Positions 1 through 64,000 of a stretch of DNA of 64,000 nucleotides are shown piece by piece. Both the position numbers and the translations under genes were made by a program. The notes beneath the pieces were generated by a model. The model had not been told where the DNA came from. It did not search any database and worked only from the letters and a program-made list of their open reading frames with translations. Within the stretch, counting starts at the first letter, position 1. The number at the start of each line of letters is the position of its first letter. The DNA is from Acidimicrobiales bacterium (GTDB lineage Bacteria; Actinomycetota; Acidimicrobiia; Acidimicrobiales; JAKAVM01). The stretch is taken from assembly GCA_027452005.1 (NCBI GenBank), contig DAIDHF010000011.1, positions 443-64,442 on the forward strand, given 5' to 3'.

Positions 1-644
1 AGGTAATCTGTGGGTATCTGGCCCTTCTTGGCTGGAGTCCTAAGGACGGCCGAGAGATGTTGTCCCTTGACGAACTCACCTCGGAGTTTCGATTAGAGGA
101 TGTCAACCACTCTCCGGCGTTCTTTGATGTGGTAAAGCTAACCCACTTCAATGCCGAGGCCATAAGGGGGCTTACCCCCGATGAGTTTTTGGCCAGGATT
201 ACTGAGTACGTAGGTGATCGGGCAACCAGTGCCGAGATACGTGAGTTGTGCCCGTTAGTTCAAGAGCGCACGGCCAAGCTGACCGACGTTCACGAGTTGG
301 TGTCCTTTGTGTTTGATGACCAGGTCGAGATTCAACAAGAGGCCTGGGAGAAGGTGTTTGTAAATACCCCGGTATCTCGGGATTTGTTGGTCGAAGCCGG
401 CGAAGCCTTTGGGACCTGTGACTGGACGGGTGGATCCATTAAGGATGTGGTTGCCAAGATCGGCGAGTCTCACGGGCTAAAGTTGGGAAAGGCCCAGGCC
501 CCAATCCGGGTGGCCGTAACAGGATCGACGGTTGGACTTCCCCTTTTTGAGTCGCTTCAAGTCCTGGGGCGTACGAGGACACTAGCGAGGATCTCGGGGG
601 CGCTTTCTCGCCTTAGCAAGGAAATGGGTGGTGTGATAAAGTAA
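1..644 (+). CDS. gltX: Glutamate--tRNA ligase, C-terminal part (5' end lies outside the window)
   Basis: The frame is open from base 3. The translation '..YLALLGWSPKDGREMLSLDELTSEFRLEDVNHSPAFFDVVKLTHFNAEAIR..' matches the conserved end of the GluRS catalytic core plus anticodon-binding domain. It is followed by tRNA-Gln, as is common in Actinomycetota. Confidence 0.9.
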   Translation, partial: VICGYLALLGWSPKDGREMLSLDELTSEFRLEDVNHSPAFFDVVKLTHFNAEAIRGLTPDEFLARITEYVGDRATSAEIRELCPLVQERTAKLTDVHELVSFVFDDQVEIQQEAWEKVFVNTPVSRDLLVEAGEAFGTCDWTGGSIKDVVAKIGESHGLKLGKAQAPIRVAVTGSTVGLPLFESLQVLGRTRTLARISGALSRLSKEMGGVIK

Positions 645-695
645 ACTCTCCCAAGGGTTCTTGGTGTACTGGTTACCCCTGTCACCTAGGGTCTT

Positions 696-767
696 TCGGG
701 GGTGGTGTAATTGGCAACACGACAGGTTCTGGCCCTGTTGTTAGGGGTTCGAGTCCTCTCCCCCGAG
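696..767 (+). tRNA. tRNA-Gln (anticodon CTG)
   Basis: Hand-folded cloverleaf. Acceptor TCGGGGG/CCCCCGA (U1:A72, typical of bacterial tRNA-Gln), D stem GTGT/ACAC, anticodon stem ACAGG/CCTGT with loop TTCTGGC, T arm AGGGG-TTCGAGT-CCTCT. CCA is not encoded. Confidence 0.9.
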
Positions 768-970
768 CTGACGAAATTGTGGCTCTTTGGATTTCAGAAA
801 TTGCTGTGGGAACTTTGACTTCAACGACCAGGAAGATGGCCATTGGTAAAGACCGGACTTGGCCCAGCAATCTAGAAGGGTCTAAGTCCTGATAGAAAGG
901 TTATAAGCAAGAACAATCTGGTTCAGGGTTTAATTGGCGCCAACAGGTCCTGGTGACTTACAAGGTTGGT

Positions 971-1984
971 TCAGGAGCTGATCAGTCCAATAAGTACCAT
1001 AACTGTCAGATAGGCCCCGATGATAGCCAGGCCGCCAGTGGCCCTCAGACCCCGCTGGACGTAGGCGACCACAAGAGTGCTCAACACGAGGGCAAGGCAG
1101 GCGATGGTGAGCAGGTGACTCGATTCGCTTACGGTACCGAGGCCAAAAATGACTCCGGGCAAAAATAGGCCAGCGAAAAGATTGATGGAGTTGGAGTTCA
1201 TGGCCTCGGAGAGTAGGGCTGAAGACCTAGACCGGTTGGCTAAGTATAAAGCGGCCACCAGGTTCGGTAGTGACGTTATGGCTGCCAGGACTACGGCCCC
1301 AATAAAATAAGATGGAATTGAGTATCGGGTTCCGAGTCGACTAGCCGAAACCTCCATGAGGTAACTGGCCCCGACTACCGCGACGATCGACCAGGCGACC
1401 GTGACAGTTGACTGGCGAACTCGGGGAAGGTTGTCAAGGGCTTCGTGTACCTCATGGTGCTGTTGAGCCGAGAACATATCCAGGAGACGACCTGGGGTCT
1501 TGGCCGACCTGGTGTCCAGCCAGGTTATAAATGGTTTGGTTCCCGATATGAGATATAGGAGAAAGACTGTTGACGCAGCTGCCAGGACAAGGTTGGGCGA
1601 AAGTAGGTGGTCAGCTAACAAGATGGCCAGGCCCGAGAGCACTAAGGCTACGGTGCCCTCAAAGACCAGGGTTACTCTAGCAAAGGAGACCCGTCTAGCA
1701 ACGAGGCAACCCAAGCCCAACAGGGCGGCCACGTTGAACAAGTTAGACCCGATTACTATTCCAAGTGAAATGTTGGACTGGGCGTGAGCCTGGGCGGTAA
1801 TCGATGACGCAATCTCTGGAGAGTCGGCAAACAGAGCGGCCAAAATTCCCAGAGTCCAGTCCGAGAAACCGAGACCTTTAGCTAAGGACTCTATTGAGAT
1901 TATTGCCCGGTTAGAGCTAAAGATGCTAGCCCCGCAGGCTAGGACAAAGATCGAGCCTAGCACGGGGGTGGACAGTGAGTTCAT
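971..1984 (-). CDS. CaCA-family (Na+/Ca2+ exchanger-like) integral membrane protein
   Basis: Polytopic hydrophobic protein with two alpha-repeat-like motifs: 'GILAALFADSPEIASSI' and 'GAVVLAAITSLPNLVAAL'. The start is placed at ATG 1984 (MNSLSTPVLG..) because the ORF-track extension to 2116 is Arg/Cys-rich and non-membrane-like. Confidence 0.7.
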   Translation of the reverse strand: MNSLSTPVLGSIFVLACGASIFSSNRAIISIESLAKGLGFSDWTLGILAALFADSPEIASSITAQAHAQSNISLGIVIGSNLFNVAALLGLGCLVARRVSFARVTLVFEGTVALVLSGLAILLADHLLSPNLVLAAASTVFLLYLISGTKPFITWLDTRSAKTPGRLLDMFSAQQHHEVHEALDNLPRVRQSTVTVAWSIVAVVGASYLMEVSASRLGTRYSIPSYFIGAVVLAAITSLPNLVAALYLANRSRSSALLSEAMNSNSINLFAGLFLPGVIFGLGTVSESSHLLTIACLALVLSTLVVAYVQRGLRATGGLAIIGAYLTVMVLIGLISS

Positions 1985-2122
1985 TTTCTTGGAATCGGTT
2001 CGGTGTAAGTTTCTTGCCGACCAGGCTTCCCGGCGCTCCTGGGAACAAGCTATCAGAACCAGGCGTGAACGGCAACAGAAAGTTCCTGGTCGTGGGTGGT
2101 CATTTGGATATAACATCTAGAG

Positions 2123-3508
2123 ATGGACTTTCCCTATTCCGATCAATTTGAGGTCAACCGCAAGCTTCCCGAGACCGGGCGGAGTCCGTCGGAGGTTCTT
2201 GACGAGATGCGGATAATGGCCAAGGAAGAGGACGCATTTTGGGAGTCGGGAAAGTGTTCCGGGACGATGTACTGTGGTGACCACGAGCACTACGGGTTCC
2301 TAAACGAGGCCTTTGGGCTGTTCGCTCACGTAAATGCCCTTCAACGTGACATGTGTCCAAGCGCGACCAAGTTTGAGGCCGAGATTATCTCAATGACCCT
2401 TGACCTCTTCAACTCCCAGGCCGTGAAAGATTCAGAGCCGTGTGGGTTGATTACTACCGGGGGGTCGGGTTCGATTGCCCATGCCGTGCTGGCGTACAGA
2501 GAACACGCTAGAGCAACTCGCTCAGTTGAACGGCCTAATTTCATCAAGCCCGAGACGGCACATCCGGCCTTTGACAAGGCCTGTCATCTCTTTGACGTAG
2601 AACTACGCAAGGCCCCGGTAGATCCGGTTACCACCAAGGTTGATACGGGGTGGGTTCAAGATGCAATCGACGACCAGACCGTGGCGATCTTGGGTTCGGC
2701 CTGTAACTACGGGTATGGAAGTATTGACGACATCGAGACTCTATCTGAGATTGCACTTTCTAAGAAGGTTGGACTTCACGTGGACGGGTGCCTGGGTGGA
2801 TTTATCCTGCCTTTCGGGGCACAGCTTGGTTATGAGATCCCGGTGTTCGATTTCAGGCTACCCGGGGTGACTACAATATCTGCCGACACCCACAAATACG
2901 GGTACGCGTTCAAGGGTACCTCGGTGCTCTCGTTTCGCTCCAAGGAACTGCGCAACTCACAGTACTTTTATCTAACGGACTGGACCGGGGGGAAGTACTG
3001 TTCGCCGGGGATGGAGGGCTCAAGATCGGCCGGGCTTATCGCGGCCACCTGGGCCTCAATGGTTAAAATCGGTCACCAGGGATACCTGGGGTATGCCGAG
3101 CAGATCTTCAAGACAGCCAAGGCCATGATCGGGTCGGTAAAGTCACATCCCGAGCTTCGGATTATTGGCGACCCGACCTTCCTGTTTAGCTTTACCTCTG
3201 ACGAGTTCGACATCTACCACGTGAACGACTTTATGAAGCTCCGAGGATGGAGGTTCAACGGACAACAGTATCCCAACGCTCTCCATATGGCTGTAACGAG
3301 ACCTCAGACCCAACCCGGGGTGGCCGAGGAGTTTGCCAAGGACCTAGCTGAGGCCGTGGCCTACGCTAAGGAGAACGCCGGTAGCTCGGCCGCATCCAGT
3401 GGCATCTACGGGGGAGTCATGGGGGGAATGACCAACGAGGCAGACTCTTTCATCAAGATGTTCATGGCCGAAATGATGGACTCACAGATGAGGATACCCG
3501 AGTCCTGA
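2123..3508 (+). CDS. PLP-dependent group II decarboxylase-fold enzyme, sphingosine-1-phosphate-lyase-like
   Basis: 'ISADTHKYGYAFKGTSVL' matches the S-x-D-x-HKYG-x3-KG PLP-lysine signature of the Dpl1/SPL branch. Length 461 aa with no N-terminal TM helix. Divergent from the antiporter gene, 6 bp away from its ORF-track start at 2116. Confidence 0.75.
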   Translation: MDFPYSDQFEVNRKLPETGRSPSEVLDEMRIMAKEEDAFWESGKCSGTMYCGDHEHYGFLNEAFGLFAHVNALQRDMCPSATKFEAEIISMTLDLFNSQAVKDSEPCGLITTGGSGSIAHAVLAYREHARATRSVERPNFIKPETAHPAFDKACHLFDVELRKAPVDPVTTKVDTGWVQDAIDDQTVAILGSACNYGYGSIDDIETLSEIALSKKVGLHVDGCLGGFILPFGAQLGYEIPVFDFRLPGVTTISADTHKYGYAFKGTSVLSFRSKELRNSQYFYLTDWTGGKYCSPGMEGSRSAGLIAATWASMVKIGHQGYLGYAEQIFKTAKAMIGSVKSHPELRIIGDPTFLFSFTSDEFDIYHVNDFMKLRGWRFNGQQYPNALHMAVTRPQTQPGVAEEFAKDLAEAVAYAKENAGSSAASSGIYGGVMGGMTNEADSFIKMFMAEMMDSQMRIPES

Positions 3509-3615
3509 TCGGGGGGGGGAAACCCCTTATCCCGTCTTTCACGGGGATAGCAATGCAGCCGCCTCAGGTTTGGTAATTGGCAATATCGCCTAGTAGATTG
3601 ATTAGGCCATTGCAC

Positions 3616-3691
3616 GGCCCCATCGTCTAGAGGCCTAGGACACCACCCTCTCAAGGTGGAGACACGGGTTCGAACCCCGTTGGGGCTGCCA
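3616..3691 (+). tRNA. tRNA-Glu (anticodon CTC), CCA encoded
   Basis: GGCCCCATCGTCTAGAGGCCTAGGACACCACCCTCTCAAGGTGGAGACACGGGTTCGAACCCCGTTGGGGCTGCCA. Anticodon stem CCACC/GGTGG with loop CTCTCAA. The D arm 'TCGTCTAGAGGCC.AGGACAC' is characteristic of bacterial tRNA-Glu. Confidence 0.9.
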
Positions 3692-4030
3692 CAAAATTGC
3701 AGGTCAGAGGCGCGGCGCGAAATATGGTCAACGCGATGCTTAAGAACCTCCGCGCCGATTGCTGGGCGCAACCTGAACGAGTCGTCTGCCCGATGGACTA
3801 CCTCGAGGACGTGACGGTTCATGCATCTGAGGCCGTTCCCGACTCGCCCTTGGCTTACGCAAATCTAATCAACTTCTTCTTCACCTGGGGATCTTCCTGG
3901 GAAGACCGCACAGAGCGACTAGATGACCTTATAGCCCTACTGCGCGGCTCCCCGAAAACAGGGCCACCTCCAATGTGAGTATTTAGCAATTTAGTTGGCT
4001 ACTATTGCCAAAAAGAATACGGAGGTAAAA

Positions 4031-4457
4031 ATGAAAGGAAAGAAGCATTCACCTGAGCAGATCATTAGGAGACTTGCTGAAGGAGACCAAATGCTAAATG
4101 AAGGTAGCACTATTGAAGAAGTCGCAAGGCAGTTTCAGATTACCGATACTACTTGGTATAGGTGGAAGAATCAGTACGGGGGCATCAAGGCAAACGATGC
4201 CAAGCAACTAAAAGTGCGGTTTCAAGTTGACAACGCAACGAAACCCTCCTCTACCAGTGAAGGATGCTATTCTCAACTGCTGGCTGGTGGTCGCCGGTCT
4301 GATGTTGGCCCATCGTCTCGATACCGTCTCAGCTGAGAAGCAACAGTTCGACGTCGTAGGGCGGGAAGCGCTCGTCGAGACTTACCAACGTCAAGTTCTC
4401 AGAATGTTCCTGAGCAATCATCTTTCGGTCGAACGGATCAGAAAGATGAGGAGCTAA
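4031..4457 (+). mobile_element. IS3-family transposase orfA remnant, frameshifted, with no DDE orfB
   Basis: GGAGG then ATG 4031. 'MKGKKHSPEQIIRRLAEGDQMLNEGSTIEEVARQFQITDTTWYRWKNQYGGIKANDAKQLK' is the typical IS3-group HTH. The leucine-zipper part ('LVVAGLMLAHRLDTVSAEK') continues only in another frame (ORF 4227-4457). The catalytic orfB is absent and the remnant abuts the TA relic. Confidence 0.65.
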
Positions 4458-4710
4458 CCCACCTGCCAGCACAGCGTGTGAGGCTGTGATCTCTAGAGTC
4501 TTGAAATCGCTGGTGGTGAGCACCTCCAACAAGTCGTCCGGCGCCTCCAATCTTGCGATGTCCTGGACACCGTGGTGATCGTGCGCGAGGCGCAACGATG
4601 CGAGCCACGTGGCCAGCACGGGCGATCTCGACCTCGTCGGTCTCGCCGGACTCAACGGCGGCCACGAGTCTTGAAAGATTGGTCTTGGCATCATGCTTAT
4701 TGACCCGCAA
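4329..4710 (-). pseudogene. Collapsed type II TA module: Phd/YefM-like antitoxin N-terminus fused out of frame to the C-terminal part of a PIN (VapC) toxin
   Basis: The frame starting at TTG 4710 gives 'MRVNKHDAKTNLSRLVAAVESGETDEVEIARAGHVARIVAP', an antitoxin N-terminus, and then degenerates. A second frame gives 'LEITASHAVLAGGLAPHLSDPFDRKMIAQEHSENLTLVSLDERFPPYDV', a PIN C-terminal half with the DPFDR motif. The PIN N-terminal acidic residues and the antitoxin C-terminus are missing. Confidence 0.6.
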
Positions 4711-4911
4711 TTCACTGTGCTAGCTAACTTAGCTAGGGAAGTCGGTCCATAAAGGTAACCAGAAGGTTCCCCAGAATCGCAGAGCAGTAACGTCCCGTAA
4801 CGTCGGTTAACGGACCTTCAACCAGCTAAGTTGCATAAACTGTCGAGTTATTTGAATCAGATAACTCTGATTTCAAGGCAACTATTCCAAGTTATCTGGT
4901 AAACTATTACC

Positions 4912-6015
4912 ATGGAGCTACCGACCCAAGAGAGGGAGATCGTCGAGCATGCCCTCGAATATCTCCGCGGCCGCTTGCCCGCGGCATGGGAGCTTGACGT
5001 TGTCGCGGATCCAGACCTTAGGGTCACCATTGGTCAACGCACGCAGGCTAAGCCACCACTCCTTACTGAGGTCCGAATGAGATTCAAACCAGGGGATATG
5101 GATGCACTAATGCGGAGTCTCACGCGGCGTCTACGAACGGTGGGTGGGACCTCTCCCATCCTCGTTATCTCTGATTACCTGAGTCCCAGAAGTCGACAGG
5201 CGCTAGTCGACGAGAACATCAATTTCATCGACCTCAGTGGGAATGTTCGAATCGCTCTGGAATATCCAGGAGTTTTCATAGAGCTTGAGGGCAAGAGACG
5301 CGAACCGACTCCGGCATCCCCTGCCTCCATGAAGGGACCAACGGCTGGTCGCCTTCTACGCTTCCTTATCGACGTCCGGCCGCCCTACGGAGTCGTTGAG
5401 ATTGAAGGTGCCACAAAGATGAACCGTGGCTATATATCTCGACTTTTGGAGAGCGCGTCGGACGAAGGTCTTATTTCGCGATCCAAACGGGGTCCCGTTA
5501 CCGATTGCGATTGGCGGGCACTCATCCGACAGCGCGCCAGCACAGTGGATCTGTTTTCCTCTAATAACGCCTCCATGTATATCGCCCAGACTTCTCTCGC
5601 CACCATCATGGAGAAGATTCGAGGTCGACCAATCGCCAGTCAACTTGTAGTGACGGGTTCGGCTGCTGCCTACCGACTCGATCCTCTCGTAGGAATTACG
5701 GCCTTGGCCCTATATTCCAATGCATCACTCGCTGAGGTAGAGAGTGAGCTAGGGCTGACATCCGCTTGTGAGGGTGCCAATGTCGCAATTCTTCGCCCAT
5801 CCGGTAATCTGCCCTTTGTACTCGCCGAATGGCGAGACGAAGTTCAGTACGTAGCACCAAGCCAGGTCGCAATTGATTGCCTTTCAGGGTCAGGCCGAAT
5901 GCCGGCCGAAGGAGAGTCCGTAATTGAATGGATGACGTCTCATGAAGATATCTGGCGGTGCCGAAATATTTCCGATTTCCAATTTCGTACTAGCAGAAAC
6001 TACCTTGGTGCTTGA
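4912..6015 (+). CDS. Putative AbiEi-like wHTH protein (antitoxin/regulator candidate) with an extra N-terminal domain
   Basis: 367 aa. It has a central wHTH-like stretch 'LLRFLIDVRPPYGVVEIEGATKMNRGYISRLLESASDEGLISRSKRG' and a C-terminal 'APSQVAIDCLSGSGRMPAEGESVIEWM' reminiscent of AbiEi C-domains. Its stop overlaps the start of the downstream nucleotidyltransferase gene. The assignment is by motif resemblance only. Confidence 0.45.
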   Translation: MELPTQEREIVEHALEYLRGRLPAAWELDVVADPDLRVTIGQRTQAKPPLLTEVRMRFKPGDMDALMRSLTRRLRTVGGTSPILVISDYLSPRSRQALVDENINFIDLSGNVRIALEYPGVFIELEGKRREPTPASPASMKGPTAGRLLRFLIDVRPPYGVVEIEGATKMNRGYISRLLESASDEGLISRSKRGPVTDCDWRALIRQRASTVDLFSSNNASMYIAQTSLATIMEKIRGRPIASQLVVTGSAAAYRLDPLVGITALALYSNASLAEVESELGLTSACEGANVAILRPSGNLPFVLAEWRDEVQYVAPSQVAIDCLSGSGRMPAEGESVIEWMTSHEDIWRCRNISDFQFRTSRNYLGA

Positions 6016-6871
6016 TTCCGATCCGATATATGTTGCCGCTCGGCGAGTCCTACTAGACGCGCTTGGGGCATTGGATGAGCACATCGATTCACTCGTCCTA
6101 GTGGGAGCTCAAGGGGTTTATCATCACACTCAACATCTTGATCTACCGGTTGGTCCGTTCACGCGCGATGCCGATTTGGCCATCGACCCTGGCTCACTCG
6201 ACCTGATCCCAGATATCGAGGAAGTCATGCTAGGAGCTGGCTTCCAAATTGGTGTAAATGGGAACCCGGGTGAGTGGGCAAGAGTGGTTGAAATCGACAA
6301 CTGGAAGATCGAAGTCCCAGTCGATCTACTCGTCCCGGAAACAGTAGCTCCTTCCGGATCAGGCCGTCGGAGTGCTCGTCTTTCCGGGCACGGCAAGAGG
6401 TCTGCTCGAAAGGTGTCTGGCATCGAGGCCGTTCTAGTTGACAACGCCTGGTCGGAGATCCGAGCACTTGATCCGAGCGACATCCGCATCGTCCGTTGTC
6501 GGATAGCAGGACCGGCATCATTGTTGGTTGCAAAGGCCCACAAGCTCGCCGACCGGCTTGATAGGCCAGTAAATCCAGACCGGATCAAGGATAAAGACGC
6601 GCTCGACGTCTACCGTATCGCTCGTGCGGTGCCCCTTTTTGAATTGAAGACCTCATTTGAAACATTGCTCGCGGACGAGCGCAGTGCATTTACGACTTCG
6701 ATCGGCATCGACCTTCTAATAAAGCTATTTGGCTCTCGCCGATCCAGCGGGGTCGAAATGGCCATTCGATCTCTCGAAAGGGTTGAGCCTGCTGCCCGAA
6801 TAATAGAGGTATTCCGACTCCTTACTGGGAGCCTACCGCAACCAAAATACACCGAGCAACCAATGCGTTGA
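6008..6871 (+). CDS. Putative nucleotidyltransferase, AbiEii/DUF1814-like toxin candidate
   Basis: Pol-beta-type NTase motif 'LVLVGAQGVYHH..(13)..TRDADLAIDP' (G-x-x-G ... D-x-D) and a C-terminal 'KAHKLADR...DKDALDVYRI'. The ORF track starts it at 5942. I favour GTG 6008 (or TTG 6005), which overlaps the upstream stop (6013-6015) by 8 nt. Confidence 0.5.
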   Translation: MLDSDPIYVAARRVLLDALGALDEHIDSLVLVGAQGVYHHTQHLDLPVGPFTRDADLAIDPGSLDLIPDIEEVMLGAGFQIGVNGNPGEWARVVEIDNWKIEVPVDLLVPETVAPSGSGRRSARLSGHGKRSARKVSGIEAVLVDNAWSEIRALDPSDIRIVRCRIAGPASLLVAKAHKLADRLDRPVNPDRIKDKDALDVYRIARAVPLFELKTSFETLLADERSAFTTSIGIDLLIKLFGSRRSSGVEMAIRSLERVEPAARIIEVFRLLTGSLPQPKYTEQPMR

Positions 6872-7258
6872 TGTTCAGTTGGAGCACGCGAAGTCAACTA
6901 CTAACCAAAGCAATCCAGAGTTTCGAAGTCCTGATTGTGGTTGTGTCGTTTCAAAGTCGTACTTGGTGAAGATGCAACACTGGGTCCTAGAGTGCTCAAC
7001 ACTAGACCTTGACCGAATCTCACCGGCGCTCCACCGCCCGGCCTAACGGCGGGAGCACTTCGTCGAGGGCCTCGTTGGTCAGTTGTCCGCGTCGGCCTTA
7101 CTGCTTCGGGGTTCTGATGGTAGCAGGACTTCACGTATTCATCGCTGCCCAGGGTCGTCGTTTCGCTACGTAACGGGTGCAATGAGTTATTTCCTAAAGG
7201 TAACCCTCCTGATTACAACTAGAATGTCCGTCGTGGAACCAGTAACCCCAAATCGCTC

Positions 7259-9097
7259 ATGACGCAGGACCAATATGCTGATCATCTACCAGATGAGCAG
7301 GCGAGCCTAGCACCTCAAGACTCTTTCCTGGATAAGATCCTGAGCTACTCGGCCAGCGCCGTTATGATCGCCTGCGCGGTTGCGACCGGGTTTGAAGTCG
7401 TGTCAACCGTGGTTGGCATTCTCGGAAATGCATCCTCTCCGAATATTGATGGCCCATTGACCACATTCACGTATTTCACGTCAAGTCTCAACTGGTGGAG
7501 AGCAGGAGTATTCTTGGGAGTACTTACTCTTGCAACTCTAGCCCTCGGTTTGGCTAGTTCTACTGTTCTCATTAATCAGATATCAAAAAGGTCGAACAGG
7601 CCTTGGCACAAGTTAATTGTTCAAGTTGGCTCTGGAATTGCTATCGGTATTTTGATATGTGTTGGAGTTGCAGTTTTGGCTCGTCGGGTACCTAGCTGCA
7701 ACTGGCCATCGGCAAAGTGCATTTTCCCTCGCCTCGTTCACTACAAACCTTTAGTTCAAATTCCAATTGAAGCTGTAGGGGGGGTGGCCGTGGGACTATG
7801 CTTGTGGTTGGTATCCTCCGGCGAGACGAGAGTTTCGCGGCGTCGGCTACTGATAGGTGCTCTTGGTCTTGCAATTGTTGTTTTTGGACTAGGGGCGATC
7901 GCATTTACCCATGCAGACAACTTTGCAAATGATATCCCCCCACCTCCAGAGCCCACGTGGTTAGAGAGCCACTTCGTCTCGCACCTGCTCGCAGTCACCG
8001 GGGTAGTCCAAGTACAGTTGGGTCCTCAATGTACCGATAATTCACATTGCCTGATATTAGGCAGAGTGGCTTCCCGAGATGGCATTCAATCCGTCCTGGA
8101 AGTTTCCAACAATGGCGGATCCACATGGCACGCAATACTTGCCAGAGGACTACCTCCCAACGCCATCTGGGTATATGGTGCATTTCACTGTATCGATTCT
8201 AACCATTGCTGGCTCTCATCATTTATTGGATCGGGATCTGGAATGTATTTTAGTGATGATGGGGGAAGACACTGGGTAGGGCATTTGGGTAACGGCGCCC
8301 CTCAGGTAGTGGGGCCGTCTTTTGGGGTATCATGTCCCTCTGCGTCGGTCTGTTACGTCACCTCTTTCTCTGGCATGGCATTATGGAAGACTGATAATGG
8401 TGGCAAGACATGGGATAGAGAATTGACGTCTTCCACTGGACTTACAAGTTTCCGGGTGCTTGCTTGCAGCGGTGTCGAGACCTGCATCGTAGTGCGAGAT
8501 AACCAATATGGATCGGTGCTGGTGTCAACAAATGACGGTGGCCACACGTGGAACACGCTCACTACGCCCTCGGGACATATTGCAAGTTTTAACTCATTAT
8601 CGTGTCCAACTCTCGGCGTGTGTTATGTATTATGGTCGCGCTCAATGAGCACAGGGGAGGTTCCCGCTAGTGGAACTCTGGCGGTACTTACAACTGTTGA
8701 CAACGGGCTCACGTGGAGTGAAACACCAATACCCGCATCCCTCTTGAAGGGATATACCGGCAACTACTCATTGACATGCCCAGATGCAAGGGATTGTCTA
8801 ATTGTCGCCTCAGTTGGAAATACTTCAAGAGCTACGAGCACATTCACACTCCAAACGGATGATGGTGGTACCACTTGGAGTTCCGACCGTAATGTCAGAT
8901 TGGGGATTGGAAAATCAGGATGGGTTGTTGGTCAAATAGAATGCACTAATGCGCGGATCTGTTGGATCGTGATTGTGAAAGGTTCGAGGGGGATCAATTT
9001 TGTACTCCTGAGATCAGAGGATTTTGGTAAGACATGGCGTAAGATTGATCTCTCTCCAGTATCGGTTGGATTGATCAACAAGGAATATCCCTCATAG
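7259..9097 (+). CDS. Membrane-anchored beta-propeller protein (BNR/Asp-box, Ycf48-like) with one Cys pair per blade
   Basis: The N-terminal ~230 aa contain about five hydrophobic helices. These are followed by seven blades carrying Asp-box-like 'SNNGGSTW, SDDGGRHW, TDNGGKTW, TNDGGHTW, VDNGLTW, TDDGGTTW, SEDFGKTW'. Each is preceded by C-x5-6-C, e.g. 'SCPSASVCYV', 'SCPTLGVCYV', 'TCPDARDCLI'. Confidence 0.7.
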   Translation: MTQDQYADHLPDEQASLAPQDSFLDKILSYSASAVMIACAVATGFEVVSTVVGILGNASSPNIDGPLTTFTYFTSSLNWWRAGVFLGVLTLATLALGLASSTVLINQISKRSNRPWHKLIVQVGSGIAIGILICVGVAVLARRVPSCNWPSAKCIFPRLVHYKPLVQIPIEAVGGVAVGLCLWLVSSGETRVSRRRLLIGALGLAIVVFGLGAIAFTHADNFANDIPPPPEPTWLESHFVSHLLAVTGVVQVQLGPQCTDNSHCLILGRVASRDGIQSVLEVSNNGGSTWHAILARGLPPNAIWVYGAFHCIDSNHCWLSSFIGSGSGMYFSDDGGRHWVGHLGNGAPQVVGPSFGVSCPSASVCYVTSFSGMALWKTDNGGKTWDRELTSSTGLTSFRVLACSGVETCIVVRDNQYGSVLVSTNDGGHTWNTLTTPSGHIASFNSLSCPTLGVCYVLWSRSMSTGEVPASGTLAVLTTVDNGLTWSETPIPASLLKGYTGNYSLTCPDARDCLIVASVGNTSRATSTFTLQTDDGGTTWSSDRNVRLGIGKSGWVVGQIECTNARICWIVIVKGSRGINFVLLRSEDFGKTWRKIDLSPVSVGLINKEYPS

Positions 9098-9253
9098 ATC
9101 TGAGCAAGTTACCCTGATCAGAATGGTTGAGGTCAAAAGTTGAAAATCCGTTGAGGGTAGGAAGGTTACCGGGTATCCTTGGTAAAGTGAACGGTTATAG
9201 AAGAGCCTTGCGGTGATATTGCTGGGCTTGCTCCAAGTCGGGCTTAGAGAAAC

Positions 9254-12200
9254 TTGAGATTGAATCTCAGGAGGACGCTGGGGATCTCACTGATTGTGGG
9301 ATACTTTTTCCTCGTACTGGCCTCGGCGGTGGCTGGGGCGATCGGGCATGAACCCCGTGTACGTCCAAGAGACACGGGCAGAAGCAACCCGGCCCCTCGA
9401 TCTTTTGGCGCAACAAAGAGGCCAGATCTTCCCGGTGAGAATTCCCTTTATAATCCGTACGCCGGAGAAGACTGGTTCTATCAGGCCAGGATAGGCCCCA
9501 ACCATTACAGCCCGGCACAGTATGCTAAGGCCCTTTCGGCGGCTAGGGATGCGGCCAAGCAGGCCCCCGTTCGAAGTGAACCCGCCCAAAAAGGTGGAGG
9601 GGGCGAGTTGGCCCATGTCTCAGGGGGGAGTTGGACAAACATCGGTCCGTCGCCGGAGACCGACAGTTTCTATGGTTGCCCGTGCTCTGGTCGGGTTACC
9701 GCCATTGCTACTACGACGACCGCCGGGACTCTCTATTTGGGATCAGCCGGTGGTGGGGTCTGGAAGACCACCAACTACGGGACGTCTTGGACTGAGCTAA
9801 CCGATTCCCAGCCAACGTTGGCAGTGGGAGCCCTATACGTCGACACGTCTACGACCCCTAACACTATCTATGTGGGCACCGGCGAGGGAAATAACTCCCA
9901 GGACAGCTTCTACGGTGAGGGTATCTTGGTATCAACCAATGGGGGTACCTCGTGGTCCACTCTGGCCGGTTCAAGTATCTTTGATGGCTACCATATTTCG
10001 TCCCTAGTTGTAACCCACCCGAGTGTTGGGGTTACTTACATCTACGTGGGCTGGCAGGGAGGGCTCTGGTTATCAACCAACGGTGGCACCAGCTTTAGCT
10101 CTCTTGAAACTAGTTATGTTGTGTCTTCAATGGCTCTAGCCTATACAGGATCGCCTTCTACATTGTATGTCGGAGAGTCGACTGGCGGGATCTTTGAGTC
10201 CACGAATGCCAACACGGCCACTCCGACATTTACTCAACTGACCTCGGGTTTACCTACCGGTGCAAATCAGATATGGCCAGTTGTCGCCACGGCACCGTCA
10301 AACTCAAACTACTTGTATGCGTCGATATACGATACTACTGATGGGGACGGGTTTTATTCATCTTCTAACGGTGGATCGAGTTGGACGAAGTCCTCCACGG
10401 CGCCTTTGTACATGCAAGGTGATATCTACTATCCGACCTGGGGGACTTACGACCAGGGGTCCTACGACAATGTGCTAGCGGTCAGCCCCGTCTCTGACAC
10501 CACCGTGGTTGCCGCGGGTATCGGTGTCGTGATGACCACCGATGCAGGATCAACCTGGCAGAACGTGAACGATTACGCCGACAGCGATCCAATGCACCCC
10601 GATACGCACGCCCTCGTGTTTGACTCATCGGGTTACCTCTACGTGGGCAACGACGGGGGCGCTTACAAGGTGACCAGCCCGGGAACCTCTGAGACGGTTA
10701 CCAACCTTAACACGAACCTGAGCATCACTCAGTTCTATCCCGGGGCCGACGAGTATGACAATGGATCGACCATTACGGCCGGGTCTCAAGACAACGGGAA
10801 CGAGATATACACCGGCTCTTCCACTTGGCCGATGTATTGTGGGGGAGACGGGACCGGGACCGCCATCGACCCGTTGGACAAGAACAATTACTACTGTGTG
10901 TCTGACCAGGTCTTGTACAACTCGATAGGGACTGCCGTGACGCCACACTGTGTAACCTATGCCTCCAACACGTGCCAGAGTGCCAACTTTGTCGTTCCCT
11001 TGGCCCTGGTACCTAACCCGGCCAGTATTGACCAACCAACCCTGTACTTTGGAGCCGACCATGTTTATAAGAGCACCGATGGAGGTGCCACCTGGACCGA
11101 GACGGCTTCATATGGGTCTTCCTATGTGAGTACCATAACCGTCGATCCCGTGAATCCGGATGTTATTTACGTAGGATACAACGACGGTACAATCCAGTAC
11201 TCCAACGACGCCGGTACGACATGGACGACCATAGTAGGTATAGTGGCCTCAGACTCAGGTCAGTGGGTGTCTTCCATCGCCATCTCCCCGTCTAGTTCGT
11301 CAGACATCTTCGTGACCTTCACGTCCTTTGTGCCAGAGTACTCCTTTTCAAGTCCCTTGGTGGCCGAGGTGACAGGGGCCCAGGGTGCATCACCAACCTT
11401 TACCAGCGACAACGGGTCGGGTGGGACGGCGATTCCAAATGCTCCGACCAACTCGGTGATCATCGACGGGACCGGGATCATCGTGGGTACTGACGTGGGT
11501 GTGTTCACAGCGGTTCCCTCGGGGGCAACGACGTCTTGGTCTGCCCTGGGAACCGGGTTTCCCGACGTCCAGGTGATGCAACTGAATCTCACTTCCGGGG
11601 GACTGCTGATGGCGTCGACCCATGGCCGAGGTATGTGGGAAATGACCGTGTCGCCAACCCCGTCGCCACCACCCGAAGAAGGTGTCGACTCGACAGCCAC
11701 GGCAAGTCCGACCACAGTAGCTGCAAACGGGGTGTCCTCGTCAACGATCACGGTCACCCTGGAGTCACAGGGGGCTCCCGTCGTTGGAGACACCGTCTCG
11801 TTGACTCCTAGTGGAGGGAGTTCTGCAATTACCTGCCTGGCGACTCCGTGTCAGACTAATGCGTCCGGCCAGGTCCAGTTCAAGGTGACCGACACGGTTG
11901 ACGAAGTTGTCACCTACACAGCCACCGACACCACCGATTCGGTGGTTGTGGGAGACTCGGTATTTGCCTCTGATACTCCTACGGTTACCTTTGCCTACAA
12001 AGTCCAGAGTGTCGGGGTCACGCTTAGTACGAACGTGGTTGGGGCTACCCCGGTAACCTATACGGTTACCTTTACAACCTCAGGGGCTGGTGCGCTGGGA
12101 AGTGGGTCATCTATAACCCTGGGTGCGGCCGCCAGCACATTGTTCCCAACCTCATCGGGGTCCTATAGCGTGGTCGACACGACCACGTCTACCAGCTGCA

Positions 12201-14563
12201 CTGTGTCAGGTGCTTCCGGGGGGGCCTCTAGCGTCATATCCCTGGCAAGTCCCTGCACGGTCAATAATCTAGACAGTGTAAGGGTAACCGTGTCGGGGGT
12301 AACCAATGCGACCTCTGCTGGATCTAAGACTCTCTCGGTAACTACCTCGTCAGATACAACGGCCGGGACCGTTAGCTATACCCTGGTGCCCGCGGCCACC
12401 TCGGCAAGTCTCTCAACGGTGGTGGCCTCGCCCACTAACCCGGCGGTGTCCAACGTTGGCTCGGGTGGGTCGACCGTAACCGTTACCCTCAAAGACCAGT
12501 TCTCTAATCCAGAGCCCTCTGGGATTTCTGTCTCACTAACCGCCGGGTCGGGCTCGTCGGTGATCACCACCTCGCCAGCTACCACCAATGCGTCGGGGGT
12601 TGCCACCTTCACCGTGACCGACACCACGGTTCAAACCGTGGTCTACACGGCCCGGGACGTGACCAACTCGGTCACGATCACCCAGACGGCCTCTGTGCGT
12701 TTCCAACCGGTGGACGAAGCGGTGGACTCAACCTTGGTAACTTCCAACAATTCTCCGGCAACCTCGTCAGGAGGAGGGGGATCAATCATCACGGTTACTT
12801 TGCAACAAGGAACTGGCTGTCCACCAACCTGTACCCCAGTGAGTGGATCTAGCGTGTCTCTTAGTGCCTCGGGTGGGACCTCAGTAATAACTTGCAACGC
12901 GTTGCCCTGTCAAACTAACGGGCTTGGCCAGGTTAGCTTTACGGTCACTGACCAGTACCCAGAGGTAGTAACCTATAGCGCCGAGGATATTACCAACCTC
13001 GTCACGGTCAATCAGACGGTGTCGTTGACTTTTGTAGCGACCGGTGGTAGTGGTGGGTCGTCGGGAGGTTCGTCGAACCAGGTTTCAGCGGGTCTGTCAA
13101 CTATATCGGTCAGCTCTACCAAGGTGTCAGCAGACGGGTTGTCTAGTGCCACGGTAACCGTGCACTTGGTGTCGACCCAGGGTACTTCTCTTGTGGGCAA
13201 GTCGGTCTCTTTAACTATGAGCGTTAGTGGATCTAGCTTTGGCGGTGCAGTTTCACCCCAAAATGTAGTGACCGATGGCAACGGGTACGCACTATTTACG
13301 GTTGTGGACTCGACAGTTCAAGATGTTACAATATCGGCTACCGATCTATCTGACGCTGTCCAACTAGCGTCCAGTGTTACTGTCGAATTTGTTACCCCGA
13401 TACCATCCGGGGAGTTCTCAACCATTTTGGCCACCCCTACCCAGGTTCCGGCCGACGGTACCTCAAAGTCGACCATCATTGTTACCTTGCGAGACTCCGG
13501 TGATCTGCTATCGACTGGGGCAAATGTCACCGTAACCGGGTCTGTTTCTGGTGGAACCTTTCATGGGACTATTAGTCCTCAAAGCTGTGTAACTGATTCT
13601 GCGGGGTCGTGCTTGTTCTCCATAACAGACGGGACCGCCGAGCAGGTTACAATCTCGGCTTCCGATACAACAGATTCAATTACCGTCGCACAAGTTGCCT
13701 CAGTGGACTTTACGAACGCCACTGTTGCGACAAACTCGTCTTTTATCACGGTTTCTCCAAGTCTTGTACCCGTTGGGCAGAGTGCAACAGCTGACGTGTG
13801 GATCGAGGACTCCAATCAGGGTCCGGTGGTCGACAAGTCGGTTACCTTGACTGCGAGTGTCCAGGGCGGGTCATTCCATGGAAAAATCTCTCCTCCGTCT
13901 GGGGTTACTACATCTAACGGGGATGCCGTGTTTCAGGTCACCGATCCGGTATCTGAGACGGTTATGCTATCGGCCACCGACACAACAGATGGGGTGCCCA
14001 TAGAGATGGGTGCCACGCTGACGTTCCAGGGGCCATCTTCGTCTGGGACCGGACAAACCCCGCCAACTCTAACCAAGCCAGATGGTTTTGAGATGGTCAC
14101 CTCCTTGGGCTGGGTGGGCAACTTTGGACAGTCCCAGGGATTTGGCTCAGCTACTGGGATCTCATCCTTCGTAGTTGGGGCGGCTACCACGCCAAACGGT
14201 AACGGATACTGGTTGGTCACTGCCACGGGATCGGTCCAGGCTTTCGGGAATGCCGTCCTGTTTGGATCTGCAGACAGCATGAACCTGGCAAAGCCCATAG
14301 TCGGGATGGCTTCAACCCCCGACGGGTTGGGTTATTGGCTAGTCGCTTCCGATGGCGGAATTTTTGCTTTTGGTGATGCCGTTGAGATGGGTTCATTGGG
14401 AGGTCAAAATATAGGTCAACCGGTGGCCGGGATGGCTGTGACCTCTGATGGGAAGGGATACTGGATTGTCACTCAGTCCGGGGAGATCTTCGCGTTTGGT
14501 GATGCCCCTGATGTTGGCTCGGGATTTCCATTTGGTCCGGTATCGGCCGTTGCTAGTGGCTGA
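9254..14563 (+). CDS. 1769-aa secreted multidomain protein: BNR/Asp-box propeller region, six Big_1-like Ig repeats plus one two-Cys ~100-aa module, C-terminal GYW repeats
   Basis: TTG start with a signal-like 'LGISLIVGYFFLVLASAVAGA'. Asp-boxes 'TNYGTSW, STNGGTSW, SSNGGSSW, TTDAGSTW, STDGGATW, SNDAGTTW'. From ~11.68 kb there are repeats such as 'ASPTTVAANGVSSSTITVTL..QTNASGQVQFKVTD..VVTYTATD' (invasin/intimin-type Big_1 pattern). The C-terminal 161 aa are GYW repeats. Confidence 0.85.
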   Translation: MRLNLRRTLGISLIVGYFFLVLASAVAGAIGHEPRVRPRDTGRSNPAPRSFGATKRPDLPGENSLYNPYAGEDWFYQARIGPNHYSPAQYAKALSAARDAAKQAPVRSEPAQKGGGGELAHVSGGSWTNIGPSPETDSFYGCPCSGRVTAIATTTTAGTLYLGSAGGGVWKTTNYGTSWTELTDSQPTLAVGALYVDTSTTPNTIYVGTGEGNNSQDSFYGEGILVSTNGGTSWSTLAGSSIFDGYHISSLVVTHPSVGVTYIYVGWQGGLWLSTNGGTSFSSLETSYVVSSMALAYTGSPSTLYVGESTGGIFESTNANTATPTFTQLTSGLPTGANQIWPVVATAPSNSNYLYASIYDTTDGDGFYSSSNGGSSWTKSSTAPLYMQGDIYYPTWGTYDQGSYDNVLAVSPVSDTTVVAAGIGVVMTTDAGSTWQNVNDYADSDPMHPDTHALVFDSSGYLYVGNDGGAYKVTSPGTSETVTNLNTNLSITQFYPGADEYDNGSTITAGSQDNGNEIYTGSSTWPMYCGGDGTGTAIDPLDKNNYYCVSDQVLYNSIGTAVTPHCVTYASNTCQSANFVVPLALVPNPASIDQPTLYFGADHVYKSTDGGATWTETASYGSSYVSTITVDPVNPDVIYVGYNDGTIQYSNDAGTTWTTIVGIVASDSGQWVSSIAISPSSSSDIFVTFTSFVPEYSFSSPLVAEVTGAQGASPTFTSDNGSGGTAIPNAPTNSVIIDGTGIIVGTDVGVFTAVPSGATTSWSALGTGFPDVQVMQLNLTSGGLLMASTHGRGMWEMTVSPTPSPPPEEGVDSTATASPTTVAANGVSSSTITVTLESQGAPVVGDTVSLTPSGGSSAITCLATPCQTNASGQVQFKVTDTVDEVVTYTATDTTDSVVVGDSVFASDTPTVTFAYKVQSVGVTLSTNVVGATPVTYTVTFTTSGAGALGSGSSITLGAAASTLFPTSSGSYSVVDTTTSTSCTVSGASGGASSVISLASPCTVNNLDSVRVTVSGVTNATSAGSKTLSVTTSSDTTAGTVSYTLVPAATSASLSTVVASPTNPAVSNVGSGGSTVTVTLKDQFSNPEPSGISVSLTAGSGSSVITTSPATTNASGVATFTVTDTTVQTVVYTARDVTNSVTITQTASVRFQPVDEAVDSTLVTSNNSPATSSGGGGSIITVTLQQGTGCPPTCTPVSGSSVSLSASGGTSVITCNALPCQTNGLGQVSFTVTDQYPEVVTYSAEDITNLVTVNQTVSLTFVATGGSGGSSGGSSNQVSAGLSTISVSSTKVSADGLSSATVTVHLVSTQGTSLVGKSVSLTMSVSGSSFGGAVSPQNVVTDGNGYALFTVVDSTVQDVTISATDLSDAVQLASSVTVEFVTPIPSGEFSTILATPTQVPADGTSKSTIIVTLRDSGDLLSTGANVTVTGSVSGGTFHGTISPQSCVTDSAGSCLFSITDGTAEQVTISASDTTDSITVAQVASVDFTNATVATNSSFITVSPSLVPVGQSATADVWIEDSNQGPVVDKSVTLTASVQGGSFHGKISPPSGVTTSNGDAVFQVTDPVSETVMLSATDTTDGVPIEMGATLTFQGPSSSGTGQTPPTLTKPDGFEMVTSLGWVGNFGQSQGFGSATGISSFVVGAATTPNGNGYWLVTATGSVQAFGNAVLFGSADSMNLAKPIVGMASTPDGLGYWLVASDGGIFAFGDAVEMGSLGGQNIGQPVAGMAVTSDGKGYWIVTQSGEIFAFGDAPDVGSGFPFGPVSAVASG
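14078..14560 (+). repeat. Four C-terminal GYW-type ~42-aa protein repeats (coding)
   Basis: 'GFEMVTSLGWVGNFGQSQGFGS', 'GYWLVTATGSVQAFGNAVLFGS', 'GYWLVASDGGIFAFGDAVEMGS', 'GYWIVTQSGEIFAFGDAPDVGS'. Confidence 0.8.
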
Positions 14564-14770
14564 CCTACGTAGTTGCCAGAAAATCTAGATAATGTGTTTT
14601 CTGTATTGTGGGTCCGGTTAGCTCTGACTGATTTTGTATACTGTCCTTCTTGGGTGGTACGGACCGTTAGTAGTGCATTGGCCAATTTCCCCAATTTAAG
14701 AGATCTGAGTTGCTCTAACGCAATGTCCGAAGAATGCTTATAGATTGTTTATGGCACGAATTAGTTTTGG

Positions 14771-15061
14771 TTGAAAGGACAAATTGAGGTGGACCAGGTG
14801 TCTTTAGAGGAAGTTGATGAGGGACTGACCGGGCTTGCCTGGAAACGCGTGGACAATGAGCTTGTTTTAGAACTCACCATGGCCGACTTTGCAAGTGCTT
14901 TGGAATTTGTGAACCAGGTGGGGGTCCTTGCAGAGGAGGTCAATCACCACCCCGACATCGAAATACGGTGGAACCGGGTTGTTCTTAGGCTTACTACACA
15001 CAGTATGGGCGCCCTTACCCAGAAAGATCTGGAACTTGCTAAGATGATCTCCTCATTATGA
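14771..15061 (+). CDS. Pterin-4-alpha-carbinolamine dehydratase (PCD/DCoH family)
   Basis: 'FVNQVGVLAEEVNHHPDIEIRWNRVVLRLTTHS' contains the family HHPD signature. About 96 aa, TTG start. Confidence 0.8.
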   Translation: MKGQIEVDQVSLEEVDEGLTGLAWKRVDNELVLELTMADFASALEFVNQVGVLAEEVNHHPDIEIRWNRVVLRLTTHSMGALTQKDLELAKMISSL

Positions 15062-16815
15062 CCGGGGCAAGATCGTGGAAATCTCAAACACATAAGATGG
15101 TGGCAGCCGTATTGGCTGTCGTGGCCTTGATCGCGATAGGTTGTGCCAAGACCTCCGCCAGCCAGTCACGTTCGGGAACGACCCAAGTCGAAGACCCGGT
15201 CGCCTATGAACTGGGTGGCAACCCACTCACAATTCAAACCGCCAACGGGCCGGTGTTTGGGAAGTTAGCTAACAATACCCGGCAGTTTCTTGGGATTCCT
15301 TTTGCCAAGGCTCCTGTGGGGGCTCTGCGCTTTAGGGCTCCCCAGCCGGTGGAAGACTGGACGACGACCTTGAATGCCACCCAGCCTCCAAGCCCCTGTC
15401 CTCAAAAACTTCCGATTGTCAACCTGGTGGTCGGCTCCGAAGACTGTCTGAAGATCAACGTATTCACTCCCAACCCGGCTCCGGTTCACCCAAGAGCAGT
15501 GATGGTCTGGATATACGGAGGAGGTTTCTCGGTCGGAGGGTCCATGGATGACAACCCAGCCACGATGGTAGCTAAGACCGGGATCGTGGCGGTCACGTTC
15601 AACTACCGACTTGGGCCATTTGGTTTTCTGGCCCTGCCTGAGTTGGCCAGGGAGGATCCCTATGGTTCCACCGGGGACCAGGGACTTGAAGACCAGCTGG
15701 CCGCCCTCAAGTGGGTCCACAACAACATTGTCCGATTTGGTGGAAACCCAAATAATGTGACCATCTTTGGAGAATCTGCCGGTGGAATTAGTGTGTGCGC
15801 TCAGATGGCCTCACCGCTATCTAGTGGCCTCTTTGAGAAGGCCATAACCGAGAGTGGGCCTTGCAATCTTGCGGCCCCCAGCCTCAGCCAGGCCGAGGCT
15901 CAGGGGGAGCAGTATCTCAAGGCCCTCGGATGTAATGTTGCCTCTCAGTACCTGACCTGTCTGGATTCCAAACCGGTAGATCAACTACTCAACACCATGC
16001 CCCCTGACCCGACCTTTATATTCAACAGGTCGGTAAATTGGTTCCCGACCCAAGATGGGCACTTTTTACCATCCAACACCCTGGCGGCATTTAGGGAGGG
16101 CCACTACAAGCACATTCCCACAATTGTCGGGGCAAACAAGGATGAGGGCACCCTGTTTGTGTATCTCGCCTACGACGCTCAGGGACGTGCCCTGGCATCC
16201 TCCCAGTGGGCTGGAGAGCTCAACGACTACTTCGGGCCAACCCTTGGGCCTAAAGTGGCCCGGGAGTATCCGATGTCTTCTTATCCTAGTCCCGAGTTTG
16301 CTTTTGGACAGGCGATAGGTGATGCTGTCTTGGCATGTCCGGCTGTAGAAAGCGCCGCCGGTGCATCTAAGTATCAACCGGTGTATGAGTACGAGTACTC
16401 CAACCCTGACAACACCTTTATCCTGGCCAAACCGGGTGACGTGTTGGGTGCGTTCCACTCCTCGGAACTCCCATACGTGTTTGGTACCTCAGTTGAGTCA
16501 ACCGGGACAACTAACTTCTCGCCCCAGGAGGCTCAACTGTCAATGGACATGATGGATGCTTGGGTTCAATTCGCAAAGACTGGCAATCCGTCTACTCCGG
16601 CCCTTGCCTGGCCGCGCCTGAAGGAGCTGGGCGGGAGTTACATGGATTTCAACACCCCGGCACCTAAGGTCAAGACGGACATGATGTCTAATACCTGTTC
16701 GTTTTGGAAATCTTCCAAGTGGTCCGCAAACGATATCGGCAAATACGGGGTTGCGTCTCCTAACTCCCAAAACTCTGTCCCGCTTGGCTTTTTGGGAGCC
16801 AACGGGCTGGGATGA
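15058..16815 (+). CDS. Secreted/lipoprotein type-B carboxylesterase (para-nitrobenzyl-esterase-like)
   Basis: 'FGGNPNNVTIFGESAGGISV' is the G-E-S-A-G nucleophile elbow, and 'VMVWIYGGGFSVGG' is the oxyanion region. N-terminal signal with 'LIAIGCAK' lipobox. Its ATG overlaps the PCD stop (ATGA). Confidence 0.85.
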   Translation: MTGARSWKSQTHKMVAAVLAVVALIAIGCAKTSASQSRSGTTQVEDPVAYELGGNPLTIQTANGPVFGKLANNTRQFLGIPFAKAPVGALRFRAPQPVEDWTTTLNATQPPSPCPQKLPIVNLVVGSEDCLKINVFTPNPAPVHPRAVMVWIYGGGFSVGGSMDDNPATMVAKTGIVAVTFNYRLGPFGFLALPELAREDPYGSTGDQGLEDQLAALKWVHNNIVRFGGNPNNVTIFGESAGGISVCAQMASPLSSGLFEKAITESGPCNLAAPSLSQAEAQGEQYLKALGCNVASQYLTCLDSKPVDQLLNTMPPDPTFIFNRSVNWFPTQDGHFLPSNTLAAFREGHYKHIPTIVGANKDEGTLFVYLAYDAQGRALASSQWAGELNDYFGPTLGPKVAREYPMSSYPSPEFAFGQAIGDAVLACPAVESAAGASKYQPVYEYEYSNPDNTFILAKPGDVLGAFHSSELPYVFGTSVESTGTTNFSPQEAQLSMDMMDAWVQFAKTGNPSTPALAWPRLKELGGSYMDFNTPAPKVKTDMMSNTCSFWKSSKWSANDIGKYGVASPNSQNSVPLGFLGANGLG

Positions 16816-17310
16816 CCAGACCAACCCTGCCCTAGCAGTGGCTAAACGGAGACCAAGGCGGAACAGCCATGGCAGGAACCTAAGGGGGTGGCACGGCTAA
16901 GTTTTCTTGGGTCAGCCAACGAGCCCTTACACGGAGCAATTTATGAAGCCAAGTTCCATCGAGGAATCTATTTGAGATGAGGGGATGGTTTATATGAAAC
17001 CTCTACCCAAGAGCAGTTCCTTTCCATCTGGTCGCTACCGCGGCTTGAAAACAAGCCAGCGGCTTCAGCCGTCGAGGTCGCACTAGTCCCAAGACAAGGT
17101 AGTTACACTTACGTCCCCAATAGCAAAATTGCCTGTATATCCAGCGATTGGGCCGAGCTGACTTTTACACATTGAAACTCGCGCATATCTCCAACAGCTT
17201 GAAATGTCTCAAGACTTCTTGTGACCGAGTCATTAGCCAAATGTGGATCTTTGTTCAAGAGCTAAATAGTGATCGGGCGAGAATGGATCTGGCGGAGCTA
17301 AGCTTTAGCA

Positions 17311-17811
17311 TTACCGTGTTTGCGGGATGCGGGGCGGGCTGTTCACTTGTGTATTGAACAATAGAGAATGGGCCGATAGGACTAAGTCTCGATCTACCAA
17401 AATAAAGGGTCCAAGTAACCTCTTGAGCTCTGAAAGAACTACTCTCAAGTTAGCTAGTCCCGCCCTCTCCTTGCGTCCAACCCACAGAAGGTCCACAAGC
17501 TTGACTCGGGAATCGGAGACTGGGTCACTGCGAAGTAAGATAAGACGCCTTTGGCTTTTATGAACCTGAGCCGAACCTCATGGTCGCCTAAGACCGCCTC
17601 AAACCCATCTTACATACGAATGTTTAACCTGGAAGTTGGCAAGCCTCCCGGAATTTGTCTCCAACAACAGTAATACCGATTTACTGGACAAAGATATGTC
17701 GCTCCGTGGCTCAAATTGTGAGCCACCTTCAAGAGGGTCGGTAGGAGTCTCTTGGGTGCCGAATACTTTTGAGATCCAACACCGAAGCAATAGGACGTGT
17801 TGAATCTTCAA
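17311..17811 (-). pseudogene. Relic of a SARP/BTAD-type winged-helix regulator N-terminus, split over two frames
   Basis: ORF 17599-17811 gives '..SLSSKSVLLLLETNSGRLANFQV' and ORF 17311-17496 gives 'DLLWVGRKERAGLANLRVVLSELKRLLGPFILVD'. Together these resemble the 'K.R.LLA.L....G..V....L...LW.....A...LR..LS.LR..LG' wHTH pattern. The frames are interrupted by stops and no intact downstream domain was found. Confidence 0.35.
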
Positions 17812-17882
17812 CAGGAAAGTTGATGGCCCTTTTTCGGATTGCCAGTAAGTTCGAGTGCTACTATCTAAAGTTGTGAGGGAAC

Positions 17883-18926
17883 GTGGAAGAGACGAATTAT
17901 TTGGATGATCGAGCGGGAGAATTCCTGGACTTTCCGTTTGCCAGAATTGTATCTACTATCTCCGGATTTCTGGACCTCGGGGAAGGAATCCTCCGGATAG
18001 GGACTGATGAGATTCGGTTCTATGATGCCAATCGCCAGGCTTCTGAGGCCATACCCTGGCAGGCCGTTACTGAAATCAACGTCTATGACGTACTAGACCG
18101 AAATCGACTAATGACTCATCTGTCTGCCCTAATTGGCGGGGAGGCACTGATTGGAACGGGGGCTGGGATACCAATGATCGGCCCGAGCGCGATGCCAACT
18201 GTTCACACCTACCCAGAAAAGAGAGTCGATCTTAGCTCCACGAGACTTTTTCACAACCCGGCCAAGCACTCTACAGTTATCAGGGTTACAACATTTCGCG
18301 GATCGGTCGATTTTTTGGTTAGGTACCAGTCGCCAACTGTTGTCCTTCAAAGGGTAAAGGGATTCGTGAATCAAAACTTGACCCATATTGAAATCCGAGC
18401 CATCTTGCCGATGAGCTACGAGGCAGCCACGCTACCCTCAGAAGCTAAAGATTCATGGGTGAATCACGAGGAAGCTCAAGCAGGAGAAGAGTCGAGTCCC
18501 GGACACGTAAGACTAGAGTACACGCGAGTTACTTATAAGGGGACCTTCAAACAGTTTCCTAAGCCATCTAAGGGCACATTATTGTTTACTAGTTCAGGGG
18601 TGCGGTTTTGCGACTCCCACGCAAAGACCCTTTTCAACATACCCTGGGAAGTTGTGTGGGGATGTGGGGTAAACGATGCCTCGATAAGCTATAGGTCGAT
18701 ACATTCAACCCTGATAGAGTTTTTTTTCGGTGCGAACTGGTTGGCTTGGTTCATCCCCAGTCTAAAAGAGTCACCCATAAATGACGTAGCTCAGAATAAC
18801 TGTCTGGTTTCAATACAGCTTCGAAACGGGAAAGTCGACTTTCTTCTCGAAAAGGTCTGGTTGGGAAAGGTAGAGGCTGAAATCCGACAGGTCGTCGAGG
18901 AGCATAATATCCATATGTTCAGGTAA
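17883..18926 (+). CDS. Hypothetical protein with internal duplication (two PH/GRAM-like halves, tentative)
   Basis: GTG start, 347 aa. The halves align: 'GEGILRIGTDEIRFYDANRQASEAIPWQAVTEINVYD' with 'SKGTLLFTSSGVRFCDSHAKTLFNIPWEVVWGCGVND', and 'VIRVTTFRGSVDFLV' with 'LVSIQLRNGKVDFLL'. Visibly more AT-rich than its neighbours. Confidence 0.5.
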   Translation: MEETNYLDDRAGEFLDFPFARIVSTISGFLDLGEGILRIGTDEIRFYDANRQASEAIPWQAVTEINVYDVLDRNRLMTHLSALIGGEALIGTGAGIPMIGPSAMPTVHTYPEKRVDLSSTRLFHNPAKHSTVIRVTTFRGSVDFLVRYQSPTVVLQRVKGFVNQNLTHIEIRAILPMSYEAATLPSEAKDSWVNHEEAQAGEESSPGHVRLEYTRVTYKGTFKQFPKPSKGTLLFTSSGVRFCDSHAKTLFNIPWEVVWGCGVNDASISYRSIHSTLIEFFFGANWLAWFIPSLKESPINDVAQNNCLVSIQLRNGKVDFLLEKVWLGKVEAEIRQVVEEHNIHMFR

Positions 18927-18989
18927 GGAACTGCGGCCTAACTCACTGGAATTTGCGACCAATTCAAGCACCTACTTGGACGGATGGCC

Positions 18990-19580
18990 TTACTTAGGTC
19001 CAAGATCGGCCGCCGAGTTGGTAGTCTTTGGCCAAAGGCTAGACGGGCCTTGGCCGATTACATAGTGGCCAGGTAGAAGATTTTTGGACGAGGCTCTTTC
19101 GATTCGAGCTTGCATACCCGCAGACAGAGCATTCGCCTTTATCATCTCAATAAATGTATGGGTAGCATTTCCTACATCAAAGAAGTCCCGTTGCCAGGCC
19201 CAGGTAAAGTTTCCGGCGTATCCAAACCAACTCCCCCCGATACCGGCAATCTCATACCTATTTCCGAGGGCGTCAGTTGAATCTGCCAGTTGGCGCCACA
19301 GTCCAATTACCTCACCTAGTTTTTCATCGATCAGGACCCGCTCGTAAGGGTACTCCCAACCATCAAGCCCTCCCATCTCCGCCCCCAGGGCTATGTCACG
19401 AATTTCATCCCGGCCCACTGCCATGAATTCTTCCTTCGGGCCCAGGTTCCAGCCGTACGTAGCGTCTGGGGCATAGAGATCTGCTAGGGGTCTCCAGTCT
19501 CTTTCGCTCTCACAGGTTTGATTGGTTGTTATCCAACGGTCAACCATCTCCTCAAGCTCGCTCCGCAAGAACTCTGGCAC
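18990..19580 (-). CDS. NTF2/SnoaL-like fold protein, last gene of the CYP51 operon (same position as Rv0762c)
   Basis: 196 aa. The GTG start shares 1 nt with the ferredoxin stop (TAGTG). The fold call is tentative, based on pattern and position. Confidence 0.55.
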   Translation of the reverse strand: MPEFLRSELEEMVDRWITTNQTCESERDWRPLADLYAPDATYGWNLGPKEEFMAVGRDEIRDIALGAEMGGLDGWEYPYERVLIDEKLGEVIGLWRQLADSTDALGNRYEIAGIGGSWFGYAGNFTWAWQRDFFDVGNATHTFIEMIKANALSAGMQARIERASSKNLLPGHYVIGQGPSSLWPKTTNSAADLGPK

Positions 19581-19783
19581 TATAGATCTCCTTCAAAAAT
19601 AATTATTGCGCTACTAGGGCAGTACTTAGCAGCCTGTCTGACCTGTTCCCACTGGTGGCTAGGAGGTGAGACGTCCAAAACAACCACCTTTGATTTTTTG
19701 GGAACCTCAAAAACTTCTGGGGCTTCATTCTCACATACTCCATGGCCTTGGCAGAGATCTAGATCTACAGATACTCTCAGCAT
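19580..19783 (-). CDS. fdx: Small 3Fe-4S-type ferredoxin
   Basis: 'MLRVSVDLDLCQGHGVCENEAPEVFEV...AAKYCPSSAI' has the C-x2-H/G-x2-C...CP cluster ligand pattern. The start is set at ATG 19783, 1 nt after the cyp51 stop. The ORF-track start 19801 would overlap cyp51. Confidence 0.85.
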   Translation of the reverse strand: MLRVSVDLDLCQGHGVCENEAPEVFEVPKKSKVVVLDVSPPSHQWEQVRQAAKYCPSSAIIIFEGDL

Positions 19784-19784
19784 T

Positions 19785-21191
19785 TTACCGTCTTCTCTCA
19801 TATGTAACCTCAGCCGGGCGGGCTAATTGGACTACCATCTTTGAGTGGTCGTTCTGATAGCTTTCCGGAGCTTGAGCCATCTCAAAGTGCCAACCTACCA
19901 GGAGCACAGAAAAGATTGCCTTGAGTTGCATCATGGCAAAGGCCGATCCCACACACCGATGTCTTCCAGCTCCAAAAGGAATCCAGTTCCACGGATTGTC
20001 TCTGTCGTCAGCTCTGGGATCAAGGTATCTCTGTGGGATAAAACATTCAGGATCTGAAAATGAAGTGGAAATACGATTAGAGATAGCCGGAGACGCCCCT
20101 ACTAGATCTCCCTTCTCAATCTTGTACCCGTTGTACTCCAAGTCGGACTTGGCCACCCTGAGGAGTAAAATAAGGGGAGGATGGAGCCTTAAGGCCTCCT
20201 TGATGGCAGCTTCTAACTTTGGAATCTCCCTGAGTGCCTGATAGGAGACCGGTGACCCACCGCCGTAGAGCTTTTCTAGTTCCTCGATCACTTCTTGAAG
20301 GAAGTCTGGCTTTCGCAGAAGTTCTATCAAGGTCCAGGCGGCCGTGCCCGAGGTTGTATGGTGACCGGCAAACATCATCGAGATAAACATCCCCGTAATC
20401 TCGTCGGCACTAAAACGCAAAGAACCATCATCGGCTTTGATCGACATTAGGACATCTAACATGTCCCGCTCTTGTGGGTCACTGAAGGATTGGTCTCGGC
20501 TCGCTTTATCTAGTGAGTCCGATCGGCCACGAGAAGGTTGGACTCGCTCGTCCATAATCTCCTGGACGAGTTTGACTAACTCAAGGCGCGCAGCGTCTCT
20601 TTTTTGGAAGCTTTCAATGGGGGCATAGGGGTCGACGTAGGCCAGGGCGTCTGTTCCTCGCTCTAAGTCGTGATAGAGCTGGGCAAACCTGCTGTCGAGG
20701 TTATCTCTAAACTTCTTGCCGATCAGGCAGGCCGAGGAAGTGTAGATGGTGAGCTCCGCAAAAAAATCTAGAAGGTCAATCTTTCCAAAGTCGCCCCATT
20801 TCGCGACCATGTTGTCGACTTCATCTGATATGGTCTGGGCGTGGCCACGCATGAACTTGTCCTTGAGTGATTGGTTGTGAAGCATCTCACGTCTGCGCTC
20901 TGGAGGCGTGTCAAAAACGACCCCGTCGCCAAAGATAGGCTTCATGAACGGATAGGCCTCGGATTGATCGAGGTCTTCTTCGGGAGACCGAAAGAAAAAC
21001 TCGTTAGCTCGCGAGTCAGTAAGCAAGATAACGTCGCGCCCGGCCAGATTGAACTTTCCGATATCTCCGCACTCGTCTCGGAGTCGTCTCATAAGACCGA
21101 TCGGATTCGTCCTAAGCTCTTGAAGGTGGCCAAAGTCCGGTTCGGCCCCCGAGACAAGCTTGGGCAAAACACTTCTTGGGGAACTAGGCAT
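19785..21191 (-). CDS. cyp51: Cytochrome P450 51 (sterol 14-alpha-demethylase family)
   Basis: 'YPFMKPIFGDGVVFD', 'ISMMFAGHHTTSGTAAWTLIELL' and the heme loop 'FGAGRHRCVGSAFAMMQLKAIFSVLL' closely follow the M. tuberculosis CYP51 signatures as I remember them. A ferredoxin lies immediately downstream. Confidence 0.9.
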   Translation of the reverse strand: MPSSPRSVLPKLVSGAEPDFGHLQELRTNPIGLMRRLRDECGDIGKFNLAGRDVILLTDSRANEFFFRSPEEDLDQSEAYPFMKPIFGDGVVFDTPPERRREMLHNQSLKDKFMRGHAQTISDEVDNMVAKWGDFGKIDLLDFFAELTIYTSSACLIGKKFRDNLDSRFAQLYHDLERGTDALAYVDPYAPIESFQKRDAARLELVKLVQEIMDERVQPSRGRSDSLDKASRDQSFSDPQERDMLDVLMSIKADDGSLRFSADEITGMFISMMFAGHHTTSGTAAWTLIELLRKPDFLQEVIEELEKLYGGGSPVSYQALREIPKLEAAIKEALRLHPPLILLLRVAKSDLEYNGYKIEKGDLVGASPAISNRISTSFSDPECFIPQRYLDPRADDRDNPWNWIPFGAGRHRCVGSAFAMMQLKAIFSVLLVGWHFEMAQAPESYQNDHSKMVVQLARPAEVTYERRR

Positions 21192-21957
21192 TGAGTTTTC
21201 TCCTCACTGGTGCCTGGGGTTGAATTTCAAGGTACGGATAGTGAGTTCCAGGGGCAAGTGAGACAACAGTCTCGACTGCCCGAGCAACCGAGTCGGGCTC
21301 AAGAAGCCCAGGATGTCTGGCCAGACCAAAGCGAATCCACTCCTCTAGAATCTGGGCAGTCTTGGCTTCTTCCCAGTCTCCGCCCATAGGAGTTCGGGTC
21401 TGACCTGGTCGGACAACTGACACTCTCACCCCTGAGCCCTCGAGTTCCATCTGAAGGGCCCGAGCAAACCCTTCGAGACCCCACTTTGAGGTCTGGTAGG
21501 CGGCAATCTGCGGTCTTGGTGAGTTGAGTATGTCTGAAGTGATAAACACGATGTCGCCACGTTGACGCGCGACCATGGGGATACCCAGTCGTGATATAAG
21601 TGACTGAGTTCCTAACAAGTTGACACCTACTTGGAATGAGAACTCCCGGGAAGACATCTCTAACCCGGTCCCGGGTATGACGACCGCGGCACAGGACACG
21701 ACAATCTCGATACCACCCACTGATTTAGCCGACTTATCAACAAAGTCCTCAATTGAGTCGTCACTTGTCAGGTCAAGGTGGAAAGCCTGGGCTTGGCCAC
21801 CTAGCTCGCGGACCTCCTCGCATATCTTCTCACATAGGTCGACCCGGCGTGCACCAAGAACAACCGGATACCCAAGGCTCCCTAGGTGCCTCGCGCAAGC
21901 TGCTCCAATACCCGATGAAGCGCCCGTTATTACACATGGTCTTGAGTTTTCAGTCAC
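21184..21957 (-). CDS. SDR-family oxidoreductase
   Basis: 'VITGASSGIGAA' (TGxxxGxG) and 'YQTSKWGLEGF' (YxxxK). It overlaps both flanking P450 genes by 8 nt. Confidence 0.85.
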   Translation of the reverse strand: MTENSRPCVITGASSGIGAACARHLGSLGYPVVLGARRVDLCEKICEEVRELGGQAQAFHLDLTSDDSIEDFVDKSAKSVGGIEIVVSCAAVVIPGTGLEMSSREFSFQVGVNLLGTQSLISRLGIPMVARQRGDIVFITSDILNSPRPQIAAYQTSKWGLEGFARALQMELEGSGVRVSVVRPGQTRTPMGGDWEEAKTAQILEEWIRFGLARHPGLLEPDSVARAVETVVSLAPGTHYPYLEIQPQAPVRRKLNA

Positions 21958-23188
21958 CTAGAGTTAACCGCGAGCCTTTGAGGGTAACCGAGGTTGGAAG
22001 CCTTGCAAATCCTCGGACGTTAATCGAGTGAACCCGTTTCATGCGCCCTTCATCGACCTCGTAGTCAACAACCCGCCCGAGAAGTTCCTCAAGTGCAATC
22101 TTGGCCTCAAGTCTGGCCAAGGAGGCTCCCATACAAAAGTGCCTCCCGTTCCCAAAGGAGAGGAGCTTGGAGTTGTCACGGGTAACCCTGTATTCGCAGG
22201 CACCCTCGAATACGTCCTCGTCTCGGTTGGCCGATCCTACAAGCAACAAAACTCGTGAGTTCCTAGGGACTAACACCCCGGCGATTGTGCAGTCGTCATT
22301 TGTTACTCTAGCTAGCGTCTGGGTAGACGTGTCGAAACGAACCGTCTCTTCCACCCAATCGGGGATCAAGTTAGGATCCTCCATGACCTTGGCACGTTCA
22401 TCAGGAAACTTCCAGGCCCAGTACCAGGCGTTGGCCAAAAGCTTTGTCGTGGTCTCATTCCCAGCTACCACCATGAGTACCAAGAACGAGATAATCTCAT
22501 CCACACTGAGCATCTTCCCGTCAAGCTCTGCTCCAAGCAGACCACTGGTCAGGTCGTCTCGAGGATTAGCCTGGTGATCGCTTATAAGTTCAGCAAAGTA
22601 TCCGGCTAAGATTAGCCCAGCTTCAATACCTTGCGGTGGAACGTCAAATACGTCCTCTTGTCTGTGCACGAGGAGGTCTGCCAGTCGTCGTACCTCATCT
22701 CGATCTTCTCCTGGCACACCAATCAGCTCAGAGATCACGTCCATTGGAAGCCGACCGGCAAAATCAACAACAAAGTCAAACTGTCCTCCATCCAGTATTC
22801 CTTCTAAGTAGTCCCTGGTTAGCTTGCGAATATGATCTTCAAGGAGGTTGATTCTCTTGGGGGTAAAAGCCCGAGACACTAGAGCCCGCATGTGGGTGTG
22901 AGCAGGGGGGTCCAAGGCGAGGAAAGACATCGACTTATGGGCATGAGGTCCATAGGCTACCGGGTCGAGTGAGACCCCGAACCTGCTCGAGAACTGCCCA
23001 GGATTTCGAAAGGCTCCAAGAACGTCCCCGTAGCGCGATAGGGCCCAAAAATCGAATTCGTCGTTTCGAAAAACCGGGCACGTCCGTCTGAGAAGCTCAT
23101 AGGTTGGATACGGATCCTCATGGACCTGGTAGTCATATGGGTTGTAAGTAACCCTTGCAGTGGTCGCGTCAGTCACCTCGGTACCCAA
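21950..23188 (-). CDS. Cytochrome P450 (CYP123-like by position)
   Basis: Heme loop 'FGNGRHFCMGASLARLE' and I-helix 'MVVAGNETTT'. 412 aa. Confidence 0.85.
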   Translation of the reverse strand: MGTEVTDATTARVTYNPYDYQVHEDPYPTYELLRRTCPVFRNDEFDFWALSRYGDVLGAFRNPGQFSSRFGVSLDPVAYGPHAHKSMSFLALDPPAHTHMRALVSRAFTPKRINLLEDHIRKLTRDYLEGILDGGQFDFVVDFAGRLPMDVISELIGVPGEDRDEVRRLADLLVHRQEDVFDVPPQGIEAGLILAGYFAELISDHQANPRDDLTSGLLGAELDGKMLSVDEIISFLVLMVVAGNETTTKLLANAWYWAWKFPDERAKVMEDPNLIPDWVEETVRFDTSTQTLARVTNDDCTIAGVLVPRNSRVLLLVGSANRDEDVFEGACEYRVTRDNSKLLSFGNGRHFCMGASLARLEAKIALEELLGRVVDYEVDEGRMKRVHSINVRGFARLPTSVTLKGSRLTLGD

Positions 23189-23834
23189 GGACTAGGATGG
23201 CAACCTCAGTTAGCTGACTCGGCAATTCGGAAAACGTAAGATGTCCCATGCCCACGTGCAACATAGCACCCGAGTATGCAAGTTCTAGAGCTCGAACAGT
23301 CTTTTGATCACCTCGGGGCCCCAAAGCACTCATCAGCCGTCTGTGAATCTCCTGTCCGATCTTAACTCTCAGGTGTCTAACATCTACACTAGAACTAAGC
23401 AGGGCAGCCGTACAGGCCGCTGAGAACTCGGGGACCTCAGCTAGAAACGTACTCAAGCGTTCCAATTCTTCAATTACTCTCCTTAGCTGACTTGCCAAGT
23501 TCGGTGTATCGTGTAGCTCGACCGTGCCATTTTCGGAAACAGATTGGTCGTGATCGGGAAGTGTCCGTATCTTCTGCCACATGGCCTCAGCAAGTAAGTG
23601 TTCTTTTGACGAGAACCACGTATAGGCCGTTGCCGGAGCAACGCCTGCCCGCTTAGCCGCACCCCTTACCGAGAACCCATCGGGACCGTTTTGCCGGAGT
23701 TCCTCAAATGTCGCCTCTATGAGTCGATCAACCGCGAGGACCTGCTTTGGGGTCAACGACCGTGGTGCGTTATGGGTCTCTGAGCCCGGCGCGTTTAGTG
23801 GAGGTGGCGCCACGAACGAACTTGCCAAGGTCAT
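23169..23834 (-). CDS. TetR-family transcriptional regulator
   Basis: N-terminal HTH 'GFSVRGAAKRAGVAPATAYTWFSSKEHLL'. 221 aa. It overlaps the P450 start by 20 nt. Confidence 0.8.
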   Translation of the reverse strand: MTLASSFVAPPPLNAPGSETHNAPRSLTPKQVLAVDRLIEATFEELRQNGPDGFSVRGAAKRAGVAPATAYTWFSSKEHLLAEAMWQKIRTLPDHDQSVSENGTVELHDTPNLASQLRRVIEELERLSTFLAEVPEFSAACTAALLSSSVDVRHLRVKIGQEIHRRLMSALGPRGDQKTVRALELAYSGAMLHVGMGHLTFSELPSQLTEVAILVLGYRGD

Positions 23835-23837
23835 TGG

Positions 23838-24593
23838 CTAGTTGCCGCCCTTAGGGCTGACGTGAGGGGTTCCGTCACGCATGGCCGGAAACTTGAAACT
23901 TGCGGCCGTAGTCATGCGGGTAACTGCAGTAATGTCGGCTTCCTCAAGAGTCTCGGTGTCTTCATCTATGACTACCTCCCATCGACAGTGAGGCACTCTG
24001 TCTTGGGGGCTGCGTGGCGGGCGATGTACGTGACGTACCCTGGCCTTAGGATTTATCGCCTGGGCTGTGACGTCAAAGGTGGCATCTTCTATGTCGTGGC
24101 ACATCATTGTGACCATCGCCTTGCCAAATGGTTCAACATCCATAAGAGCTCCGCACGATCTCAACTCAAAGAATCCGTGACAAGGGTCAACGACTTCATA
24201 GTGAACGTCCAAGTAGTGATGTGGAAAACCTGGGTCTAGCTGGAGAACCTTGAATATGGCCTCTACATCGTCGCCTTCTATTTCAAATACCTCACGAAGG
24301 CGTTCACCATAGATTGGGCTGGCTCCCCGCCACTCGTCGATTGCGCAGTCGCGTACGGCATCTTGCCCGAAGCGCATTCCAATGGCCGCACACATAGATC
24401 GGTCTAACAGGTGGACTATTAGGGCGTACTCCCTGACCAATCGGACGAGGGCCTGTCTGGAGAGATCTTCGTAGCGAAAGTCCGCTCGGAACTCACCGGA
24501 GTAGTTGTCCATGTGGGTGGCTTGTCCACCGGCCGGGGCCATTTCGGCAAGCCCTGGCGGGCCACCAATACTAAGTCCCTTGATCTCCTTCAC
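23838..24593 (-). CDS. Conserved-looking hypothetical protein (Cys/His-rich), first gene of the P450 operon
   Basis: 251-aa ORF with a GTG start, 3 nt upstream of the TetR gene. I recognise no family. The alternative start is Met-28 (MDNYSGEF). Confidence 0.5.
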   Translation of the reverse strand: MKEIKGLSIGGPPGLAEMAPAGGQATHMDNYSGEFRADFRYEDLSRQALVRLVREYALIVHLLDRSMCAAIGMRFGQDAVRDCAIDEWRGASPIYGERLREVFEIEGDDVEAIFKVLQLDPGFPHHYLDVHYEVVDPCHGFFELRSCGALMDVEPFGKAMVTMMCHDIEDATFDVTAQAINPKARVRHVHRPPRSPQDRVPHCRWEVVIDEDTETLEEADITAVTRMTTAASFKFPAMRDGTPHVSPKGGN

Positions 24594-24610
24594 GTTCTGG
24601 ACTATAGTAC

Positions 24611-24622
24611 AGACACTTGTCT
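24611..24622. promoter_or_regulatory. Small palindrome AGACA-CT-TGTCT in the 52-bp divergent promoter region (candidate TetR operator)
   Basis: It is the only dyad in the 24594-24645 spacer, which separates the minus-strand P450 operon (encoding a TetR) from the plus-strand dehydrogenase operon. Confidence 0.3.
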
Positions 24623-24645
24623 AAAATCAATGGGTTGGTGAAAAT

Positions 24646-25557
24646 TTGAACAAATATCCTGGTGGCCGGAGTCAAAAGATTGGGATTGTCGGACTTGGTG
24701 CTATTGGGCGTCCGGTAGCTGACAACGTTGCCCGGGCCGGACATCACGTGGTCGTGACTGACAAAGATCCTCGAGCCATTGCCGGTCTTTCAGACCAGGT
24801 GCTTGTAGTCAATAGCGCCCGGGAACTCGGGTTCTTGAGTGAGATCTGCCTGGTATCGGTGGTCAACGAAGCCCAGGTCTTAGATGTAATTTGTGGCCCA
24901 GACGGTATCTTGGCGGCCGACTTGCTCCCAAGGTTCATTGTGGTCCTATCCACAATTTCCCCGACAGTCTTGGAGGACTTATATTCGAAGACGAGAGAGC
25001 GTGGATGTAAGTTGATCGACTGTGCCGTGTCAGGGGGTCCGTCAGCTGCCCACAGTGGTGAGTTGGTTTCAATGGTAGGTGGCGACCGAGAGGACCTGGA
25101 CTCTATAGGGGCTATTGTAGAGTGCTTTTCTAGCCGGGTAATCCATATGGGACCGCTGGGAAGTGGGCTACGTGCAAAGTTAGCCAGAAACCTTATTCAA
25201 TATGGCTCGTGGCTTGCTGCATACGAGGGGCAACTAGTCGCTCAGGCCGCTGGGATACCTCTGGCCAAACTTGCCCTGGCTGTTAGGGAGAGTGACGCCA
25301 AAATTGGTGGGGCATCGGCCCTTATGATTCGTGACACGGCAGATCCATTTGATGAGGGCGACGATCCAGCACTTGTTCAAGCAATGGCTTTAGGATTTGA
25401 ACTCGCAGACAAAGATCTCAGAGCAATTATAGACCTGGGAGACCAACTAGGAGTAGCTACCCCCGTGGCCCGAATGACTCACGATTTTGTATTCCAGATC
25501 TTTGGGGAGCCTTACCTTGGGGGCCGCAGCTCGCCAGAAAGTACGAATCTGCAGTGA
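24646..25557 (+). CDS. NAD(P)-dependent 3-hydroxyisobutyrate/6-phosphogluconate dehydrogenase-like oxidoreductase
   Basis: Rossmann motif 'KIGIVGLGAIGRPVADNVARAGHHVVVTD'. 303 aa, TTG start. Confidence 0.8.
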   Translation: MNKYPGGRSQKIGIVGLGAIGRPVADNVARAGHHVVVTDKDPRAIAGLSDQVLVVNSARELGFLSEICLVSVVNEAQVLDVICGPDGILAADLLPRFIVVLSTISPTVLEDLYSKTRERGCKLIDCAVSGGPSAAHSGELVSMVGGDREDLDSIGAIVECFSSRVIHMGPLGSGLRAKLARNLIQYGSWLAAYEGQLVAQAAGIPLAKLALAVRESDAKIGGASALMIRDTADPFDEGDDPALVQAMALGFELADKDLRAIIDLGDQLGVATPVARMTHDFVFQIFGEPYLGGRSSPESTNLQ

Positions 25558-27020
25558 CTCTAGGACTCGACAAGAACAGGATGCTCATAAATGGTCAGCT
25601 CGCCAGGTCTAGTTCCCACGAGGTTTTCCAGTCAATCAACCCGGCCACCGAGGAGATTATCGGTGCGGTCCCGAATGGAACCCACGAGGATCTGGACAGG
25701 GCGATTAGGGCAGCTAGGGTTGCTTTTGACCGGTCAAGGTGGTCGGAGGACCGAGAATTCAGGATCAGGTGTATCCGCCAGCTTAAGAGTGGACTTGATA
25801 AATATCGTGACACACTACGAGATCTCACAGTTCAAGACGTCGGGTCACCAATTTCCATGACCAGACATGCTCAGCTAGATGATCCGATTGAGTCGTTGGA
25901 GTGGGTTGCCAAACTAGCCGAAGGCTACGGTTGGGAACGTGACCTTGGGGTGGCAAGACCTCTCGGGATCTCTTCCAGGCGGGTCGTAATAAAGGAGCCG
26001 GTCGGGGTGGTAGGGGCGATAACCCCCTGGAACGTTCCCCATCAGGTAAACCTGGCCAAGGTTGGTCCGGCCTTGGCGGCTGGAAACACGGTGGTCCTCA
26101 AATCAGCTCCGGAGACCCCACTGTGTGCTAGTGCCCTAGCTCAGATCGCAAACGAAGAGACTGAAATCCCAGCCGGGGTCCTCAACATCGTTACCTCGGC
26201 AAGGCCTGAACTTGGAGCCCAACTGGTTGGTGACCCGAGGGTGGACATGGTCTCATTTACCGGATCCACACTGACCGGACAGAAAGTAATGGCCAATGCC
26301 GCAGGAACCTTGAAGAAGATCTTCTTGGAATTAGGGGGGAAGTCGGCCTGTGTCATCCTCGACGACGCGGACATTGAGATGGCCACGATGGTGGCAGCCT
26401 TTACCGTGTGCACTCATGCTGGCCAGGGTTGTGCAATAACGACCCGGTTAATAGCACCCAGGTTAATCTTTGACGAGGTTGTCGAGGCCACTCGGCAATA
26501 CATGGCGCGGCTTCCAGCCCAAGATCCGACCTTGGAGAGTACGATCTGTGGGCCGGTTATCTCAGACAGACAACGCCGACGGATTGAAGGATATCTGGAT
26601 CTGGCCCGAAAAGACGGGGCTATATTTGTGCTCGGTGGCGATCGACCAGCTCGCCCCGAGACCGGATTTTTCGTAGAACCTACCCTCCTCGTGGGCATTG
26701 ACCCAAGATCACGAGTCGTCCAAGAAGAGATATTCGGGCCCGTCCTAGTGGCTTATGCCCATGATGGAGACCAAGACGCGATAGATCTGGCCAATTCGAC
26801 CCCCTATGGGCTTTCGGCGTCGGTCTGGAGTTCGGATCTAGATCGGGCCATGACGGTCGCCCGAGGAATCAGATCTGGCACCGTGTCAGTCAACGGTGGA
26901 CTTTGGTACTCTCCCGACGTACCATTTGGTGGGTACAAGGCGTCGGGTTTAGGGCGAGAAGGAGGAATAGAAGGTTTTGAGGAGTACCTTGAGACCAAGG
27001 CGATTGCCAGCCCGGGTTAG
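25554..27020 (+). CDS. NAD(P)+-dependent aldehyde dehydrogenase
   Basis: 'FLELGGKSA' and the catalytic Cys region 'THAGQGCAITTR'. It also has 'ITPWNVP' and 'EEIFGPV'. 4-nt overlap with the upstream gene. Confidence 0.9.
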   Translation: MTLGLDKNRMLINGQLARSSSHEVFQSINPATEEIIGAVPNGTHEDLDRAIRAARVAFDRSRWSEDREFRIRCIRQLKSGLDKYRDTLRDLTVQDVGSPISMTRHAQLDDPIESLEWVAKLAEGYGWERDLGVARPLGISSRRVVIKEPVGVVGAITPWNVPHQVNLAKVGPALAAGNTVVLKSAPETPLCASALAQIANEETEIPAGVLNIVTSARPELGAQLVGDPRVDMVSFTGSTLTGQKVMANAAGTLKKIFLELGGKSACVILDDADIEMATMVAAFTVCTHAGQGCAITTRLIAPRLIFDEVVEATRQYMARLPAQDPTLESTICGPVISDRQRRRIEGYLDLARKDGAIFVLGGDRPARPETGFFVEPTLLVGIDPRSRVVQEEIFGPVLVAYAHDGDQDAIDLANSTPYGLSASVWSSDLDRAMTVARGIRSGTVSVNGGLWYSPDVPFGGYKASGLGREGGIEGFEEYLETKAIASPG

Positions 27021-27091
27021 GGAGTTCTCGCTAGTTGCCCCGATCTTCGGGAATAACTAGCACCTACCGGGAACTTTCAGAAAGGTGAACT

Positions 27092-27502
27092 GTGAATACC
27101 ATAGATAACTCCAGCCAAAAGCGTGAGCGCGGACTTGCAAAAATGAACCAGGTTTACGGGTTCAATGTCCAGCCCGAGCACGTTACGGGAAAATATATGG
27201 AGATGACTGTTGATCATCTCTTCGGGGAGATCTGGACAGATGAGACTATCGGTATAAGAGATAGACGCCTTATAACCATAGGGGTACTGGGAGCCCTTGG
27301 TCATTTTGATCTTCTGGGAGTCCAAATCAAGTCCGGGCTTGCCCGGGGTGAGTTTGACCAAGACTTCGTCCGAGCTATGTGCGTTCATCTGGCCCATTAT
27401 GCTGGTTGGCCCCGATCTACTGGGATAAACCAGGCCTTTGAGGCCGCCCTGGCGGAACATGCGAGTTTGTTCAAGGACGATGCAACCGGGCAACAGTCAT
27501 GA
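27092..27502 (+). CDS. Carboxymuconolactone decarboxylase (CMD/AhpD-like) family protein
   Basis: 'RDRRLITIGVLGALGHFDLLGVQIKSGLARGEFDQDFVRAMCVHLAHYAGWP' fits the CMD-family helix pattern. GTG start. Confidence 0.75.
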   Translation: MNTIDNSSQKRERGLAKMNQVYGFNVQPEHVTGKYMEMTVDHLFGEIWTDETIGIRDRRLITIGVLGALGHFDLLGVQIKSGLARGEFDQDFVRAMCVHLAHYAGWPRSTGINQAFEAALAEHASLFKDDATGQQS

Positions 27503-28263
27503 CTAACCTTGGGTGGGATTTTTCAGGGAAAGTGGCGATTGTCACCGGTGCTGGTGGCGGGATTGGCCGGGCGTACGCCCTCGGACTTGCCCGCGCAGGA
27601 GCGCAGGTCGTGGTTGCCGATATCGACCAGCGGGCTTGCGAGCTGGTTGCTCAGGAGATCTTGTCACAGGATCTTGAGGCCAAAGCCGTGGAAGTTGATA
27701 TCTCAAACCCCGACTCGGTTACTCGGATGGTAGGAATCACCCAGGAGGTCTTTGGTGGCGTCGACCTATTAGTAAACAACGCGGCCATCTTTGGAGACAT
27801 GAAGCTTGACTTCCTAATTACTGTCGACCTTGACTATCTAAAAGGGTTTCTTGACGTGAACCTTCTAGGTGCCCTGCTATGTGTGAGGGCCACCTATAAG
27901 GCCATGGAGAGCCGGGGTGGAGGAGCCATTGTGAATCAGTCTTCCACGGCCGCTTATCTGTACTCTGGCTACTACGGCCTAGCCAAGGCAGCGATCAACT
28001 CACTCACCCAACAACTGGCTAACGAACTAGGATCCATGAACATCCGGGTAAACGCGATTGCACCCGGTCCAACCTTGACCGAAGCGTCGGCCAAGGTCGT
28101 TCCACCGGACTACATGCAATCTCTGGTCCATTCACTGGCCCTGCCAAGGCAGGGTCTCCCCGAAGATCTGGTCGGGATGTGTTTGTTCCTGCTCTCAGAC
28201 CAGGCCAGTTGGATTACTGGACACATCTTCAACGTTGACGGTGGTCAAGTCATGAGGCCCTAG
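27499..28263 (+). CDS. SDR-family oxidoreductase
   Basis: 'VTGAGGGIGRAYA', 'NNAA', 'YGLAKAAINSL' (YxxxK). 4-nt overlap with the CMD gene. Confidence 0.85.
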   Translation: MTNLGWDFSGKVAIVTGAGGGIGRAYALGLARAGAQVVVADIDQRACELVAQEILSQDLEAKAVEVDISNPDSVTRMVGITQEVFGGVDLLVNNAAIFGDMKLDFLITVDLDYLKGFLDVNLLGALLCVRATYKAMESRGGGAIVNQSSTAAYLYSGYYGLAKAAINSLTQQLANELGSMNIRVNAIAPGPTLTEASAKVVPPDYMQSLVHSLALPRQGLPEDLVGMCLFLLSDQASWITGHIFNVDGGQVMRP

Positions 28264-28305
28264 ACCATGTTGCGCCTGGTAGGTACTACCTAGCAAGATT
28301 GTACG

Positions 28306-29994
28306 GTGCGTCGTCTTCTAATGGTCGGGTTATTTACCGGGACAACTCTGTGCTGGTTTCTTGTGGGGGCCAACCCGATTGGTATGAACGTGGGCGCCTT
28401 GACCACGCCGAGGTCTCTAACAATTCATCCCGGGGCCGCCTCTACTTTGAGTTCAACCACTACTCAGGCCTCGGGACAGTACTATCTGGCCCTGGGTGAC
28501 TCGTTGGCTTATGGATACCAACCCAACTCTGTCCCGGCAACCCAGGGTTATGTAAATGACACCTACCTGGCCGAGCAGGCCAACTTTCCGGGACTCTCAC
28601 TTGAGAATCTGGGCTGTCCCGGTGAGACAACCACGTCACTAATCTCAGGGGGGATCTGTGCGTATTCGACCGGAAACCAGTTGGCTCAGGCCGAGTCGTT
28701 CTTGTCGGCAAATCCTGGCAAGGTAGCTTTTATCACCCTGGACATTGGGGCTAATGACGTAGATGGTTGTATCGGCTCTTCAGGAATTGACCTGAACTGC
28801 TTTCAGTCTGGCCTCAAGACGGTTGCCAGCAATCTCCCGAAGATTCTTGAAGGACTGAGGTCTTCAGCCGGGCCAAGTGTTCCGATCATCGGGGTCAACT
28901 ACTACGACTCCTTCTTAGGTCTTTGGGTAACCGGGGCAGCAGGTCAGTCCTTTGCCAAACAGTCTCTAGTGGGCCTGGAGATCTTGAATGGGACCATCGA
29001 CAATATATTTGGATCAAACGGGGATCTTGTTTCTGATACGGCTTCAGCTTTTGACACCAACGTAGTGTCCACAACCGATACCTACAACGGCCAGACGGTT
29101 CCCGTTGACGTCTATAACGTGTGCACGCTTACCTGGATGTGTTCTCAGGGCAATATTCACGCCAACACGGCCGGATACAAGGTTATGGCTGACCGCCTTG
29201 AGACGACAATCTCGCAGGCTCTTGGTTCGACTGGTATCAATCAGCCATCAGGTTGGTTGATCACGGGAGCTGGTCAGGTGCTGGGAATAGACCAGACCCC
29301 GACCTACGGGGACCTGACCTCAATTGCTCACAACGGCCCGGTCGTCTCAATTGCCTCCAGCGTTGATCACGCCGGTTACTGGTTGGCAGGTTACCACGGA
29401 GGTGTATTTGCATTCGGCGACGCTCACTTTTATGGATCTGGGTCAGATATAAATCTCGCAGGTCCCGTTGTAGCAATAGCACCATCTGGCGACGGGAACG
29501 GGTACTGGTTGGTAACCTCTCTGGGAGGGGTGTACTCCTTTGGTGATGCTGGCTTTTTTGGTTCTCAGGCGGGGCTGCCCATGTGGGGGACGGTGGCCAG
29601 CTTTGAGCCCACCCCAGACGGGAACGGGTACTGGATGGTGACCACCTTGGGCGAGGTAATAACATTTGGTGACGCTCAAAACTACGGATCTGACTTGGGG
29701 GCGATCGTCGGGACCGTAACCGGGTTTGCATGTACCCCAGACGGGAACGGTTACTGGTTTATTACCTCGGCTGGCTACGTGTACAGTTTTGGCCAGGCCA
29801 CCTACCATGGCGGTCCCGGACCGGGAGTTCAAAATGGCACCCCAGAAATCTACGCGATTGACGCAAGCTATTACCAGGGGGGGTACTGGGCAGTAACGTC
29901 CCAGGGGAACCCGGTAGCCTATGGCCCGGCCCCCAAGCTAATGGCGGTTCAAATACCGCTCCAAACTCCGCTTGTTGGGGCTATGCTTTTCTAA
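28306..29994 (+). CDS. Secreted SGNH/GDSL hydrolase with C-terminal GYW repeats
   Basis: Signal-like N-terminus. SGNH block I '[13 protein letters not shown]' and block III '[10 protein letters not shown]'. From residue ~316 onward the protein consists of GYW repeats. Confidence 0.8.
29251..29991 (+). repeat. About six to seven GYW-type protein repeats (coding)
   Basis: '[14 protein letters not shown]', '[22 protein letters not shown]', '[22 protein letters not shown]', '[22 protein letters not shown]', '[22 protein letters not shown]', '[15 protein letters not shown]'. Confidence 0.8.
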
Positions 29995-30014
29995 AGGCAG
30001 AGAATGGAGGCCAG

Positions 30015-31130
30015 GTGAGCAAGATAAGGGTTCTGGTTGGGACTAACAAGGGTGGCTTTGTAATTCGAGGTGACGCCAAACGAGACTCTTGGGAGATCTC
30101 TGGCCCGTTTTTCGAGGGTTGGCAGATCTACCATATGAAGGGATCTCCGGTTGACCCGAACAGGATATACGCGTCACAGTCAACCAGTTGGCACGGCCAG
30201 GTCATGCAGCGGTCCAACGACGGTGGTGAGACCTGGGAAACGGTAGGAAACGAGTTTATCTACGACGGGGTTCCCGGTACGCACCAGTGGTATGACGGGA
30301 CTCCTCACCCGTGGGAGTTTGCCCGGGTGTGGCACATCGAACCCTCCCTGGACGACCCGGACACGCTTTATTGTGGGGTCGAAGATGCCGCCCTTTTCGT
30401 CTCTAGAGACGGAGCCAACACCTGGAAGGAGATGTCGGGCTTTCGAGGGCAGGGAACTGGTTCCAGCTGGACACCGGGTGCTGGGGGGATGTGCCTTCAC
30501 ACCATACTTCTTGACCCAGTAAATCAGGACCGGATGTTTGCAGCCGTTTCTTCAGCCGGGGTCTTTAGGTCCGATGATCGAGGTGAGACCTGGAGGCCCA
30601 TTACCAAAGGCATAAGATCTGAGTTCCTCCCAAACCCAGATGCCGAAATCGGCCACTGTGTGCACCGTATAACCATGAACCCGACCAGGCCCGAGGTATT
30701 GTTTATGCAAAAGCACTGGGACGTAATGCGCAGTGACAACGCCGGTGAGTCCTGGTATGAGATAAGTGGAAACCTGCCAACTGACTTTGGGTTTCCAATA
30801 GCGGTAAGTTCAAACGAGCCAGATACGGTTTTTGTGGTCCCGATAACCAGTGATCTATTTCACGTGCCCCCTGAAGGTAAGCTCCGGGTGTACAGGTCTC
30901 AGGTTGGAGGCAACGACTGGGAGCCGCTCACCAAGGGCCTTCCCCAAGAGCACTGTTACGTCAACGTGCTTAGAGATGCCATGGATGTTGACGAGCTAGA
31001 TTCGTGCGGTGTGTACTTTGGGACGACGGGCGGGCAGGTGTTTATGTCTCCGGACTCTGGAGATACCTGGCAGACCCTAGCTCAAAGCCTCCCGTCTGTA
31101 TTGTCAATAGAGGTTCAAACGATCAGGTAG
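30015..31130 (+). CDS. Cytosolic BNR/Asp-box beta-propeller protein (sialidase-fold-like, no signal peptide)
   Basis: GGAGG then GTG 30015. Asp-boxes '[40 protein letters not shown]'. The N-terminus '[20 protein letters not shown]' is not hydrophobic. Confidence 0.8.
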
Positions 31131-31139
31131 GGACCGATT

Positions 31140-31499
31140 TTGGTGCAACCATCCAGAGAGTCCAGTGAGGCCACCACGACCACTGCAGAAGAGGCTTTCC
31201 GAGAAGTAACCGTGTGTTTGCCCGGTCATCTGCGTACGTTGGCCAACGTGGGCAAGTATATTACCTTGGGTGTAACAGACCCGGTTACCCCCAGAAGACT
31301 CCTGGACGTTCTTGAAGAACAACTTCCAAGTCTGAGAGGAACAATACGGGACCATGCCACTGGGTGTCGTCGCGCCTACCTCCGTTTTTACGCCTGCGAA
31401 GAAGACATCTCTCATGACTCCCTTGATGAGCCACTGCCACACGATGTAGTGGCGGGCACGGAACCCTTTATTATCATGGGAGCGGTATCGGGGGGATAA
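31140..31499 (+). CDS. MoaD/ThiS-like beta-grasp (ubiquitin-like) protein ending in Gly-Gly
   Basis: The C-terminus is '...EPFIIMGAVSGG*'. The body 'VTVCLPGHLRTLANVGKYITLGV...LRGTIRDHATGCRRAYLRFYACEEDIS' fits the MoaD/ThiS length and pattern. The start is uncertain: TTG 31140 lies 9 nt after the BNR gene, and GTG 31212 would give a ~95-aa protein. Confidence 0.6.
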   Translation: MVQPSRESSEATTTTAEEAFREVTVCLPGHLRTLANVGKYITLGVTDPVTPRRLLDVLEEQLPSLRGTIRDHATGCRRAYLRFYACEEDISHDSLDEPLPHDVVAGTEPFIIMGAVSGG

Positions 31500-31507
31500 A
31501 TTCATTT

Positions 31508-32638
31508 ATGACCTATGCAGTGAGAGCGAGATTAACGTCCGGCTTGAGTACTCCATGTACTCTAGTGCTCTCGTTGGCTTTACTCGCTGGACTAGCCGGA
31601 GGATGTTCAGGCTCTGGTGGTTCCCATCGCTCTCAATCTGGGCGTATTACCGCCAGGTCCAACGAGAACTTGCCGAGTAACTCCAAATCACTACTTTCCC
31701 CGTCGGAGATCGGCGTTACCGTCGGTGGAGGACTCAACTACTCGTTGCCCGGAGCCTTCAAAGCAGTGTCGAAAGCTGGCGTGGGATGGGTTCGGATGAC
31801 TATAGCCTGGAGCTGGGTCGAGCCGGAAAAGGGGAGGTTTGATTTTTCCAAATACGACCTGGCTGTTACCGCTGGGCGTTCGGCCGGGCTTGAGATTTTG
31901 GGCACGCTGGGTCTGGGGGTTCTTTGGGATACGGCAGCTCCACCTGGCGTGTTGGGGAATGAGCGTCTGGACTATCCGCCTAACTCAATGAGTGACTGGA
32001 ATGGCTATGTTAGAAGTACCGTGTCCCATTATAAGAACTCAATTCATTACTGGGAGATATGGAATGAGCCCGATCTGGAGGGATTTTGGCATGGTACCCC
32101 TGGTCAGTATGCAAGGCTGCTGGCCAACTCATACACAGACATCAAGGCGGTAGATCCCAGTGCCCAGGTCTTGTTAGGGGGGCTGTCTCTGGCGGGAACC
32201 CCGGGCCAATATGATCCTGACTTTTTCAGCCAGATCTTGTCTAATAAGGCTTACCCGGCAGGAAAGTTCTTTGACATTGCCAACTTCCATCAGTACGGGA
32301 GTGAGCATGAAGCCCTCATTAGGGATAGCTACGTAAATTCCCAAATGACCCAAATTGGGCTTCATAGGCCAATCTGGGTCACCGAGGTCGGGTACTCCTC
32401 TGACCCTTCCCTTCAAAAGCTCGCGGGATACTCTAAGGGGACTGGCCAAGGCAACCAGGCAGGCTACCTTCGAGACATGGTTGAGTATCTTGAACACGGA
32501 CTTAGAGTAAAGAAGTCATTTTGGTTTTCAATTCAAGATAATCCTAAATTGGGCCCAGAATTTTCTAATTACGGACTCCTTACGTCATCCAATCTGCCCA
32601 AGCAAGCCCTAAAGGAAATTGGACAGCTTGAAAAGTAG
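31508..32638 (+). CDS. Lipoprotein glycoside hydrolase, clan GH-A TIM barrel (GH5/GH39-like)
   Basis: Lipobox 'LAGLAGGCSGS'. Acid/base motif 'HYWEIWNEPD' and nucleophile motif 'IWVTEVGYSS'. Confidence 0.7.
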   Translation: MTYAVRARLTSGLSTPCTLVLSLALLAGLAGGCSGSGGSHRSQSGRITARSNENLPSNSKSLLSPSEIGVTVGGGLNYSLPGAFKAVSKAGVGWVRMTIAWSWVEPEKGRFDFSKYDLAVTAGRSAGLEILGTLGLGVLWDTAAPPGVLGNERLDYPPNSMSDWNGYVRSTVSHYKNSIHYWEIWNEPDLEGFWHGTPGQYARLLANSYTDIKAVDPSAQVLLGGLSLAGTPGQYDPDFFSQILSNKAYPAGKFFDIANFHQYGSEHEALIRDSYVNSQMTQIGLHRPIWVTEVGYSSDPSLQKLAGYSKGTGQGNQAGYLRDMVEYLEHGLRVKKSFWFSIQDNPKLGPEFSNYGLLTSSNLPKQALKEIGQLEK

Positions 32639-32717
32639 CTTGAAAGATGTAATGGGTTTGTTAGGAATCACCCGGCTGTCCTAAAGAAACGGGTAGCTTT
32701 ATTCGATAACTAAGCCA

Positions 32718-35234
32718 ATGATCTCAAGACTCGCCCAAAATTTAATTCAGGCCGTTTTGGTCGCAACCCTTGCCTCTATTGGGACTTTTTGGAGCATTGA
32801 CGCAGGGGCTCAAATGGCCCAGTCGACTCCTCAACTCACCTGGAACTCCCAGAGCTACCCTGGTGGCCAGGTTTTATACTCGGTATCGTGTCCATCTACG
32901 ACTACGTGTACAGCAGTTGGGAAGTCCGGAACAATTGTCGGGACAATAAATGCCGGTGGAACCTGGGTTAAAGAGACCTCGTCAACAACCTCAACCTTAT
33001 ACGGAATCTCGTGCGTGTCAACTTCTGAGTGTGTTGCGGTCGGCGCTGGGGGAACAGTTGTGTTCACAACCAACGCTGGGAACTCGTGGCAGGCCGGACA
33101 GTCAACCCTGACGACTAACCTCGACAGTGTGTCGTGTCCGTCTAGTGGGCAGTGCTGGGCGGTCGGGGCAAGCGGGGTAATTGTCGCATCGGGTGCAAAT
33201 AATGACTCGGGTCCATGGACCGTTCAACAGGTCGGAGGTGCCAACCTATATGGAATATCGTGTATCGATGTAACCGATTGCACCGCTGTCGGATTTGCTG
33301 GAGCGATCTTTGCAACATCTAATGGATCAACCTGGATGCCGGAGGTGTCTGGGGTGACTACTACCTTGAACACCATTAGTTGCGTTACCGCGACCCAATG
33401 TTGGGCAGCCGGTGGGTCACAGGTAATTACCACCCCAAACGGGTCTACCTGGCAAGCAACAGGTGGACTACCCAATGCATCGAGTCTCGAGGGGATTGAT
33501 TGCACAGATTTCCGAAACTGCTGGGTTACAGGGGTCAATCCTGGGACCGTGGATTCAAGCTCTGATGGTGGAGCAAGCTGGATCCAAGAGATGCCCGACA
33601 GCGGCAACTGGTTGAACTCGGTAAGTTGTGCAAATGCCACTCATTGTTGGGCCGTGGGAAATGGAGTAATAATGTCGGGCTTTTCACCACCAAGTGAGGT
33701 AAACCCGACAAGTCCGGTCTATAACGCAGATGCTCCCGATCCAGACGTCGTGTCATACCAGGGGACCTACTATGCCTTTACTACCGGGACCAAAGAGGCC
33801 CCTATAATTCAAATCTTGTCATCTGGCAATCTGGCATCGTGGAACTTGAACGGGAGCGCGTTGAAGAAGATACCCTCTTGGGAAAAGGTGGGAACCCAGG
33901 AGTCACCCGGTGTCTTCTTCTGGGATAACAAGTGGATTATGTACTACGCGGCCATTGAGTCGTCAACGAATACCAGATGTATATCCATGGCTACCTCGAC
34001 ACAGATTTTGGGTCCTTATGTGGACTCGACCTTGGGTCCTTTAGAGTGTGACCCGACTATTGGCGGAGCCCTCGATCCCCAGCCATTTATTGACCCTTCC
34101 GGGACAGCGTATCTGTACTGGAAATCCAACGACGGTCTAAGCGGAGTAAACGCTCAGATCTGGGTTGCCCCAATCAACAATACGGGGCTTCCCGAGGTTG
34201 CCTCGGCGACATCATTGATTACCCAAGACCAACCCGGCACCACCGAGGCCCCATTTATGCAGAGCTATTCAGGAACCTACTACCTGTTCTACTCGATAGG
34301 TAGCTGGGACAGCTCTAACTATGGAGTTGGATACGCTACTTGTTCAACGCCAAGTGGCCCGTGCACTACAACCCAGGTCAATTCGGTTATGTCATCTAAC
34401 TCATACGTACTTGGGCCCGGTAGTGCGTCGGTCGTCACAGATAACTCTGGGCAGCTTTGGTTGGCATATTGTGGTTGGAACGGTCCCACGTCAAAGTTTT
34501 CTTATGCCCAAGGCGACTACAGAAGCCTTTGGATGGCTCAAATGTCGTTTCCGGGAGGAGTTCCAACCTTAGATTTGCAACCACCTCAAGTTGCCCCGGC
34601 TCCTAACGTAACCGGGCTAAGCTCGTCAGTTGGTTCGGCGAGCGGCGGGGCAAGCGTGACTATTTACGGGAGTAATCTATCTGGGGCCATCGGGGTAAGT
34701 TTTGCTAATGCCCCAGCAGAGAGCTTTACGGTAGTTTCTCCTTCGCAGATTTCTGTTGTTACCCCTCCTGGGAGCCCGGGCACGGTTGACGTTACCGTTA
34801 CTACCCCTAATGGAGCAAGTGCAATATCATGCCAAGATCAATATACCTTTACTGAGTCCGGAACTGCGGAGTTAGGGGGATACTGGCTGGTAAGCTCCCT
34901 CGGTAGCGTATATGGGTGCGGGGCCAACTTGGCTCTAGGATCGGCGCCACCCGGGACACAGGGGGTGGTCTCAATATCACCAACAAGTGACGTCCAAGGA
35001 TACTGGCTCGCCAACTCACAGGGGTCCATTTATACTTTCGGCGACGCCTCCTTCTATGGGTCCATGGGGGGCAAGCCACTCAATCAACCCATTGTTGCCA
35101 TGGCGTCTACGGCCGATTCCAAGGGTTACTGGATGGTGGCCTCTGACGGGGGAATCTTCTCCTTCGGCGACGCCTCCTTCTACGGGTCCATGGGGGCTGT
35201 CCCAACTAACGGACCTATCTCGGCGATGGGCTAG
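32718..35234 (+). CDS. Secreted multidomain protein: Cys-pair 7-blade propeller + GH43-like domain + IPT/TIG + GYW repeats
   Basis: Signal peptide. Blades 'SCPSTTTCTAVG, SCVSTSECVAVG, SCPSSGQCWAVG, SCIDVTDCTAVG, SCVTATQCWAAG, DCTDFRNCWVTG, SCANATHCWAVG'. GH43-type motifs 'APDPDVVSYQGTYYAFTT', 'LDPQPFIDPSGTAYLYW', 'TEAPFMQSYSGTYYLFYS'. IPT-like 'GGASVTIYGSNLSG...VVTPPGSPGTVDVTVTTPNG'. Confidence 0.8.
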   Translation: MISRLAQNLIQAVLVATLASIGTFWSIDAGAQMAQSTPQLTWNSQSYPGGQVLYSVSCPSTTTCTAVGKSGTIVGTINAGGTWVKETSSTTSTLYGISCVSTSECVAVGAGGTVVFTTNAGNSWQAGQSTLTTNLDSVSCPSSGQCWAVGASGVIVASGANNDSGPWTVQQVGGANLYGISCIDVTDCTAVGFAGAIFATSNGSTWMPEVSGVTTTLNTISCVTATQCWAAGGSQVITTPNGSTWQATGGLPNASSLEGIDCTDFRNCWVTGVNPGTVDSSSDGGASWIQEMPDSGNWLNSVSCANATHCWAVGNGVIMSGFSPPSEVNPTSPVYNADAPDPDVVSYQGTYYAFTTGTKEAPIIQILSSGNLASWNLNGSALKKIPSWEKVGTQESPGVFFWDNKWIMYYAAIESSTNTRCISMATSTQILGPYVDSTLGPLECDPTIGGALDPQPFIDPSGTAYLYWKSNDGLSGVNAQIWVAPINNTGLPEVASATSLITQDQPGTTEAPFMQSYSGTYYLFYSIGSWDSSNYGVGYATCSTPSGPCTTTQVNSVMSSNSYVLGPGSASVVTDNSGQLWLAYCGWNGPTSKFSYAQGDYRSLWMAQMSFPGGVPTLDLQPPQVAPAPNVTGLSSSVGSASGGASVTIYGSNLSGAIGVSFANAPAESFTVVSPSQISVVTPPGSPGTVDVTVTTPNGASAISCQDQYTFTESGTAELGGYWLVSSLGSVYGCGANLALGSAPPGTQGVVSISPTSDVQGYWLANSQGSIYTFGDASFYGSMGGKPLNQPIVAMASTADSKGYWMVASDGGIFSFGDASFYGSMGAVPTNGPISAMG
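34875..35231 (+). repeat. Three GYW-type repeats (coding), including a 34-nt near-identical duplication (35037-35070 and 35163-35196, 1 mismatch, 126 nt apart)
   Basis: 'GGYWLVSSLGSVYGCGANLALGS', 'GYWLANSQGSIYTFGDASFYGSMGG', 'GYWMVASDGGIFSFGDASFYGSMGA'. Confidence 0.85.
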
Positions 35235-35261
35235 TTAGATTGGAAGTCTATCCCCGGAAAG

Positions 35262-37607
35262 TTACCCAAAAGGGGCAAAAGCGATTATTGGATCTTGTTG
35301 GACTGGTTGCGACCCTTGGCCAAGAGATCCCAAAAAGCCGGCATCGCCGAATGCGAATACGCCGCCGTCTGAGCCGATTAACCAGTAACCGCGTGAGTCA
35401 CCCGTGGAGGAAACTGCTACTACGGGCCCTCTGAGTGGAGCTACTGAGTTACCTGGTCCCGGTGGACGACCGGGATCGATCTGGTAGATAGAGCCACAAA
35501 AGCCAGCGTCGCCGAAAGCAAACACCCCACCGTCGGCCCCCACGAGCCAGTAGCCATTTGAGTCGCTCGATCTGGCCATGGCCACTACCGGGGAGACCAG
35601 GTGCAAGTTGCCCGTTGATCCAAAGAACTGGGCGTCGCCGAAAGCAAACACCCCACCGTCGGCCCCCACGAGCCAGTATCCCAGACAATCTTTTGTTGGA
35701 ACAATCGACTTGATTTGAGCGTTGAGAGTAAGGCCTAGTGAGACCAAATCGCCATAACTAACGGCGTCACCTTGGGGGAAGACCTGCCCCGACGAAGAGG
35801 CAAGCCAGAAACCTAGACCGTCACATGTTGAAGCAATTGCTACAAGTGGACTTGATGACTGGACCTGCGTGCTTATTTGAGGTACCTGACCAAAGCCATG
35901 GACCTGACTTGAGGTATCAAGGATCCAGTATCCCGACGAGTCTGGGGTCACCGCTATCGAGATAGCTGCGTTCCCACACGCACAACCATAGTCCCCAGCG
36001 CCACCATAGGAGTAAAGTAAACCCTGGCTAGTCAATAACCAGTACCCCTGGGGAGTTCCCGGAGAATAAAATCCAATTGGAAACCCTGAACTTGCCGGCA
36101 AGGGGTCTCCAAAGAAGTCCTGGTTTCCAGAGGAGACTATTGGTGTTCCCGAAACGAGAACTTGCGATCCCGGCACCACCATGTATGCTTTTTCGCCTGA
36201 CGACCCAGCTAGGTCGCTGCCAGCGGAGACAAAGTGTGGGTCAAGGGCGGTTTCTGTCGGGTCATTGGGCTGGTTGGGCATGGTAATCCCGAAAAAGTCA
36301 TTTGAGGAGAAATGAACTTGTGACTGGGAAGGATACTGGAAACTTCCCGTACCTTGATTGTCAACCAGATTATTCTGGAATGACCAAATTGAACCGGATC
36401 CAGTCCCACAGTTCTGGCAGCCTACTAAGTTAGCTGGTGATCCAATTGGAGTATATATCGTATTATTATATATAGATGTATTTGTCTGGTTGCTGTCAAA
36501 AGTAAAGACGCCTTTGACCCCACTAAATCCGTCATTTACACTTAGATTAAATCTAACAATCAGGTTATCAGAGGCTCCTCCCATCATGAGTAAGAATCCA
36601 CCTTGATTGTCATGGCTGTAGTTGTATTCAAGAGTGGTAGAACTACTACCTAAATCTACATCGAATCCCTCGCCGTCGGTTGTCTGAGTCTTGGTCCCGT
36701 ATACCTCATTGAACTCAACAAGAGCTCCAATATCTCTTGTTACCATAATTCCCACACTGGAGGCCTCCGAGGATCCGAGAATTGATCTTTGAGAGGCATT
36801 TGAAACTACGTTGTGTGAAATTTCAGGATCGAGCGATCCAAAGGAAATAATTCCGTCACCGTCAACATTTGAAACGGTGTTGTTGTTTATCATTACCCCG
36901 GTACTCAGTTGGCCTTGGTCTACCTCGAAATAATTTGAGACGTAATAGCTTTGATCCCAGACAACAATTCCCGAACGGCCAACGTTGGAGACTGAGTTTC
37001 CGTCGACGTCTACGTTTTGAAAGCTGTCGGGAGGATTGAGTGCTTCAACAACAATTCCCCCATTGACATGGGAGTCGACGTTTGAGCAGTTGAAGCATCC
37101 ATTGACGTTTGAGACAGTATTATTTGCGATTGTAATTCCATTAAGAATACCGCCCCATGAGTCCTCGACCAAGATTCCTTCACGAGACAGTCCGGGCGAA
37201 GAGAGGGTCCCGAAGTTATTGGAGCCAGAGTTATTTACTACGTTTAGTCCCTCGATTGTCCAGTACTGCTGGTTGAGCAAGTAGACCGATGCACCTGAAG
37301 ATAGGGCCGACCCGTCTATTGTTGGTGATGATCCCGATCCGTAGGATCCAATTAGTATTGGATTGGACCGAGCCCCAGAACCCGAAGGGTCCAGTTGACC
37401 CTGGAAGGTTTCGCCGGCATGAAAGAGAATCTTGTCTCCCGGGCTGAAGGTCTCTGAGTCCACCTGAGCCAAGGTTGCCCAAGGTGAGCCCGGGCTAGTA
37501 CCGGAGTTCGAATCAAGTCCTCTGGTGGAGTCAACATAAAAGCTCTGGTCACTTTGCTCAATTTTCCCAGAGGCCAGTCGTGGGTTGAACTGGACCGACC
37601 TGGGCAA
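35262..37607 (-). CDS. Right-handed parallel beta-helix (pectate-lyase/CASH-like) protein with six C-terminal GYW repeats
   Basis: Repeated 'I.NNTVSNV.G' turns ('ITIANNTVSNVNGC', 'VDGNSVSNVGRSG', 'INNNTVSNVDGDG', 'ISHNVVSNAS', 'LEYNYSHDNQGG'). The canonical start TTG 37607 leaves no signal peptide, but the in-frame upstream 120 nt encode one (see findings). Confidence 0.8.
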   Translation of the reverse strand: MPRSVQFNPRLASGKIEQSDQSFYVDSTRGLDSNSGTSPGSPWATLAQVDSETFSPGDKILFHAGETFQGQLDPSGSGARSNPILIGSYGSGSSPTIDGSALSSGASVYLLNQQYWTIEGLNVVNNSGSNNFGTLSSPGLSREGILVEDSWGGILNGITIANNTVSNVNGCFNCSNVDSHVNGGIVVEALNPPDSFQNVDVDGNSVSNVGRSGIVVWDQSYYVSNYFEVDQGQLSTGVMINNNTVSNVDGDGIISFGSLDPEISHNVVSNASQRSILGSSEASSVGIMVTRDIGALVEFNEVYGTKTQTTDGEGFDVDLGSSSTTLEYNYSHDNQGGFLLMMGGASDNLIVRFNLSVNDGFSGVKGVFTFDSNQTNTSIYNNTIYTPIGSPANLVGCQNCGTGSGSIWSFQNNLVDNQGTGSFQYPSQSQVHFSSNDFFGITMPNQPNDPTETALDPHFVSAGSDLAGSSGEKAYMVVPGSQVLVSGTPIVSSGNQDFFGDPLPASSGFPIGFYSPGTPQGYWLLTSQGLLYSYGGAGDYGCACGNAAISIAVTPDSSGYWILDTSSQVHGFGQVPQISTQVQSSSPLVAIASTCDGLGFWLASSSGQVFPQGDAVSYGDLVSLGLTLNAQIKSIVPTKDCLGYWLVGADGGVFAFGDAQFFGSTGNLHLVSPVVAMARSSDSNGYWLVGADGGVFAFGDAGFCGSIYQIDPGRPPGPGNSVAPLRGPVVAVSSTGDSRGYWLIGSDGGVFAFGDAGFLGSLGQGSQPVQQDPIIAFAPFG
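35265..36047 (-). repeat. Six GYW-type repeats (coding)
   Basis: 'GYWLLTSQGLLYSYGGAGDYG', 'GYWILDTSSQVHGFGQ', 'GFWLASSSGQVFPQGDAVSYGD', '[22 protein letters not shown]', '[22 protein letters not shown]', '[22 protein letters not shown]'. Confidence 0.85.
35506..35678. repeat. 47-bp perfect direct repeat (35506-35552 and 35632-35678), 126 bp apart
   Basis: Both copies read gcgtcgccgaaagcaaacaccccaccgtcggcccccacgagccagta, checked base by base. On the minus strand each encodes [16 protein letters not shown] in adjacent protein repeats. Confidence 0.95.
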
Positions 37608-37767
37608 TAGATGGATTCGGCCACCTTTGACATGTAATCCCGGGGCCGGGTCGAAAATTATACTGATGACAAGGGCCAGAGCAACAGCTACGGTCGATCT
37701 AACGTAACGAGTATATATAATGGTTTTCTATCGGAAGATGCGTACAAGTACTGTAGAAAACTTACTC

Positions 37768-40700
37768 CTAAACACTTGATTCAACATCGTCCAACTCTTC
37801 ACTGGCAGATCTCCCATGCCGTACTCGAAAGTACAACCAAAAGATTCCAGCAAATACCGTAAAGCCTAAAAATAGGTACAGCATAGACATCATGTTGGCA
37901 GTCCGGTTGCCACCGAATCCAGCTGCTGATGGGTGCATGATGAACTGGACAAAGATAAACATGATTACCAGGTACAGACAAGCCCAGGCGGCCTTTGACC
38001 AGTGATAAACCGTGTCACCATCTAAGTACTTCATCGGAATCAGGCCAAAGAGGAGGCTCTGGAGTCCGCATATCCAAACGGTTGCGAGCAATGAATCTAA
38101 GGCCAGCATGGTAAAGGAGTGATTCCCGGAGATGACCGAGTCCTTTACCGGAATCCAGATAACCCACGAAAGTGCTGATACCAAGATCAGCCATATTGAG
38201 GCTAGTGTTACCGACCGCCCATCTTCGGCCTTGGTCGGCTCAATGCGGAAAACTATTGCTGCAAACACCCCGAAAACGTATCCCGGCTCGAAGTGGCTAA
38301 TCCTAGAGAAGATTACCAAGATAGCAGCTATTGCAACTCCCAAGGGGAATGCTCTTAGGTCACCTATCTTGTTGAATCGACGTCTAACGTAAACTCCTCT
38401 GGCAATCTCGGTCGTGGCTGTTGTAACTAAGATCGCCCCCACGTATCCGGCGATTTCGGCCATCGACGACACGTTGAAGCCGAAGGTTGGGTCAACCAGG
38501 GCATACAGGGCAGATCCAACAACCGAAAAGAGGATAAGGAGGGCACCGGTATGTAGTGACTGGAGCCAGGACTCAATTTTGTCTACGGCTCGCCTGAGGA
38601 TACCGCGCGACTGGGCAATAGTCTTGTGATGTTCTTTGAGTGTCGAGTTGAACAGGGTGGCCGGTAGGGCAACCAGCAAGATCAACAGGAGTGCAATTCC
38701 GGCATTCTGGGTCACATTTTTAGCGGTGACCAGATGGAAGGCTTCGGTGGGCGAAGGGATGGAGTCCGCCAGGGGAGCCGGGCCGGGAGGTCCACCACCT
38801 AGACCAAGGCCGTATCCCTTTTGGTAGTTCATTGCCGGGCCTCGCTGTCCGGCATTGACCAATGCCTTTACGTCAGCCTTGGTTACCACGTTCCCGTTTG
38901 AAATTGATGATACCGGCTGGGGGAGGGATACCGCCAAAGTTGTACCCGTAGAGCTTGAACTTATCGCATGAGATTTGTCTTTCGAGGTAATGCTCGTTGA
39001 GGTAGAGGGTGCCTGGGTGGTTGGGGTGGATACAATAGCGCTTGTCGGAGAGGACGGAGCTACTGGAGTGCTTGTTGTAACGACGACCGGTGAGGGTGGA
39101 GCAACATTCTGCACGACAGGAAGGGCAGCAGTTGTGGTCGGAGCAACTGTAGTAGGAGCCAGGCTCGTCGACGTGGTAGTCGTGGTCGTGGGGTTAGTCG
39201 TAGACGTCGTAGTGGTAGTCGCAAGCCAGTCAACCGCAAAAATTGTTGAGTGGGCTATCCCACCCGAATCAGTAAATGACCCGGTTACACTGTCTGTTCC
39301 CGGACCTCCAGTATCGGTATAGGTCCAAGTCGCCGTCCCCGTTGAATCGGTTATTGCCGTACCGGACTTTCCCGCGTTGGGCCCTGAGGTAACCGAAAAG
39401 TTTACCGTAACTCCAGGTTGGCCAGAAGAAGTATGTGAGATCGATTGTGATTGGAGAGTTGAAGTAGACGCCGATACGTTCGTGCCAGATGACGACTTTA
39501 ACTCGGTTGAAATGTTCACAGCAACGAACACCGACAACGACACACCTTTACCGGCCGTTCCCGAGATAGGACCTGAACCACCGGAAGACCCAATAGTTGA
39601 CTGTGGCACCCAGGTAATTTGAAGAGTATTGGACTGAATCTGGGTATTACTTGTCGGATCTACCATGGTTGCCGATAGAACGTCGACACCCTTCTTTTGC
39701 GCAGTAACTGTAAATATGGCTAAACCTTTGGCATTAGAGGTAGTTGCCAGTGTCTGGCCAGTATCCGGGCCAGAACTCACCGTAAAGGTCACGCTTGCCC
39801 CAACGAGCGGGATTCCTGAGCCATCCAGACAACTTGCCGTTACAGTAACGCTCGAAAGGGCATCGGCTCCTGTGGCACTGGCTGTGAGCGTAACCGAGTC
39901 TTGCAAGGTAAAGTCCACGTTGATTGACGCCATGGCCGTTGTGTTCGTTGTTGGATTTAGGTATCTAGCAGTTATTGTGTCAGTCCCTGACTTCCCGTTG
40001 TTCGTGAACGTGAAAGTTGCGCTACCCGATGAGTTGGTCGTGGCCTGAAACGTTGAGATGGACGTACCTGAATCTTGACCGCTAGATATATCGAAAGAGA
40101 TACTGGCGCCTGTAATCGGGATGGTCGTGATTACCCCGGTGGACGAATTGGTCGTGGTCTGGGTCAAGCTAGCAATTAGGGTAACCGACGAGCCGGGCTT
40201 TAGAGTAGTTCCGGAGGCGACCAGGCTTATCGAGTCACTATTAGAAGGTGGTGGGGGTGGTGCCAAACTGGTGAACTGATCAGCCAACGAGGTACTCGAG
40301 GTACCTCCGAGGGTGGTAACAGTTATGTCAGTTATTCCCGGAGCTTGTGCTGGAGCCACTGCGGATAACTGGGTTGAAGAGGTATAGGTTACCGACGTTG
40401 AGAGGTATTGGCCGAAAAACACAATTGCGTTGTCGGTAAAGTTTGTTCCGGTTACAGTTACAAGAGTCCCGCCAGCACTTGATCCCCCGGTTGGAGTTAT
40501 GGCCGTGACTGTAGGTAGTGAAGGAGCAACAAGTGAATAAGAGTTGCTCGTAACCGGGACAGTGTCGGCTTGGGTGTCTATTGTCAGAGTGTAAGTTCCT
40601 AATGCTGGCGGATTTCCGATATTATTCGCATTGATTGTTACGACCGTACTTGACCCAATGGCGCTGGCAAGTGTCAAATTTAGAGATTCACCAAGTGGCA

Positions 40701-43700
40701 AAGCCGCGCTTGGGGCTACTCCATTGATGGAGTAGTCATTTGGGTTGCTTGGTAACACGGTACCTTCTGGAAAGTTTATAGCTATTGATTGACCTACGCT
40801 TAGAGATCCAGTTGTACTAGTAGTGAAGCCAAGCGTGTAGTTTGAAAATATTCCCGAGTTCACGGTGGTAACGTTGGCAGTTGCCGAAGTGACTGCCGTG
40901 CCAATTATGAAGTAGTCACCAATCGATGAAGTGTCGGAGGACGTGGCAACATTCAAGACCTCCGGCCCAGGTATCGCAGAATTTGTTGTAAGTGCAGCTG
41001 ATATATTTACCAAAGTGTCTGCACCGATGGGGCTCCCTAAAGTTAGCAGAACCGATGAGGTCCCGCCTCCAGTTATTGCCGTTGGAGGGACTCCGTTTAC
41101 TGCATAGTTTGAAGCTGAGGAGGAAAAAACAGGACCAGAGGCCGTCGAGAGCGAAATTGTAGATCCCGATGTCAAGGCTCCAGTGGGTGACGTAGTAAAG
41201 GCTATCGAATAGTCCGACGTGGCTCCCGCGGTAGGAGGAAACGGAACCGGAGCACTTACTAGAGCCACCTGATTGCTAATGGAAATAGTTCCGTCACTTA
41301 CAGGAAGTAGGTCAGAGGAGGTACTTATATTGATAGAGAAACTGCTGACTTCATTTGGATTTACCATCGAGGTAACAGTTATGGTCACAGCATCACTAGC
41401 ACTTATCGGACATGGGTTCTGCAACGTTACCGCGGTTGTGCTAAATCCCAAGATCGTTGAGACAGTACAGGTTGTAGAACTTGTAGTGTCGTGTACCTGG
41501 TAGTCAGTAGGACTGTTTGGAAAGATCATTCCAGTGCCAGCGAGGACAATGGCCGATGATGACGATAGCGCACCTGAAGAGCTAACGAAAAAGGAGATGA
41601 TATAGGTTGTGGTTGAACCCGGAATAGTTGACGTAGCCGAGATGGTACCCGGTGAAATTGATGTCGGGGCCCCTGTGATGACGAAGGAAACAAAGGCGAG
41701 GGAGGTTACAATCGTCGAACCATTTGCGTCATCTCCAGTAGTTGAAACCCCAATACTATAGGTTCCGGTTGTCGATGGATTGGTAACGCTAGCAATTGAA
41801 ACCGAAAAATTAGTCGAGTTGCCAATTGATACTCCAGATGGGACTGGGAATGTGACACTCCAGTCGCCAGTCGTTCCTCCCAGAGTTGGAGCTGCTGCAA
41901 GTTGGATCCCGTCAACAACGTAATCAGACGCTGTTGTTGGAAATGGGTTGCTAGTTGTATTTGCAAAGAGCGAAATGTGGCTAAGCGAAGCTGAACTGAG
42001 CGCTCCAGTCATACTAGTTGAGGTGTTGATCACGTAGTTAGAGCTGGCACTAAAAGAGGGATTTGATAGATTTATTGAAGGAGCATTAACTGTCGTCGTA
42101 GTTGTCCCAATATCGAGGAAATTAGTGGAAGCGAGTCCAGTGTCGGCCGATGTCGCTATAGTAGCCTGATACTCCCCGGGTCCCGACGGGTTGGTTGCGC
42201 TAGAGCTGATTCCGATCAGGACCGTAAAGTAGGTATTGGCAGAAAACCCAGCAGTACCTACCGTTAGAGTTACCGTGCCAGATCCGAGGGTTATTGCAGA
42301 GCAGTTCGTGCCAAGGTTGCATGCAGACGCATTTATTGAGTAATCAGCGCTAGGACCCGGTAGCGTAAATGAGCTAGGTAACCCAATGGTAACGGTTGAG
42401 CCCGGTGACAAGCCAGCAGTTGAGTAGAAGTTAGCAGTTAATGTTGTCAGCGCTCCCGAGGCGGTAGAACTATCTGCAATTACCGGGTTTAGTACTTCAT
42501 TTGCGGTCCCGCTATTTAGAGAGAAAGTGAACGGTGCTGGACCCGGATCAGTAGTTGTAAAAATGTAACCCGTAAAGGGGCCAGTTATAGATGGATTGAT
42601 TAGTCCGTTTGCAACTACAGTTACTGGAACTAACGGAGAAATGGTCCCAAACATGTTTAGAGTACTCGGAATCTGGAGTTGATAGCCACCAGTGGAAGGA
42701 GGACACGATGCGGCGCTCGCTGTGGTTACCGCTAAAGGTCCAGAGCCACCCTGGGCGACAGTGTAGTCACTTGCTGAACTAGCAAGTGTATAAGATGTGG
42801 TTGGAAGACACAGAGATATGTAATCGCCACCTGGAACCTCGTTAGTTGGGGTAAAAGTAACAGATATACTTGTTGATTCAGAATTTCCCGCAATTGTTCG
42901 AAGTGAGTTTGAAGGTCCCCCAGTCTCCCCGGTAACAGTTGTGGCAATGATGATTGGAGGCAGACCTACCGGGGCCGGATCGGTGGAGGTTGAAATAACA
43001 GCGTTTGAGTAGTTCATAGCAACTGTGGGATTTATGACGTTAGCTATGGAAACTGATACCGCTCCGGCTGAGGACACCGAGACTGGGGAGGTTATTGAAA
43101 CTGTTGTCCCGCTTATATTGACGGCACTAGCTGCAACTGAGTTTACAACATAGTCGCTTGCAGTTGTGGGGAGAGTTGTGGTTTGGGGCGCGGTAAAAAC
43201 TATCAGAGAAACCCCCGAAGTTATGCCACTAGTCGCGCTAAATCCAACGGTCCAGTTCACCGAAGGGGCCCCAGCTGCATTATCTGACAAGGCAATAGTT
43301 GCGCTCGTAACCGCCGTACCTATTTGAAAAGTTGAGGAGTTGACTACAGCTGTATCACGGCTCGTACTAAGTCCAATCGTGTATGATCCTGCTGTAGATG
43401 GATTTATTACACCGTAGACTTCAACGGCTATTGTAAGGGGGGTCGGACCGGAATATCCGCCGATAAATCCATACTCTGGAACAGTTATTGTCGCTGAAGG
43501 TCCAGATATAGTCGGTGCTGACAAAACCGGGACGTAGTTGACAAAATAACTAGATGGCGAAGACGGCGGTGTCGTTCCAGACGGAAACGCGATCGTAATT
43601 GTATCCACCGAACCAAAAAGTGCCCCGTTGGTTGACGTGTCAAAATTAAGCGAGTAGTTGGCCCCGCTAGCTGCTACTTGAGTGTCTGAAATATTTGGCG

Positions 43701-44277
43701 ACCCAGCCCAAGAAATTGAAGTATAAATAGGTATCGGACCCCCTGAAAGTCCAACTGGCGTGGTGTCCGAACTCGTGTTTCCCGTGATGGAATATGAGCC
43801 ATTTGGAGGGTTGATAACCCCGTTCGCAACTAGCGTAAGAGGACTTGAGTTTCCAATTGCAACAGGAGTAGTGATTACGACTTTTTCTCCCCCGTTGGAC
43901 AGGATTACAGATTGGGTAGCCTGAGGACCTCCTCCAGTACTTATCGTGTAGTTCGAGGGCTGATTGGAGAAGACCATCCCGAACTGGGCAGTAAGGGTTA
44001 TAGTGCCAGATCCCGCAGCCAGAGCACCGGTAGCAGAAGTGGTCAGGCTAAAGGTATAGTTGGCAGTTGCCCCAGGTGAATTTGATGACTGGCTGAGAAG
44101 TAAGAAAGTCATCCCTGCTGCAGCTTCACTTTGAAATACCGGGAGCAAACCGAGAATAATGAGTACCCCAACTGCAATTGCCGAGGAAACTCTTCGAACC
44201 AGGTACCGGGACCTGCCGGTTCGACTCGGGGGTGAAATTCTTTCCACGGCCTCACTTTTCTTGCAAAGAGTATTCAA
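37768..44277 (-). CDS. 2169-aa cell-surface protein: signal peptide, at least 9 tandem ~100-110-aa modules, IPT/TIG, Big_1-like repeats, Thr/Pro/Ser linker, polytopic C-terminal membrane domain
   Basis: N-terminus 'RRVSSAIAVGVLIILGLLPVFQSEAAA'. Modules recur with 'P..AS[DN]Y.V' and 'V.GVINP...G.Y' landmarks. IPT 'GGTLVTVTGTNFT'. Linker 'TTTTTSTTNPTTTTTTSTSLAPTTVAPTTT'. The last ~420 aa contain about 8-9 hydrophobic helices, including 'LLFGLIPMKYLDG'. Confidence 0.85.
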   Translation of the reverse strand: MNTLCKKSEAVERISPPSRTGRSRYLVRRVSSAIAVGVLIILGLLPVFQSEAAAGMTFLLLSQSSNSPGATANYTFSLTTSATGALAAGSGTITLTAQFGMVFSNQPSNYTISTGGGPQATQSVILSNGGEKVVITTPVAIGNSSPLTLVANGVINPPNGSYSITGNTSSDTTPVGLSGGPIPIYTSISWAGSPNISDTQVAASGANYSLNFDTSTNGALFGSVDTITIAFPSGTTPPSSPSSYFVNYVPVLSAPTISGPSATITVPEYGFIGGYSGPTPLTIAVEVYGVINPSTAGSYTIGLSTSRDTAVVNSSTFQIGTAVTSATIALSDNAAGAPSVNWTVGFSATSGITSGVSLIVFTAPQTTTLPTTASDYVVNSVAASAVNISGTTVSITSPVSVSSAGAVSVSIANVINPTVAMNYSNAVISTSTDPAPVGLPPIIIATTVTGETGGPSNSLRTIAGNSESTSISVTFTPTNEVPGGDYISLCLPTTSYTLASSASDYTVAQGGSGPLAVTTASAASCPPSTGGYQLQIPSTLNMFGTISPLVPVTVVANGLINPSITGPFTGYIFTTTDPGPAPFTFSLNSGTANEVLNPVIADSSTASGALTTLTANFYSTAGLSPGSTVTIGLPSSFTLPGPSADYSINASACNLGTNCSAITLGSGTVTLTVGTAGFSANTYFTVLIGISSSATNPSGPGEYQATIATSADTGLASTNFLDIGTTTTTVNAPSINLSNPSFSASSNYVINTSTSMTGALSSASLSHISLFANTTSNPFPTTASDYVVDGIQLAAAPTLGGTTGDWSVTFPVPSGVSIGNSTNFSVSIASVTNPSTTGTYSIGVSTTGDDANGSTIVTSLAFVSFVITGAPTSISPGTISATSTIPGSTTTYIISFFVSSSGALSSSSAIVLAGTGMIFPNSPTDYQVHDTTSSTTCTVSTILGFSTTAVTLQNPCPISASDAVTITVTSMVNPNEVSSFSINISTSSDLLPVSDGTISISNQVALVSAPVPFPPTAGATSDYSIAFTTSPTGALTSGSTISLSTASGPVFSSSASNYAVNGVPPTAITGGGTSSVLLTLGSPIGADTLVNISAALTTNSAIPGPEVLNVATSSDTSSIGDYFIIGTAVTSATANVTTVNSGIFSNYTLGFTTSTTGSLSVGQSIAINFPEGTVLPSNPNDYSINGVAPSAALPLGESLNLTLASAIGSSTVVTINANNIGNPPALGTYTLTIDTQADTVPVTSNSYSLVAPSLPTVTAITPTGGSSAGGTLVTVTGTNFTDNAIVFFGQYLSTSVTYTSSTQLSAVAPAQAPGITDITVTTLGGTSSTSLADQFTSLAPPPPPSNSDSISLVASGTTLKPGSSVTLIASLTQTTTNSSTGVITTIPITGASISFDISSGQDSGTSISTFQATTNSSGSATFTFTNNGKSGTDTITARYLNPTTNTTAMASINVDFTLQDSVTLTASATGADALSSVTVTASCLDGSGIPLVGASVTFTVSSGPDTGQTLATTSNAKGLAIFTVTAQKKGVDVLSATMVDPTSNTQIQSNTLQITWVPQSTIGSSGGSGPISGTAGKGVSLSVFVAVNISTELKSSSGTNVSASTSTLQSQSISHTSSGQPGVTVNFSVTSGPNAGKSGTAITDSTGTATWTYTDTGGPGTDSVTGSFTDSGGIAHSTIFAVDWLATTTTTSTTNPTTTTTTSTSLAPTTVAPTTTAALPVVQNVAPPSPVVVTTSTPVAPSSPTSAIVSTPTTQAPSTSTSITSKDKSHAISSSSTGTTLAVSLPQPVSSISNGNVVTKADVKALVNAGQRGPAMNYQKGYGLGLGGGPPGPAPLADSIPSPTEAFHLVTAKNVTQNAGIALLLILLVALPATLFNSTLKEHHKTIAQSRGILRRAVDKIESWLQSLHTGALLILFSVVGSALYALVDPTFGFNVSSMAEIAGYVGAILVTTATTEIARGVYVRRRFNKIGDLRAFPLGVAIAAILVIFSRISHFEPGYVFGVFAAIVFRIEPTKAEDGRSVTLASIWLILVSALSWVIWIPVKDSVISGNHSFTMLALDSLLATVWICGLQSLLFGLIPMKYLDGDTVYHWSKAAWACLYLVIMFIFVQFIMHPSAAGFGGNRTANMMSMLYLFLGFTVFAGIFWLYFRVRHGRSASEELDDVESSV

Positions 44278-44417
44278 TTTCGACTCCCCTTACAGACTCT
44301 GCAATGACATGTTCGAAATTTTACCAAATCTGAGATTTTCGCGATCCAATATGTAACTTATATAAAGAGAACATGGGGAAGCTACCAAAATTCACCAGCT
44401 CTTTAATCTGCATTCGA

Positions 44418-44450
44418 GTTAACTTATTGTTCATGTCCTGTTCATCTATT
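44418..44450 (+). promoter_or_regulatory. PHO-box-like array of three tandem 11-nt direct-repeat units
   Basis: GTTAACTTATT / GTTCATGTCCT / GTTCATCTATT. The core TGTTCAT-N4-TGTTCAT matches the 7+4 architecture of the E. coli Pho box (CTGTCAT-N4-CTGTCAT) and the Streptomyces GTTCAyyyRsG units. It lies ~140 bp upstream of a Pho84-type phosphate transporter gene. Confidence 0.4.
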
Positions 44451-44591
44451 GGTACCTCCTGAGACACCTACATGTCAGAGCCCCGTTACCTATGGAATAT
44501 AGAGTTGTCCATGTAGGAACCCGCTCCCCTGATCCAAGAGACGGAGAAGGCTGGCGGGAATAAGGACCATGAGAGAGAGGTGCCTTCGCGG

Positions 44592-46064
44592 ATGACCATA
44601 ACTGAGAGGCCGTCATCAATAACCGACCTTCACCGGACCCTAGACGAGGCCGAGGTAGGTAGGAAGCACTGGCTCACCGTCTTTACAGCTGGGATGGGGT
44701 TTTTCACCGACGCGTATGACCTTTTTATTATCGGCACGGTCACGGTTCTTCTAACTCCCATCTTTCACCTAAATACCAACCAGATATCATTTCTAAATGC
44801 GGCTTCCCTTTTGGCCTCGGTAGCAGGAGCCCTTACCTTCGGTCGGCTAATGGACAAACTGGGTCGCAAGAAGATGTACGGGGTTGAGATCTCGATTCTA
44901 GTTGTCGGAGCTATTCTATGTGCGTTTGCGTGGAATTTTACTTCTCTGTTCGTGTTCAGGCTCCTGGTTGGTTACGGAGTGGGCGGGGACTACGCGACGT
45001 CCGCGATTATTACCTCCGAGTACGCAAACCGTAAGTCACGGGGAAAGCTGGTTGGAACGGTGTTTGCCATGCAGGGCCTCGGTCTACTGGCTGGACCCTT
45101 GATGGCATCGATCTTTTTATCAGCCGGAGTTTCTCACGGACTTGCCTGGCGGTTGATGCTTGGTTTTGGTGCCATTCCGGCCGCGTCAGTGGTCTATCTA
45201 CGTAGGAGGATTAAAGAGACTCCAAGGTTTTCGTTAAACATCCAAGGGGATGAGGATTCGGCCAGGACTGCAGTGGCCTGGGTAACCGACTCAAACCCAA
45301 TTGTGAGCTGTGACGACTCAACAAATACAAGTAGTGGTGACAGCTCGGCTAGCATCCAAGACCAAGCCTCTAAGCCTGGCGCAGGACTAACCCGAGCGGT
45401 GAAGGTCAGATTGACGGATCAGCCATTTCTAACCCGGCTCATTGGTACGGCTGGCTGCTGGTTCCTAATGGATATTGCCTTCTATGGGAACTCGGTCTCG
45501 AGCCCGCTTATTCTCAAGAAACTTCAGCCCGGGGGGACGTTGCTCTCTCACACACTCATCTCATTGGCCATATTTGCGGTAGCTGCCTTTCCGGGGTACT
45601 GGGTTGCGGTCCGCATGATGGACCGGAAGGGGAGAAAGTCAATTCAAATTCAGGGATTCTTGATTATGGCGTTAGCGTTTGGGTTAATCTGGCTTGTCCC
45701 GGGTGTCTCGTCCAACGTGGCCATCTTCTTAGCCCTGTTCTCGATCAGCTACTTCTTTATTGAGTACGGCCCAAACCAGACCACCTTTGTTTACCCGTCA
45801 GAGATTTTTCCTACGTCTGTCAGAGGGATGGGAGACGGGATCTCAGCTGGCGCTGGGAAGATGGGAGCTTTCATTGGAGCCCTTATGGTTCCCCACCTAC
45901 TCAGGTCGATAGGGCTTAGCGGAGTCATGGGTATTATGGCCGTCGTATCGGTACTTGGAGCCCTGTTGACCATCATTGCCCTACCAGAGCCGATGGGTAA
46001 GTCATTGGAAGAGGCCTCGTGTGAGGTTTTCAGCGACGAACCAGTGGAACGACAGGCTGTCTAG
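44592..46064 (+). CDS. MFS inorganic phosphate:H+ symporter (PHS/Pho84-like)
   Basis: 'GMGFFTDAYDLFIIG', 'GRKKMYG', 'FRLLVGYGVGGDYATSAIITSEYANRKSRG'. About 12 TM helices with a central hydrophilic loop. ATG 44592 is preferred because GAGAGAGG lies ~12 nt upstream; the ORF track starts at GTG 44580. Confidence 0.8.
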   Translation: MTITERPSSITDLHRTLDEAEVGRKHWLTVFTAGMGFFTDAYDLFIIGTVTVLLTPIFHLNTNQISFLNAASLLASVAGALTFGRLMDKLGRKKMYGVEISILVVGAILCAFAWNFTSLFVFRLLVGYGVGGDYATSAIITSEYANRKSRGKLVGTVFAMQGLGLLAGPLMASIFLSAGVSHGLAWRLMLGFGAIPAASVVYLRRRIKETPRFSLNIQGDEDSARTAVAWVTDSNPIVSCDDSTNTSSGDSSASIQDQASKPGAGLTRAVKVRLTDQPFLTRLIGTAGCWFLMDIAFYGNSVSSPLILKKLQPGGTLLSHTLISLAIFAVAAFPGYWVAVRMMDRKGRKSIQIQGFLIMALAFGLIWLVPGVSSNVAIFLALFSISYFFIEYGPNQTTFVYPSEIFPTSVRGMGDGISAGAGKMGAFIGALMVPHLLRSIGLSGVMGIMAVVSVLGALLTIIALPEPMGKSLEEASCEVFSDEPVERQAV

Positions 46065-46068
46065 GGAA

Positions 46069-47298
46069 CTACTCAACTGGATCACGAAATTCACTAGCGT
46101 TTAGTTGCCGCCCCATGGTGTCTATTGAAGTTGGATAGTCAATTTCTTCAGAGTTGATCCCGAGGTCGTTCATTCGCCTTGCAGCCGGTAAAAGTCGGGA
46201 CTCAAAACTGGCAATCATCTCGTTGTGGGAGCTAACGGCCGCGTCAAGTTGTTTGGTATGCTTTGCTACCTTAGCTGCTACCATGCTTAACCGATCATAG
46301 AGCTCTTTGCCCAAGGTAAGTATCTGGTTCGAGTTGACCTGCATGGAGTGTTGTGACCAGTGATAGGCAACAGCCTTGAGTAGTCCGATGAGAGTTATCG
46401 GGGTTGCTAAGAGAACCTTCTTGGAGGCGGCGTACTCTATTAGTTCTGTATCGGACTCATAGGCGCTTGTCAGGATTGCCTCAGGGGAGAAGAAGGCCAC
46501 TACAAACTCAGGTCCCTCTAAATCTTTCCAGTACTCTTTTGATCCGAGCTGACTTATGTGACCGCGCACCGCCTTTGCGTGAGCCTCAAGAAACGCTAGC
46601 TTCTCGCCGTCAGATTTTGCTTCAATAGCTTTATCAAAAGCGTCAAATGGAAACTTGGCATCAATAGGTATAGTCCCACCCCCAGGTAGTCGAACCGAGA
46701 CGTCAGGTCGACCTCCCCCTGGGCCACCGGTAGATTTTTGCTCCACAAAGTCACAGTTCTCAAGCATCCCGGCCAGCTCGATTACCCGTCTGAGCTGGAT
46801 CTCGCCCCATCTACCCCGGGAGGTATTAGAGCGAAGGGCCTCTACGAGGGAGTTAGTCTGTGTTCGAAGTCCCAACTCGGCCTCGGTAAGCGACTGAATT
46901 GAGGTCTGCATACTAACACTTTGCAGTTCGGAAGCCGCTATCTGCTCTTGAAGTTTAGCCAATAGGTCAGTTACCGGCTTTACTGACTGGGTAATTGATT
47001 CAGAGCGCAATTTGAACGCACTATCAGCGCTCGCCTGGGCAGATTCTAGAAGGTCCTTGGTTTGGCGAGATAGTTCTTGGGTTGCCAGGGTTGCAACTTT
47101 GTCTATCTTTTCTTCAAAGACCTCTTTAGCCTGGCTAATTGCGAGCTGATTTAGCCTTTCTTGAGCCTCAATTTGTGCGTTGGCCTGGACTAGATCTCGC
47201 TGAGTCCTAGACACTCCTTTGCGATATCCCGAGCTTAGAAAGTATCCGGCCACAAGGCAGACGATTATTCCAAGCAAGAATCCAACTATGAACAGCAT
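46069..47298 (-). CDS. rmuC: DNA recombination protein RmuC
   Basis: N-terminal TM helix and a long coiled coil. 'GRWGEIQLRRVIELAGMLENCDFVEQ' and 'PDVSVRLPGGGTIPIDAKFP' are the RmuC nuclease-like core. Confidence 0.9.
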   Translation of the reverse strand: MLFIVGFLLGIIVCLVAGYFLSSGYRKGVSRTQRDLVQANAQIEAQERLNQLAISQAKEVFEEKIDKVATLATQELSRQTKDLLESAQASADSAFKLRSESITQSVKPVTDLLAKLQEQIAASELQSVSMQTSIQSLTEAELGLRTQTNSLVEALRSNTSRGRWGEIQLRRVIELAGMLENCDFVEQKSTGGPGGGRPDVSVRLPGGGTIPIDAKFPFDAFDKAIEAKSDGEKLAFLEAHAKAVRGHISQLGSKEYWKDLEGPEFVVAFFSPEAILTSAYESDTELIEYAASKKVLLATPITLIGLLKAVAYHWSQHSMQVNSNQILTLGKELYDRLSMVAAKVAKHTKQLDAAVSSHNEMIASFESRLLPAARRMNDLGINSEEIDYPTSIDTMGRQLNASEFRDPVE

Positions 47299-47387
47299 GA
47301 CGCAATAGTATCAAAGTTGAACCGGATATCCACTTGAATGTAACCGGCCTGCTTGTCAAGTCGACCAGCCGGTCGGGTGATCAAAAG

Positions 47388-48605
47388 CTAATCAAGGCCT
47401 GAGGCCAAGTCGGCAACCGTATCGACGTACTCGGTGACTATGTCCATAAAGACCTGGCGAGTTGGCTTTATCGACTTGAGCGACCCGACGACTTGTCCAA
47501 CGAAGTAGTTGGCCAACTCGGTTGCACCCTCATGTCCAGAGGAAGCAAAGTGGTCGATTCTAGCCAAGGCTTCATCGACAAGTAGTGGTTGCATAGGCAT
47601 CGGAAGTGATCCGGGACTGTCTGGCCCTTCCCAGGCGTCCGTCCAAGCAGATTTGAGTTGTCTCGCCGGTTTTCCGGTCCGAGATTTCGAACGTATCGTG
47701 TCACGAGAGGAGGCCTGAATCATCTTTTGCTTGACAACTGGATGCGTTTCGGCCTCTTCAGTTGTTAGCCAAACCGATCCGGTCCAGATCCCCTGTGCAC
47801 CAAGGGCCATAGCGGCGGCCATCTGACGACCGGTTGCTATACCTCCTGCGGCAAGTACTGGAGTGGGATGGACAGCATCGACCACCTCGGGAACCAGAAC
47901 CATGGTCCCGATCTCACCGGTATGGCCACCGGCTTCAGTACCCTGGGCGACAATAATGTCTACCCCGGCGGCCTTTTGAACAATGGCGTGTTCACGTGTC
48001 CCGGCCAAGGCGACAACCAAGATCCCCCGGTCGTGGGCATCTTGTACTAGAGAGTGCGGTGGGGGACCAAGCGCGCTCGCAATTAGCTTGATCGGATGCG
48101 ACATGGATATCTCGGCAAGGGTTGTCGGTAGAGAGAGTCTCCCCAGGTCTCCACCGTATCCGTCGTGGTCGGTAATCTGGGGAACCTCGTACTTGTCTAG
48201 GAGCCCCGCCAAAAACTCTCTCTGCTCGGCGGGGAACAAAGTGTTGAAATCAACCTGGGCCAAAAAGGCTTGAAGGTCTTGCGAGGTAAGATCCCCGATG
48301 CCGCCCAGGCTGGCTGGAATGAGCACGTCAGCCCCGAATGGTTTGGCACCGACCTGCTCTTCTATCCACTTGAGCTCAATTTCCAGGGCGTCTGGGGTAT
48401 GACTTACGGCCCCTAATACCCCCATCCCTCCGGCGTTGGTAACCGCTGCTACCACGTCTCGACAGTGGCTAAATGCGAGGATTGGATACTCGATGTTGAG
48501 CAGTTCACATACGGTTGCGGGCATATGTCCCCCTTGTTCTAGGTGCCAAACTTTTTGTTGGAGTTGGGCTTGGTTGGCAGTGGCCAGGTCCCGGGAACAG
48601 CCCAC
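47388..48605 (-). CDS. Nitronate monooxygenase / NPD-family FMN oxidoreductase
   Basis: 'LNIEYPILAFSHCRDVVAAVTNAGGMGVLG' and 'IIVAQGTEAGGHTGE'. Confidence 0.8.
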   Translation of the reverse strand: MGCSRDLATANQAQLQQKVWHLEQGGHMPATVCELLNIEYPILAFSHCRDVVAAVTNAGGMGVLGAVSHTPDALEIELKWIEEQVGAKPFGADVLIPASLGGIGDLTSQDLQAFLAQVDFNTLFPAEQREFLAGLLDKYEVPQITDHDGYGGDLGRLSLPTTLAEISMSHPIKLIASALGPPPHSLVQDAHDRGILVVALAGTREHAIVQKAAGVDIIVAQGTEAGGHTGEIGTMVLVPEVVDAVHPTPVLAAGGIATGRQMAAAMALGAQGIWTGSVWLTTEEAETHPVVKQKMIQASSRDTIRSKSRTGKPARQLKSAWTDAWEGPDSPGSLPMPMQPLLVDEALARIDHFASSGHEGATELANYFVGQVVGSLKSIKPTRQVFMDIVTEYVDTVADLASGLD

Positions 48606-48628
48606 TCTTGTGGCTATCTCCGAAATAC

Positions 48629-48669
48629 TGACTACCTAGTCAAGCTTATTGACTATTGAGTCAATAAGC
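48629..48669. promoter_or_regulatory. Two adjacent palindromes sharing TGACT/AGTCA half-sites (candidate operator)
   Basis: TGACTA-CC-TAGTCA (48629-48642) and GCTTATTGACT-ATTG-AGTCAATAAGC (48644-48669, 11-bp perfect arms). They lie 24-64 bp upstream of the NMO start codon at 48605. Confidence 0.35.
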
Positions 48670-48762
48670 AAGTTATTGGGTAAGACCCCACTATAGAGGC
48701 CTTCTCTTGCATTTACCTAGATGCCCACCAGTGACGTCGCCTGTCGGGACAGCCAAGCCCTC

Positions 48763-49482
48763 TTAGTAGGTGTATGTCGTGGAGCTACTGGGAGCCTTTG
48801 TTGTCGTAGTGGTGGGTTGGGTTGTGGGGGGTGCCTGGGGACTTCCCGTTGCGGAAGACGAAATCTGTGACGGGCTGGCAGGCGGAATTCGGGTAGCCGA
48901 TGGGGCGATTGGCGGAGCTGACGAGGCTGAGGGCGACGTAGTTGAAGACGCCGGGGGGGCCGTGGTTATAGGACTGCCCTCGGGACTCATTACGTTCCAG
49001 ATTCCCCCGAAGTGATTGATTCCCTGGCCATTGGCCTGCCCGGGGGATTTGTCCTGAATAAAGGTGTAAAGCGGATGGCCGTTGTAGGTGACCTGCTTGG
49101 TGCCATCGGTCCTTGTAATAGTTCCCAAGAGTTTTTGAATAATGCCAGATCCCGCAATTGGCGTACTTGACACGGTTAGTGGAGGCCAGATCGCAGCGCA
49201 TTGAGTACTACATATACTTGTCGTAGAGGTGTCACCCGACAACATGTATAGAGTCATTCCTGACGCGTTCGTGAGTACCTGGCCGTATGGAGAGATAGTA
49301 GCCGACTGCACGGTAGCTCGAAACTCGGTTGTGGAGGTCGTGGTAGGGTGACTCTTGGGTTTCGACGGGCTAGATGAGCAACCCATGAGTACCAAGGCAC
49401 ATGCGAGGAGCACCCCCCCAAGTCTTACAACTCCTCCCTTTGGCGAAAGCCAGTTTCGTTGCTCAGTCTTATTTTGCTCCAT
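48763..49482 (-). CDS. Secreted lipoprotein of the COG4315 / 'Yx(FWY)xxD' repeat family with a Pro/Ser/Thr-rich tail
   Basis: Lipobox 'LVLMGCSSS'. 'GMTLYMLSGDTSTTSICSTQCAAIWPPL' and 'VTYNGHPLYTFIQDKSPGQANGQG' are the two family repeats. The start is set at ATG 49482 (MEQNK..). Confidence 0.7.
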   Translation of the reverse strand: MEQNKTEQRNWLSPKGGVVRLGGVLLACALVLMGCSSSPSKPKSHPTTTSTTEFRATVQSATISPYGQVLTNASGMTLYMLSGDTSTTSICSTQCAAIWPPLTVSSTPIAGSGIIQKLLGTITRTDGTKQVTYNGHPLYTFIQDKSPGQANGQGINHFGGIWNVMSPEGSPITTAPPASSTTSPSASSAPPIAPSATRIPPASPSQISSSATGSPQAPPTTQPTTTTTKAPSSSTTYTY

Positions 49483-49619
49483 GTATACCTTTCCTGGTAG
49501 ATCGACCTTGTTTGTCACGTAAGGGTAAATACTACATGAAGTTGCCCTCGTGCGCTTTTCACAACCAATATGTAGCATGTGGAAGCTATCGCGGTGATAG
49601 AACTAAGTTCGTATCAGAC

Positions 49620-50276
49620 ATGAACATTCAGAAAAAATCAGACAACTTCGATCGTCAGAACCAATCACTTCGGAGCCAACAGGCCCGAGAGGCTCAACAG
49701 ATGTGGGACTGCCGATTTGCCGAGTTCCCCTGGCCAGAGGAACCCGATAGGAAGTTAGTTGAGTTGGCCGGCGAACTTTCCCCTGGAACGTGTGTCGACC
49801 TGGGCTGTGGACCGGGCCGCAACGCAATCTGGTTGGCCTCACGAGGCTGGGCCGTAACTGGGGTCGATGCCTCAAGTGTTGGGCTCGACCAGGCCCAGAG
49901 TCGGGCTCGGGAAATAGGTGTGAGCCTGATAACTGTAAACCAAGACATCTTGGCTTACTCGCCCGACGAACCAGTGGACTTGGTCGTTGTTGCAAACATC
50001 CACCTAGTCGAGCCAGCTCGAACCGAGTTCTTTACTTTGTGTGCACAGATGCTCAAGAGTCAGGGACACCTATTTGTAACCGGACATCACTTGAAAGACT
50101 TGGGTCGAACCGGACCGCCAGATTCCGACAAGTTATATACAATAGAACGAATCCAGGACTCCGTTGCGGGCATTACAGAAATAGTCGAAATTATTGAGCT
50201 TGCCGAGCTGGTCAAGGAACCAGGACCAGACGGCTACAGTGAAACCGACGTTTATCTCTGGGCACGGCGACAATAA
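49620..50276 (+). CDS. Class I SAM-dependent methyltransferase
   Basis: Motif I 'CVDLGCGPGRNAIWLASRGWAVTGVDAS'. The start is set at ATG 49620, because the ORF-track extension from 49401 overlaps the divergent lipoprotein gene. Confidence 0.75.
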   Translation: MNIQKKSDNFDRQNQSLRSQQAREAQQMWDCRFAEFPWPEEPDRKLVELAGELSPGTCVDLGCGPGRNAIWLASRGWAVTGVDASSVGLDQAQSRAREIGVSLITVNQDILAYSPDEPVDLVVVANIHLVEPARTEFFTLCAQMLKSQGHLFVTGHHLKDLGRTGPPDSDKLYTIERIQDSVAGITEIVEIIELAELVKEPGPDGYSETDVYLWARRQ

Positions 50277-50475
50277 CTTATCGTCTTAGGTTATATCTGA
50301 ATACGGGTTCCGTAATCTCTAGTCCAATTAGGTAAGGGTTATTTCAATATTGCTGCCCACCTCGTGGCGACGATTATTGTTTTCCAGGTCAGTGCAGGAA
50401 ATTCTTACTTTTTACACGGAGTGCCATTAATATCGACTCCTCCGATGGACCTGGTTAGAGCGAATTCATCAAGTT

Positions 50476-52596
50476 TTATCCATCAGAGGACGTCACCTGC
50501 TGAAATAGTTTTATCTGATCGCCACCCCGGGACTTCGCCTGGCGCATCGCCAAGTCGGCATGGCCCAACAGTTCATCATAGCTGCGCCCGTGCTCTGGGA
50601 AGACCGCAACTCCGATACTTACAGAAACTGAAATGGTCGTCTCGAAATCTTGAAATGGACTCGAAAACGCCGAAACAATCTTCTTGGCAACAACTTGTGC
50701 GTCGTCTAGGTCTCGAATTTTGGGAAGGACAATAGCAAACTGGTCACCAGCTAGACGAGCTACGACATCTCCTCTCCGGACTGCTGAACGAAGTATTAGG
50801 CCAACCGCCCGAAGTACGTCGTCAGCGACCACGTGGCCAACTGAGTCATTTACTGAAGAAAAATTGTCCAAGTCAGCAAACAGCACCGCAGACTTGTGAT
50901 TTTCGCGCTCAGCATGAGAGAGGGCACGCACGATCTCATCTTGAAGAAGGCGGGTATTTGGTAGAGAGGTGATTGGATCATGCAAGGCCTCATACTCGAC
51001 CTTTTCAAGGAGCCGGGCGTTTCTAAGGGCAGGTGCTGCAATGTTTGCAACCCCGACCAGTTGATCTCTCACATTCCCGTCGGAGATAAGCCGAAGACTC
51101 GGCGGGAGATTGTCATGCCCAGGGCCGATTAGCAGAACCCCGAATAACTCTCCCTGAGAGATAATCGGGGAGATTATTGCCGAGCTGAGTTCGCCCATCG
51201 CCAAAAGCCCACCAAGGGCAACGTCAACATTATGAGACTCAACTGCAAATGGCTCGGGTGATTTGCACAGCCTGTAAGCTAGCTGGGGTGAGCGCATGGA
51301 CGGATAGAGCTTGCCGGGAGAGCCACCGAATACTTCTGTCGCCGTTGCGTAGCTTGAAAAATTCTCTAATTCGCTTGACCTGCGACAAGACCGGACAAAC
51401 ACCTGATCTTCTGGGATCCAAGAGATGAACGCAGCGGATACACAACCAAATATTCGGGCGATCGACTCGTTGAGAACCACACACACCTCTTGATGGCTTG
51501 TAGCCTGCGCCAGTCTAGTGGCCAGGTCAAGGGTAGAACCAAGTGCATTCGAGCGCTCGGTGAGCTCCTCCATGACTGCCGCAACTTCTAGTGCAGCAGC
51601 AGCGTGTCCGGCGTAGGCTTTTAGTTGTCTAAGTTCGTGAGGTAGAAATTTATATCCGGGTGGAAAGAACACGGCTAACCGACCAAAGTTATGTCGAGGT
51701 GAAGATACCTCCACGACTAGTCTTTCCTGGCATTCGACAGTAATATCGTGATCCAAGATTTCTGCCGCCCTCACTCGGGCTTCGGCCTCAGAAAATCCAA
51801 CTCTATGGATACGAAGTTCCCCATCTCCCGGGAGCCTGGCCACGAGTAGGTATTTTTGGCCTTGAGCCGCAGTGGAGGCCCTCACCGTTATGGTCTGGAG
51901 CACCGAGCTGATATCAGCCGTAGAAACTAAATCAGCAGAAGCTACCTCAAGTGATTCGACCCTGGAATTCAATGCCTTGATCTGATTTTTTAGATACTGA
52001 ATCTGACGGTCTGGATCACCCTCCAGTTCAAGAGCGTCCATCCACAGTACCCTATAGAGACACCGGCGGTCGCCTCTAGTCTGGCACTCAATCTCTATAA
52101 CGTCGGCCTCGTCTAACCCAAACAGGGTGGGGAGTCTTGTCAGAACCTGTGCCGTGTAGTCGCAAAATATTTTGTCACGCGTGATCGGGGGCATGGTGAT
52201 AGCTGACACAAGCGCGGAGTTGCCTGCGATCTCAACGGCTTCCATATCGGTCACGGTGGTAGATTTTGCCGCAATCTGAGACGCAAGTTTTATTGCATCG
52301 TGAGGCGAACTCATGGAAGTTAACAGTGAGGCAATTCCGGGAGAGTCTTTTGCGAGATCGAGTTCCCTGCCAGCCCACTTGCCTATTTCGTGATCATGCA
52401 TGACTAAGGCGGCAGCACTGAACAAAGAGTGAACCTGGTCATAAGAACTCCACTTGGAGGTGTCATTTAGTTCCTGGAGCGGGCGTGACTCCCCGGCTAG
52501 TTCTAGGGCTTCGGAAACTTTGTCATCGCCTCCAACCCTTGCCACGTATGCAAGCAAGGACTTGGTCATGATGTTTGAAAGTTGGCTCTCGCCCAC
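50476..52596 (-). CDS. Cytosolic sensor protein: N-terminal ligand-binding-type domain + GAF-like regions + degenerate GGDEF domain
   Basis: The C-terminal domain 'LFADLDNFSSVNDSVGHVVADDVL...RRGDVVARLAGDQFAIVL...SIGVAVFP' is a GGDEF fold. The signature reads AGDQF, and an RxxD I-site (RRGD) sits 5 residues upstream. No TM segments. Confidence 0.8.
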   Translation of the reverse strand: MGESQLSNIMTKSLLAYVARVGGDDKVSEALELAGESRPLQELNDTSKWSSYDQVHSLFSAAALVMHDHEIGKWAGRELDLAKDSPGIASLLTSMSSPHDAIKLASQIAAKSTTVTDMEAVEIAGNSALVSAITMPPITRDKIFCDYTAQVLTRLPTLFGLDEADVIEIECQTRGDRRCLYRVLWMDALELEGDPDRQIQYLKNQIKALNSRVESLEVASADLVSTADISSVLQTITVRASTAAQGQKYLLVARLPGDGELRIHRVGFSEAEARVRAAEILDHDITVECQERLVVEVSSPRHNFGRLAVFFPPGYKFLPHELRQLKAYAGHAAAALEVAAVMEELTERSNALGSTLDLATRLAQATSHQEVCVVLNESIARIFGCVSAAFISWIPEDQVFVRSCRRSSELENFSSYATATEVFGGSPGKLYPSMRSPQLAYRLCKSPEPFAVESHNVDVALGGLLAMGELSSAIISPIISQGELFGVLLIGPGHDNLPPSLRLISDGNVRDQLVGVANIAAPALRNARLLEKVEYEALHDPITSLPNTRLLQDEIVRALSHAERENHKSAVLFADLDNFSSVNDSVGHVVADDVLRAVGLILRSAVRRGDVVARLAGDQFAIVLPKIRDLDDAQVVAKKIVSAFSSPFQDFETTISVSVSIGVAVFPEHGRSYDELLGHADLAMRQAKSRGGDQIKLFQQVTSSDG

Positions 52597-52955
52597 TTAG
52601 AGTCGGCCTCCTCGGAAACTTGCCCGGAGACTTCGGTGTCCGGGTTCAAATCTCATGGTACACCCAACGCAAGAAGAATGGTATTAGAGTACCCCCTAAA
52701 TCAAAGAGATTTTGCTCTGCTCAGCCTCCTCTATTTCCGTAGTTTCGGACATTTTTGCTGGTCGAATTTCAACTCACCTGCTTGGTCCAGTATGGCTTAT
52801 TCACAGGCCTGCCTTTCTAAAGCGCACAGGAACGAGCAGGTCTTATAGCTAGACGTGCGTCGTCGGCCAGATACAACTAACTTTGCCTAGGTGGCAATAG
52901 GGCACTTTATATGGAGCCAACCAAGCCAAAGTGGACAAAGGTGGCTGGTAATTTC

Positions 52956-54278
52956 ATGAAAATTGGATTGTTGGGCTGTGGAAACGTTGGGCTAGCCCTT
53001 GTCCAGGCTATCGATCGAGATCGAGACAATATTCGAGAGAAGACCGGGGTGGATTTGGTGCTTTCGATGGTTGCCGTAAGAGATAAGGTCAAGGACCGCC
53101 CTGGGTTGCCAACCAGTACCAAGCTGACTGATGACCCGTTTTCAGTGGTTGGCGATCCAGACGTGGATCTGGTAGTTGAGCTGATCGGAGGACTAGATCC
53201 GGCCAGAGAACTCGTGTCTTCGGCCCTGCGAGCAGGCAAGCCGGTCGTAACAGGCAACAAGGAGCTACTAGCCGAATGCTGGACTGAGCTCTACCAGGTA
53301 GCCTTTGAGGGGGGGGTTGATCTGCTGTGCGAGGCCGCCGTGGCAGGAGCGATTCCGCTGGTCCGCGCCCTGAGAGAGTCCCTGGCTGGCGATCATATTA
53401 CGTCTCTAATGGGGATCGTAAACGGGACAACCAACTATATCTTGACTAGCATGTGCGAAAACGCAACCACATACGAAGCTGCTCTAGGCGAGGCACAGCG
53501 CCTCGGTTTTGCCGAGGCCAACCCGAGTGCGGATGTGGATGGTCACGACTCGGCGGCTAAGGCCGCGATCATGGCCACGATAGCTTTTGGGCAGGTCGTT
53601 AGAAAATCCGACGTCTACGTGGAGGGGATCTCAAAGATTGACTCCAAGGACTTTGCAATTATCGACCGTCTCGGGTACACGATCAAACTATTGGCCGTGG
53701 CAGAGGCTGGCTTAGGCCCGACCGACTCACGGGACCCTCAAGGTGGTCTTGACCGATCTAGAGACATATCGGTTCGGGTTGTTCCTGCCATGATACCCAA
53801 GGATCATCCCTTGAGCGGAGTGCGTGGATCCTTCAACGCGGTTTTTCTCAAGGGTGACCTGGTTGGAGAGATGATGCTTTATGGTCGCGGGGCTGGAGGA
53901 CCTCCGACCGCTGCGGCCGTGCTAGGAGACATTGTCGATGCTGCCCACAATCTAACCAAGAACAGTTCGGGAAGGATAAAACTGTCTCCTCCAGCCAGAC
54001 TGGTGGAGAACTCTCAACTTTCCTCGCAATTCTTCTTGTCCATTGACGTTGATGACAGGCCTGGTGTTTTAGCAATGGTTGCCGGGATATTTGGTGAAAA
54101 CAACGTGTCGATTAGGTCAATGGAACAACTAGGGCTTGGTTCTGAAGCACACCTGGTATTTCTGACCCACCGCGCACTTGAGATTGACCTTGCAAAGACT
54201 CTAGACCGGTTAACAGCAGCGGGTCCGGTGAAGAAAGTTGGTAATCTTCTAAGAGTTATGGACGACGACAACCTGTAA
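52956..54278 (+). CDS. hom: Homoserine dehydrogenase
   Basis: '[16 protein letters not shown]' Rossmann start, 'TGNKELLA', '[12 protein letters not shown]', and a C-terminal ACT-like region. The ORF track begins 45 nt earlier, at 52911. Confidence 0.9.
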
Positions 54279-55318
54279 TGCGCGCTTGGAAGGGAATCAT
54301 TCAAGAGTACCGGGAATTTTTGCCGGTAGAAGAAAGTGATCACGTTGTAACCCTCTTAGAGGGTGGGACACCCTTGATTGCGGCTCCTAGACTATCGGAC
54401 CGGGTCGGGGCCAACGTGTACCTGAAATTTGAAGGGCTAAATCCCACTGGATCTTTCAAAGATCGAGGGATGACCATGGCGATGACTCAAGCCCTCAACA
54501 GTGGGTCCCATGCCGTGGTGTGCGCATCTACTGGCAACACGTCGGCTTCAGCTGCGGCCTATGCGGCCCGTGCCGGATTGACCTGTCTGGTAATTATTCC
54601 GCAAGGTCATATTGCCCTGGGTAAGTTGGCCCAGGCACTCATACACGGGGCTAAGGTCCTACAGCTACGTGGGAACTTCGACCAGGCGCTAAACATAGTT
54701 CGAGAGCTAGCGGCCAAAGAACCCATTACCGTGGTAAACTCGATCAACCCATACCGACTTGAGGGCCAGAAGACGGGCTCGTTTGAGATCGTAGATGTAT
54801 TGGGCGACAGCCCCGACTATCACTTTATCCCGGTAGGCAATGCAGGAAATATCACCGCATATTGGACCGGATACAAGGAGTATCAAAGTAAGGGACTGGC
54901 AAAAAAACTTCCAAAGATGTGTGGATTTCAAGCTGCCGGGGCTGCGCCAATTGTACTTGGATATCCAATAGAAAACCCTGAAACCGTGGCCACGGCCATT
55001 AGGATCGGCAATCCGGCCTCTTGGGGTGGGGCTACAGAAGCCGCTCAGCAGTCCGGAGGGATGATTGAACTGGTCCGTGACGACGAGATCTTAGAGGCTT
55101 ATCGATTCCTCGCCACCCAAGAGTCAGTTTTTTGCGAGCCAGCCTCGGCAGCCAGTGTAGCCGGACTGCTCAAGGTCGGAGTAGAGCCCGGTACGACGGT
55201 GGTTTGCGTGCTCACCGGACACGGACTCAAGGATCCCGATATAGCCATTAGTCAAATTGAACCCCCTAAGGTGGTTGAGGCGACCCTTTCAGCCGTCTTG
55301 GAAGAAATGCAGGTCTGA
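54278..55318 (+). CDS. thrC: Threonine synthase
   Basis: '[18 protein letters not shown]' contains the PLP lysine, and '[16 protein letters not shown]' is also present. The start overlaps the hom stop (TAATG). Confidence 0.9.
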
Positions 55319-55695
55319 CTGCGGTTTTCCACAATGCTCGAACAGATTTGTGATTCCCTACAAGGCGAAAGGCCCCCTTCATTTAGATGGGGGAGGATTC
55401 AATAAATCTCAGTTTGCCAAAGTTGGCAGTGTAAAATAGGATAGCAAGTGCACGGTTGAGCTTGAAACAAGACGTATCATTTGAGTTCAAATCACCAACC
55501 TGTCACGCAAACACATGACTCTGTGGCAGAGTTACCTTGAGATATTCTGTCAAATTGCCGGTCGCTGCTGACGGTGCCCCACGTGACTCGGGAGCGGGAA
55601 TCAAACCTACTGCGAGATATACGTAAGTAGTTGTAAAGCTCTTGGTTCACTCAACTTAGGTTCGTGGGAAATATAATAAAAAGTGAGGTATTCAA

Positions 55696-57366
55696 TTGAG
55701 TCCTGAACAGCAACTTGATCGTTCTGTCTTAGAACGCAAGTCACGAGATGAGCTTCAAGCAATTGCTAATGCTATGTCGGTAAAAGTCGCCACGCGCCAC
55801 ACCAAGTCCGATATCATCTCGAACATTCTCTCTGGCGCAGAGTCAAATGGTTCTAGTGGGGCACCTGCCAAATCTTCGGCTGATAGTAGCTTGCCAACCA
55901 ACGGTGCTTCCAACGGGAAAGCCCCCAATGACACAAAAGTTATTAGATCCTCTGCGACAGCTGTTGAACTAGAGGGAGATTCTACGTCGAACAGTTCACA
56001 GGCATCGGGGAGTTCTAGTTCTCAAAGGGCTCAACGAGAGTCCAATGGGTCCCACGGAGATAGAACCTCTCAAGAGTCGGGATTTGGGCAGAGTGGCGGT
56101 GGATCTGGACAGGGCCACCAACAAGCCGACGGGTCTAATAGGAAGTCACGACGACGCCGTGGCCGAGATCGTGGTCCGCGAGAGGGTCAGGGTTCAGGTA
56201 GTCCCGAGGTACCCTTTACGGGTGAACTAGTAGATGTTGAGGGCTACCTTGACCTTAGAGACGAGGGTTACGGGTTTCTTAGAACCAGGGCTTTCCTTCC
56301 TAGTTCTGACGACGTGTACGTTTCAATTAGCCAGGTGAGAAAATTTGGGCTGCGCAAAGGGGACTTGATTCAAGGCGCCTGTAGGCCGGCAGCATCCAAT
56401 GAGAAGTATCCTGCCCTACTAAGGGTTGACAAGATAAGTGGGCTTGATCCAGATGAGGCGCTAGGTCGCCCTAGATTCGAAGATCTAACTCCACTATTTC
56501 CCGATGAAAAGCTCAAGTTAGAGATGCGGGGCGATCCAAACAACATGACGTCTCGCATTGTTGACCTGCTAAGTCCCATTGGCAAGGGACAGCGTGGACT
56601 TATTGTGTCACCCCCTAAAGCTGGTAAGACGACTGTTCTCAAGCAGATCGCTCAGTCTATAGAGGCTAATAATCCCGAGGTTCATCTCATGGTTCTCCTG
56701 GTAGACGAGCGTCCGGAAGAAGTTACCGACATGAGGCGGTCGGTAAAAGGAGAGGTAGTTGCCTCGACGTTTGACCGACCAACCGAGGAGCACACCGCTG
56801 TAGCTGAACTTGCAATTGAGAAAGCTCGAAGGTTGGTGGAGACCGGGCGGGACGTGGTTATTATTCTCGACGGGATTACCCGACTAGCTAGGGCCTACAA
56901 CCTAGCCCAACCGGCTACCGGGCGAATCATGTCTGGTGGGGTTGACTCTGGGGCCCTTTATCCACCCAAGAAGTTCTTTGGGTCCGCCAGAAACATAGAG
57001 GAAGGTGGATCTCTAACTATCTTGGCCACCGCTCTCGTCGAAACTGGGTCAAAGATGGATGAGGTTATCTTTGAGGAGTTCAAGGGTACTGGCAACATGG
57101 AACTTCGCTTAGATCGAAGGCTTGCTGAGCGCAGGTTGTATCCGGCTATCGACGTCAATGCCTCGTCAACCCGGCACGAGGAACTCCTATTTGACCGTTC
57201 TCAGCTCCAGCAGGTCTGGAAGTTACGACGGGTCTTAAACGCCCTGGCCCAAGACGGAACAAACGCCCCCGGTCTTGAATTGCTAATGGATAAGATGAAG
57301 TCAACGGTGTCCAACGACGAGTTCTTGGCCGATATTGCAAAGGGACCTTCACCGTCCAATACCTAG
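55696..57366 (+). CDS. rho: Transcription termination factor Rho with an actinobacterial-type Ser/Gly/Arg-rich N-terminal insertion
   Basis: Rho_N '[18 protein letters not shown]', low-complexity insert '[34 protein letters not shown]', Walker A '[11 protein letters not shown]', and '[15 protein letters not shown]'. TTG start. Confidence 0.95.
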
Positions 57367-57397
57367 GGTTTTGAACCCTGCCGAAGCGTTGGTTCCC

Positions 57398-58591
57398 TTA
57401 GAAAGTTACCCGTATCCTCCACAGTGATCTAGTGCCTGATCCGTCTCGCGTACTTACCTCAAAGCTGCCCGAGTGAGCCTGGGCCCTGGTCCTAGCATTA
57501 CGATGCCCATTCCCAATTTCGTGATCGGAACTGAAACCTCTTCCATTATCAGTGATCTCGAGACACATATGGTCTTCGACTACATAGATTGACATAGTGC
57601 ACTCGTCAGCATGTGCGTGGCGGGCAACGTTTGATAGAAGCTCCCGGGTGACTGAGACCAGGTCATCAAAGCTACCCTCGTCAAGTAATTCGAGATTGAA
57701 CTCGACATTCACGCTCGGAACTATTCCAGATAATCTGGCAAACTCAGCTGCAAGACCGAGTACTTTATTGTGGCGTTGGCCCAATATCTTGTGACCGTAC
57801 TCAAGACCAAAAATTACCCCGCGAAGCTCTCTTATGGCTGTGTTTAGATGGTGCACGCAGGTGTTGAGTTTACTCTCAAGTTCCTCGTCTATATTTTGAC
57901 TCTTGGCATCTTGAAGGATGATTAGGGTGGCAAATATCCTCTGCAAGACAGTATCGTGAAGATCTCTGGCAAGATCTTCTTGTGAGAGTACTGATTCTAG
58001 TTTGGTGTGGGCCGTGGCGCTCTGGCTGGAACTTTCTTGTTCAGCAAGACTGGACCGAATCTCTTGCGGGAGGGGGTCTTCAGGGATACTCTCAAGACCA
58101 ACTCGGACTATGGCATCGAAAGTGACCTCGGCAAGCCTCTCAACTATATCAACTTGATCTTGGGTTGTTACATGCTGGTCTGCCCAGTAGATACCTATTG
58201 CACCTATAGGGTCAGCTCTATTTATTGGCACCATGAGTAAGCTTCGAACAAAGGTTGGCCTGTAAGCATCCACCGGAACGCGAGAATCTTCGAAGATATT
58301 TGGAATAGAAGTGGACTGCCTGTTCAACATAGCCCAACCACTAATGCAGTTCACAATTGGGAAGCGTTGGCCTTTCCAGAGAGGGCTGATTGCGTCCTCG
58401 TCAACATAAAAGCACTGGTCTTGGTCCCGTAATACAAAGGCCGCCCCATCAGCCTCGCACAACCTCCGGGCGGCGGTTCGAACAATCTCTTGAACCCTCG
58501 AATGGCTATTCGCCTCGGCTAAGAGCTGACTAGTATTTTTGAAAAATGATTCGATATTTTCTCGATTAGTGGTGGGATTGTCTCTTGTCAC
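57398..58591 (-). CDS. Cytosolic GAF-domain sensor histidine kinase (HisKA_3 / NarL-partner type)
   Basis: H-box 'LARDLHDTVLQRIFA' and N-box 'LLSNVARHAHA'. It also has 'ITDNGRGF'. The N-terminal GAF-like region has no TM helices. 4-nt overlap with the upstream response regulator gene. Confidence 0.85.
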   Translation of the reverse strand: MTRDNPTTNRENIESFFKNTSQLLAEANSHSRVQEIVRTAARRLCEADGAAFVLRDQDQCFYVDEDAISPLWKGQRFPIVNCISGWAMLNRQSTSIPNIFEDSRVPVDAYRPTFVRSLLMVPINRADPIGAIGIYWADQHVTTQDQVDIVERLAEVTFDAIVRVGLESIPEDPLPQEIRSSLAEQESSSQSATAHTKLESVLSQEDLARDLHDTVLQRIFATLIILQDAKSQNIDEELESKLNTCVHHLNTAIRELRGVIFGLEYGHKILGQRHNKVLGLAAEFARLSGIVPSVNVEFNLELLDEGSFDDLVSVTRELLSNVARHAHADECTMSIYVVEDHMCLEITDNGRGFSSDHEIGNGHRNARTRAQAHSGSFEVSTRDGSGTRSLWRIRVTF

Positions 58592-59259
58592 GGTGACTCG
58601 ATGATACGCTCCCGGATTGCAATGGATACGGCCTCTAGTTGAGAGTGTGCCTGGAGTTTCACCAGTATATTTTGTATATGGTTTCGGACGGTGTGTTGAC
58701 TTAGAACCAACTTGTCAGCGATCTGTCGGGTTGTTTGCCCTTGGGACAAGAGTACCAGGACTTCCCTTTCTCGTTCAGTCATGTCAGAGCCGAGTCCCTT
58801 ATACCCCCGTCTCATTCTCGGCAACAGTGTTTCTAAGAGTTCGGCGGGCATGTGAATGCCGCCTGAGTAAACCTTTCGGACAGCCACTAGTAGGTCACCA
58901 ACGGCCATGTCCTTGGTGATAAACCCAGTAAAACCAATGTCTACGGCATCCCCAAATACTCTAGTCTCTGCAGACCCAGTCAACATGAGTAGTTTTATAT
59001 CCGGGTTATCCTGTGAGATTGCCTTTGCAATATCCAACCCGTTTCCGTCAGGGAGGTGGTAGTCGATGATAGCCACGTCGGGTTTGGCCGACTCCGCAAG
59101 TTGAATTGCCTCGGATACTGACCCAGCAGTCCCTAGGAGTTCAAAATCATCTTTGTCTTTGAACATCGCGGCCAAGGTTTCTGCTACAAGTGCATGGTCG
59201 TCTACTATAACAACCCCAATCTTCCCTGCTAGCCCATTGTTGGACACCGAGCCTCCCAT
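58588..59259 (-). CDS. NarL/LuxR-family response regulator
   Basis: REC 'VVIVDDHALV...PDVAIIDYHLPDGNG' and LuxR HTH 'LTEREREVLVLLSQGQTTRQIADKLVLSQHTVRNHIQNILVKL'. Confidence 0.9.
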   Translation of the reverse strand: MGGSVSNNGLAGKIGVVIVDDHALVAETLAAMFKDKDDFELLGTAGSVSEAIQLAESAKPDVAIIDYHLPDGNGLDIAKAISQDNPDIKLLMLTGSAETRVFGDAVDIGFTGFITKDMAVGDLLVAVRKVYSGGIHMPAELLETLLPRMRRGYKGLGSDMTEREREVLVLLSQGQTTRQIADKLVLSQHTVRNHIQNILVKLQAHSQLEAVSIAIRERIIESP

Positions 59260-59543
59260 TCCGGACCTGGGTTACCCCTTGCCTCATAGACCTAAGATTC
59301 TCAAACTGATATAACGAGACTTGTCCGCCGAGCCGAACAAAATAAGTCAACGTGTCCGGTAATCCATCCCCCAAAACAGTCAACCGATAGAACTAGTGTA
59401 CAGAAATATATTCAAATGTAAATATATTTTCCAAGGATAGGAAAAAATGGCTATTTACCAGGCACGTCGTCCGATCAGTCTGCCTACGGCCCAGCTGGCC
59501 AGTTAGCCAAAATGCCGACTTTTCGATTAGAATTGGCAGGGTA

Positions 59544-59774
59544 ATGAAAGAAGGCATTCACCCTCACTACATAGAGGCCACCGTGACGTGTTCGTGTGGC
59601 AACTCTTTCACCACGCGCTCCACCAAAGATCTCCTGAAGGTGGAACTGTGCAATGAGTGCCACCCGTTTTATTCTGGCAAGCAAAAGCTCGTAGACACCG
59701 GCGGTCGCGTCGAGCGATTCCAGAAGCGATACGGTTCTAGAACTAAAAAACCAAAAGTCGCCCCAGGCGCTTAG
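59544..59774 (+). CDS. rpmE: 50S ribosomal protein L31 (Zn-binding type A)
   Basis: 'MKEGIHPHY...CSCGNSF...[13 protein letters not shown]'. Confidence 0.95.
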
Positions 59775-59914
59775 TTAGTCGTTTTTAGTCCTCGTGAAAT
59801 GCCAGCGGTTGGTCGCGCCTGAAAGTCTAGTAAATGATAGTTTCAATTTTGACCGAGCCATTGTTGTCGAGGTCAAGTTCGACATAGTTTCGCCCTAGAG
59901 CTGATTGCTTAGAG

Positions 59915-61015
59915 ATGCTCGACCCGCAAACCCTAGCCCGCCTGCAAGACCTAGAAGGTGAGTTCAATCAGGTTGTTACAATGCTGTCTGATGGTCAGGT
60001 AATCTCAGATCCCAACAAGTTGAGATCCTTTTCAAGGCGGCACAAGGAGCTTGATCAGATAGTTAAGGCCTACCACGCATACCAAGGGGCATTAGGAGAC
60101 CTGGAGATTGCCAAGGAACTGTTCTCTGAAAGTTCCGGTGCCGAACGCGACCTTGTCCGCTCTGAATTAGACGAGGCCGAGGGTCATATTGAGGAAATTG
60201 AAGGGGCTCTAAAGTCGTTATTGCTGCCGAAAGACCCCAACGACTCAAAGAGGGTCATTGTTGAGATAGCTGGTGCCGAAGGTGGAGAAGAGGCCAGACT
60301 GTTCGCGAAAGACCTATTTGATATGTACCTGCGCTTTGCTGACCGAAAGGGTTGGAAGGTCGAGCTAATGGGTTCTGTGGACTCCGACCGAGGGGGCTTT
60401 GACAAGGTCAGTTTTATCCTGGACGGGCAAGAGGCCTGGGCGCGCATGAAACACGAGGGCGGCCCACACCGGGTTCAGCGGGTTCCGGTGACCGAGTCTC
60501 AGGGAAGAATTCATACGTCATCTGCAACCGTTACCGTCCTGCCAGAGGCAGACCCACTTGAGGTTCAAATTGACGACAAGGATCTCAAGATCGACATCTA
60601 CCGTTCTGCCGGACCCGGGGGTCAGTCCGTCAACACAACCGACTCGGCCGTGAGAATAACTCATCTCCCAACTGGAATTGTTGTAGCCATGCAAGATGAG
60701 AGGAGCCAACTCCAAAATCGGGCCCGAGCAATGCAGGTCTTGGCTGCCAGGCTCCTTGCGTACGAGACCGAAAAACTGGCTACTGAGAGATCAGCCGATA
60801 GAAAGAACCAGGTCGGAGGGGGGGGCCGGTCTGAGAAGATCCGAACGTACAACTACAAGGATAACCGGGTAACCGACCACCGTATTGGGATGACCCTTTA
60901 CAAGCTGGACCGGGTACTGTTGGGTGAGCTCGATGAACTCTCAGATGCCTTGTTGGCCGATGAGAAATCCAAGCAGTTAGCCCAGTCAGACGGTTCGTCG
61001 CTAAGCTCCGGTTAG
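59915..61015 (+). CDS. prfA: Peptide chain release factor 1
   Basis: 'RVQRVPVTESQGRIHTS' is the RF1 P-x-T tripeptide region, and 'SAGPGGQSVNTTDSAVRITHLPTG' contains the GGQ motif. Confidence 0.95.
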   Translation: MLDPQTLARLQDLEGEFNQVVTMLSDGQVISDPNKLRSFSRRHKELDQIVKAYHAYQGALGDLEIAKELFSESSGAERDLVRSELDEAEGHIEEIEGALKSLLLPKDPNDSKRVIVEIAGAEGGEEARLFAKDLFDMYLRFADRKGWKVELMGSVDSDRGGFDKVSFILDGQEAWARMKHEGGPHRVQRVPVTESQGRIHTSSATVTVLPEADPLEVQIDDKDLKIDIYRSAGPGGQSVNTTDSAVRITHLPTGIVVAMQDERSQLQNRARAMQVLAARLLAYETEKLATERSADRKNQVGGGGRSEKIRTYNYKDNRVTDHRIGMTLYKLDRVLLGELDELSDALLADEKSKQLAQSDGSSLSSG

Positions 61016-61036
61016 CTAGATATCCACTCAAGATAA

Positions 61037-62017
61037 GTGAGCCAGTCACCGATGACGCTTGAGAAATCTGGGTTGCCGATTTGCCAAGGCCTCAGCCTGG
61101 GAGAACTAGTTGGACGACTCAATATGGGCATTCCTAATCGGGAGATTGTCTGGATAGCGGAAAAGTGCCTTGGGCGAGACGATCTTACGTGGGCTCACCT
61201 GGCCGAGGAGATACCCACGGCCAAACAGGCAGCCGAATTTGTCGAGACACTTAACCGGAGACAATCGGGAGAGCCTCTTCAGTACTGTTTGGGGACTTGG
61301 CAGTTTAGGTCGTTAGAACTTTGCGTGGACCCGTCAGTTCTCATACCTCGCCCCGAGACCGAATTACTGGTCGATATTTCTGTGGCCACTCTACGAGAAT
61401 GCATCAATCGTTACGGGGTCTGCTTGAGCGCTGACTCACCCGGCGAGCCTGAACGACGGGTTAGGGTCCTGGATCTGGGGACCGGGTCAGGGGCTATTGC
61501 CCTGGCAATTGCTTGGGAGTTTAGGCTGACCCGTGATCTCCTATCGGTACTCGGAGTCGATCTTAGCCAACCTGCCATCAAAGTTGCCGAGAGAAACTAC
61601 AACTTCCTTGTCGAGCAATGTCCAGAATTCGGCTCAGTTGTGAGATTTCTACAAGGGAGTTGGTATGACTCTTTAGGGATTCGAGATGAAGCTAGTTTTG
61701 ATCTGATCGTCTCAAACCCTCCTTATATCTCTATTCAAGACTACCTAGAACTAGATCCCCAGGTGCGCGACTTTGAACCTGAGTTAGCCCTAGTGGCTGG
61801 CCAGGAAGGTACAGAGTGTCTGGAACAAGTGATCTATGGTGCCCAGAGGTGGCTAAAACCCGGTGGGACTTTGGCGTGTGAGATCGGTGAACGTCAAGGC
61901 CCCCAGGTATTAGCCATGGCAAGATCGGTGGGCCTTGAACGGGTAGGGATTCGCAAAGACCTGGCTGGTCGAGACAGGTACTTAGTCGGTTCGCGACCGA
62001 GGTCATCAGAGTCTTAG
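61037..62017 (+). CDS. prmC: Release-factor glutamine N5-methyltransferase
   Basis: 'VLDLGTGSGAIALA' (SAM motif I) and 'IVSNPPYIS' (NPPY). It sits directly after prfA. Confidence 0.85.
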   Translation: MSQSPMTLEKSGLPICQGLSLGELVGRLNMGIPNREIVWIAEKCLGRDDLTWAHLAEEIPTAKQAAEFVETLNRRQSGEPLQYCLGTWQFRSLELCVDPSVLIPRPETELLVDISVATLRECINRYGVCLSADSPGEPERRVRVLDLGTGSGAIALAIAWEFRLTRDLLSVLGVDLSQPAIKVAERNYNFLVEQCPEFGSVVRFLQGSWYDSLGIRDEASFDLIVSNPPYISIQDYLELDPQVRDFEPELALVAGQEGTECLEQVIYGAQRWLKPGGTLACEIGERQGPQVLAMARSVGLERVGIRKDLAGRDRYLVGSRPRSSES

Positions 62018-62057
62018 CTATCTTTTCTACATGTATCTCATGTGTAATTATTGAGTC

Positions 62058-62756
62058 GTGGCTAGAGTTAGAAGGAATCGAGATCTTGAACCGGAGTTGT
62101 TGGCCTGGTCCGATCGTGCCCTGAGTCAGATTGTTGATTACCTCAACCAAGGAATGATCTTGGCGATCCCGACCGACACCGTTCACGGTCTGGTTTGCCT
62201 TCCTAAAGTACCCGGCACTACTGACCGGCTGTTTGAACTAAAAAATCGCCCTGATAATGTGAACTTGCAGGTGCTTGTAGGATCGATTATTGAGGCACAT
62301 AAGCTATTTTCGTCTCAAAAGGTACCAGGTCTATTGAGGTTGGCCAATGCATTTTGGCCCGGACCCCTAACAATTGTAGACTATCGTAATCCGACTATAA
62401 CCTGGAACCTGGGGGAATCATCAGACACAATCGGGGTCAGGGTGCCAGCCAGTGATCTCGTTCAAGAGATTTGTGGGCGCGTGGGTCCACTAGTAGCTAC
62501 TAGTGTAAACATGCACGGTGAAACCCCACTAAGTTACCCTCGTGAGATTGTCAGAGCATTTCCGGGTGGAGACGACCGATTGAAGGCCGTGGTTGTCATG
62601 GGTCACAGATCACACGTGCAGACCTTTACAAGTCCTGAATCCGGGTTGGCCTCAACGGTGGTAGATGTCACCGGTGGGTATCCCCGAATCCTAAGGTCAG
62701 GAAGTATATCCCTAGATCAGATATCTAATGCCTGGGACGAGCCAGCAGGTTTCTAA
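62058..62756 (+). CDS. L-threonylcarbamoyladenylate synthase (TsaC/YrdC/Sua5 family)
   Basis: 'ILAIPTDTVHGLV', 'LFELKNRP', 'FWPGPLTIV'. GTG start. Same position as Rv1301 after prmC. Confidence 0.85.
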   Translation: MARVRRNRDLEPELLAWSDRALSQIVDYLNQGMILAIPTDTVHGLVCLPKVPGTTDRLFELKNRPDNVNLQVLVGSIIEAHKLFSSQKVPGLLRLANAFWPGPLTIVDYRNPTITWNLGESSDTIGVRVPASDLVQEICGRVGPLVATSVNMHGETPLSYPREIVRAFPGGDDRLKAVVVMGHRSHVQTFTSPESGLASTVVDVTGGYPRILRSGSISLDQISNAWDEPAGF

Positions 62757-64000
62757 AGGGCAGCTATCTCGCCTCCACTGACTATGTCTGCCTTGAGCCC
62801 GATCAACTCCTCAGTTGCTCCCCGGGACATAAGTTCAGGGTCACTAGATGTCACCCAGCACCGGGGCCCGTCAGGGGTAATCGTGGCCGCAACAAACCGC
62901 TCTGGTTCTCCAGACCTGTCATACATAATTGTGTAGCTCTCCACTTCGGCCGGTCCAACGTACTCCTCGATAACTTCTCTAGAGGGCAGGGCATCAACCT
63001 GATCTTGAACATTAGCTGACCTAAACGGCTCGGTGGGTTGGAGGGTTGAGTATACCCCGACAGCGTGCTTGGTTAGATACCACCCGACTGCGTTGACAAA
63101 CCCATAAGTTCCAGGGTCTGACCGTAAACGGTCTACCATCGCCGCAATAGAATGGGTAACGTAATTGTTGCCTGGACCCCCCGCAAATCCAAGTCCACCG
63201 GTGACCGTAACCGGTCTAGATGGGTCGTCAATTGAGACCCCAAGCTCTAGAGCTCCAATCTGGACGGCCGACGGGAAACACGAGTACAAGTCGATATGGG
63301 CCAGTTCGTCTTTGTCGATCCCGGCAAGCCCGAGTGCAGTTGAACTTGCCAGCCTGAGTGCGGGTGAGCTATTTAGAGTATCTCGGTTCGATATAAACCA
63401 GTGATCATGGGCCTCGGCACCTGAGAGCGGAAACACGAATTTGTCTGGCGAGATCCCAAGTGATCTTGCGTTGCCAAGTGATGTTATAATAATGGCCGCA
63501 GCCTGATCGGTTTGTATGTTGGCGTTCATTAGCTTGGTGTAGGGAAAGCTAACCATCCGGTTCGTGGGACCAGGGGTAGCAATAGTAACGGGGTCAACAA
63601 AATTAGGTGACCACGCATACGGGTTCGACTCGGCCACCCTTGAAAAGTCCGACCAGAGTTTGGCTATCATGTCAACGTGTTGGGGGATGGTCAGTCCTTT
63701 TCGGGCTCGCAGGGCATTCTCAAAGATCGGGTAGATTTGAATAGGGACCACCAGGCCTCGGGACATCTCGGCTGGTCCACTTCCCTGGGTGTCCTCACCC
63801 ATCTGAATGGCTTGAGGTGCGGTCTCTTGATCTCTGCGAATCCACTTGCCATGAACGGGTGGGTTGGCCCTCGACTGGAGAAGTCTCGTGTAGACCGCCT
63901 CGGCGCCAACAATGAGAGCCGTGTCTAGCTCACCAGCCTGGATCTTTCGAGCGGCATCATTCACCAGCATCTGAGGGCCGTTTCCCCCGGTAGTGGTCAA
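62753..64000 (-). CDS. Thiolase-like (acetyl-CoA acetyltransferase family) protein; N-terminus lies outside the window
   Basis: 'DLYSCFPSAVQIGALELG' and 'TVTGGLGFAGGPGNNYVTHSIAAM' are thiolase-fold C-terminal motifs. Its stop overlaps the convergent tsaC stop (CTAA). Confidence 0.7.
   Translation of the reverse strand: MTTTGGNGPQMLVNDAARKIQAGELDTALIVGAEAVYTRLLQSRANPPVHGKWIRRDQETAPQAIQMGEDTQGSGPAEMSRGLVVPIQIYPIFENALRARKGLTIPQHVDMIAKLWSDFSRVAESNPYAWSPNFVDPVTIATPGPTNRMVSFPYTKLMNANIQTDQAAAIIITSLGNARSLGISPDKFVFPLSGAEAHDHWFISNRDTLNSSPALRLASSTALGLAGIDKDELAHIDLYSCFPSAVQIGALELGVSIDDPSRPVTVTGGLGFAGGPGNNYVTHSIAAMVDRLRSDPGTYGFVNAVGWYLTKHAVGVYSTLQPTEPFRSANVQDQVDALPSREVIEEYVGPAEVESYTIMYDRSGEPERFVAATITPDGPRCWVTSSDPELMSRGATEELIGLKADIVSGGEIAAL

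Follow-up and report, generated by a model that had tools for sequence, protein, structure and literature searches.

The 42-residue repeat that ends four proteins encoded in the window (the whole analysed stretch of DNA, 64,000 nucleotides) is predicted to be one blade of a six-bladed beta-propeller, a domain of about 250 aa that had not been annotated. Its family is very large and equally without annotation; in Acidimicrobiia-type actinobacteria the domain is fused to secreted enzymes, and we lean towards the reading that it is a lectin-like propeller that would bind the bacterial cell wall, retain exoenzymes there and target lysins. The two options named in the original prediction, a propeller and a wall-binding repeat, appear to be true together, the binding as a putative property.

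Seven window units were used to build an HMM, which in the six-frame translation of the window detected 19 copies of the 42-aa unit, confined to the four ORFs in which the repeat had been noticed and absent elsewhere in the translation. The copy numbers first proposed were confirmed for the BNR/Ig (four), GH43/TIG (three) and beta-helix (six) proteins, while for the SGNH esterase, with six or seven suggested, the count is six, with units 1, 5 and 6 degenerate by identity to the core consensus. The genes and their repeat units are as follows:

9254..14563 (+), BNR/Ig protein gene, 1769 aa, secreted; Asp-box propeller-like N-terminal part, six Big_1 domains and a four-unit tail
14084..14560 (+), BNR/Ig repeat units, n = 4, starting at 14084, 14204, 14330 and 14456; unit 1 degenerate (HMM)
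28306..29994 (+), SGNH/GDSL esterase gene, 562 aa, secreted; C-terminal six-unit propeller (ORF, Pfam)
29251..29991 (+), SGNH repeat units, n = 6, starting at 29251, 29374, 29500, 29626, 29749 and 29881 (HMM)
32718..35234 (+), GH43/TIG gene, 838 aa, secreted; Ycf48/BNR-like propeller, GH43, TIG and a three-unit tail (ORF, Pfam)
34878..35231 (+), GH43 repeat units, n = 3, starting at 34878, 34998 and 35124 (HMM)
35262..37607 (-), beta-helix gene, 781 aa; right-handed beta-helix and C-terminal six-unit propeller (ORF, Pfam Beta_helix)
35265..36047 (-), beta-helix repeat units, n = 6, at 35934-36047, 35814-35933, 35682-35813, 35556-35681, 35391-35555 and 35265-35390 (HMM)
37608..37727 (-), segment in frame with the beta-helix gene, upstream of its TTG start (translation, codons)

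The N-terminal partners described earlier were recovered with Pfam: Lipase_GDSL at residues 60-298 of the SGNH esterase, Glyco_hydro_43 with TIG and a Ycf48/BNR-like propeller, Beta_helix, and Big_1 Ig-like domains in six stretches of the BNR/Ig protein. Pfam did not confirm the Asp-box propeller-like N-terminal part of the latter, which gave a weak match to the NCBIfam glycosylhydrolase F510_1955, below its cutoff. Secretion, claimed for all four proteins, is evident for three, and the N-terminus of the SGNH esterase reads as a hydrophobic signal-like segment. The beta-helix ORF is the exception, as its signal-peptide-like n-region and h-region (YTRYVRSTVAVALALVISIIF) are encoded only upstream of the first canonical start, in 37608..37727 (-), where the possible start codons are ATT or ATA only; its homologue in L001 (62% identity, six units) has a normal signal peptide. 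A homologue of the SGNH esterase in L076 (45% identity) also carries six units. The 838-aa form of the GH43 protein is found in three assemblies at 98-99% identity, and the independent ENA contig L162 shows the same synteny at this locus as the window. The GH43 and beta-helix genes are convergent, with stop codons 27 bp apart, and together with the SGNH gene they sit in a glycan-degradation neighbourhood.

The best window units reach HMM E-values of 1e-20 to 1e-24. The exact 42-aa period reported for the well-kept units holds, and family-wide this spacing was found in 466 of 580 successive unit pairs; unit 5 of the beta-helix protein has a loop insertion of 13 aa. As the window units share only 40-72% DNA identity with one another (except BH_4/BH_5, 84%), their likeness is held at the protein level and reflects neither recent duplication nor an assembly artefact. 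The family consensus unit is GYWLVASDGGIF[SA]FGDAxF[YF]GSTGxxxLNKPIVGMAxTPDGx. Against it, the window units are atypically degenerate, with a core identity of 12.4/22 compared with about 17 in the family and with core scores of 12/22 or lower in 53% of units compared with 12%. The near-invariant Asp8, present in 92% of units family-wide, is kept in five of the 19 window units and in none of the SGNH tail. If every blade bears a site, the window proteins have few intact sites. The three- and four-copy tails of the window are rare internal-deletion forms.

The family comprises 19,338 representative clusters, mostly actinobacterial or from phages of actinobacteria. The extreme C-terminal location was verified for all four window proteins and does not extend to the whole family: of 149 representatives, 116 have the domain at the C-terminus, 21 at the N-terminus and 10 in the interior, while two consist of it alone; an N-terminal hydrophobic segment is present in 112. 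The partner domains are of extracellular types, mainly peptidoglycan enzymes, secreted hydrolases and Ig-like arrays. A peptidoglycan-active partner was found in 29 of the 47 top matches having a Pfam partner (NlpC/P60 11, CHAP 8, VanY 4, M23 2, YkuD 2, Amidase_2 1, 3D 1), and the sample of genome loci added SpoIID (5), YkuD (2), CHAP (2), Amidase_3 (1), Amidase_2 (1) and NlpC/P60 (1). Partners unrelated to the wall are also many and include GH43, SGNH, subtilase, PhoX and other propellers, for which binding to the substrate or to glycans in general is an equally good fit. PG_binding_1 co-occurs in one carrier (P0105) and in the large viral-contig carrier of L086, so the propeller is not invariably the sole wall-binding candidate.

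The repeat had been described as not placeable in a named family, and our searches agree: no Pfam-A or NCBIfam entry covers it in the four window tails, and neither single-sequence nor profile queries gave a PDB sequence match. The NHL (PF01436), SGL and TolB-like propellers were rejected, with no NHL or SGL match on the four tails and the idealised consensus at E <= 10; NHL matches do occur in some homologues. RCC1 (PF00415, PF13540) stayed below gathering on the tails, with 16.3 bits against 22 for RCC1_2 and 13 against 21.7 for RCC1 (E 0.009 to 2.2), and the period of 42 aa in six units differs from its seven units of about 50-60 aa. WD40 gave no Pfam match on the tails, and the structural likeness to these seven-bladed proteins is generic (TMq <= 0.63). 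The wall-binding repeats LysM, SH3b, CW_binding_1/2, SLH, PG_binding_1, LGFP, ChW, CW_7 and SPOR were likewise not matched on the tails in Pfam-A or NCBIfam, and the SH3_YKFC_2nd matches there are an artefact of a 15-20-residue fragment added up over the copies. For the propeller lectins (RSL/AAL, tachylectins, tectonins, PLL), neither a Pfam lectin match nor a PDB sequence match was obtained.

The idea of a propeller of ~42-aa blades is supported by structure prediction, by the Foldseek matches and by the clustering of unit counts. The AlphaFold model of the six-copy tail of the beta-helix protein (residues 515-781, 70-sequence alignment) is a confident all-beta repeat domain with a pLDDT of 91.4 and a pTM of 0.89. 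DSSP gave 18 strands (6 x 3), with the C-terminal strand 260-266 present; at three strands per unit, the DAxFxGS segment probably stands in for the fourth blade strand. The Foldseek matches listed for this model in PDB and BFVD were all generic beta-propellers, the best being seven-bladed WD40 and RCC1 propellers with TMq up to 0.63. Six units were counted in 104 of the 120 best homologues and in 88 of 108 carrier ORFs from 80 species genomes. Among the best 150 of the 19,338 representatives, most have six units, followed by 12 and, once, 18, which indicates that the repeat is not open-ended. Of the C-terminal six-unit domains, 162/173 begin at GYW and finish with an extra strand. Judging by the pTM, the strand pattern and the copy-number statistics, the terminal PIVGMA strand appears to complete the first blade in the cellular proteins and to close the ring as a 'velcro'. 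In clusters less than 50% identical, every blade still has about 30 of its 42 positions conserved at 75% or more, and such near-uniform conservation is typical of multivalent propeller lectins.

The four-copy tail (BNR/Ig residues 1600-1769; pLDDT 88.4, pTM 0.83) was modelled as an open arc whose last ~20 residues are of low confidence and lack a closing strand, and Foldseek matched it to four blades within larger propellers and to propellers assembled from fragments. This model, together with the two- and three-unit arrays that are standard in phages, bears out the earlier argument that three or four copies cannot close a ring unless the proteins oligomerise. Genuine cellular forms with three or four units are essentially absent from the 108 carriers of other genomes. 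The GH43 three-unit array begins at GYW and ends in the closing strand ...NGPISAMG, which is the cellular 'velcro' register.

In viral contigs 73/81 carriers are small proteins, mostly 230-390 aa, that have exactly two or three units at the extreme C-terminus. An N-terminal Amidase_2 was present in 53 of the 70 scanned, and most match PHROGs endolysin families; the endolysins inspected showed no other recognisable wall-binding domain. Signal peptides were absent from the inspected sequences, and the flanking genes encode tape-measure, sheath, major-tail and integrase proteins. Nearly every phage unit count (2, 3, 6, 12) either divides six or is a multiple of it. The repeat thus lies C-terminal to the catalytic domain, the position of an endolysin cell-wall-binding domain, which is consistent with putative wall binding. 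The suggestion of a wall-anchoring or targeting module for surface enzymes gains support from these endolysins and from the partner catalogue, both of which point to the wall as the probable target.

The fusion to secreted enzymes as well as to phage wall-cutting endolysins indicates that the module most likely binds the cell wall. The domain would bind the Acidimicrobiia wall in the manner of a multivalent lectin, recognising peptidoglycan or a conserved glycan attached to the wall. Secreted enzymes such as the SGNH esterase, the GH43 and the beta-helix proteins, or proteins with long Ig-like stalks, would be retained by it on the surface of the producer, and in autolysins and phage endolysins it would bring the catalytic domain to its substrate. 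Two-blade arrays could form the six-blade ring as trimers and three-blade arrays as dimers, including the GH43 tail of the window. A four-unit array cannot give a six-blade ring by homo-oligomerisation, which counts against this explanation.

It is unlikely, in our opinion, that the propeller is instead a carbohydrate-binding module (CBM) for the plant or microbial polysaccharides on which the enzymes act, raising the local substrate concentration, with the wall merely the substrate of the peptidoglycan hydrolases. In the window it follows GH43, SGNH and a pectate-lyase-like beta-helix, at the usual positions of such modules and in their glycan-degradation neighbourhood; NPCBM, polysaccharide deacetylase and other glycan-active partners are present in the family, and near-identical blades suit a multivalent lectin. 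However, one highly conserved blade is also found on enzymes of unrelated substrates (subtilase, PhoX, purple acid phosphatases, CAP, peptidase A4), on Ig-only proteins and, as a standard feature, at the C-terminus of phage Amidase_2 endolysins, whose sole target is the host wall, and a wall component would account for all partners more simply as the one ligand. A protein docking module (S-layer or scaffold, like dockerin-cohesin) or an oligomerisation module with no glycan ligand seems less probable still. Beta-propellers are commonly protein-interaction platforms, WD40 proteins head the Foldseek matches, the two- and three-blade forms imply self-association, and oligomerisation is known for some endolysin C-terminal domains. 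Nevertheless, the blades here are near-identical, whereas those of protein-binding propellers are usually divergent, an unsystematic look revealed no conserved partner gene beside the carriers, and the inspected phage endolysins, with Amidase_2 only, would have no other recognisable domain for binding the wall.

The degeneracy of the window units bears on the last and least probable reading, that in this organism the module is decaying and that its short tails and degenerate blades are non-functional leftovers of six-unit domains. The low core scores, the loss of Asp8, the near absence of three- and four-unit cellular forms elsewhere and the open arc with its disordered end in the four-unit model would all fit, and both short tails begin and end in the cellular register, as in-frame loss of internal units would predict. 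Yet the reading frames are intact in all four genes, the GH43 three-unit form has the same length in three assemblies, three-unit arrays are a working form in phages, both six-unit tails give confident HMM matches and that of the beta-helix protein folds confidently in the model. The substitution rate of the GH43 tail is 1.7-2.5% compared with 0.7-1.7% elsewhere, with too few changes to weigh.

The putative wall-binding propeller can be compared with several known systems. The fucose-binding lectins RSL, BambL and AAL of Ralstonia, Burkholderia and Aleuria are six-bladed rings whose blades, ~40-45 aa long and nearly the same, carry one site each or one at every blade interface; RSL and BambL are two-blade chains that trimerise, and AAL is a six-blade single chain. 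The blade family described here similarly occurs in two-, three- and six-unit forms, but it has no sequence relationship to these lectins detected with Pfam or PDB, occurs as a module on enzymes and comes mostly from actinobacteria or their phages. With LysM, SH3b, choline-binding CW_binding_1, CW_7, SLH, CWB2, GW, PG_binding_1 and LGFP it shares NlpC/P60, CHAP, M23, amidase, YkuD and SpoIID partners, unrelated exoenzyme partners and a location that either follows the signal peptide or is C-terminal, the latter in phage endolysins. It differs from them in that none of their profiles matches the tails and in that its binding is putative; to our knowledge, none of these modules is a beta-propeller.

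The receptor-binding protein gp45 of staphylococcal phage phi11 (PDB 5EFV) contains a five-bladed propeller 'platform' with a GlcNAc pocket, a phage-encoded propeller proposed to recognise a wall glycan (PMC6115969). Unlike the repeat domain, it has five blades and belongs to a tail receptor-binding protein and not to a lysin, and 5EFV is absent from the best 50 Foldseek PDB matches listed. A tail-region protein of the GenBank metagenomic phage GX15bay, with two blocks of ~6 units and adjoining a minor tail protein, may be analogous to gp45.

PDB 6r5y, eight-bladed from two four-blade fragments, and 6r60 rank high among the structural matches of the four-unit model. The designed 'Pizza' fragments of two or three blades derive from the NHL sensor domain of M. 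tuberculosis PknD. All of these show that identical-blade chains of two, three or four can complete a ring by oligomerising, although they are engineered or laboratory-made, whereas the fragments described here are natural genes, and the window tails have no PF01436 match. The motif G-x-V-F-x-F-G-D-A-x-F-x-G-S is superficially like the RCC1 motif 'G.vy.wG.n..GqLG', but RCC1 and WD40 proteins have seven blades instead of six and are largely intracellular protein-binding platforms or nucleotide-exchange factors. PknD, like the repeat domain, is an actinobacterial extracellular propeller of 6 x ~42 aa.

The 42-residue repeat (GYWLV..DGG[VI]F[AS]FGDA.F.GS) was confirmed as a shared tail of four open reading frames (ORFs) in the window, whose domains, established with Pfam, agree with those described previously. 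The features concerned are:

9254-14563, plus strand: BNR/Ig protein, 1769 aa, with six Big_1 Ig-like domains and four units
28306-29994, plus strand: SGNH/GDSL esterase, 562 aa, with six units
32718-35234, plus strand: GH43 protein, 838 aa, with a Ycf48/BNR-like propeller, GH43 and TIG domains and three units
35262-37607, minus strand: right-handed beta-helix protein, 781 aa, with six units
37608-37727, minus strand: signal-peptide-like in-frame segment YTRYVRSTVAVALALVISIIF between the upstream stop and the TTG start (37607) of the beta-helix gene

With a unit HMM derived from seven well-preserved units, 19 units were detected across the six reading frames of the window, exclusively in these four carrier ORFs (4, 6, 3 and 6), the best of them at E 1e-20 to 1e-24. 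The HMM and the unit boundaries gave six copies in the SGNH tail, the lower of the two numbers (6-7) proposed for it. The extreme C-terminal position of the repeat holds for all four window proteins but not family-wide, as N-terminal and internal arrays exist. DNA identity between the window units is only 40-72%, with a single pair at 84%, so their similarity is kept at the protein level and does not reflect recent duplication. Recent DNA duplication or assembly collapse was rejected as the origin of the repeat or of the short arrays on these grounds and because the three-unit form recurs across independent assemblies.

The description of the carriers as secreted needs one qualification: in the beta-helix ORF, a signal-peptide-like segment is present only ahead of the first canonical start codon, where translation could begin at nothing but ATT or ATA. 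Its homologue at the genomic locus L001, 62% identical, has an ordinary Met-initiated signal peptide, and the window gene may use a non-canonical start or have lost its start codon. The stop codons of the convergent GH43 and beta-helix genes lie 27 bp apart (35232-35264), so that their repeat arrays meet end to end as coding repeats in inverted orientation; the ENA contig L162 shows the same layout.

Full proteins and tails were compared with Pfam-A (2025 copy) and NCBIfam (June 2026), and no model in either library covered the window tails, even at E 10. Sequence searches of the PDB with a single tail and with a 70-sequence profile returned only noise (crystallin, Fab, TBP poly-Q and fascin), which leaves the repeat outside any named family in these databases; originally, too, it could not be placed in one. 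The literature search, covering the repeat motif, Acidimicrobiia propellers with cell wall and endolysins with propellers, found no description. RCC1 or NHL homology, suspected from the motif pattern, scored below threshold. An idealised six-copy consensus gave small whole-protein E-values for CSD_RNase_II, SH3_YKFC_2nd, myosin XVIIIa SH3 and Ribosomal_L24e. The matches of this consensus to PF23163, PF23795, PF24556 and PF01246 were rejected, as they arise from one fragment of 15-20 residues, AATPDGKGYWLVASDGG, whose weak scores are summed over six copies, while no stretch passes alone. The same summation explains the odd public names and PF23795 labels on homologues: 'ribosomal protein L24E' and the Pfam labels SH3_YKFC_2nd (PF23795) and CSD_RNase_II on the homologous proteins P0007, P0054, P0091, P0094 and P0040 are artefacts. 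The probable wall-binding or lectin module with a propeller fold is thus absent from the curated libraries tested.

At E <= 1e-3 the 42-aa unit profile matched 19,338 of 1.84 billion representatives of clusters at 50% identity, and 9,000 of these passed E <= 1e-30. The scan of one genome per species gave more than 590 confirmed stretches, the best 80 of which are almost all from Acidimicrobiia MAGs (labelled Acidimicrobiales, Acidimicrobiaceae or, more loosely, 'Actinomycetota' or 'Actinomycetes'), with Acidithrix ferrooxidans PY-F3 as one cultured isolate among them. The nearest homologues of the window proteins likewise come from Acidimicrobiia or 'Actinomycetes' MAGs. Acidimicrobiia are an abundant yet poorly cultured class of soils, peat, mine waters and the sea. 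Carriers also lie on single contigs binned elsewhere, namely a Thermoplasmata-binned contig with a 1243-aa ORF of 12 units (L060, DAHVCH010000009.1) and a contig binned to Candidatus Dormiibacterota (L063, DASYKI010000013.1); this may reflect mis-binning or transfer outside Actinomycetota.

The repeat is a fixed-size domain of six units and not an open-ended array. Exactly six units were found in 104 of the 120 best homologues and six in 88 of the 108 carrier ORFs of species-genome loci, where most cases with one to four units are frameshift fragments or contig-end runoffs; the best 150 of the 19,338 representatives have mostly 6 units, then 12, and in one case 18. The unit spacing is exactly 42 in 466 of 580 cases, and about 30 of the 42 positions of the family consensus, GYWLVASDGGIF[SA]FGDAxF[YF]GSTGxxxLNKPIVGMAxTPDGx, are at least 75% conserved in every blade across clusters less than 50% identical. 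The AlphaFold2 model of the beta-helix tail, based on a 70-sequence alignment, is confident and all-beta (pLDDT 91.4, pTM 0.89); DSSP assigns three strands to each unit, and the C-terminal PIIAFAP segment supplies the last strand. Foldseek searches of this model against the PDB and viral models returned only beta-propellers, mostly of the seven-bladed WD40/RCC1 types (TMq <= 0.63); the predicted fold thus belongs clearly to the propeller class and has no close structural relative. Among 173 cellular C-terminal six-unit domains, 162 begin with GYW without a preceding strand and end with an extra LNKPIVGMA strand, a layout that would follow from 'velcro' closure, with the first blade completed by the last strand. 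The two options originally suggested, a propeller of ~42-aa blades and a wall-binding repeat, appear to hold together: the all-beta model of the six-copy tail, the exclusively propeller matches and the copy numbers of 6, 12 and 18 support the former, and the partners and phage endolysins described below point to the latter. A C-terminal sorting signal in the style of T9SS-CTD or PEP-CTERM was rejected, since the domain has about 250 aa and a propeller fold, can also stand at the N-terminus or inside a protein, and is carried by endolysins without a signal peptide.

Three samples agree in their partner domains. A Pfam partner was found in 47 of the 120 closest homologues and is peptidoglycan-active in 29 of them (NlpC/P60 11, CHAP 8, VanY 4, M23 2, YkuD 2, Amidase_2 1 and 3D 1), followed by CAP (5) and NPCBM (4). 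The 78 carrier ORFs from species genomes carry SpoIID (5), Beta_helix (5), TIG (3), YkuD (2) and CHAP (2), and single cases of Amidase_3, Amidase_2, NlpC/P60, subtilase, GDSL, GH43, CAP and purple acid phosphatase. In 131 diverse representatives the partners are Ig-like, TIG, fn3 and PKD arrays, other propellers, subtilases, PhoX, polysaccharide deacetylase and CHAP. Classical Gram-positive wall-anchoring modules (LysM, SH3b, SLH, CWB2 and choline-binding repeats) have the same partner spectrum. The catalogue, together with an N-terminal hydrophobic segment in 112 of 149 representatives, points to an extracellular setting, in keeping with the surface location originally proposed.

The scan of IMG/VR gave 88 confirmed stretches, from which 80 loci were kept, and the six-frame scan of these found 81 carrier ORFs with 2 units in 41, 3 in 32, 6 in four, 12 in two, and 1 and 5 in one each. 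The two- and three-unit carriers are mostly 230-390 aa long and end in the repeat units. An N-terminal Amidase_2 is present in 53 of the 70 carriers scanned, and most match PHROGs endolysin/amidase families. Genes for tape-measure, tail-sheath and major-tail proteins and integrases flank the viral carriers, and no signal peptide was seen in the phage carrier sequences inspected. The repeat thus takes the position that the cell-wall-binding domain has in endolysins of phages infecting Gram-positive bacteria. In all 69 phage short arrays, an additional strand (GGAVDITRT...) comes first and FGDAxFYG is immediately followed by the end of the array, so that they consist of whole blades without a closing strand, in a register different from that of the cellular domains. 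Nearly every copy number in phages divides six or is a multiple of it, which would fit two-blade chains trimerising and three-blade chains dimerising into a six-blade ring. Natural lectins of the RSL/BambL type and engineered fragments are known to oligomerise from short blade chains into a propeller ring; the phage forms would do likewise, and the engineered structures 6r5y and 6r60 are among the Foldseek matches of the four-unit model.

A minority of the viral carriers, with 6 or 12 units, have no recognisable partner (ORFs of 1025-1067 aa at loci L081 and L082 and of ~434 aa at L084, L085 and L111). The phage GX15bay (L161, MK557849.1, Caudovirales, a GenBank metagenomic phage) encodes at 2791-6705 of its own sequence a 1304-aa tail-region protein, adjoining the minor tail protein, in which residues 455-704 and 1004-1197 each form a block of some six degenerate units. 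Pfam searches of the large 6- and 12-unit viral carriers and of this protein found no partner domain except one PG_binding_1, and the deposited name of the latter, 'glycoside hydrolase family 25', was not borne out, as neither GH25 nor any other Pfam family matched at E <= 1e-4. The viral-contig carriers with 6 or 12 units could be receptor-binding or structural proteins and not lysins, and the GX15bay protein may be either a tail fibre with propellers or a lysin associated with the virion.

The reading we favour, as somewhat more likely than not, is a six-bladed, lectin-like propeller that binds the Acidimicrobiia cell wall. Such a domain would keep secreted enzymes and Ig-like stalks on the producer cell and bring autolysins and phage lysins to their substrate, and short arrays would complete the ring through oligomerisation. 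The shared targeting, anchoring or glycan-binding module of the original prediction accords with the predicted fold, the copy numbers, the distribution, the partners and the endolysin fusions; the wall ligand, surface retention and ring formation by fragments we infer. With glycan-active carriers such as those with GH43 in mind, the domain might instead be a carbohydrate-binding module directed at the substrate of its enzyme; we consider this unlikely. A module for protein docking or oligomerisation would suit the partial phage arrays, and appears less likely still. The least probable explanation, which applies to the window organism only, is that its tails are decaying remnants. The erosion of their units, described below, speaks for it, and the unchanged length of the three-unit form in three assemblies speaks against it.

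Going further, the wall-binding propeller could be an undescribed class-wide domain with a fold unused by known wall modules, forming a complete series from a single kind of blade, with chains of 2 and 3 (phage endolysins) and of 6, 12 and 18 (cellular), in which the lysins are natural 'split propellers' needing trimers or dimers; we hold this tentatively, at slightly less than even chances. If true, the phage lysins would be the living counterpart of designed Pizza fragments and of the proposed oligomeric intermediates of propeller evolution, and would also serve as a specific tool to label or lyse Acidimicrobiia, most of which are uncultured. Wall binding, if correct, would also define how Acidimicrobiia display exoenzymes, and the targeting domain of the endolysins would then be of a new structural class, which could help to assign phage contigs to hosts and serve as a specific probe. 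With its two registers, the natural 2/3/6/12/18-blade series is a direct system for testing the origin of propellers from oligomerising fragments. At least 19,338 clusters at 50% identity without a curated model in the libraries tested represent an annotation gap, and with a proper model a large part of the Acidimicrobiia secreted proteome could be annotated. The importance of the family comes mainly from its unannotated size, the endolysin link and this blade series.

The three- and four-unit tails of the window are rare forms among cellular proteins, judged by the 108 species-genome carrier ORFs. Both keep the cellular register, with a GYW start and a closing strand at the end, as expected from in-frame loss of internal units. 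The three-unit GH43 form has the same length in three assemblies (98-99% identity) and the same gene order around it in the independent ENA contig L162, hence it is not an assembly error; other GH43 fusions of the family (the homologue P0011 and the genomic locus L029) have six units. A dimer of the three-unit tail could close a six-blade ring with swapped terminal strands. The model of the four-unit BNR/Ig tail (pLDDT 88.4, pTM 0.83) has about 20 low-confidence final residues without a strand. In Foldseek it aligns with four of the blades of seven-bladed propellers (TMt ~0.4) and with propellers built from fragments (6r5y, TMt 0.65). A closed propeller of four blades (hemopexin-like) was rejected, as the listed matches are to four blades of larger propellers and to fragment-assembled ones and the model leaves the C-terminal strand unplaced; the tail is predicted to be an open arc. 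This agrees with the earlier argument that three or four copies cannot close a single ring without oligomerisation. Four-blade chains cannot form a six-blade ring by self-association; an eight-blade dimer or a non-functional remnant is possible.

The window units match the 22-residue core consensus at 12.4 positions on average, compared with 17.1-17.4 in the family, and 53% of them score 12/22 or less, a share that is 12% family-wide. Asp8, which is near-invariant in the family (92%), survives in only 5 of the 19 window units and in none of the SGNH units. The window lineage may be an outlier with the module under relaxed or altered selection. Its G + C content is 52%, against 61-71% in the eight viral-contig loci measured, a comparison with viral contigs only.

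The neighbours of the carriers are glycan-active and surface proteins, and the following lack the repeat, which thus marks a subset of secreted proteins:

15058-16815: carboxylesterase
30015-31130: BNR/sortilin-like propeller protein
31508-32638: clan-A glycoside hydrolase with a lipoprotein-like N-terminus
37768-44277, minus strand: Ig-like giant, 2169 aa, with a C-terminal multi-pass membrane region

The four carriers are probably a wall-tethered, glycan-degrading set with unusually eroded anchors. The 2169-aa giant, for which Pfam gave just weak Big_1 and DUF2808 matches, has long Ser/Thr-rich Ig-like repeats, a Pro/Thr-rich linker and several hydrophobic helices in its C-terminal ~400 aa, at the place where an LPXTG motif or a propeller tail might be expected; the organism would thus have another way of keeping so large a protein on its surface. 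A second repeat family common to window proteins is the Cys-rich Ycf48/BNR-like propeller repeat ('SCPS...C.AVG'), which occurs in a 612-aa membrane protein (7259-9097) upstream of the BNR/Ig gene and in the N-terminal third of the GH43 protein (32718-33700), with PSII_BNR matches in both.

Follow-up and report, generated by a model that had tools for sequence, protein, structure and literature searches.

Background

To our knowledge, each characterised beta-grasp carrier ending in Gly-Gly (ThiS, MoaD, CysO, QbsE, TtuB, the SAMPs and Urm1) has led to a distinct sulfur or conjugation chemistry. The pair considered here, a gene for an Asp-box beta-propeller followed by a small ORF ending in Gly-Gly, lies in a window (the whole stretch of DNA that was analysed, 64,000 nucleotides) from an Acidimicrobiales bacterium. 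Several described systems resemble it in part. In the CysO-CysM system of Mycobacterium tuberculosis and the CysO-BexX system of Amycolatopsis, the carrier is likewise a GG-ended beta-grasp protein of roughly 90 aa, the MoeZ-type rhodanese-E1 is encoded elsewhere and there is a dedicated acceptor enzyme, an arrangement that we propose for our pair as well. Their acceptor is of the PLP-enzyme or ThiG-like TIM-barrel type, whereas here it would be a seven-bladed Asp-box propeller. The pair also lacks a Mec-type JAMM peptidase, and the CysO-like gene of the genome is separate, beside the JAMM gene on another contig.

The MoaD-MoaE system shows the same gene arrangement: the gene of a GG-ended beta-grasp protein adjoins the acceptor-subunit gene, often with translational coupling, and the MoaD tail enters the MoaE active site. 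The partner in our pair, however, is not MoaE, which is encoded together with a MoaD-like gene on another contig. SAMP1 (Haloferax volcanii, Methanosarcina) and Urm1 share the GG terminus and, in structure, gave the best Foldseek matches to the small protein (3po0, 2l52 and 4hro; target-normalised TM 0.74-0.86); each acts as both sulfur carrier and modifier, with an unlinked E1. They are only 15-22 % identical to the small protein and have no propeller partner. In Thermus thermophilus, the GG carrier TtuB has an acceptor enzyme of its own, TtuA, and the unlinked E1 (TtuC) also serves MoaD and ThiS. TtuA receives the thiocarboxylate at a metal (Fe-S) site and is a PP-loop ATPase acting on tRNA; in contrast, nothing at our pair points to tRNA, and the metal site proposed for the propeller is His-rich.

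The propeller itself has a full-length homologue of solved structure, PDB entry 3B7F (Reut_B4987, YP_299179.1, from Ralstonia eutropha JMP134), one of the seven-bladed Asp-box propellers classed as the 'YP_299179.1 family' (Quistgaard & Thirup 2009, PMC2716378). Both proteins are single domains, but 3B7F, a structural-genomics entry, belongs to a more distant branch with Asp at the position of Cys215. Among searchable papers, this 2009 Asp-box survey was the only one found to name the family, and none was found to link a 3B7F-family propeller to a beta-grasp protein.

Results and discussion

The gene pair and its junction

The features of the pair and of the related genes on other contigs are listed in Table 1.

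Table 1 Features of the propeller/Gly-Gly gene pair (window positions) and related genes elsewhere in the genome (contig:positions)
Feature	Position	Strand	Remarks
Propeller gene	30015..31130	+	GTG start, TAG stop, 371 aa; Asp-box beta-propeller, cytosolic, 3B7F ('YP_299179.1') family
Propeller TAG stop and 9-nt spacer	31128..31139	+	small ORF opens directly after
Small ORF, long form	31140..31499	+	TTG start, 119 aa, ends ...IIMGAVSGG-stop; predicted MoaD/ThiS-like beta-grasp protein
Conserved beta-grasp core (predicted)	31203..31496	+	counterpart of the relatives' 98-aa proteins
Alternative GTG start	31212..31214	+	use would drop 3 residues matching the relatives' M-I-R, start of beta-strand 1
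Terminal Gly-Gly codons and stop	31491..31499	+	GGG GGA TAA
MoaE	C15:53671-53997		genome scan; ThiS-family gene at C15:50930-51151
Sole Prok-JAB (JAMM) gene	C2:103679-104041		beside a different ThiS-family gene, C2:104275-104535

The two ORFs share one reading frame, with TAG and three codons between them, and a Shine-Dalgarno-like AGGTAGGGA stretch is located 6 nt ahead of the TTG at 31140. The only in-frame start codons of the small ORF are this TTG, GTG 31143 and GTG 31212. Residues 1-21 of the longest form represent an extension that is predicted to be disordered and is absent from most relatives. When the locus was scanned for promoters and terminators, nothing scored above shuffled controls. 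In a genome of the same genus there is no spacer and the genes share 4 nt (GTGA). When four in-frame loci were read through, a stop codon always parted the two genes. No natural fusion of propeller and small protein was found among 1.84 billion representative proteins, using the TAG read-through fusion as the query; long fusion-like matches were rejected as frameshift-garbled translations spanning both genes.

The propeller belongs to the 3B7F family

Residues 4-366 of the propeller matched PDB entry 3b7f with a phmmer E-value of 1.7e-63, and its AF2 model aligned with that structure at a TM of 0.90 (Foldseek E-value 1.1e-34; 34 % identity over the structural alignment). Four strict Asp-boxes (S-x-[DN]-x-G-x-x-W) were found at residues 67, 186, 240 and 345, against 0.05 strict motifs in shuffled sequence, in addition to two degenerate ones (SRDGANTW at 130 and SQVGGNDW at 295); the five boxes of the original prediction, which had been made from the letters of the window, were thus about right. 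The propeller has no signal peptide, as that prediction had also said, and its first beta-strand forms the N-terminus, as in 3B7F; the ORF agrees with the predicted length of 371 aa.

The sialidase fold assumed in the same prediction did not hold, since a sialidase has six blades and the family of this propeller is described as having seven. The top Foldseek structures were 3B7F together with GH74, DAIP and Ycf48 propellers, with sortilin also related, and no sialidase was among the top 50 matches. The Pfam BNR_2 score of 17.0 bits is below the cut-off of 31.4. A GH33 sialidase (six-bladed) was therefore rejected, and a GH74 xyloglucanase was rejected as well, because the protein is a single 371-aa propeller and not a tandem pair of seven-bladed propellers; GH74 chains have 685-776 residues, of which only one half aligns with our protein (target-normalised TM 0.21-0.35). 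Relatives of the propeller carry the database names 'exo-alpha-sialidase' and 'glycosyl hydrolase BNR repeat', and one distant relative is fused to a Ser/Thr kinase.

Conservation analysis identified K12, H162, C215, H217, Q232, H234, R239, R320 and D326 as the polar residues conserved across the family, with C215 replaced by Asp in some members. H162, C/D215, H217 and H234 are located at inner-strand starts or in a B-C loop, and the usual propeller topology puts such positions on the top face. Judged from conservation and strand positions, these four residues may form a metal or active site on this face, close to where the central channel runs. In the close subfamily C215, C314 and C331 are invariant. 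Since C314 and C331 are missing from distant propellers that also adjoin MoaD-like genes, an Fe-S cluster held by the three cysteines was set aside as a general mechanism.

The small protein: a predicted beta-grasp protein ending in Gly-Gly

A total of 5482 homologues of the small protein (about 5,500 clusters at 90 % identity) was recovered, with a typical length of 98 aa and an identity of about 60 % between phyla. The core carries the motifs LPxHLRTLA, GTIRDH, RRxxLRFxAC, PLP, ExP and GAxxGG. Gly-Gly was invariant in 96 aligned sequences and was followed exactly by the stop codon in 78 of 80 small ORFs, in line with the free C-terminal GG originally noted for the ORF that opens 9 nt behind the propeller. 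The AF2 model of the core (pLDDT 86-91) gave its best Foldseek matches with SAMP1 (3po0, 4hro and also 2l52), CysO (4n6e_B, 3dwg_C), MoaD (6jc0) and Urm1, all with a probability of 1.00 and target-normalised TM of 0.7-0.86. The protein is accordingly predicted to be of the SAMP1/CysO/MoaD type, and the beta-grasp fold that had been claimed for it is upheld as a prediction. Relatives are named 'molybdopterin synthase sulfur carrier subunit' in the databases. No match to Pfam ThiS/MoaD (PF02597) or to NCBIfam was obtained: a PF02597 scan recovered four other, canonical ThiS/MoaD genes of the genome, all on other contigs, and missed the small ORF, and no known carrier was found when PDB sequences were searched with a profile of the small protein.

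The two genes are coupled across about ten phyla

When 401 genomes of the window's phylum were surveyed, a strong match to the small gene was found in 27 genomes, and in all 27 the propeller was located directly upstream on the same strand. The propellers of these genomes are at least 58 % identical. Conversely, every close propeller in the sample was accompanied by the small gene, with one exception that ends at a contig edge. Of 80 loci in about ten phyla, 72 carry the propeller ahead of the small gene on the same strand, with a 4-nt overlap of the two genes (ATGA) in about 30 of the 72. Where the small gene had no neighbouring propeller, a close propeller was encoded elsewhere in all five genomes tested, and the distance matrices of the two proteins are correlated (Mantel r = 0.58, a value reached by 0 of 2000 permutations). 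The pairing is far beyond chance. Its carriers include Dactylosporangium, Amycolatopsis and Pseudonocardia, so that the actinobacterial adjacency mentioned in the original prediction is real, and the spread is far wider.

Distant propellers (31-44 % identity) adjoin a more canonical MoaD-like ORF ending in GG in 7 of 20 cases, and either gene may come first. In a plasmid collection the small protein had no match and only distant propellers were found; three inspected plasmid regions with such propellers showed no MoaD-like neighbour. Other genes are inserted between the pair in about 17 loci, in Acidobacteriota as unrelated cargo (SnoaL, RibD_C, VapBC, AKR, PhnB and CPBP genes). With these insertions and the five genomes in which the pair is unlinked, strict co-translation is not required. 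The best explanation of the survey is that propeller and small gene form one functional module, as originally proposed: co-occurrence is conserved, a beta-grasp fold is predicted for the small protein, and the ordinary MoaD of the genome lies elsewhere (see below).

In the window, the pair is placed between a GDSL esterase upstream and two glycoside hydrolases downstream, and 9-20 nt separate it from the adjoining genes. This setting and the database names of both proteins would suit a sialidase or glycoside hydrolase of a glycan-degrading locus that stands by chance next to a spare MoaD. The co-occurrence data already contradict such a reading, to which we give hardly any credence: adjacency recurs in about ten phyla, and glycan genes recur in none of the related loci. 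Furthermore, the neighbours are secreted and the propeller is not, the propeller is single and falls short of the BNR_2 cut-off, and MoaE has its own MoaD-like gene elsewhere. The glycan-enzyme locus of the original prediction thus exists here, but this context is incidental, since none of the related loci conserves it, and concerns local neighbours only.

No third conserved gene was found when all ORFs within 8 kb were clustered for the 80 loci: no cluster exceeded 10 loci, and the largest was antisense low-complexity noise. Likewise, no substrate-related gene is conserved near the pair, the neighbours being a changing mix of HxlR, ECF sigma, YCII, VOC/PhnB, DinB and SDR genes.

An unlinked, putatively shared E1

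The genome encodes its E1 as a 409-aa rhodanese + ThiF protein on contig C5, unlinked to the pair. A rhodanese-ThiF E1 was present in 25 of 26 pair-bearing genomes, with exactly one in 21. In most of these genomes the E1 and the pair were on separate contigs, and in single-contig genomes they were no closer than 250 kb. A search to a distance of 8 kb from the pair found no E1, JAMM or MoaE gene in 100 loci. The window had been described as free of E1-like, JAMM and MoaE genes, and it contains only a sub-threshold ThiF-like match (E-value 6e-4, 19.9 bits) about 5 kb upstream; all MoaE and JAMM matches are on other contigs. A genome-wide search for E1 and JAMM genes likewise placed the one rhodanese-ThiF E1 and the JAMM peptidase on other contigs.

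We also considered the small ORF as the ordinary MoaD of the genome. This was rejected because four canonical ThiS/MoaD genes are found elsewhere, one of them near MoaE, and no MoaE is near the pair. The CysO of a cysteine biosynthesis cluster was rejected because the sole Prok-JAB gene adjoins another ThiS-family gene. PADLOC defence-system models matched neither the propeller nor the small protein, and a ubiquitin-like conjugation or defence operon of the Bil/Bub type was rejected on this result and on the lack of E1 and JAMM genes in any neighbourhood.

The small protein could instead act in the manner of SAMP, Urm1 or TtuB, with its GG isopeptide-bonded to target lysines, the propeller being the main target or a recruiting adaptor, and with sulfur perhaps passed to cysteines as in Urm1-Ahp1. 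Its closest structures, SAMP1 and Urm1, are indeed both carriers and modifiers, and the close propellers keep three invariant cysteines. Genes of the stress or electrophile-response type are frequent neighbours (HxlR, DinB, VOC, and YCII with ECF sigma; here CMD/AhpD-like, SDR and ALDH genes), and the kinase fusion of a distant propeller suggests a binding or sensor role. Nevertheless, we regard conjugation as improbable, as such protein conjugation is rare in bacteria, the 100 loci show no linked gene for an E2, an E3 or a deconjugating JAMM peptidase, PADLOC matched no known bacterial Ubl system, and two of the cysteines (C314 and C331) are lost in the distant propellers with MoaD-like neighbours.

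When the read-through pseudo-fusion was modelled with AlphaFold2, both domains were confident (pTM 0.71) and the GG tail had a pLDDT below 50. No confident docking was seen, the pTM being at the level of the propeller alone, which is weak evidence given an unpaired alignment. The beta-grasp protein might be a permanent, non-covalent structural or regulatory subunit or a chaperone that is never adenylated, its C-terminal carboxylate plugging or ligating the propeller channel or metal site. Strict co-occurrence and co-evolution would fit such a subunit, as would the finding of no dedicated E1, E2 or JAMM linked to the pair, the missing Pfam ThiS/MoaD match and the unusual whole-surface conservation of the small protein (about 60 % identity across phyla, numerous Arg, His and Cys positions being invariant), which suits a tight protein-protein interface. 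In addition, Ycf48, sortilin and DAIP, structural relatives of the propeller, bind peptides without catalysis. Yet the small protein shows the hallmark of carboxylate activation, an invariant free GG that ends the chain, for which a structural role has no obvious need; the tail was undocked in the model, and the inserted genes and full unlinking also speak against this arrangement, which we consider unlikely.

A proposed dedicated sulfur carrier for a propeller enzyme

The reading that we favour, with a rough probability of 45 %, is that of a dedicated sulfur carrier that is charged by a shared E1 and serves a metal-dependent propeller enzyme. The small protein would be a SAMP1/CysO/MoaD-like carrier, the GG carboxylate of which would be adenylated and then converted to a thiocarboxylate by the single unlinked rhodanese-ThiF (MoeZ-type) E1 of the genome. 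The canonical MoaD, ThiS and CysO paralogues would depend on this E1 too; a precedent is Thermus TtuC, an unlinked E1 on which several carriers rely. The charged carrier would dock on the propeller as its acceptor enzyme, the putative active site being the His162 / Cys-or-Asp215 / His217 / His234 cluster, read as a metal site. From there, the propeller may transfer the thiocarboxylate sulfur to a small-molecule substrate, in parallel with CysO-CysM, MoaD-MoaE and TtuB-TtuA. We counted against the sulfur carrier that the known relatives of the propeller include the non-enzymes Ycf48, sortilin and DAIP. The absence of a PF02597 or NCBIfam match, of AF2 docking, of a fusion and of a conserved substrate gene was counted in the same way.

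Conclusions

The conserved pair suggests that a protein of the sulfur-carrier type has a partner enzyme that has so far escaped study. We tentatively suggest, with the odds leaning somewhat against it, that 3B7F-family propellers are a new class of acceptor for protein thiocarboxylates, either a metal-dependent sulfur-inserting enzyme or a platform for persulfide or Ubl conjugation, served by a GG beta-grasp carrier that co-evolves with them and by a MoeZ-type E1 that is shared. The obligate partner of a large carrier family is a propeller with a solved structure (3B7F) that has stayed a functional orphan of structural genomics and is routinely mislabelled 'exo-alpha-sialidase' or 'glycosyl hydrolase'. 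Solving the pair would give this orphan a function, would correct a widespread annotation error, and might uncover a novel sulfur-containing metabolite or a ubiquitin-like modification in bacteria. If the propellers are indeed such acceptors, soil and freshwater bacteria from about ten phyla would possess a previously unrecognised sulfur-transfer pathway.

Conservation of the gene pair

Of 401 genomes drawn evenly from the phylum Actinomycetota, 27 contain a strong match (E below 1e-25) to the small protein. Each of the 27 has a propeller gene (58-70 % identity) immediately upstream in the same orientation, and the aligned regions of the two proteins are 2-56 nt apart. Every propeller of at least 58 % identity in this sample has the small gene behind it, with one exception cut by a contig end. 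A pattern scan of species-representative genomes gave 80 loci from Acidobacteriota, Nitrospirota, Planctomycetota, Actinomycetota (Dactylosporangium, Amycolatopsis, Pseudonocardia, Nocardioidaceae), Chloroflexota, Armatimonadota, Verrucomicrobiota, Eremiobacterota, Rokubacteria and Rhodothermales. A same-strand upstream propeller (60-72 % identity) was present in 72 of these, and about 30 of the 72 show a 4-nt ATGA overlap, which is typical of translational coupling. Five loci lack a propeller within 8 kb, and all five genomes encode a close-subfamily propeller elsewhere (66-69 % identity); in two further loci the upstream sequence was too short to judge. At the genome level, co-occurrence was complete in all genomes tested.

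The pairwise distances of the two proteins correlate (Mantel r 0.58, a value reached in 0 of 2000 permutations). Unrelated cargo of 0.5-2.1 kb separates the two genes in about 17 loci, mostly in Acidobacteriota (for example a SnoaL-like lipoprotein, RibD_C, the PIN toxin-antitoxin VapBC, aldo-keto reductase, PhnB and CPBP protease), and insertions seem to favour this junction. It is close to certain that the two genes are one functional module, as the original prediction proposed; that they are unrelated ordinary genes lying side by side is hardly credible. Seven of 20 distant propellers (31-44 % identity) have beside them, downstream or upstream, a MoaD-like ORF of more canonical type that ends in SGG, TGG or AGG.

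Within the order Acidimicrobiales, strong matches were found in 4 of 31 genomes, including the window's own, and the closest relatives of both proteins belong to other phyla. Given this patchy occurrence and these relatives, the module appears to behave as a mobile accessory unit.

Genomic context

The original prediction placed the pair in a locus of secreted glycan-active enzymes. The directly flanking genes do look secreted, judging from their hydrophobic N-termini. This context is local, however, because the glycoside hydrolases and esterase recur near none of the 80 loci. The C-termini of the GDSL esterase and the GH43-TIG protein both carry repeated '...GYWLV..DGG.F.FGDA.FYGS...' units.

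All ORFs up to 8 kb from the 80 loci were clustered, and no third gene was conserved in more than 10 loci. Recurrent neighbours were HxlR regulators, a SigJ-like ECF sigma factor with YCII proteins, PhnB/VOC, DUF1579 and SDRs, with DinB proteins in some related contigs. E1, JAMM and MoaE homologues were absent within 8 kb of the 80 loci and within 3 kb of the 20 distant propellers, and neither protein matches the PADLOC defence models. Within an open frame of 310 aa that lies upstream of the aldehyde dehydrogenase, the segment at window 24667-24804 (G000:C11:25109-25246) gave a ThiF-like match below threshold (E 6e-4, 19.9 bits, profile positions 19-65). Rather than an E1, this match probably reflects just a dinucleotide-binding motif that is shared.

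Features of the gene pair, its surroundings and the E1 of the same genome
Feature	Position	Strand	Remarks
Propeller ORF	30015..31130	+	GTG start, 371 aa, TAG stop
Small ORF	31140..31499	+	TTG start, 119 aa, ends ...IIMGAVSGG-stop
Small ORF, long start	TTG 31140 or GTG 31143	+	20-21-aa disordered extension; AGGTAGGGA stretch just upstream
Small ORF, short start	GTG 31212	+	would delete three residues of beta-strand 1
Upstream neighbours			aldehyde dehydrogenase (by sequence similarity), CMD/AhpD-like protein, SDR
GDSL esterase	28306-29994		immediately upstream of pair
Downstream neighbours			glycoside hydrolase and GH43-TIG protein
GH43-TIG protein	32718-35234		
ThiF-family E1 match	G000:C5:45840-46547; locus L001:1432-2658, - strand		rhodanese residues 53-132, then ThiF 151-386 of predicted ORF
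Loci with genes inserted between the pair (Acidobacteriota, Planctomycetota)	L019-L022, L025-L027, L030, L036, L040, L048, L049, L051, L067		

The Asp-box propeller

Re-reading of the ORFs confirmed the adjoining arrangement, the Asp-boxes, the lack of a signal peptide and the GG end described previously. The propeller contains four strict Asp-boxes (S-x-[DN]-x-G-x-x-W; residues 67, 186, 240 and 345), compared to 0.05 in shuffled sequence, and two degenerate ones (residues 130 and 295). A signal peptide is absent, and the chain opens with the first beta-strand of the fold. The protein is homologous over its full length to PDB 3B7F (E 1.7e-63), which structural genomics contributed from Ralstonia eutropha JMP134 under the label 'glycosyl hydrolase, BNR repeat', and the AlphaFold2 model superposes on it with a TM of 0.90. 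Quistgaard and Thirup listed 3B7F as the sole structure of the 'YP_299179.1 family' of seven-bladed Asp-box propellers and gave no function (PMC2716378). The structures ranked next were GH74 xyloglucanases (one half of each), the dispase autolysis-inducing protein, Ycf48 and sortilin. A GH33 sialidase identity was rejected (Pfam BNR_2, 17.0 bits vs a cut-off of 31.4), as was GH74, because GH74 enzymes require two propellers and the window protein has one.

Outside the Asp-boxes, the polar residues K12, H162, C215, H217, Q232, H234, R239, R320 and D326 are kept in close and distant propellers, with Asp at the C215 position in 3B7F and some other members. The close subfamily has further invariant residues (C314, C331, H40, H90, H107, H214 and H283). 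In the model, H162 and C215/H217 stand at the start of innermost strands of adjacent blades and H234 in a B-C turn. The usual propeller topology would put these residues close to the axis on the top face, the Asp-boxes being markers of the bottom one (PMC2716378). From conservation and strand positions, the H162/C215/H217/H234 cluster is a probable mononuclear metal or active site.

Two distant propellers on plasmids of Fuscovulum (L118, NZ_CP124537.1) and Rhodobacter (L119, NZ_CP023549.1) have no MoaD-like neighbour. One adjoins an SCO-family protein and a multicopper oxidase, the other egtB-egtD (ergothioneine synthesis), anecdotal hints toward copper or sulfur chemistry. In another protein (P0136, 704 aa), a Ser/Thr protein kinase domain precedes a distant propeller of the family (41 % identity), apparently with no membrane segment between them, which suggests that the propeller may serve as a cytosolic sensor or binding domain.

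The small protein

No Pfam or NCBIfam model matches the small protein, which has 5482 homologues in 90 %-identity clusters. These usually measure 98 aa and share about 60 % identity across phyla, and their invariant motifs include LPxHLRTLA, GTIRDH, RRxxLRFxAC, PLP and a terminal GAxxGG. The predicted beta-grasp fold holds, because AlphaFold2 (96 sequences) gave a beta-grasp core with pLDDT 86-91, and the best Foldseek matches were SAMP1 (3po0, 2l52, 4hro), CysO (4n6e_B, 3dwg_C), MoaD (6jc0, 5mpo) and Urm1. The N-terminal extension (21 residues) and the three C-terminal residues were modelled with low confidence. The stop codon directly follows GG in 78 of the 80 small ORFs, and the other two carry 2-3 extra residues. 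A free diglycine kept this strictly is a hallmark of chemistry at the C-terminal carboxylate.

In relatives, the small gene starts M-I-R-V with a start codon overlapping the propeller stop. In the window, only the TAG and three codons (nine nucleotides from the TAG to the small ORF) separate the two ORFs, which share one reading frame. The conserved core lies about 70 nt beyond the propeller stop, with GAA GTA ACC at the ancestral start position. A genome of the same genus (L120, G406:C41), whose propeller gene is about 72 % identical in DNA, has a GTGA overlap, no N-terminal extension and a small protein ending GGS-stop. On sequence grounds the long form is favoured over GTG 31212, because it preserves beta-strand 1 whole and N-terminal extensions occur in other homologues too.

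Tests of physical association

No natural propeller/beta-grasp fusion was found among the top hits when 1.84 billion representatives were searched with a read-through fusion (both proteins translated across the TAG stop). Five fusion-like public protein predictions (P0124, P0130, P0133, P0192 and P0248) were rejected as frameshift-ridden translations with Arg/Pro-rich out-of-frame stretches. They probably stem from error-prone assemblies and could mislead domain-architecture surveys. The read-through fusion, whose natural linker measures 25 residues, was also modelled with AlphaFold2 from a 105-row block alignment. Both domains folded with confidence. With only three of the rows paired, the model gave no positive sign of docking: pTM was 0.71, about what the propeller would contribute by itself, and the GG tail fell below pLDDT 50. 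That the small protein is a non-covalent subunit of the propeller is the second-ranked reading and rather unlikely.

E1 enzymes and carriers

The window's genome (3.2 Mb, 94 % complete) encodes four canonical ThiS/MoaD-family genes, one about 2.5 kb from a MoaE gene (contig C15) and another beside a JAMM peptidase in a CysO/Mec-like arrangement (contig C2). The case raised against the original prediction, that the small ORF is the genome's ordinary MoaD, does not apply: since all these genes lie on other contigs, the small ORF is a fifth, separate GG protein. The genome-wide search for E1-like and JAMM genes found one strong E1 and one JAMM gene, both outside the pair's contig. The single strong ThiF-family E1 (409 aa) has its rhodanese domain before ThiF; in MoeZ/MoeBR proteins the order is the opposite.

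A rhodanese-ThiF E1 was found in 25 of 26 other pair-bearing genomes (the one without is 91 % complete), and exactly one in 21 of the 26. In most of these genomes the E1 and the pair are on different contigs; in the single-contig ones they are 250 kb or more apart. The GG end, if activated, must be activated by the housekeeping E1. TtuC is a shared E1 in Thermus, and MoeZ is the E1 for CysO and MoaD in actinomycetes; one enzyme serves several carriers there, as proposed here.

We tentatively prefer, at a probability of about 45 %, a model in which the small protein would be a sulfur carrier, its GG end charged by the unlinked housekeeping E1, and the propeller the acceptor enzyme for the charged end. 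SAMP/Urm1-like conjugation ranks third, behind the non-covalent subunit, and is improbable; the remaining probability is assigned to no reading. Our literature search found no paper tying this propeller family to a beta-grasp protein, and the module is regarded as a known kind of GG carrier whose partner is of a new type.
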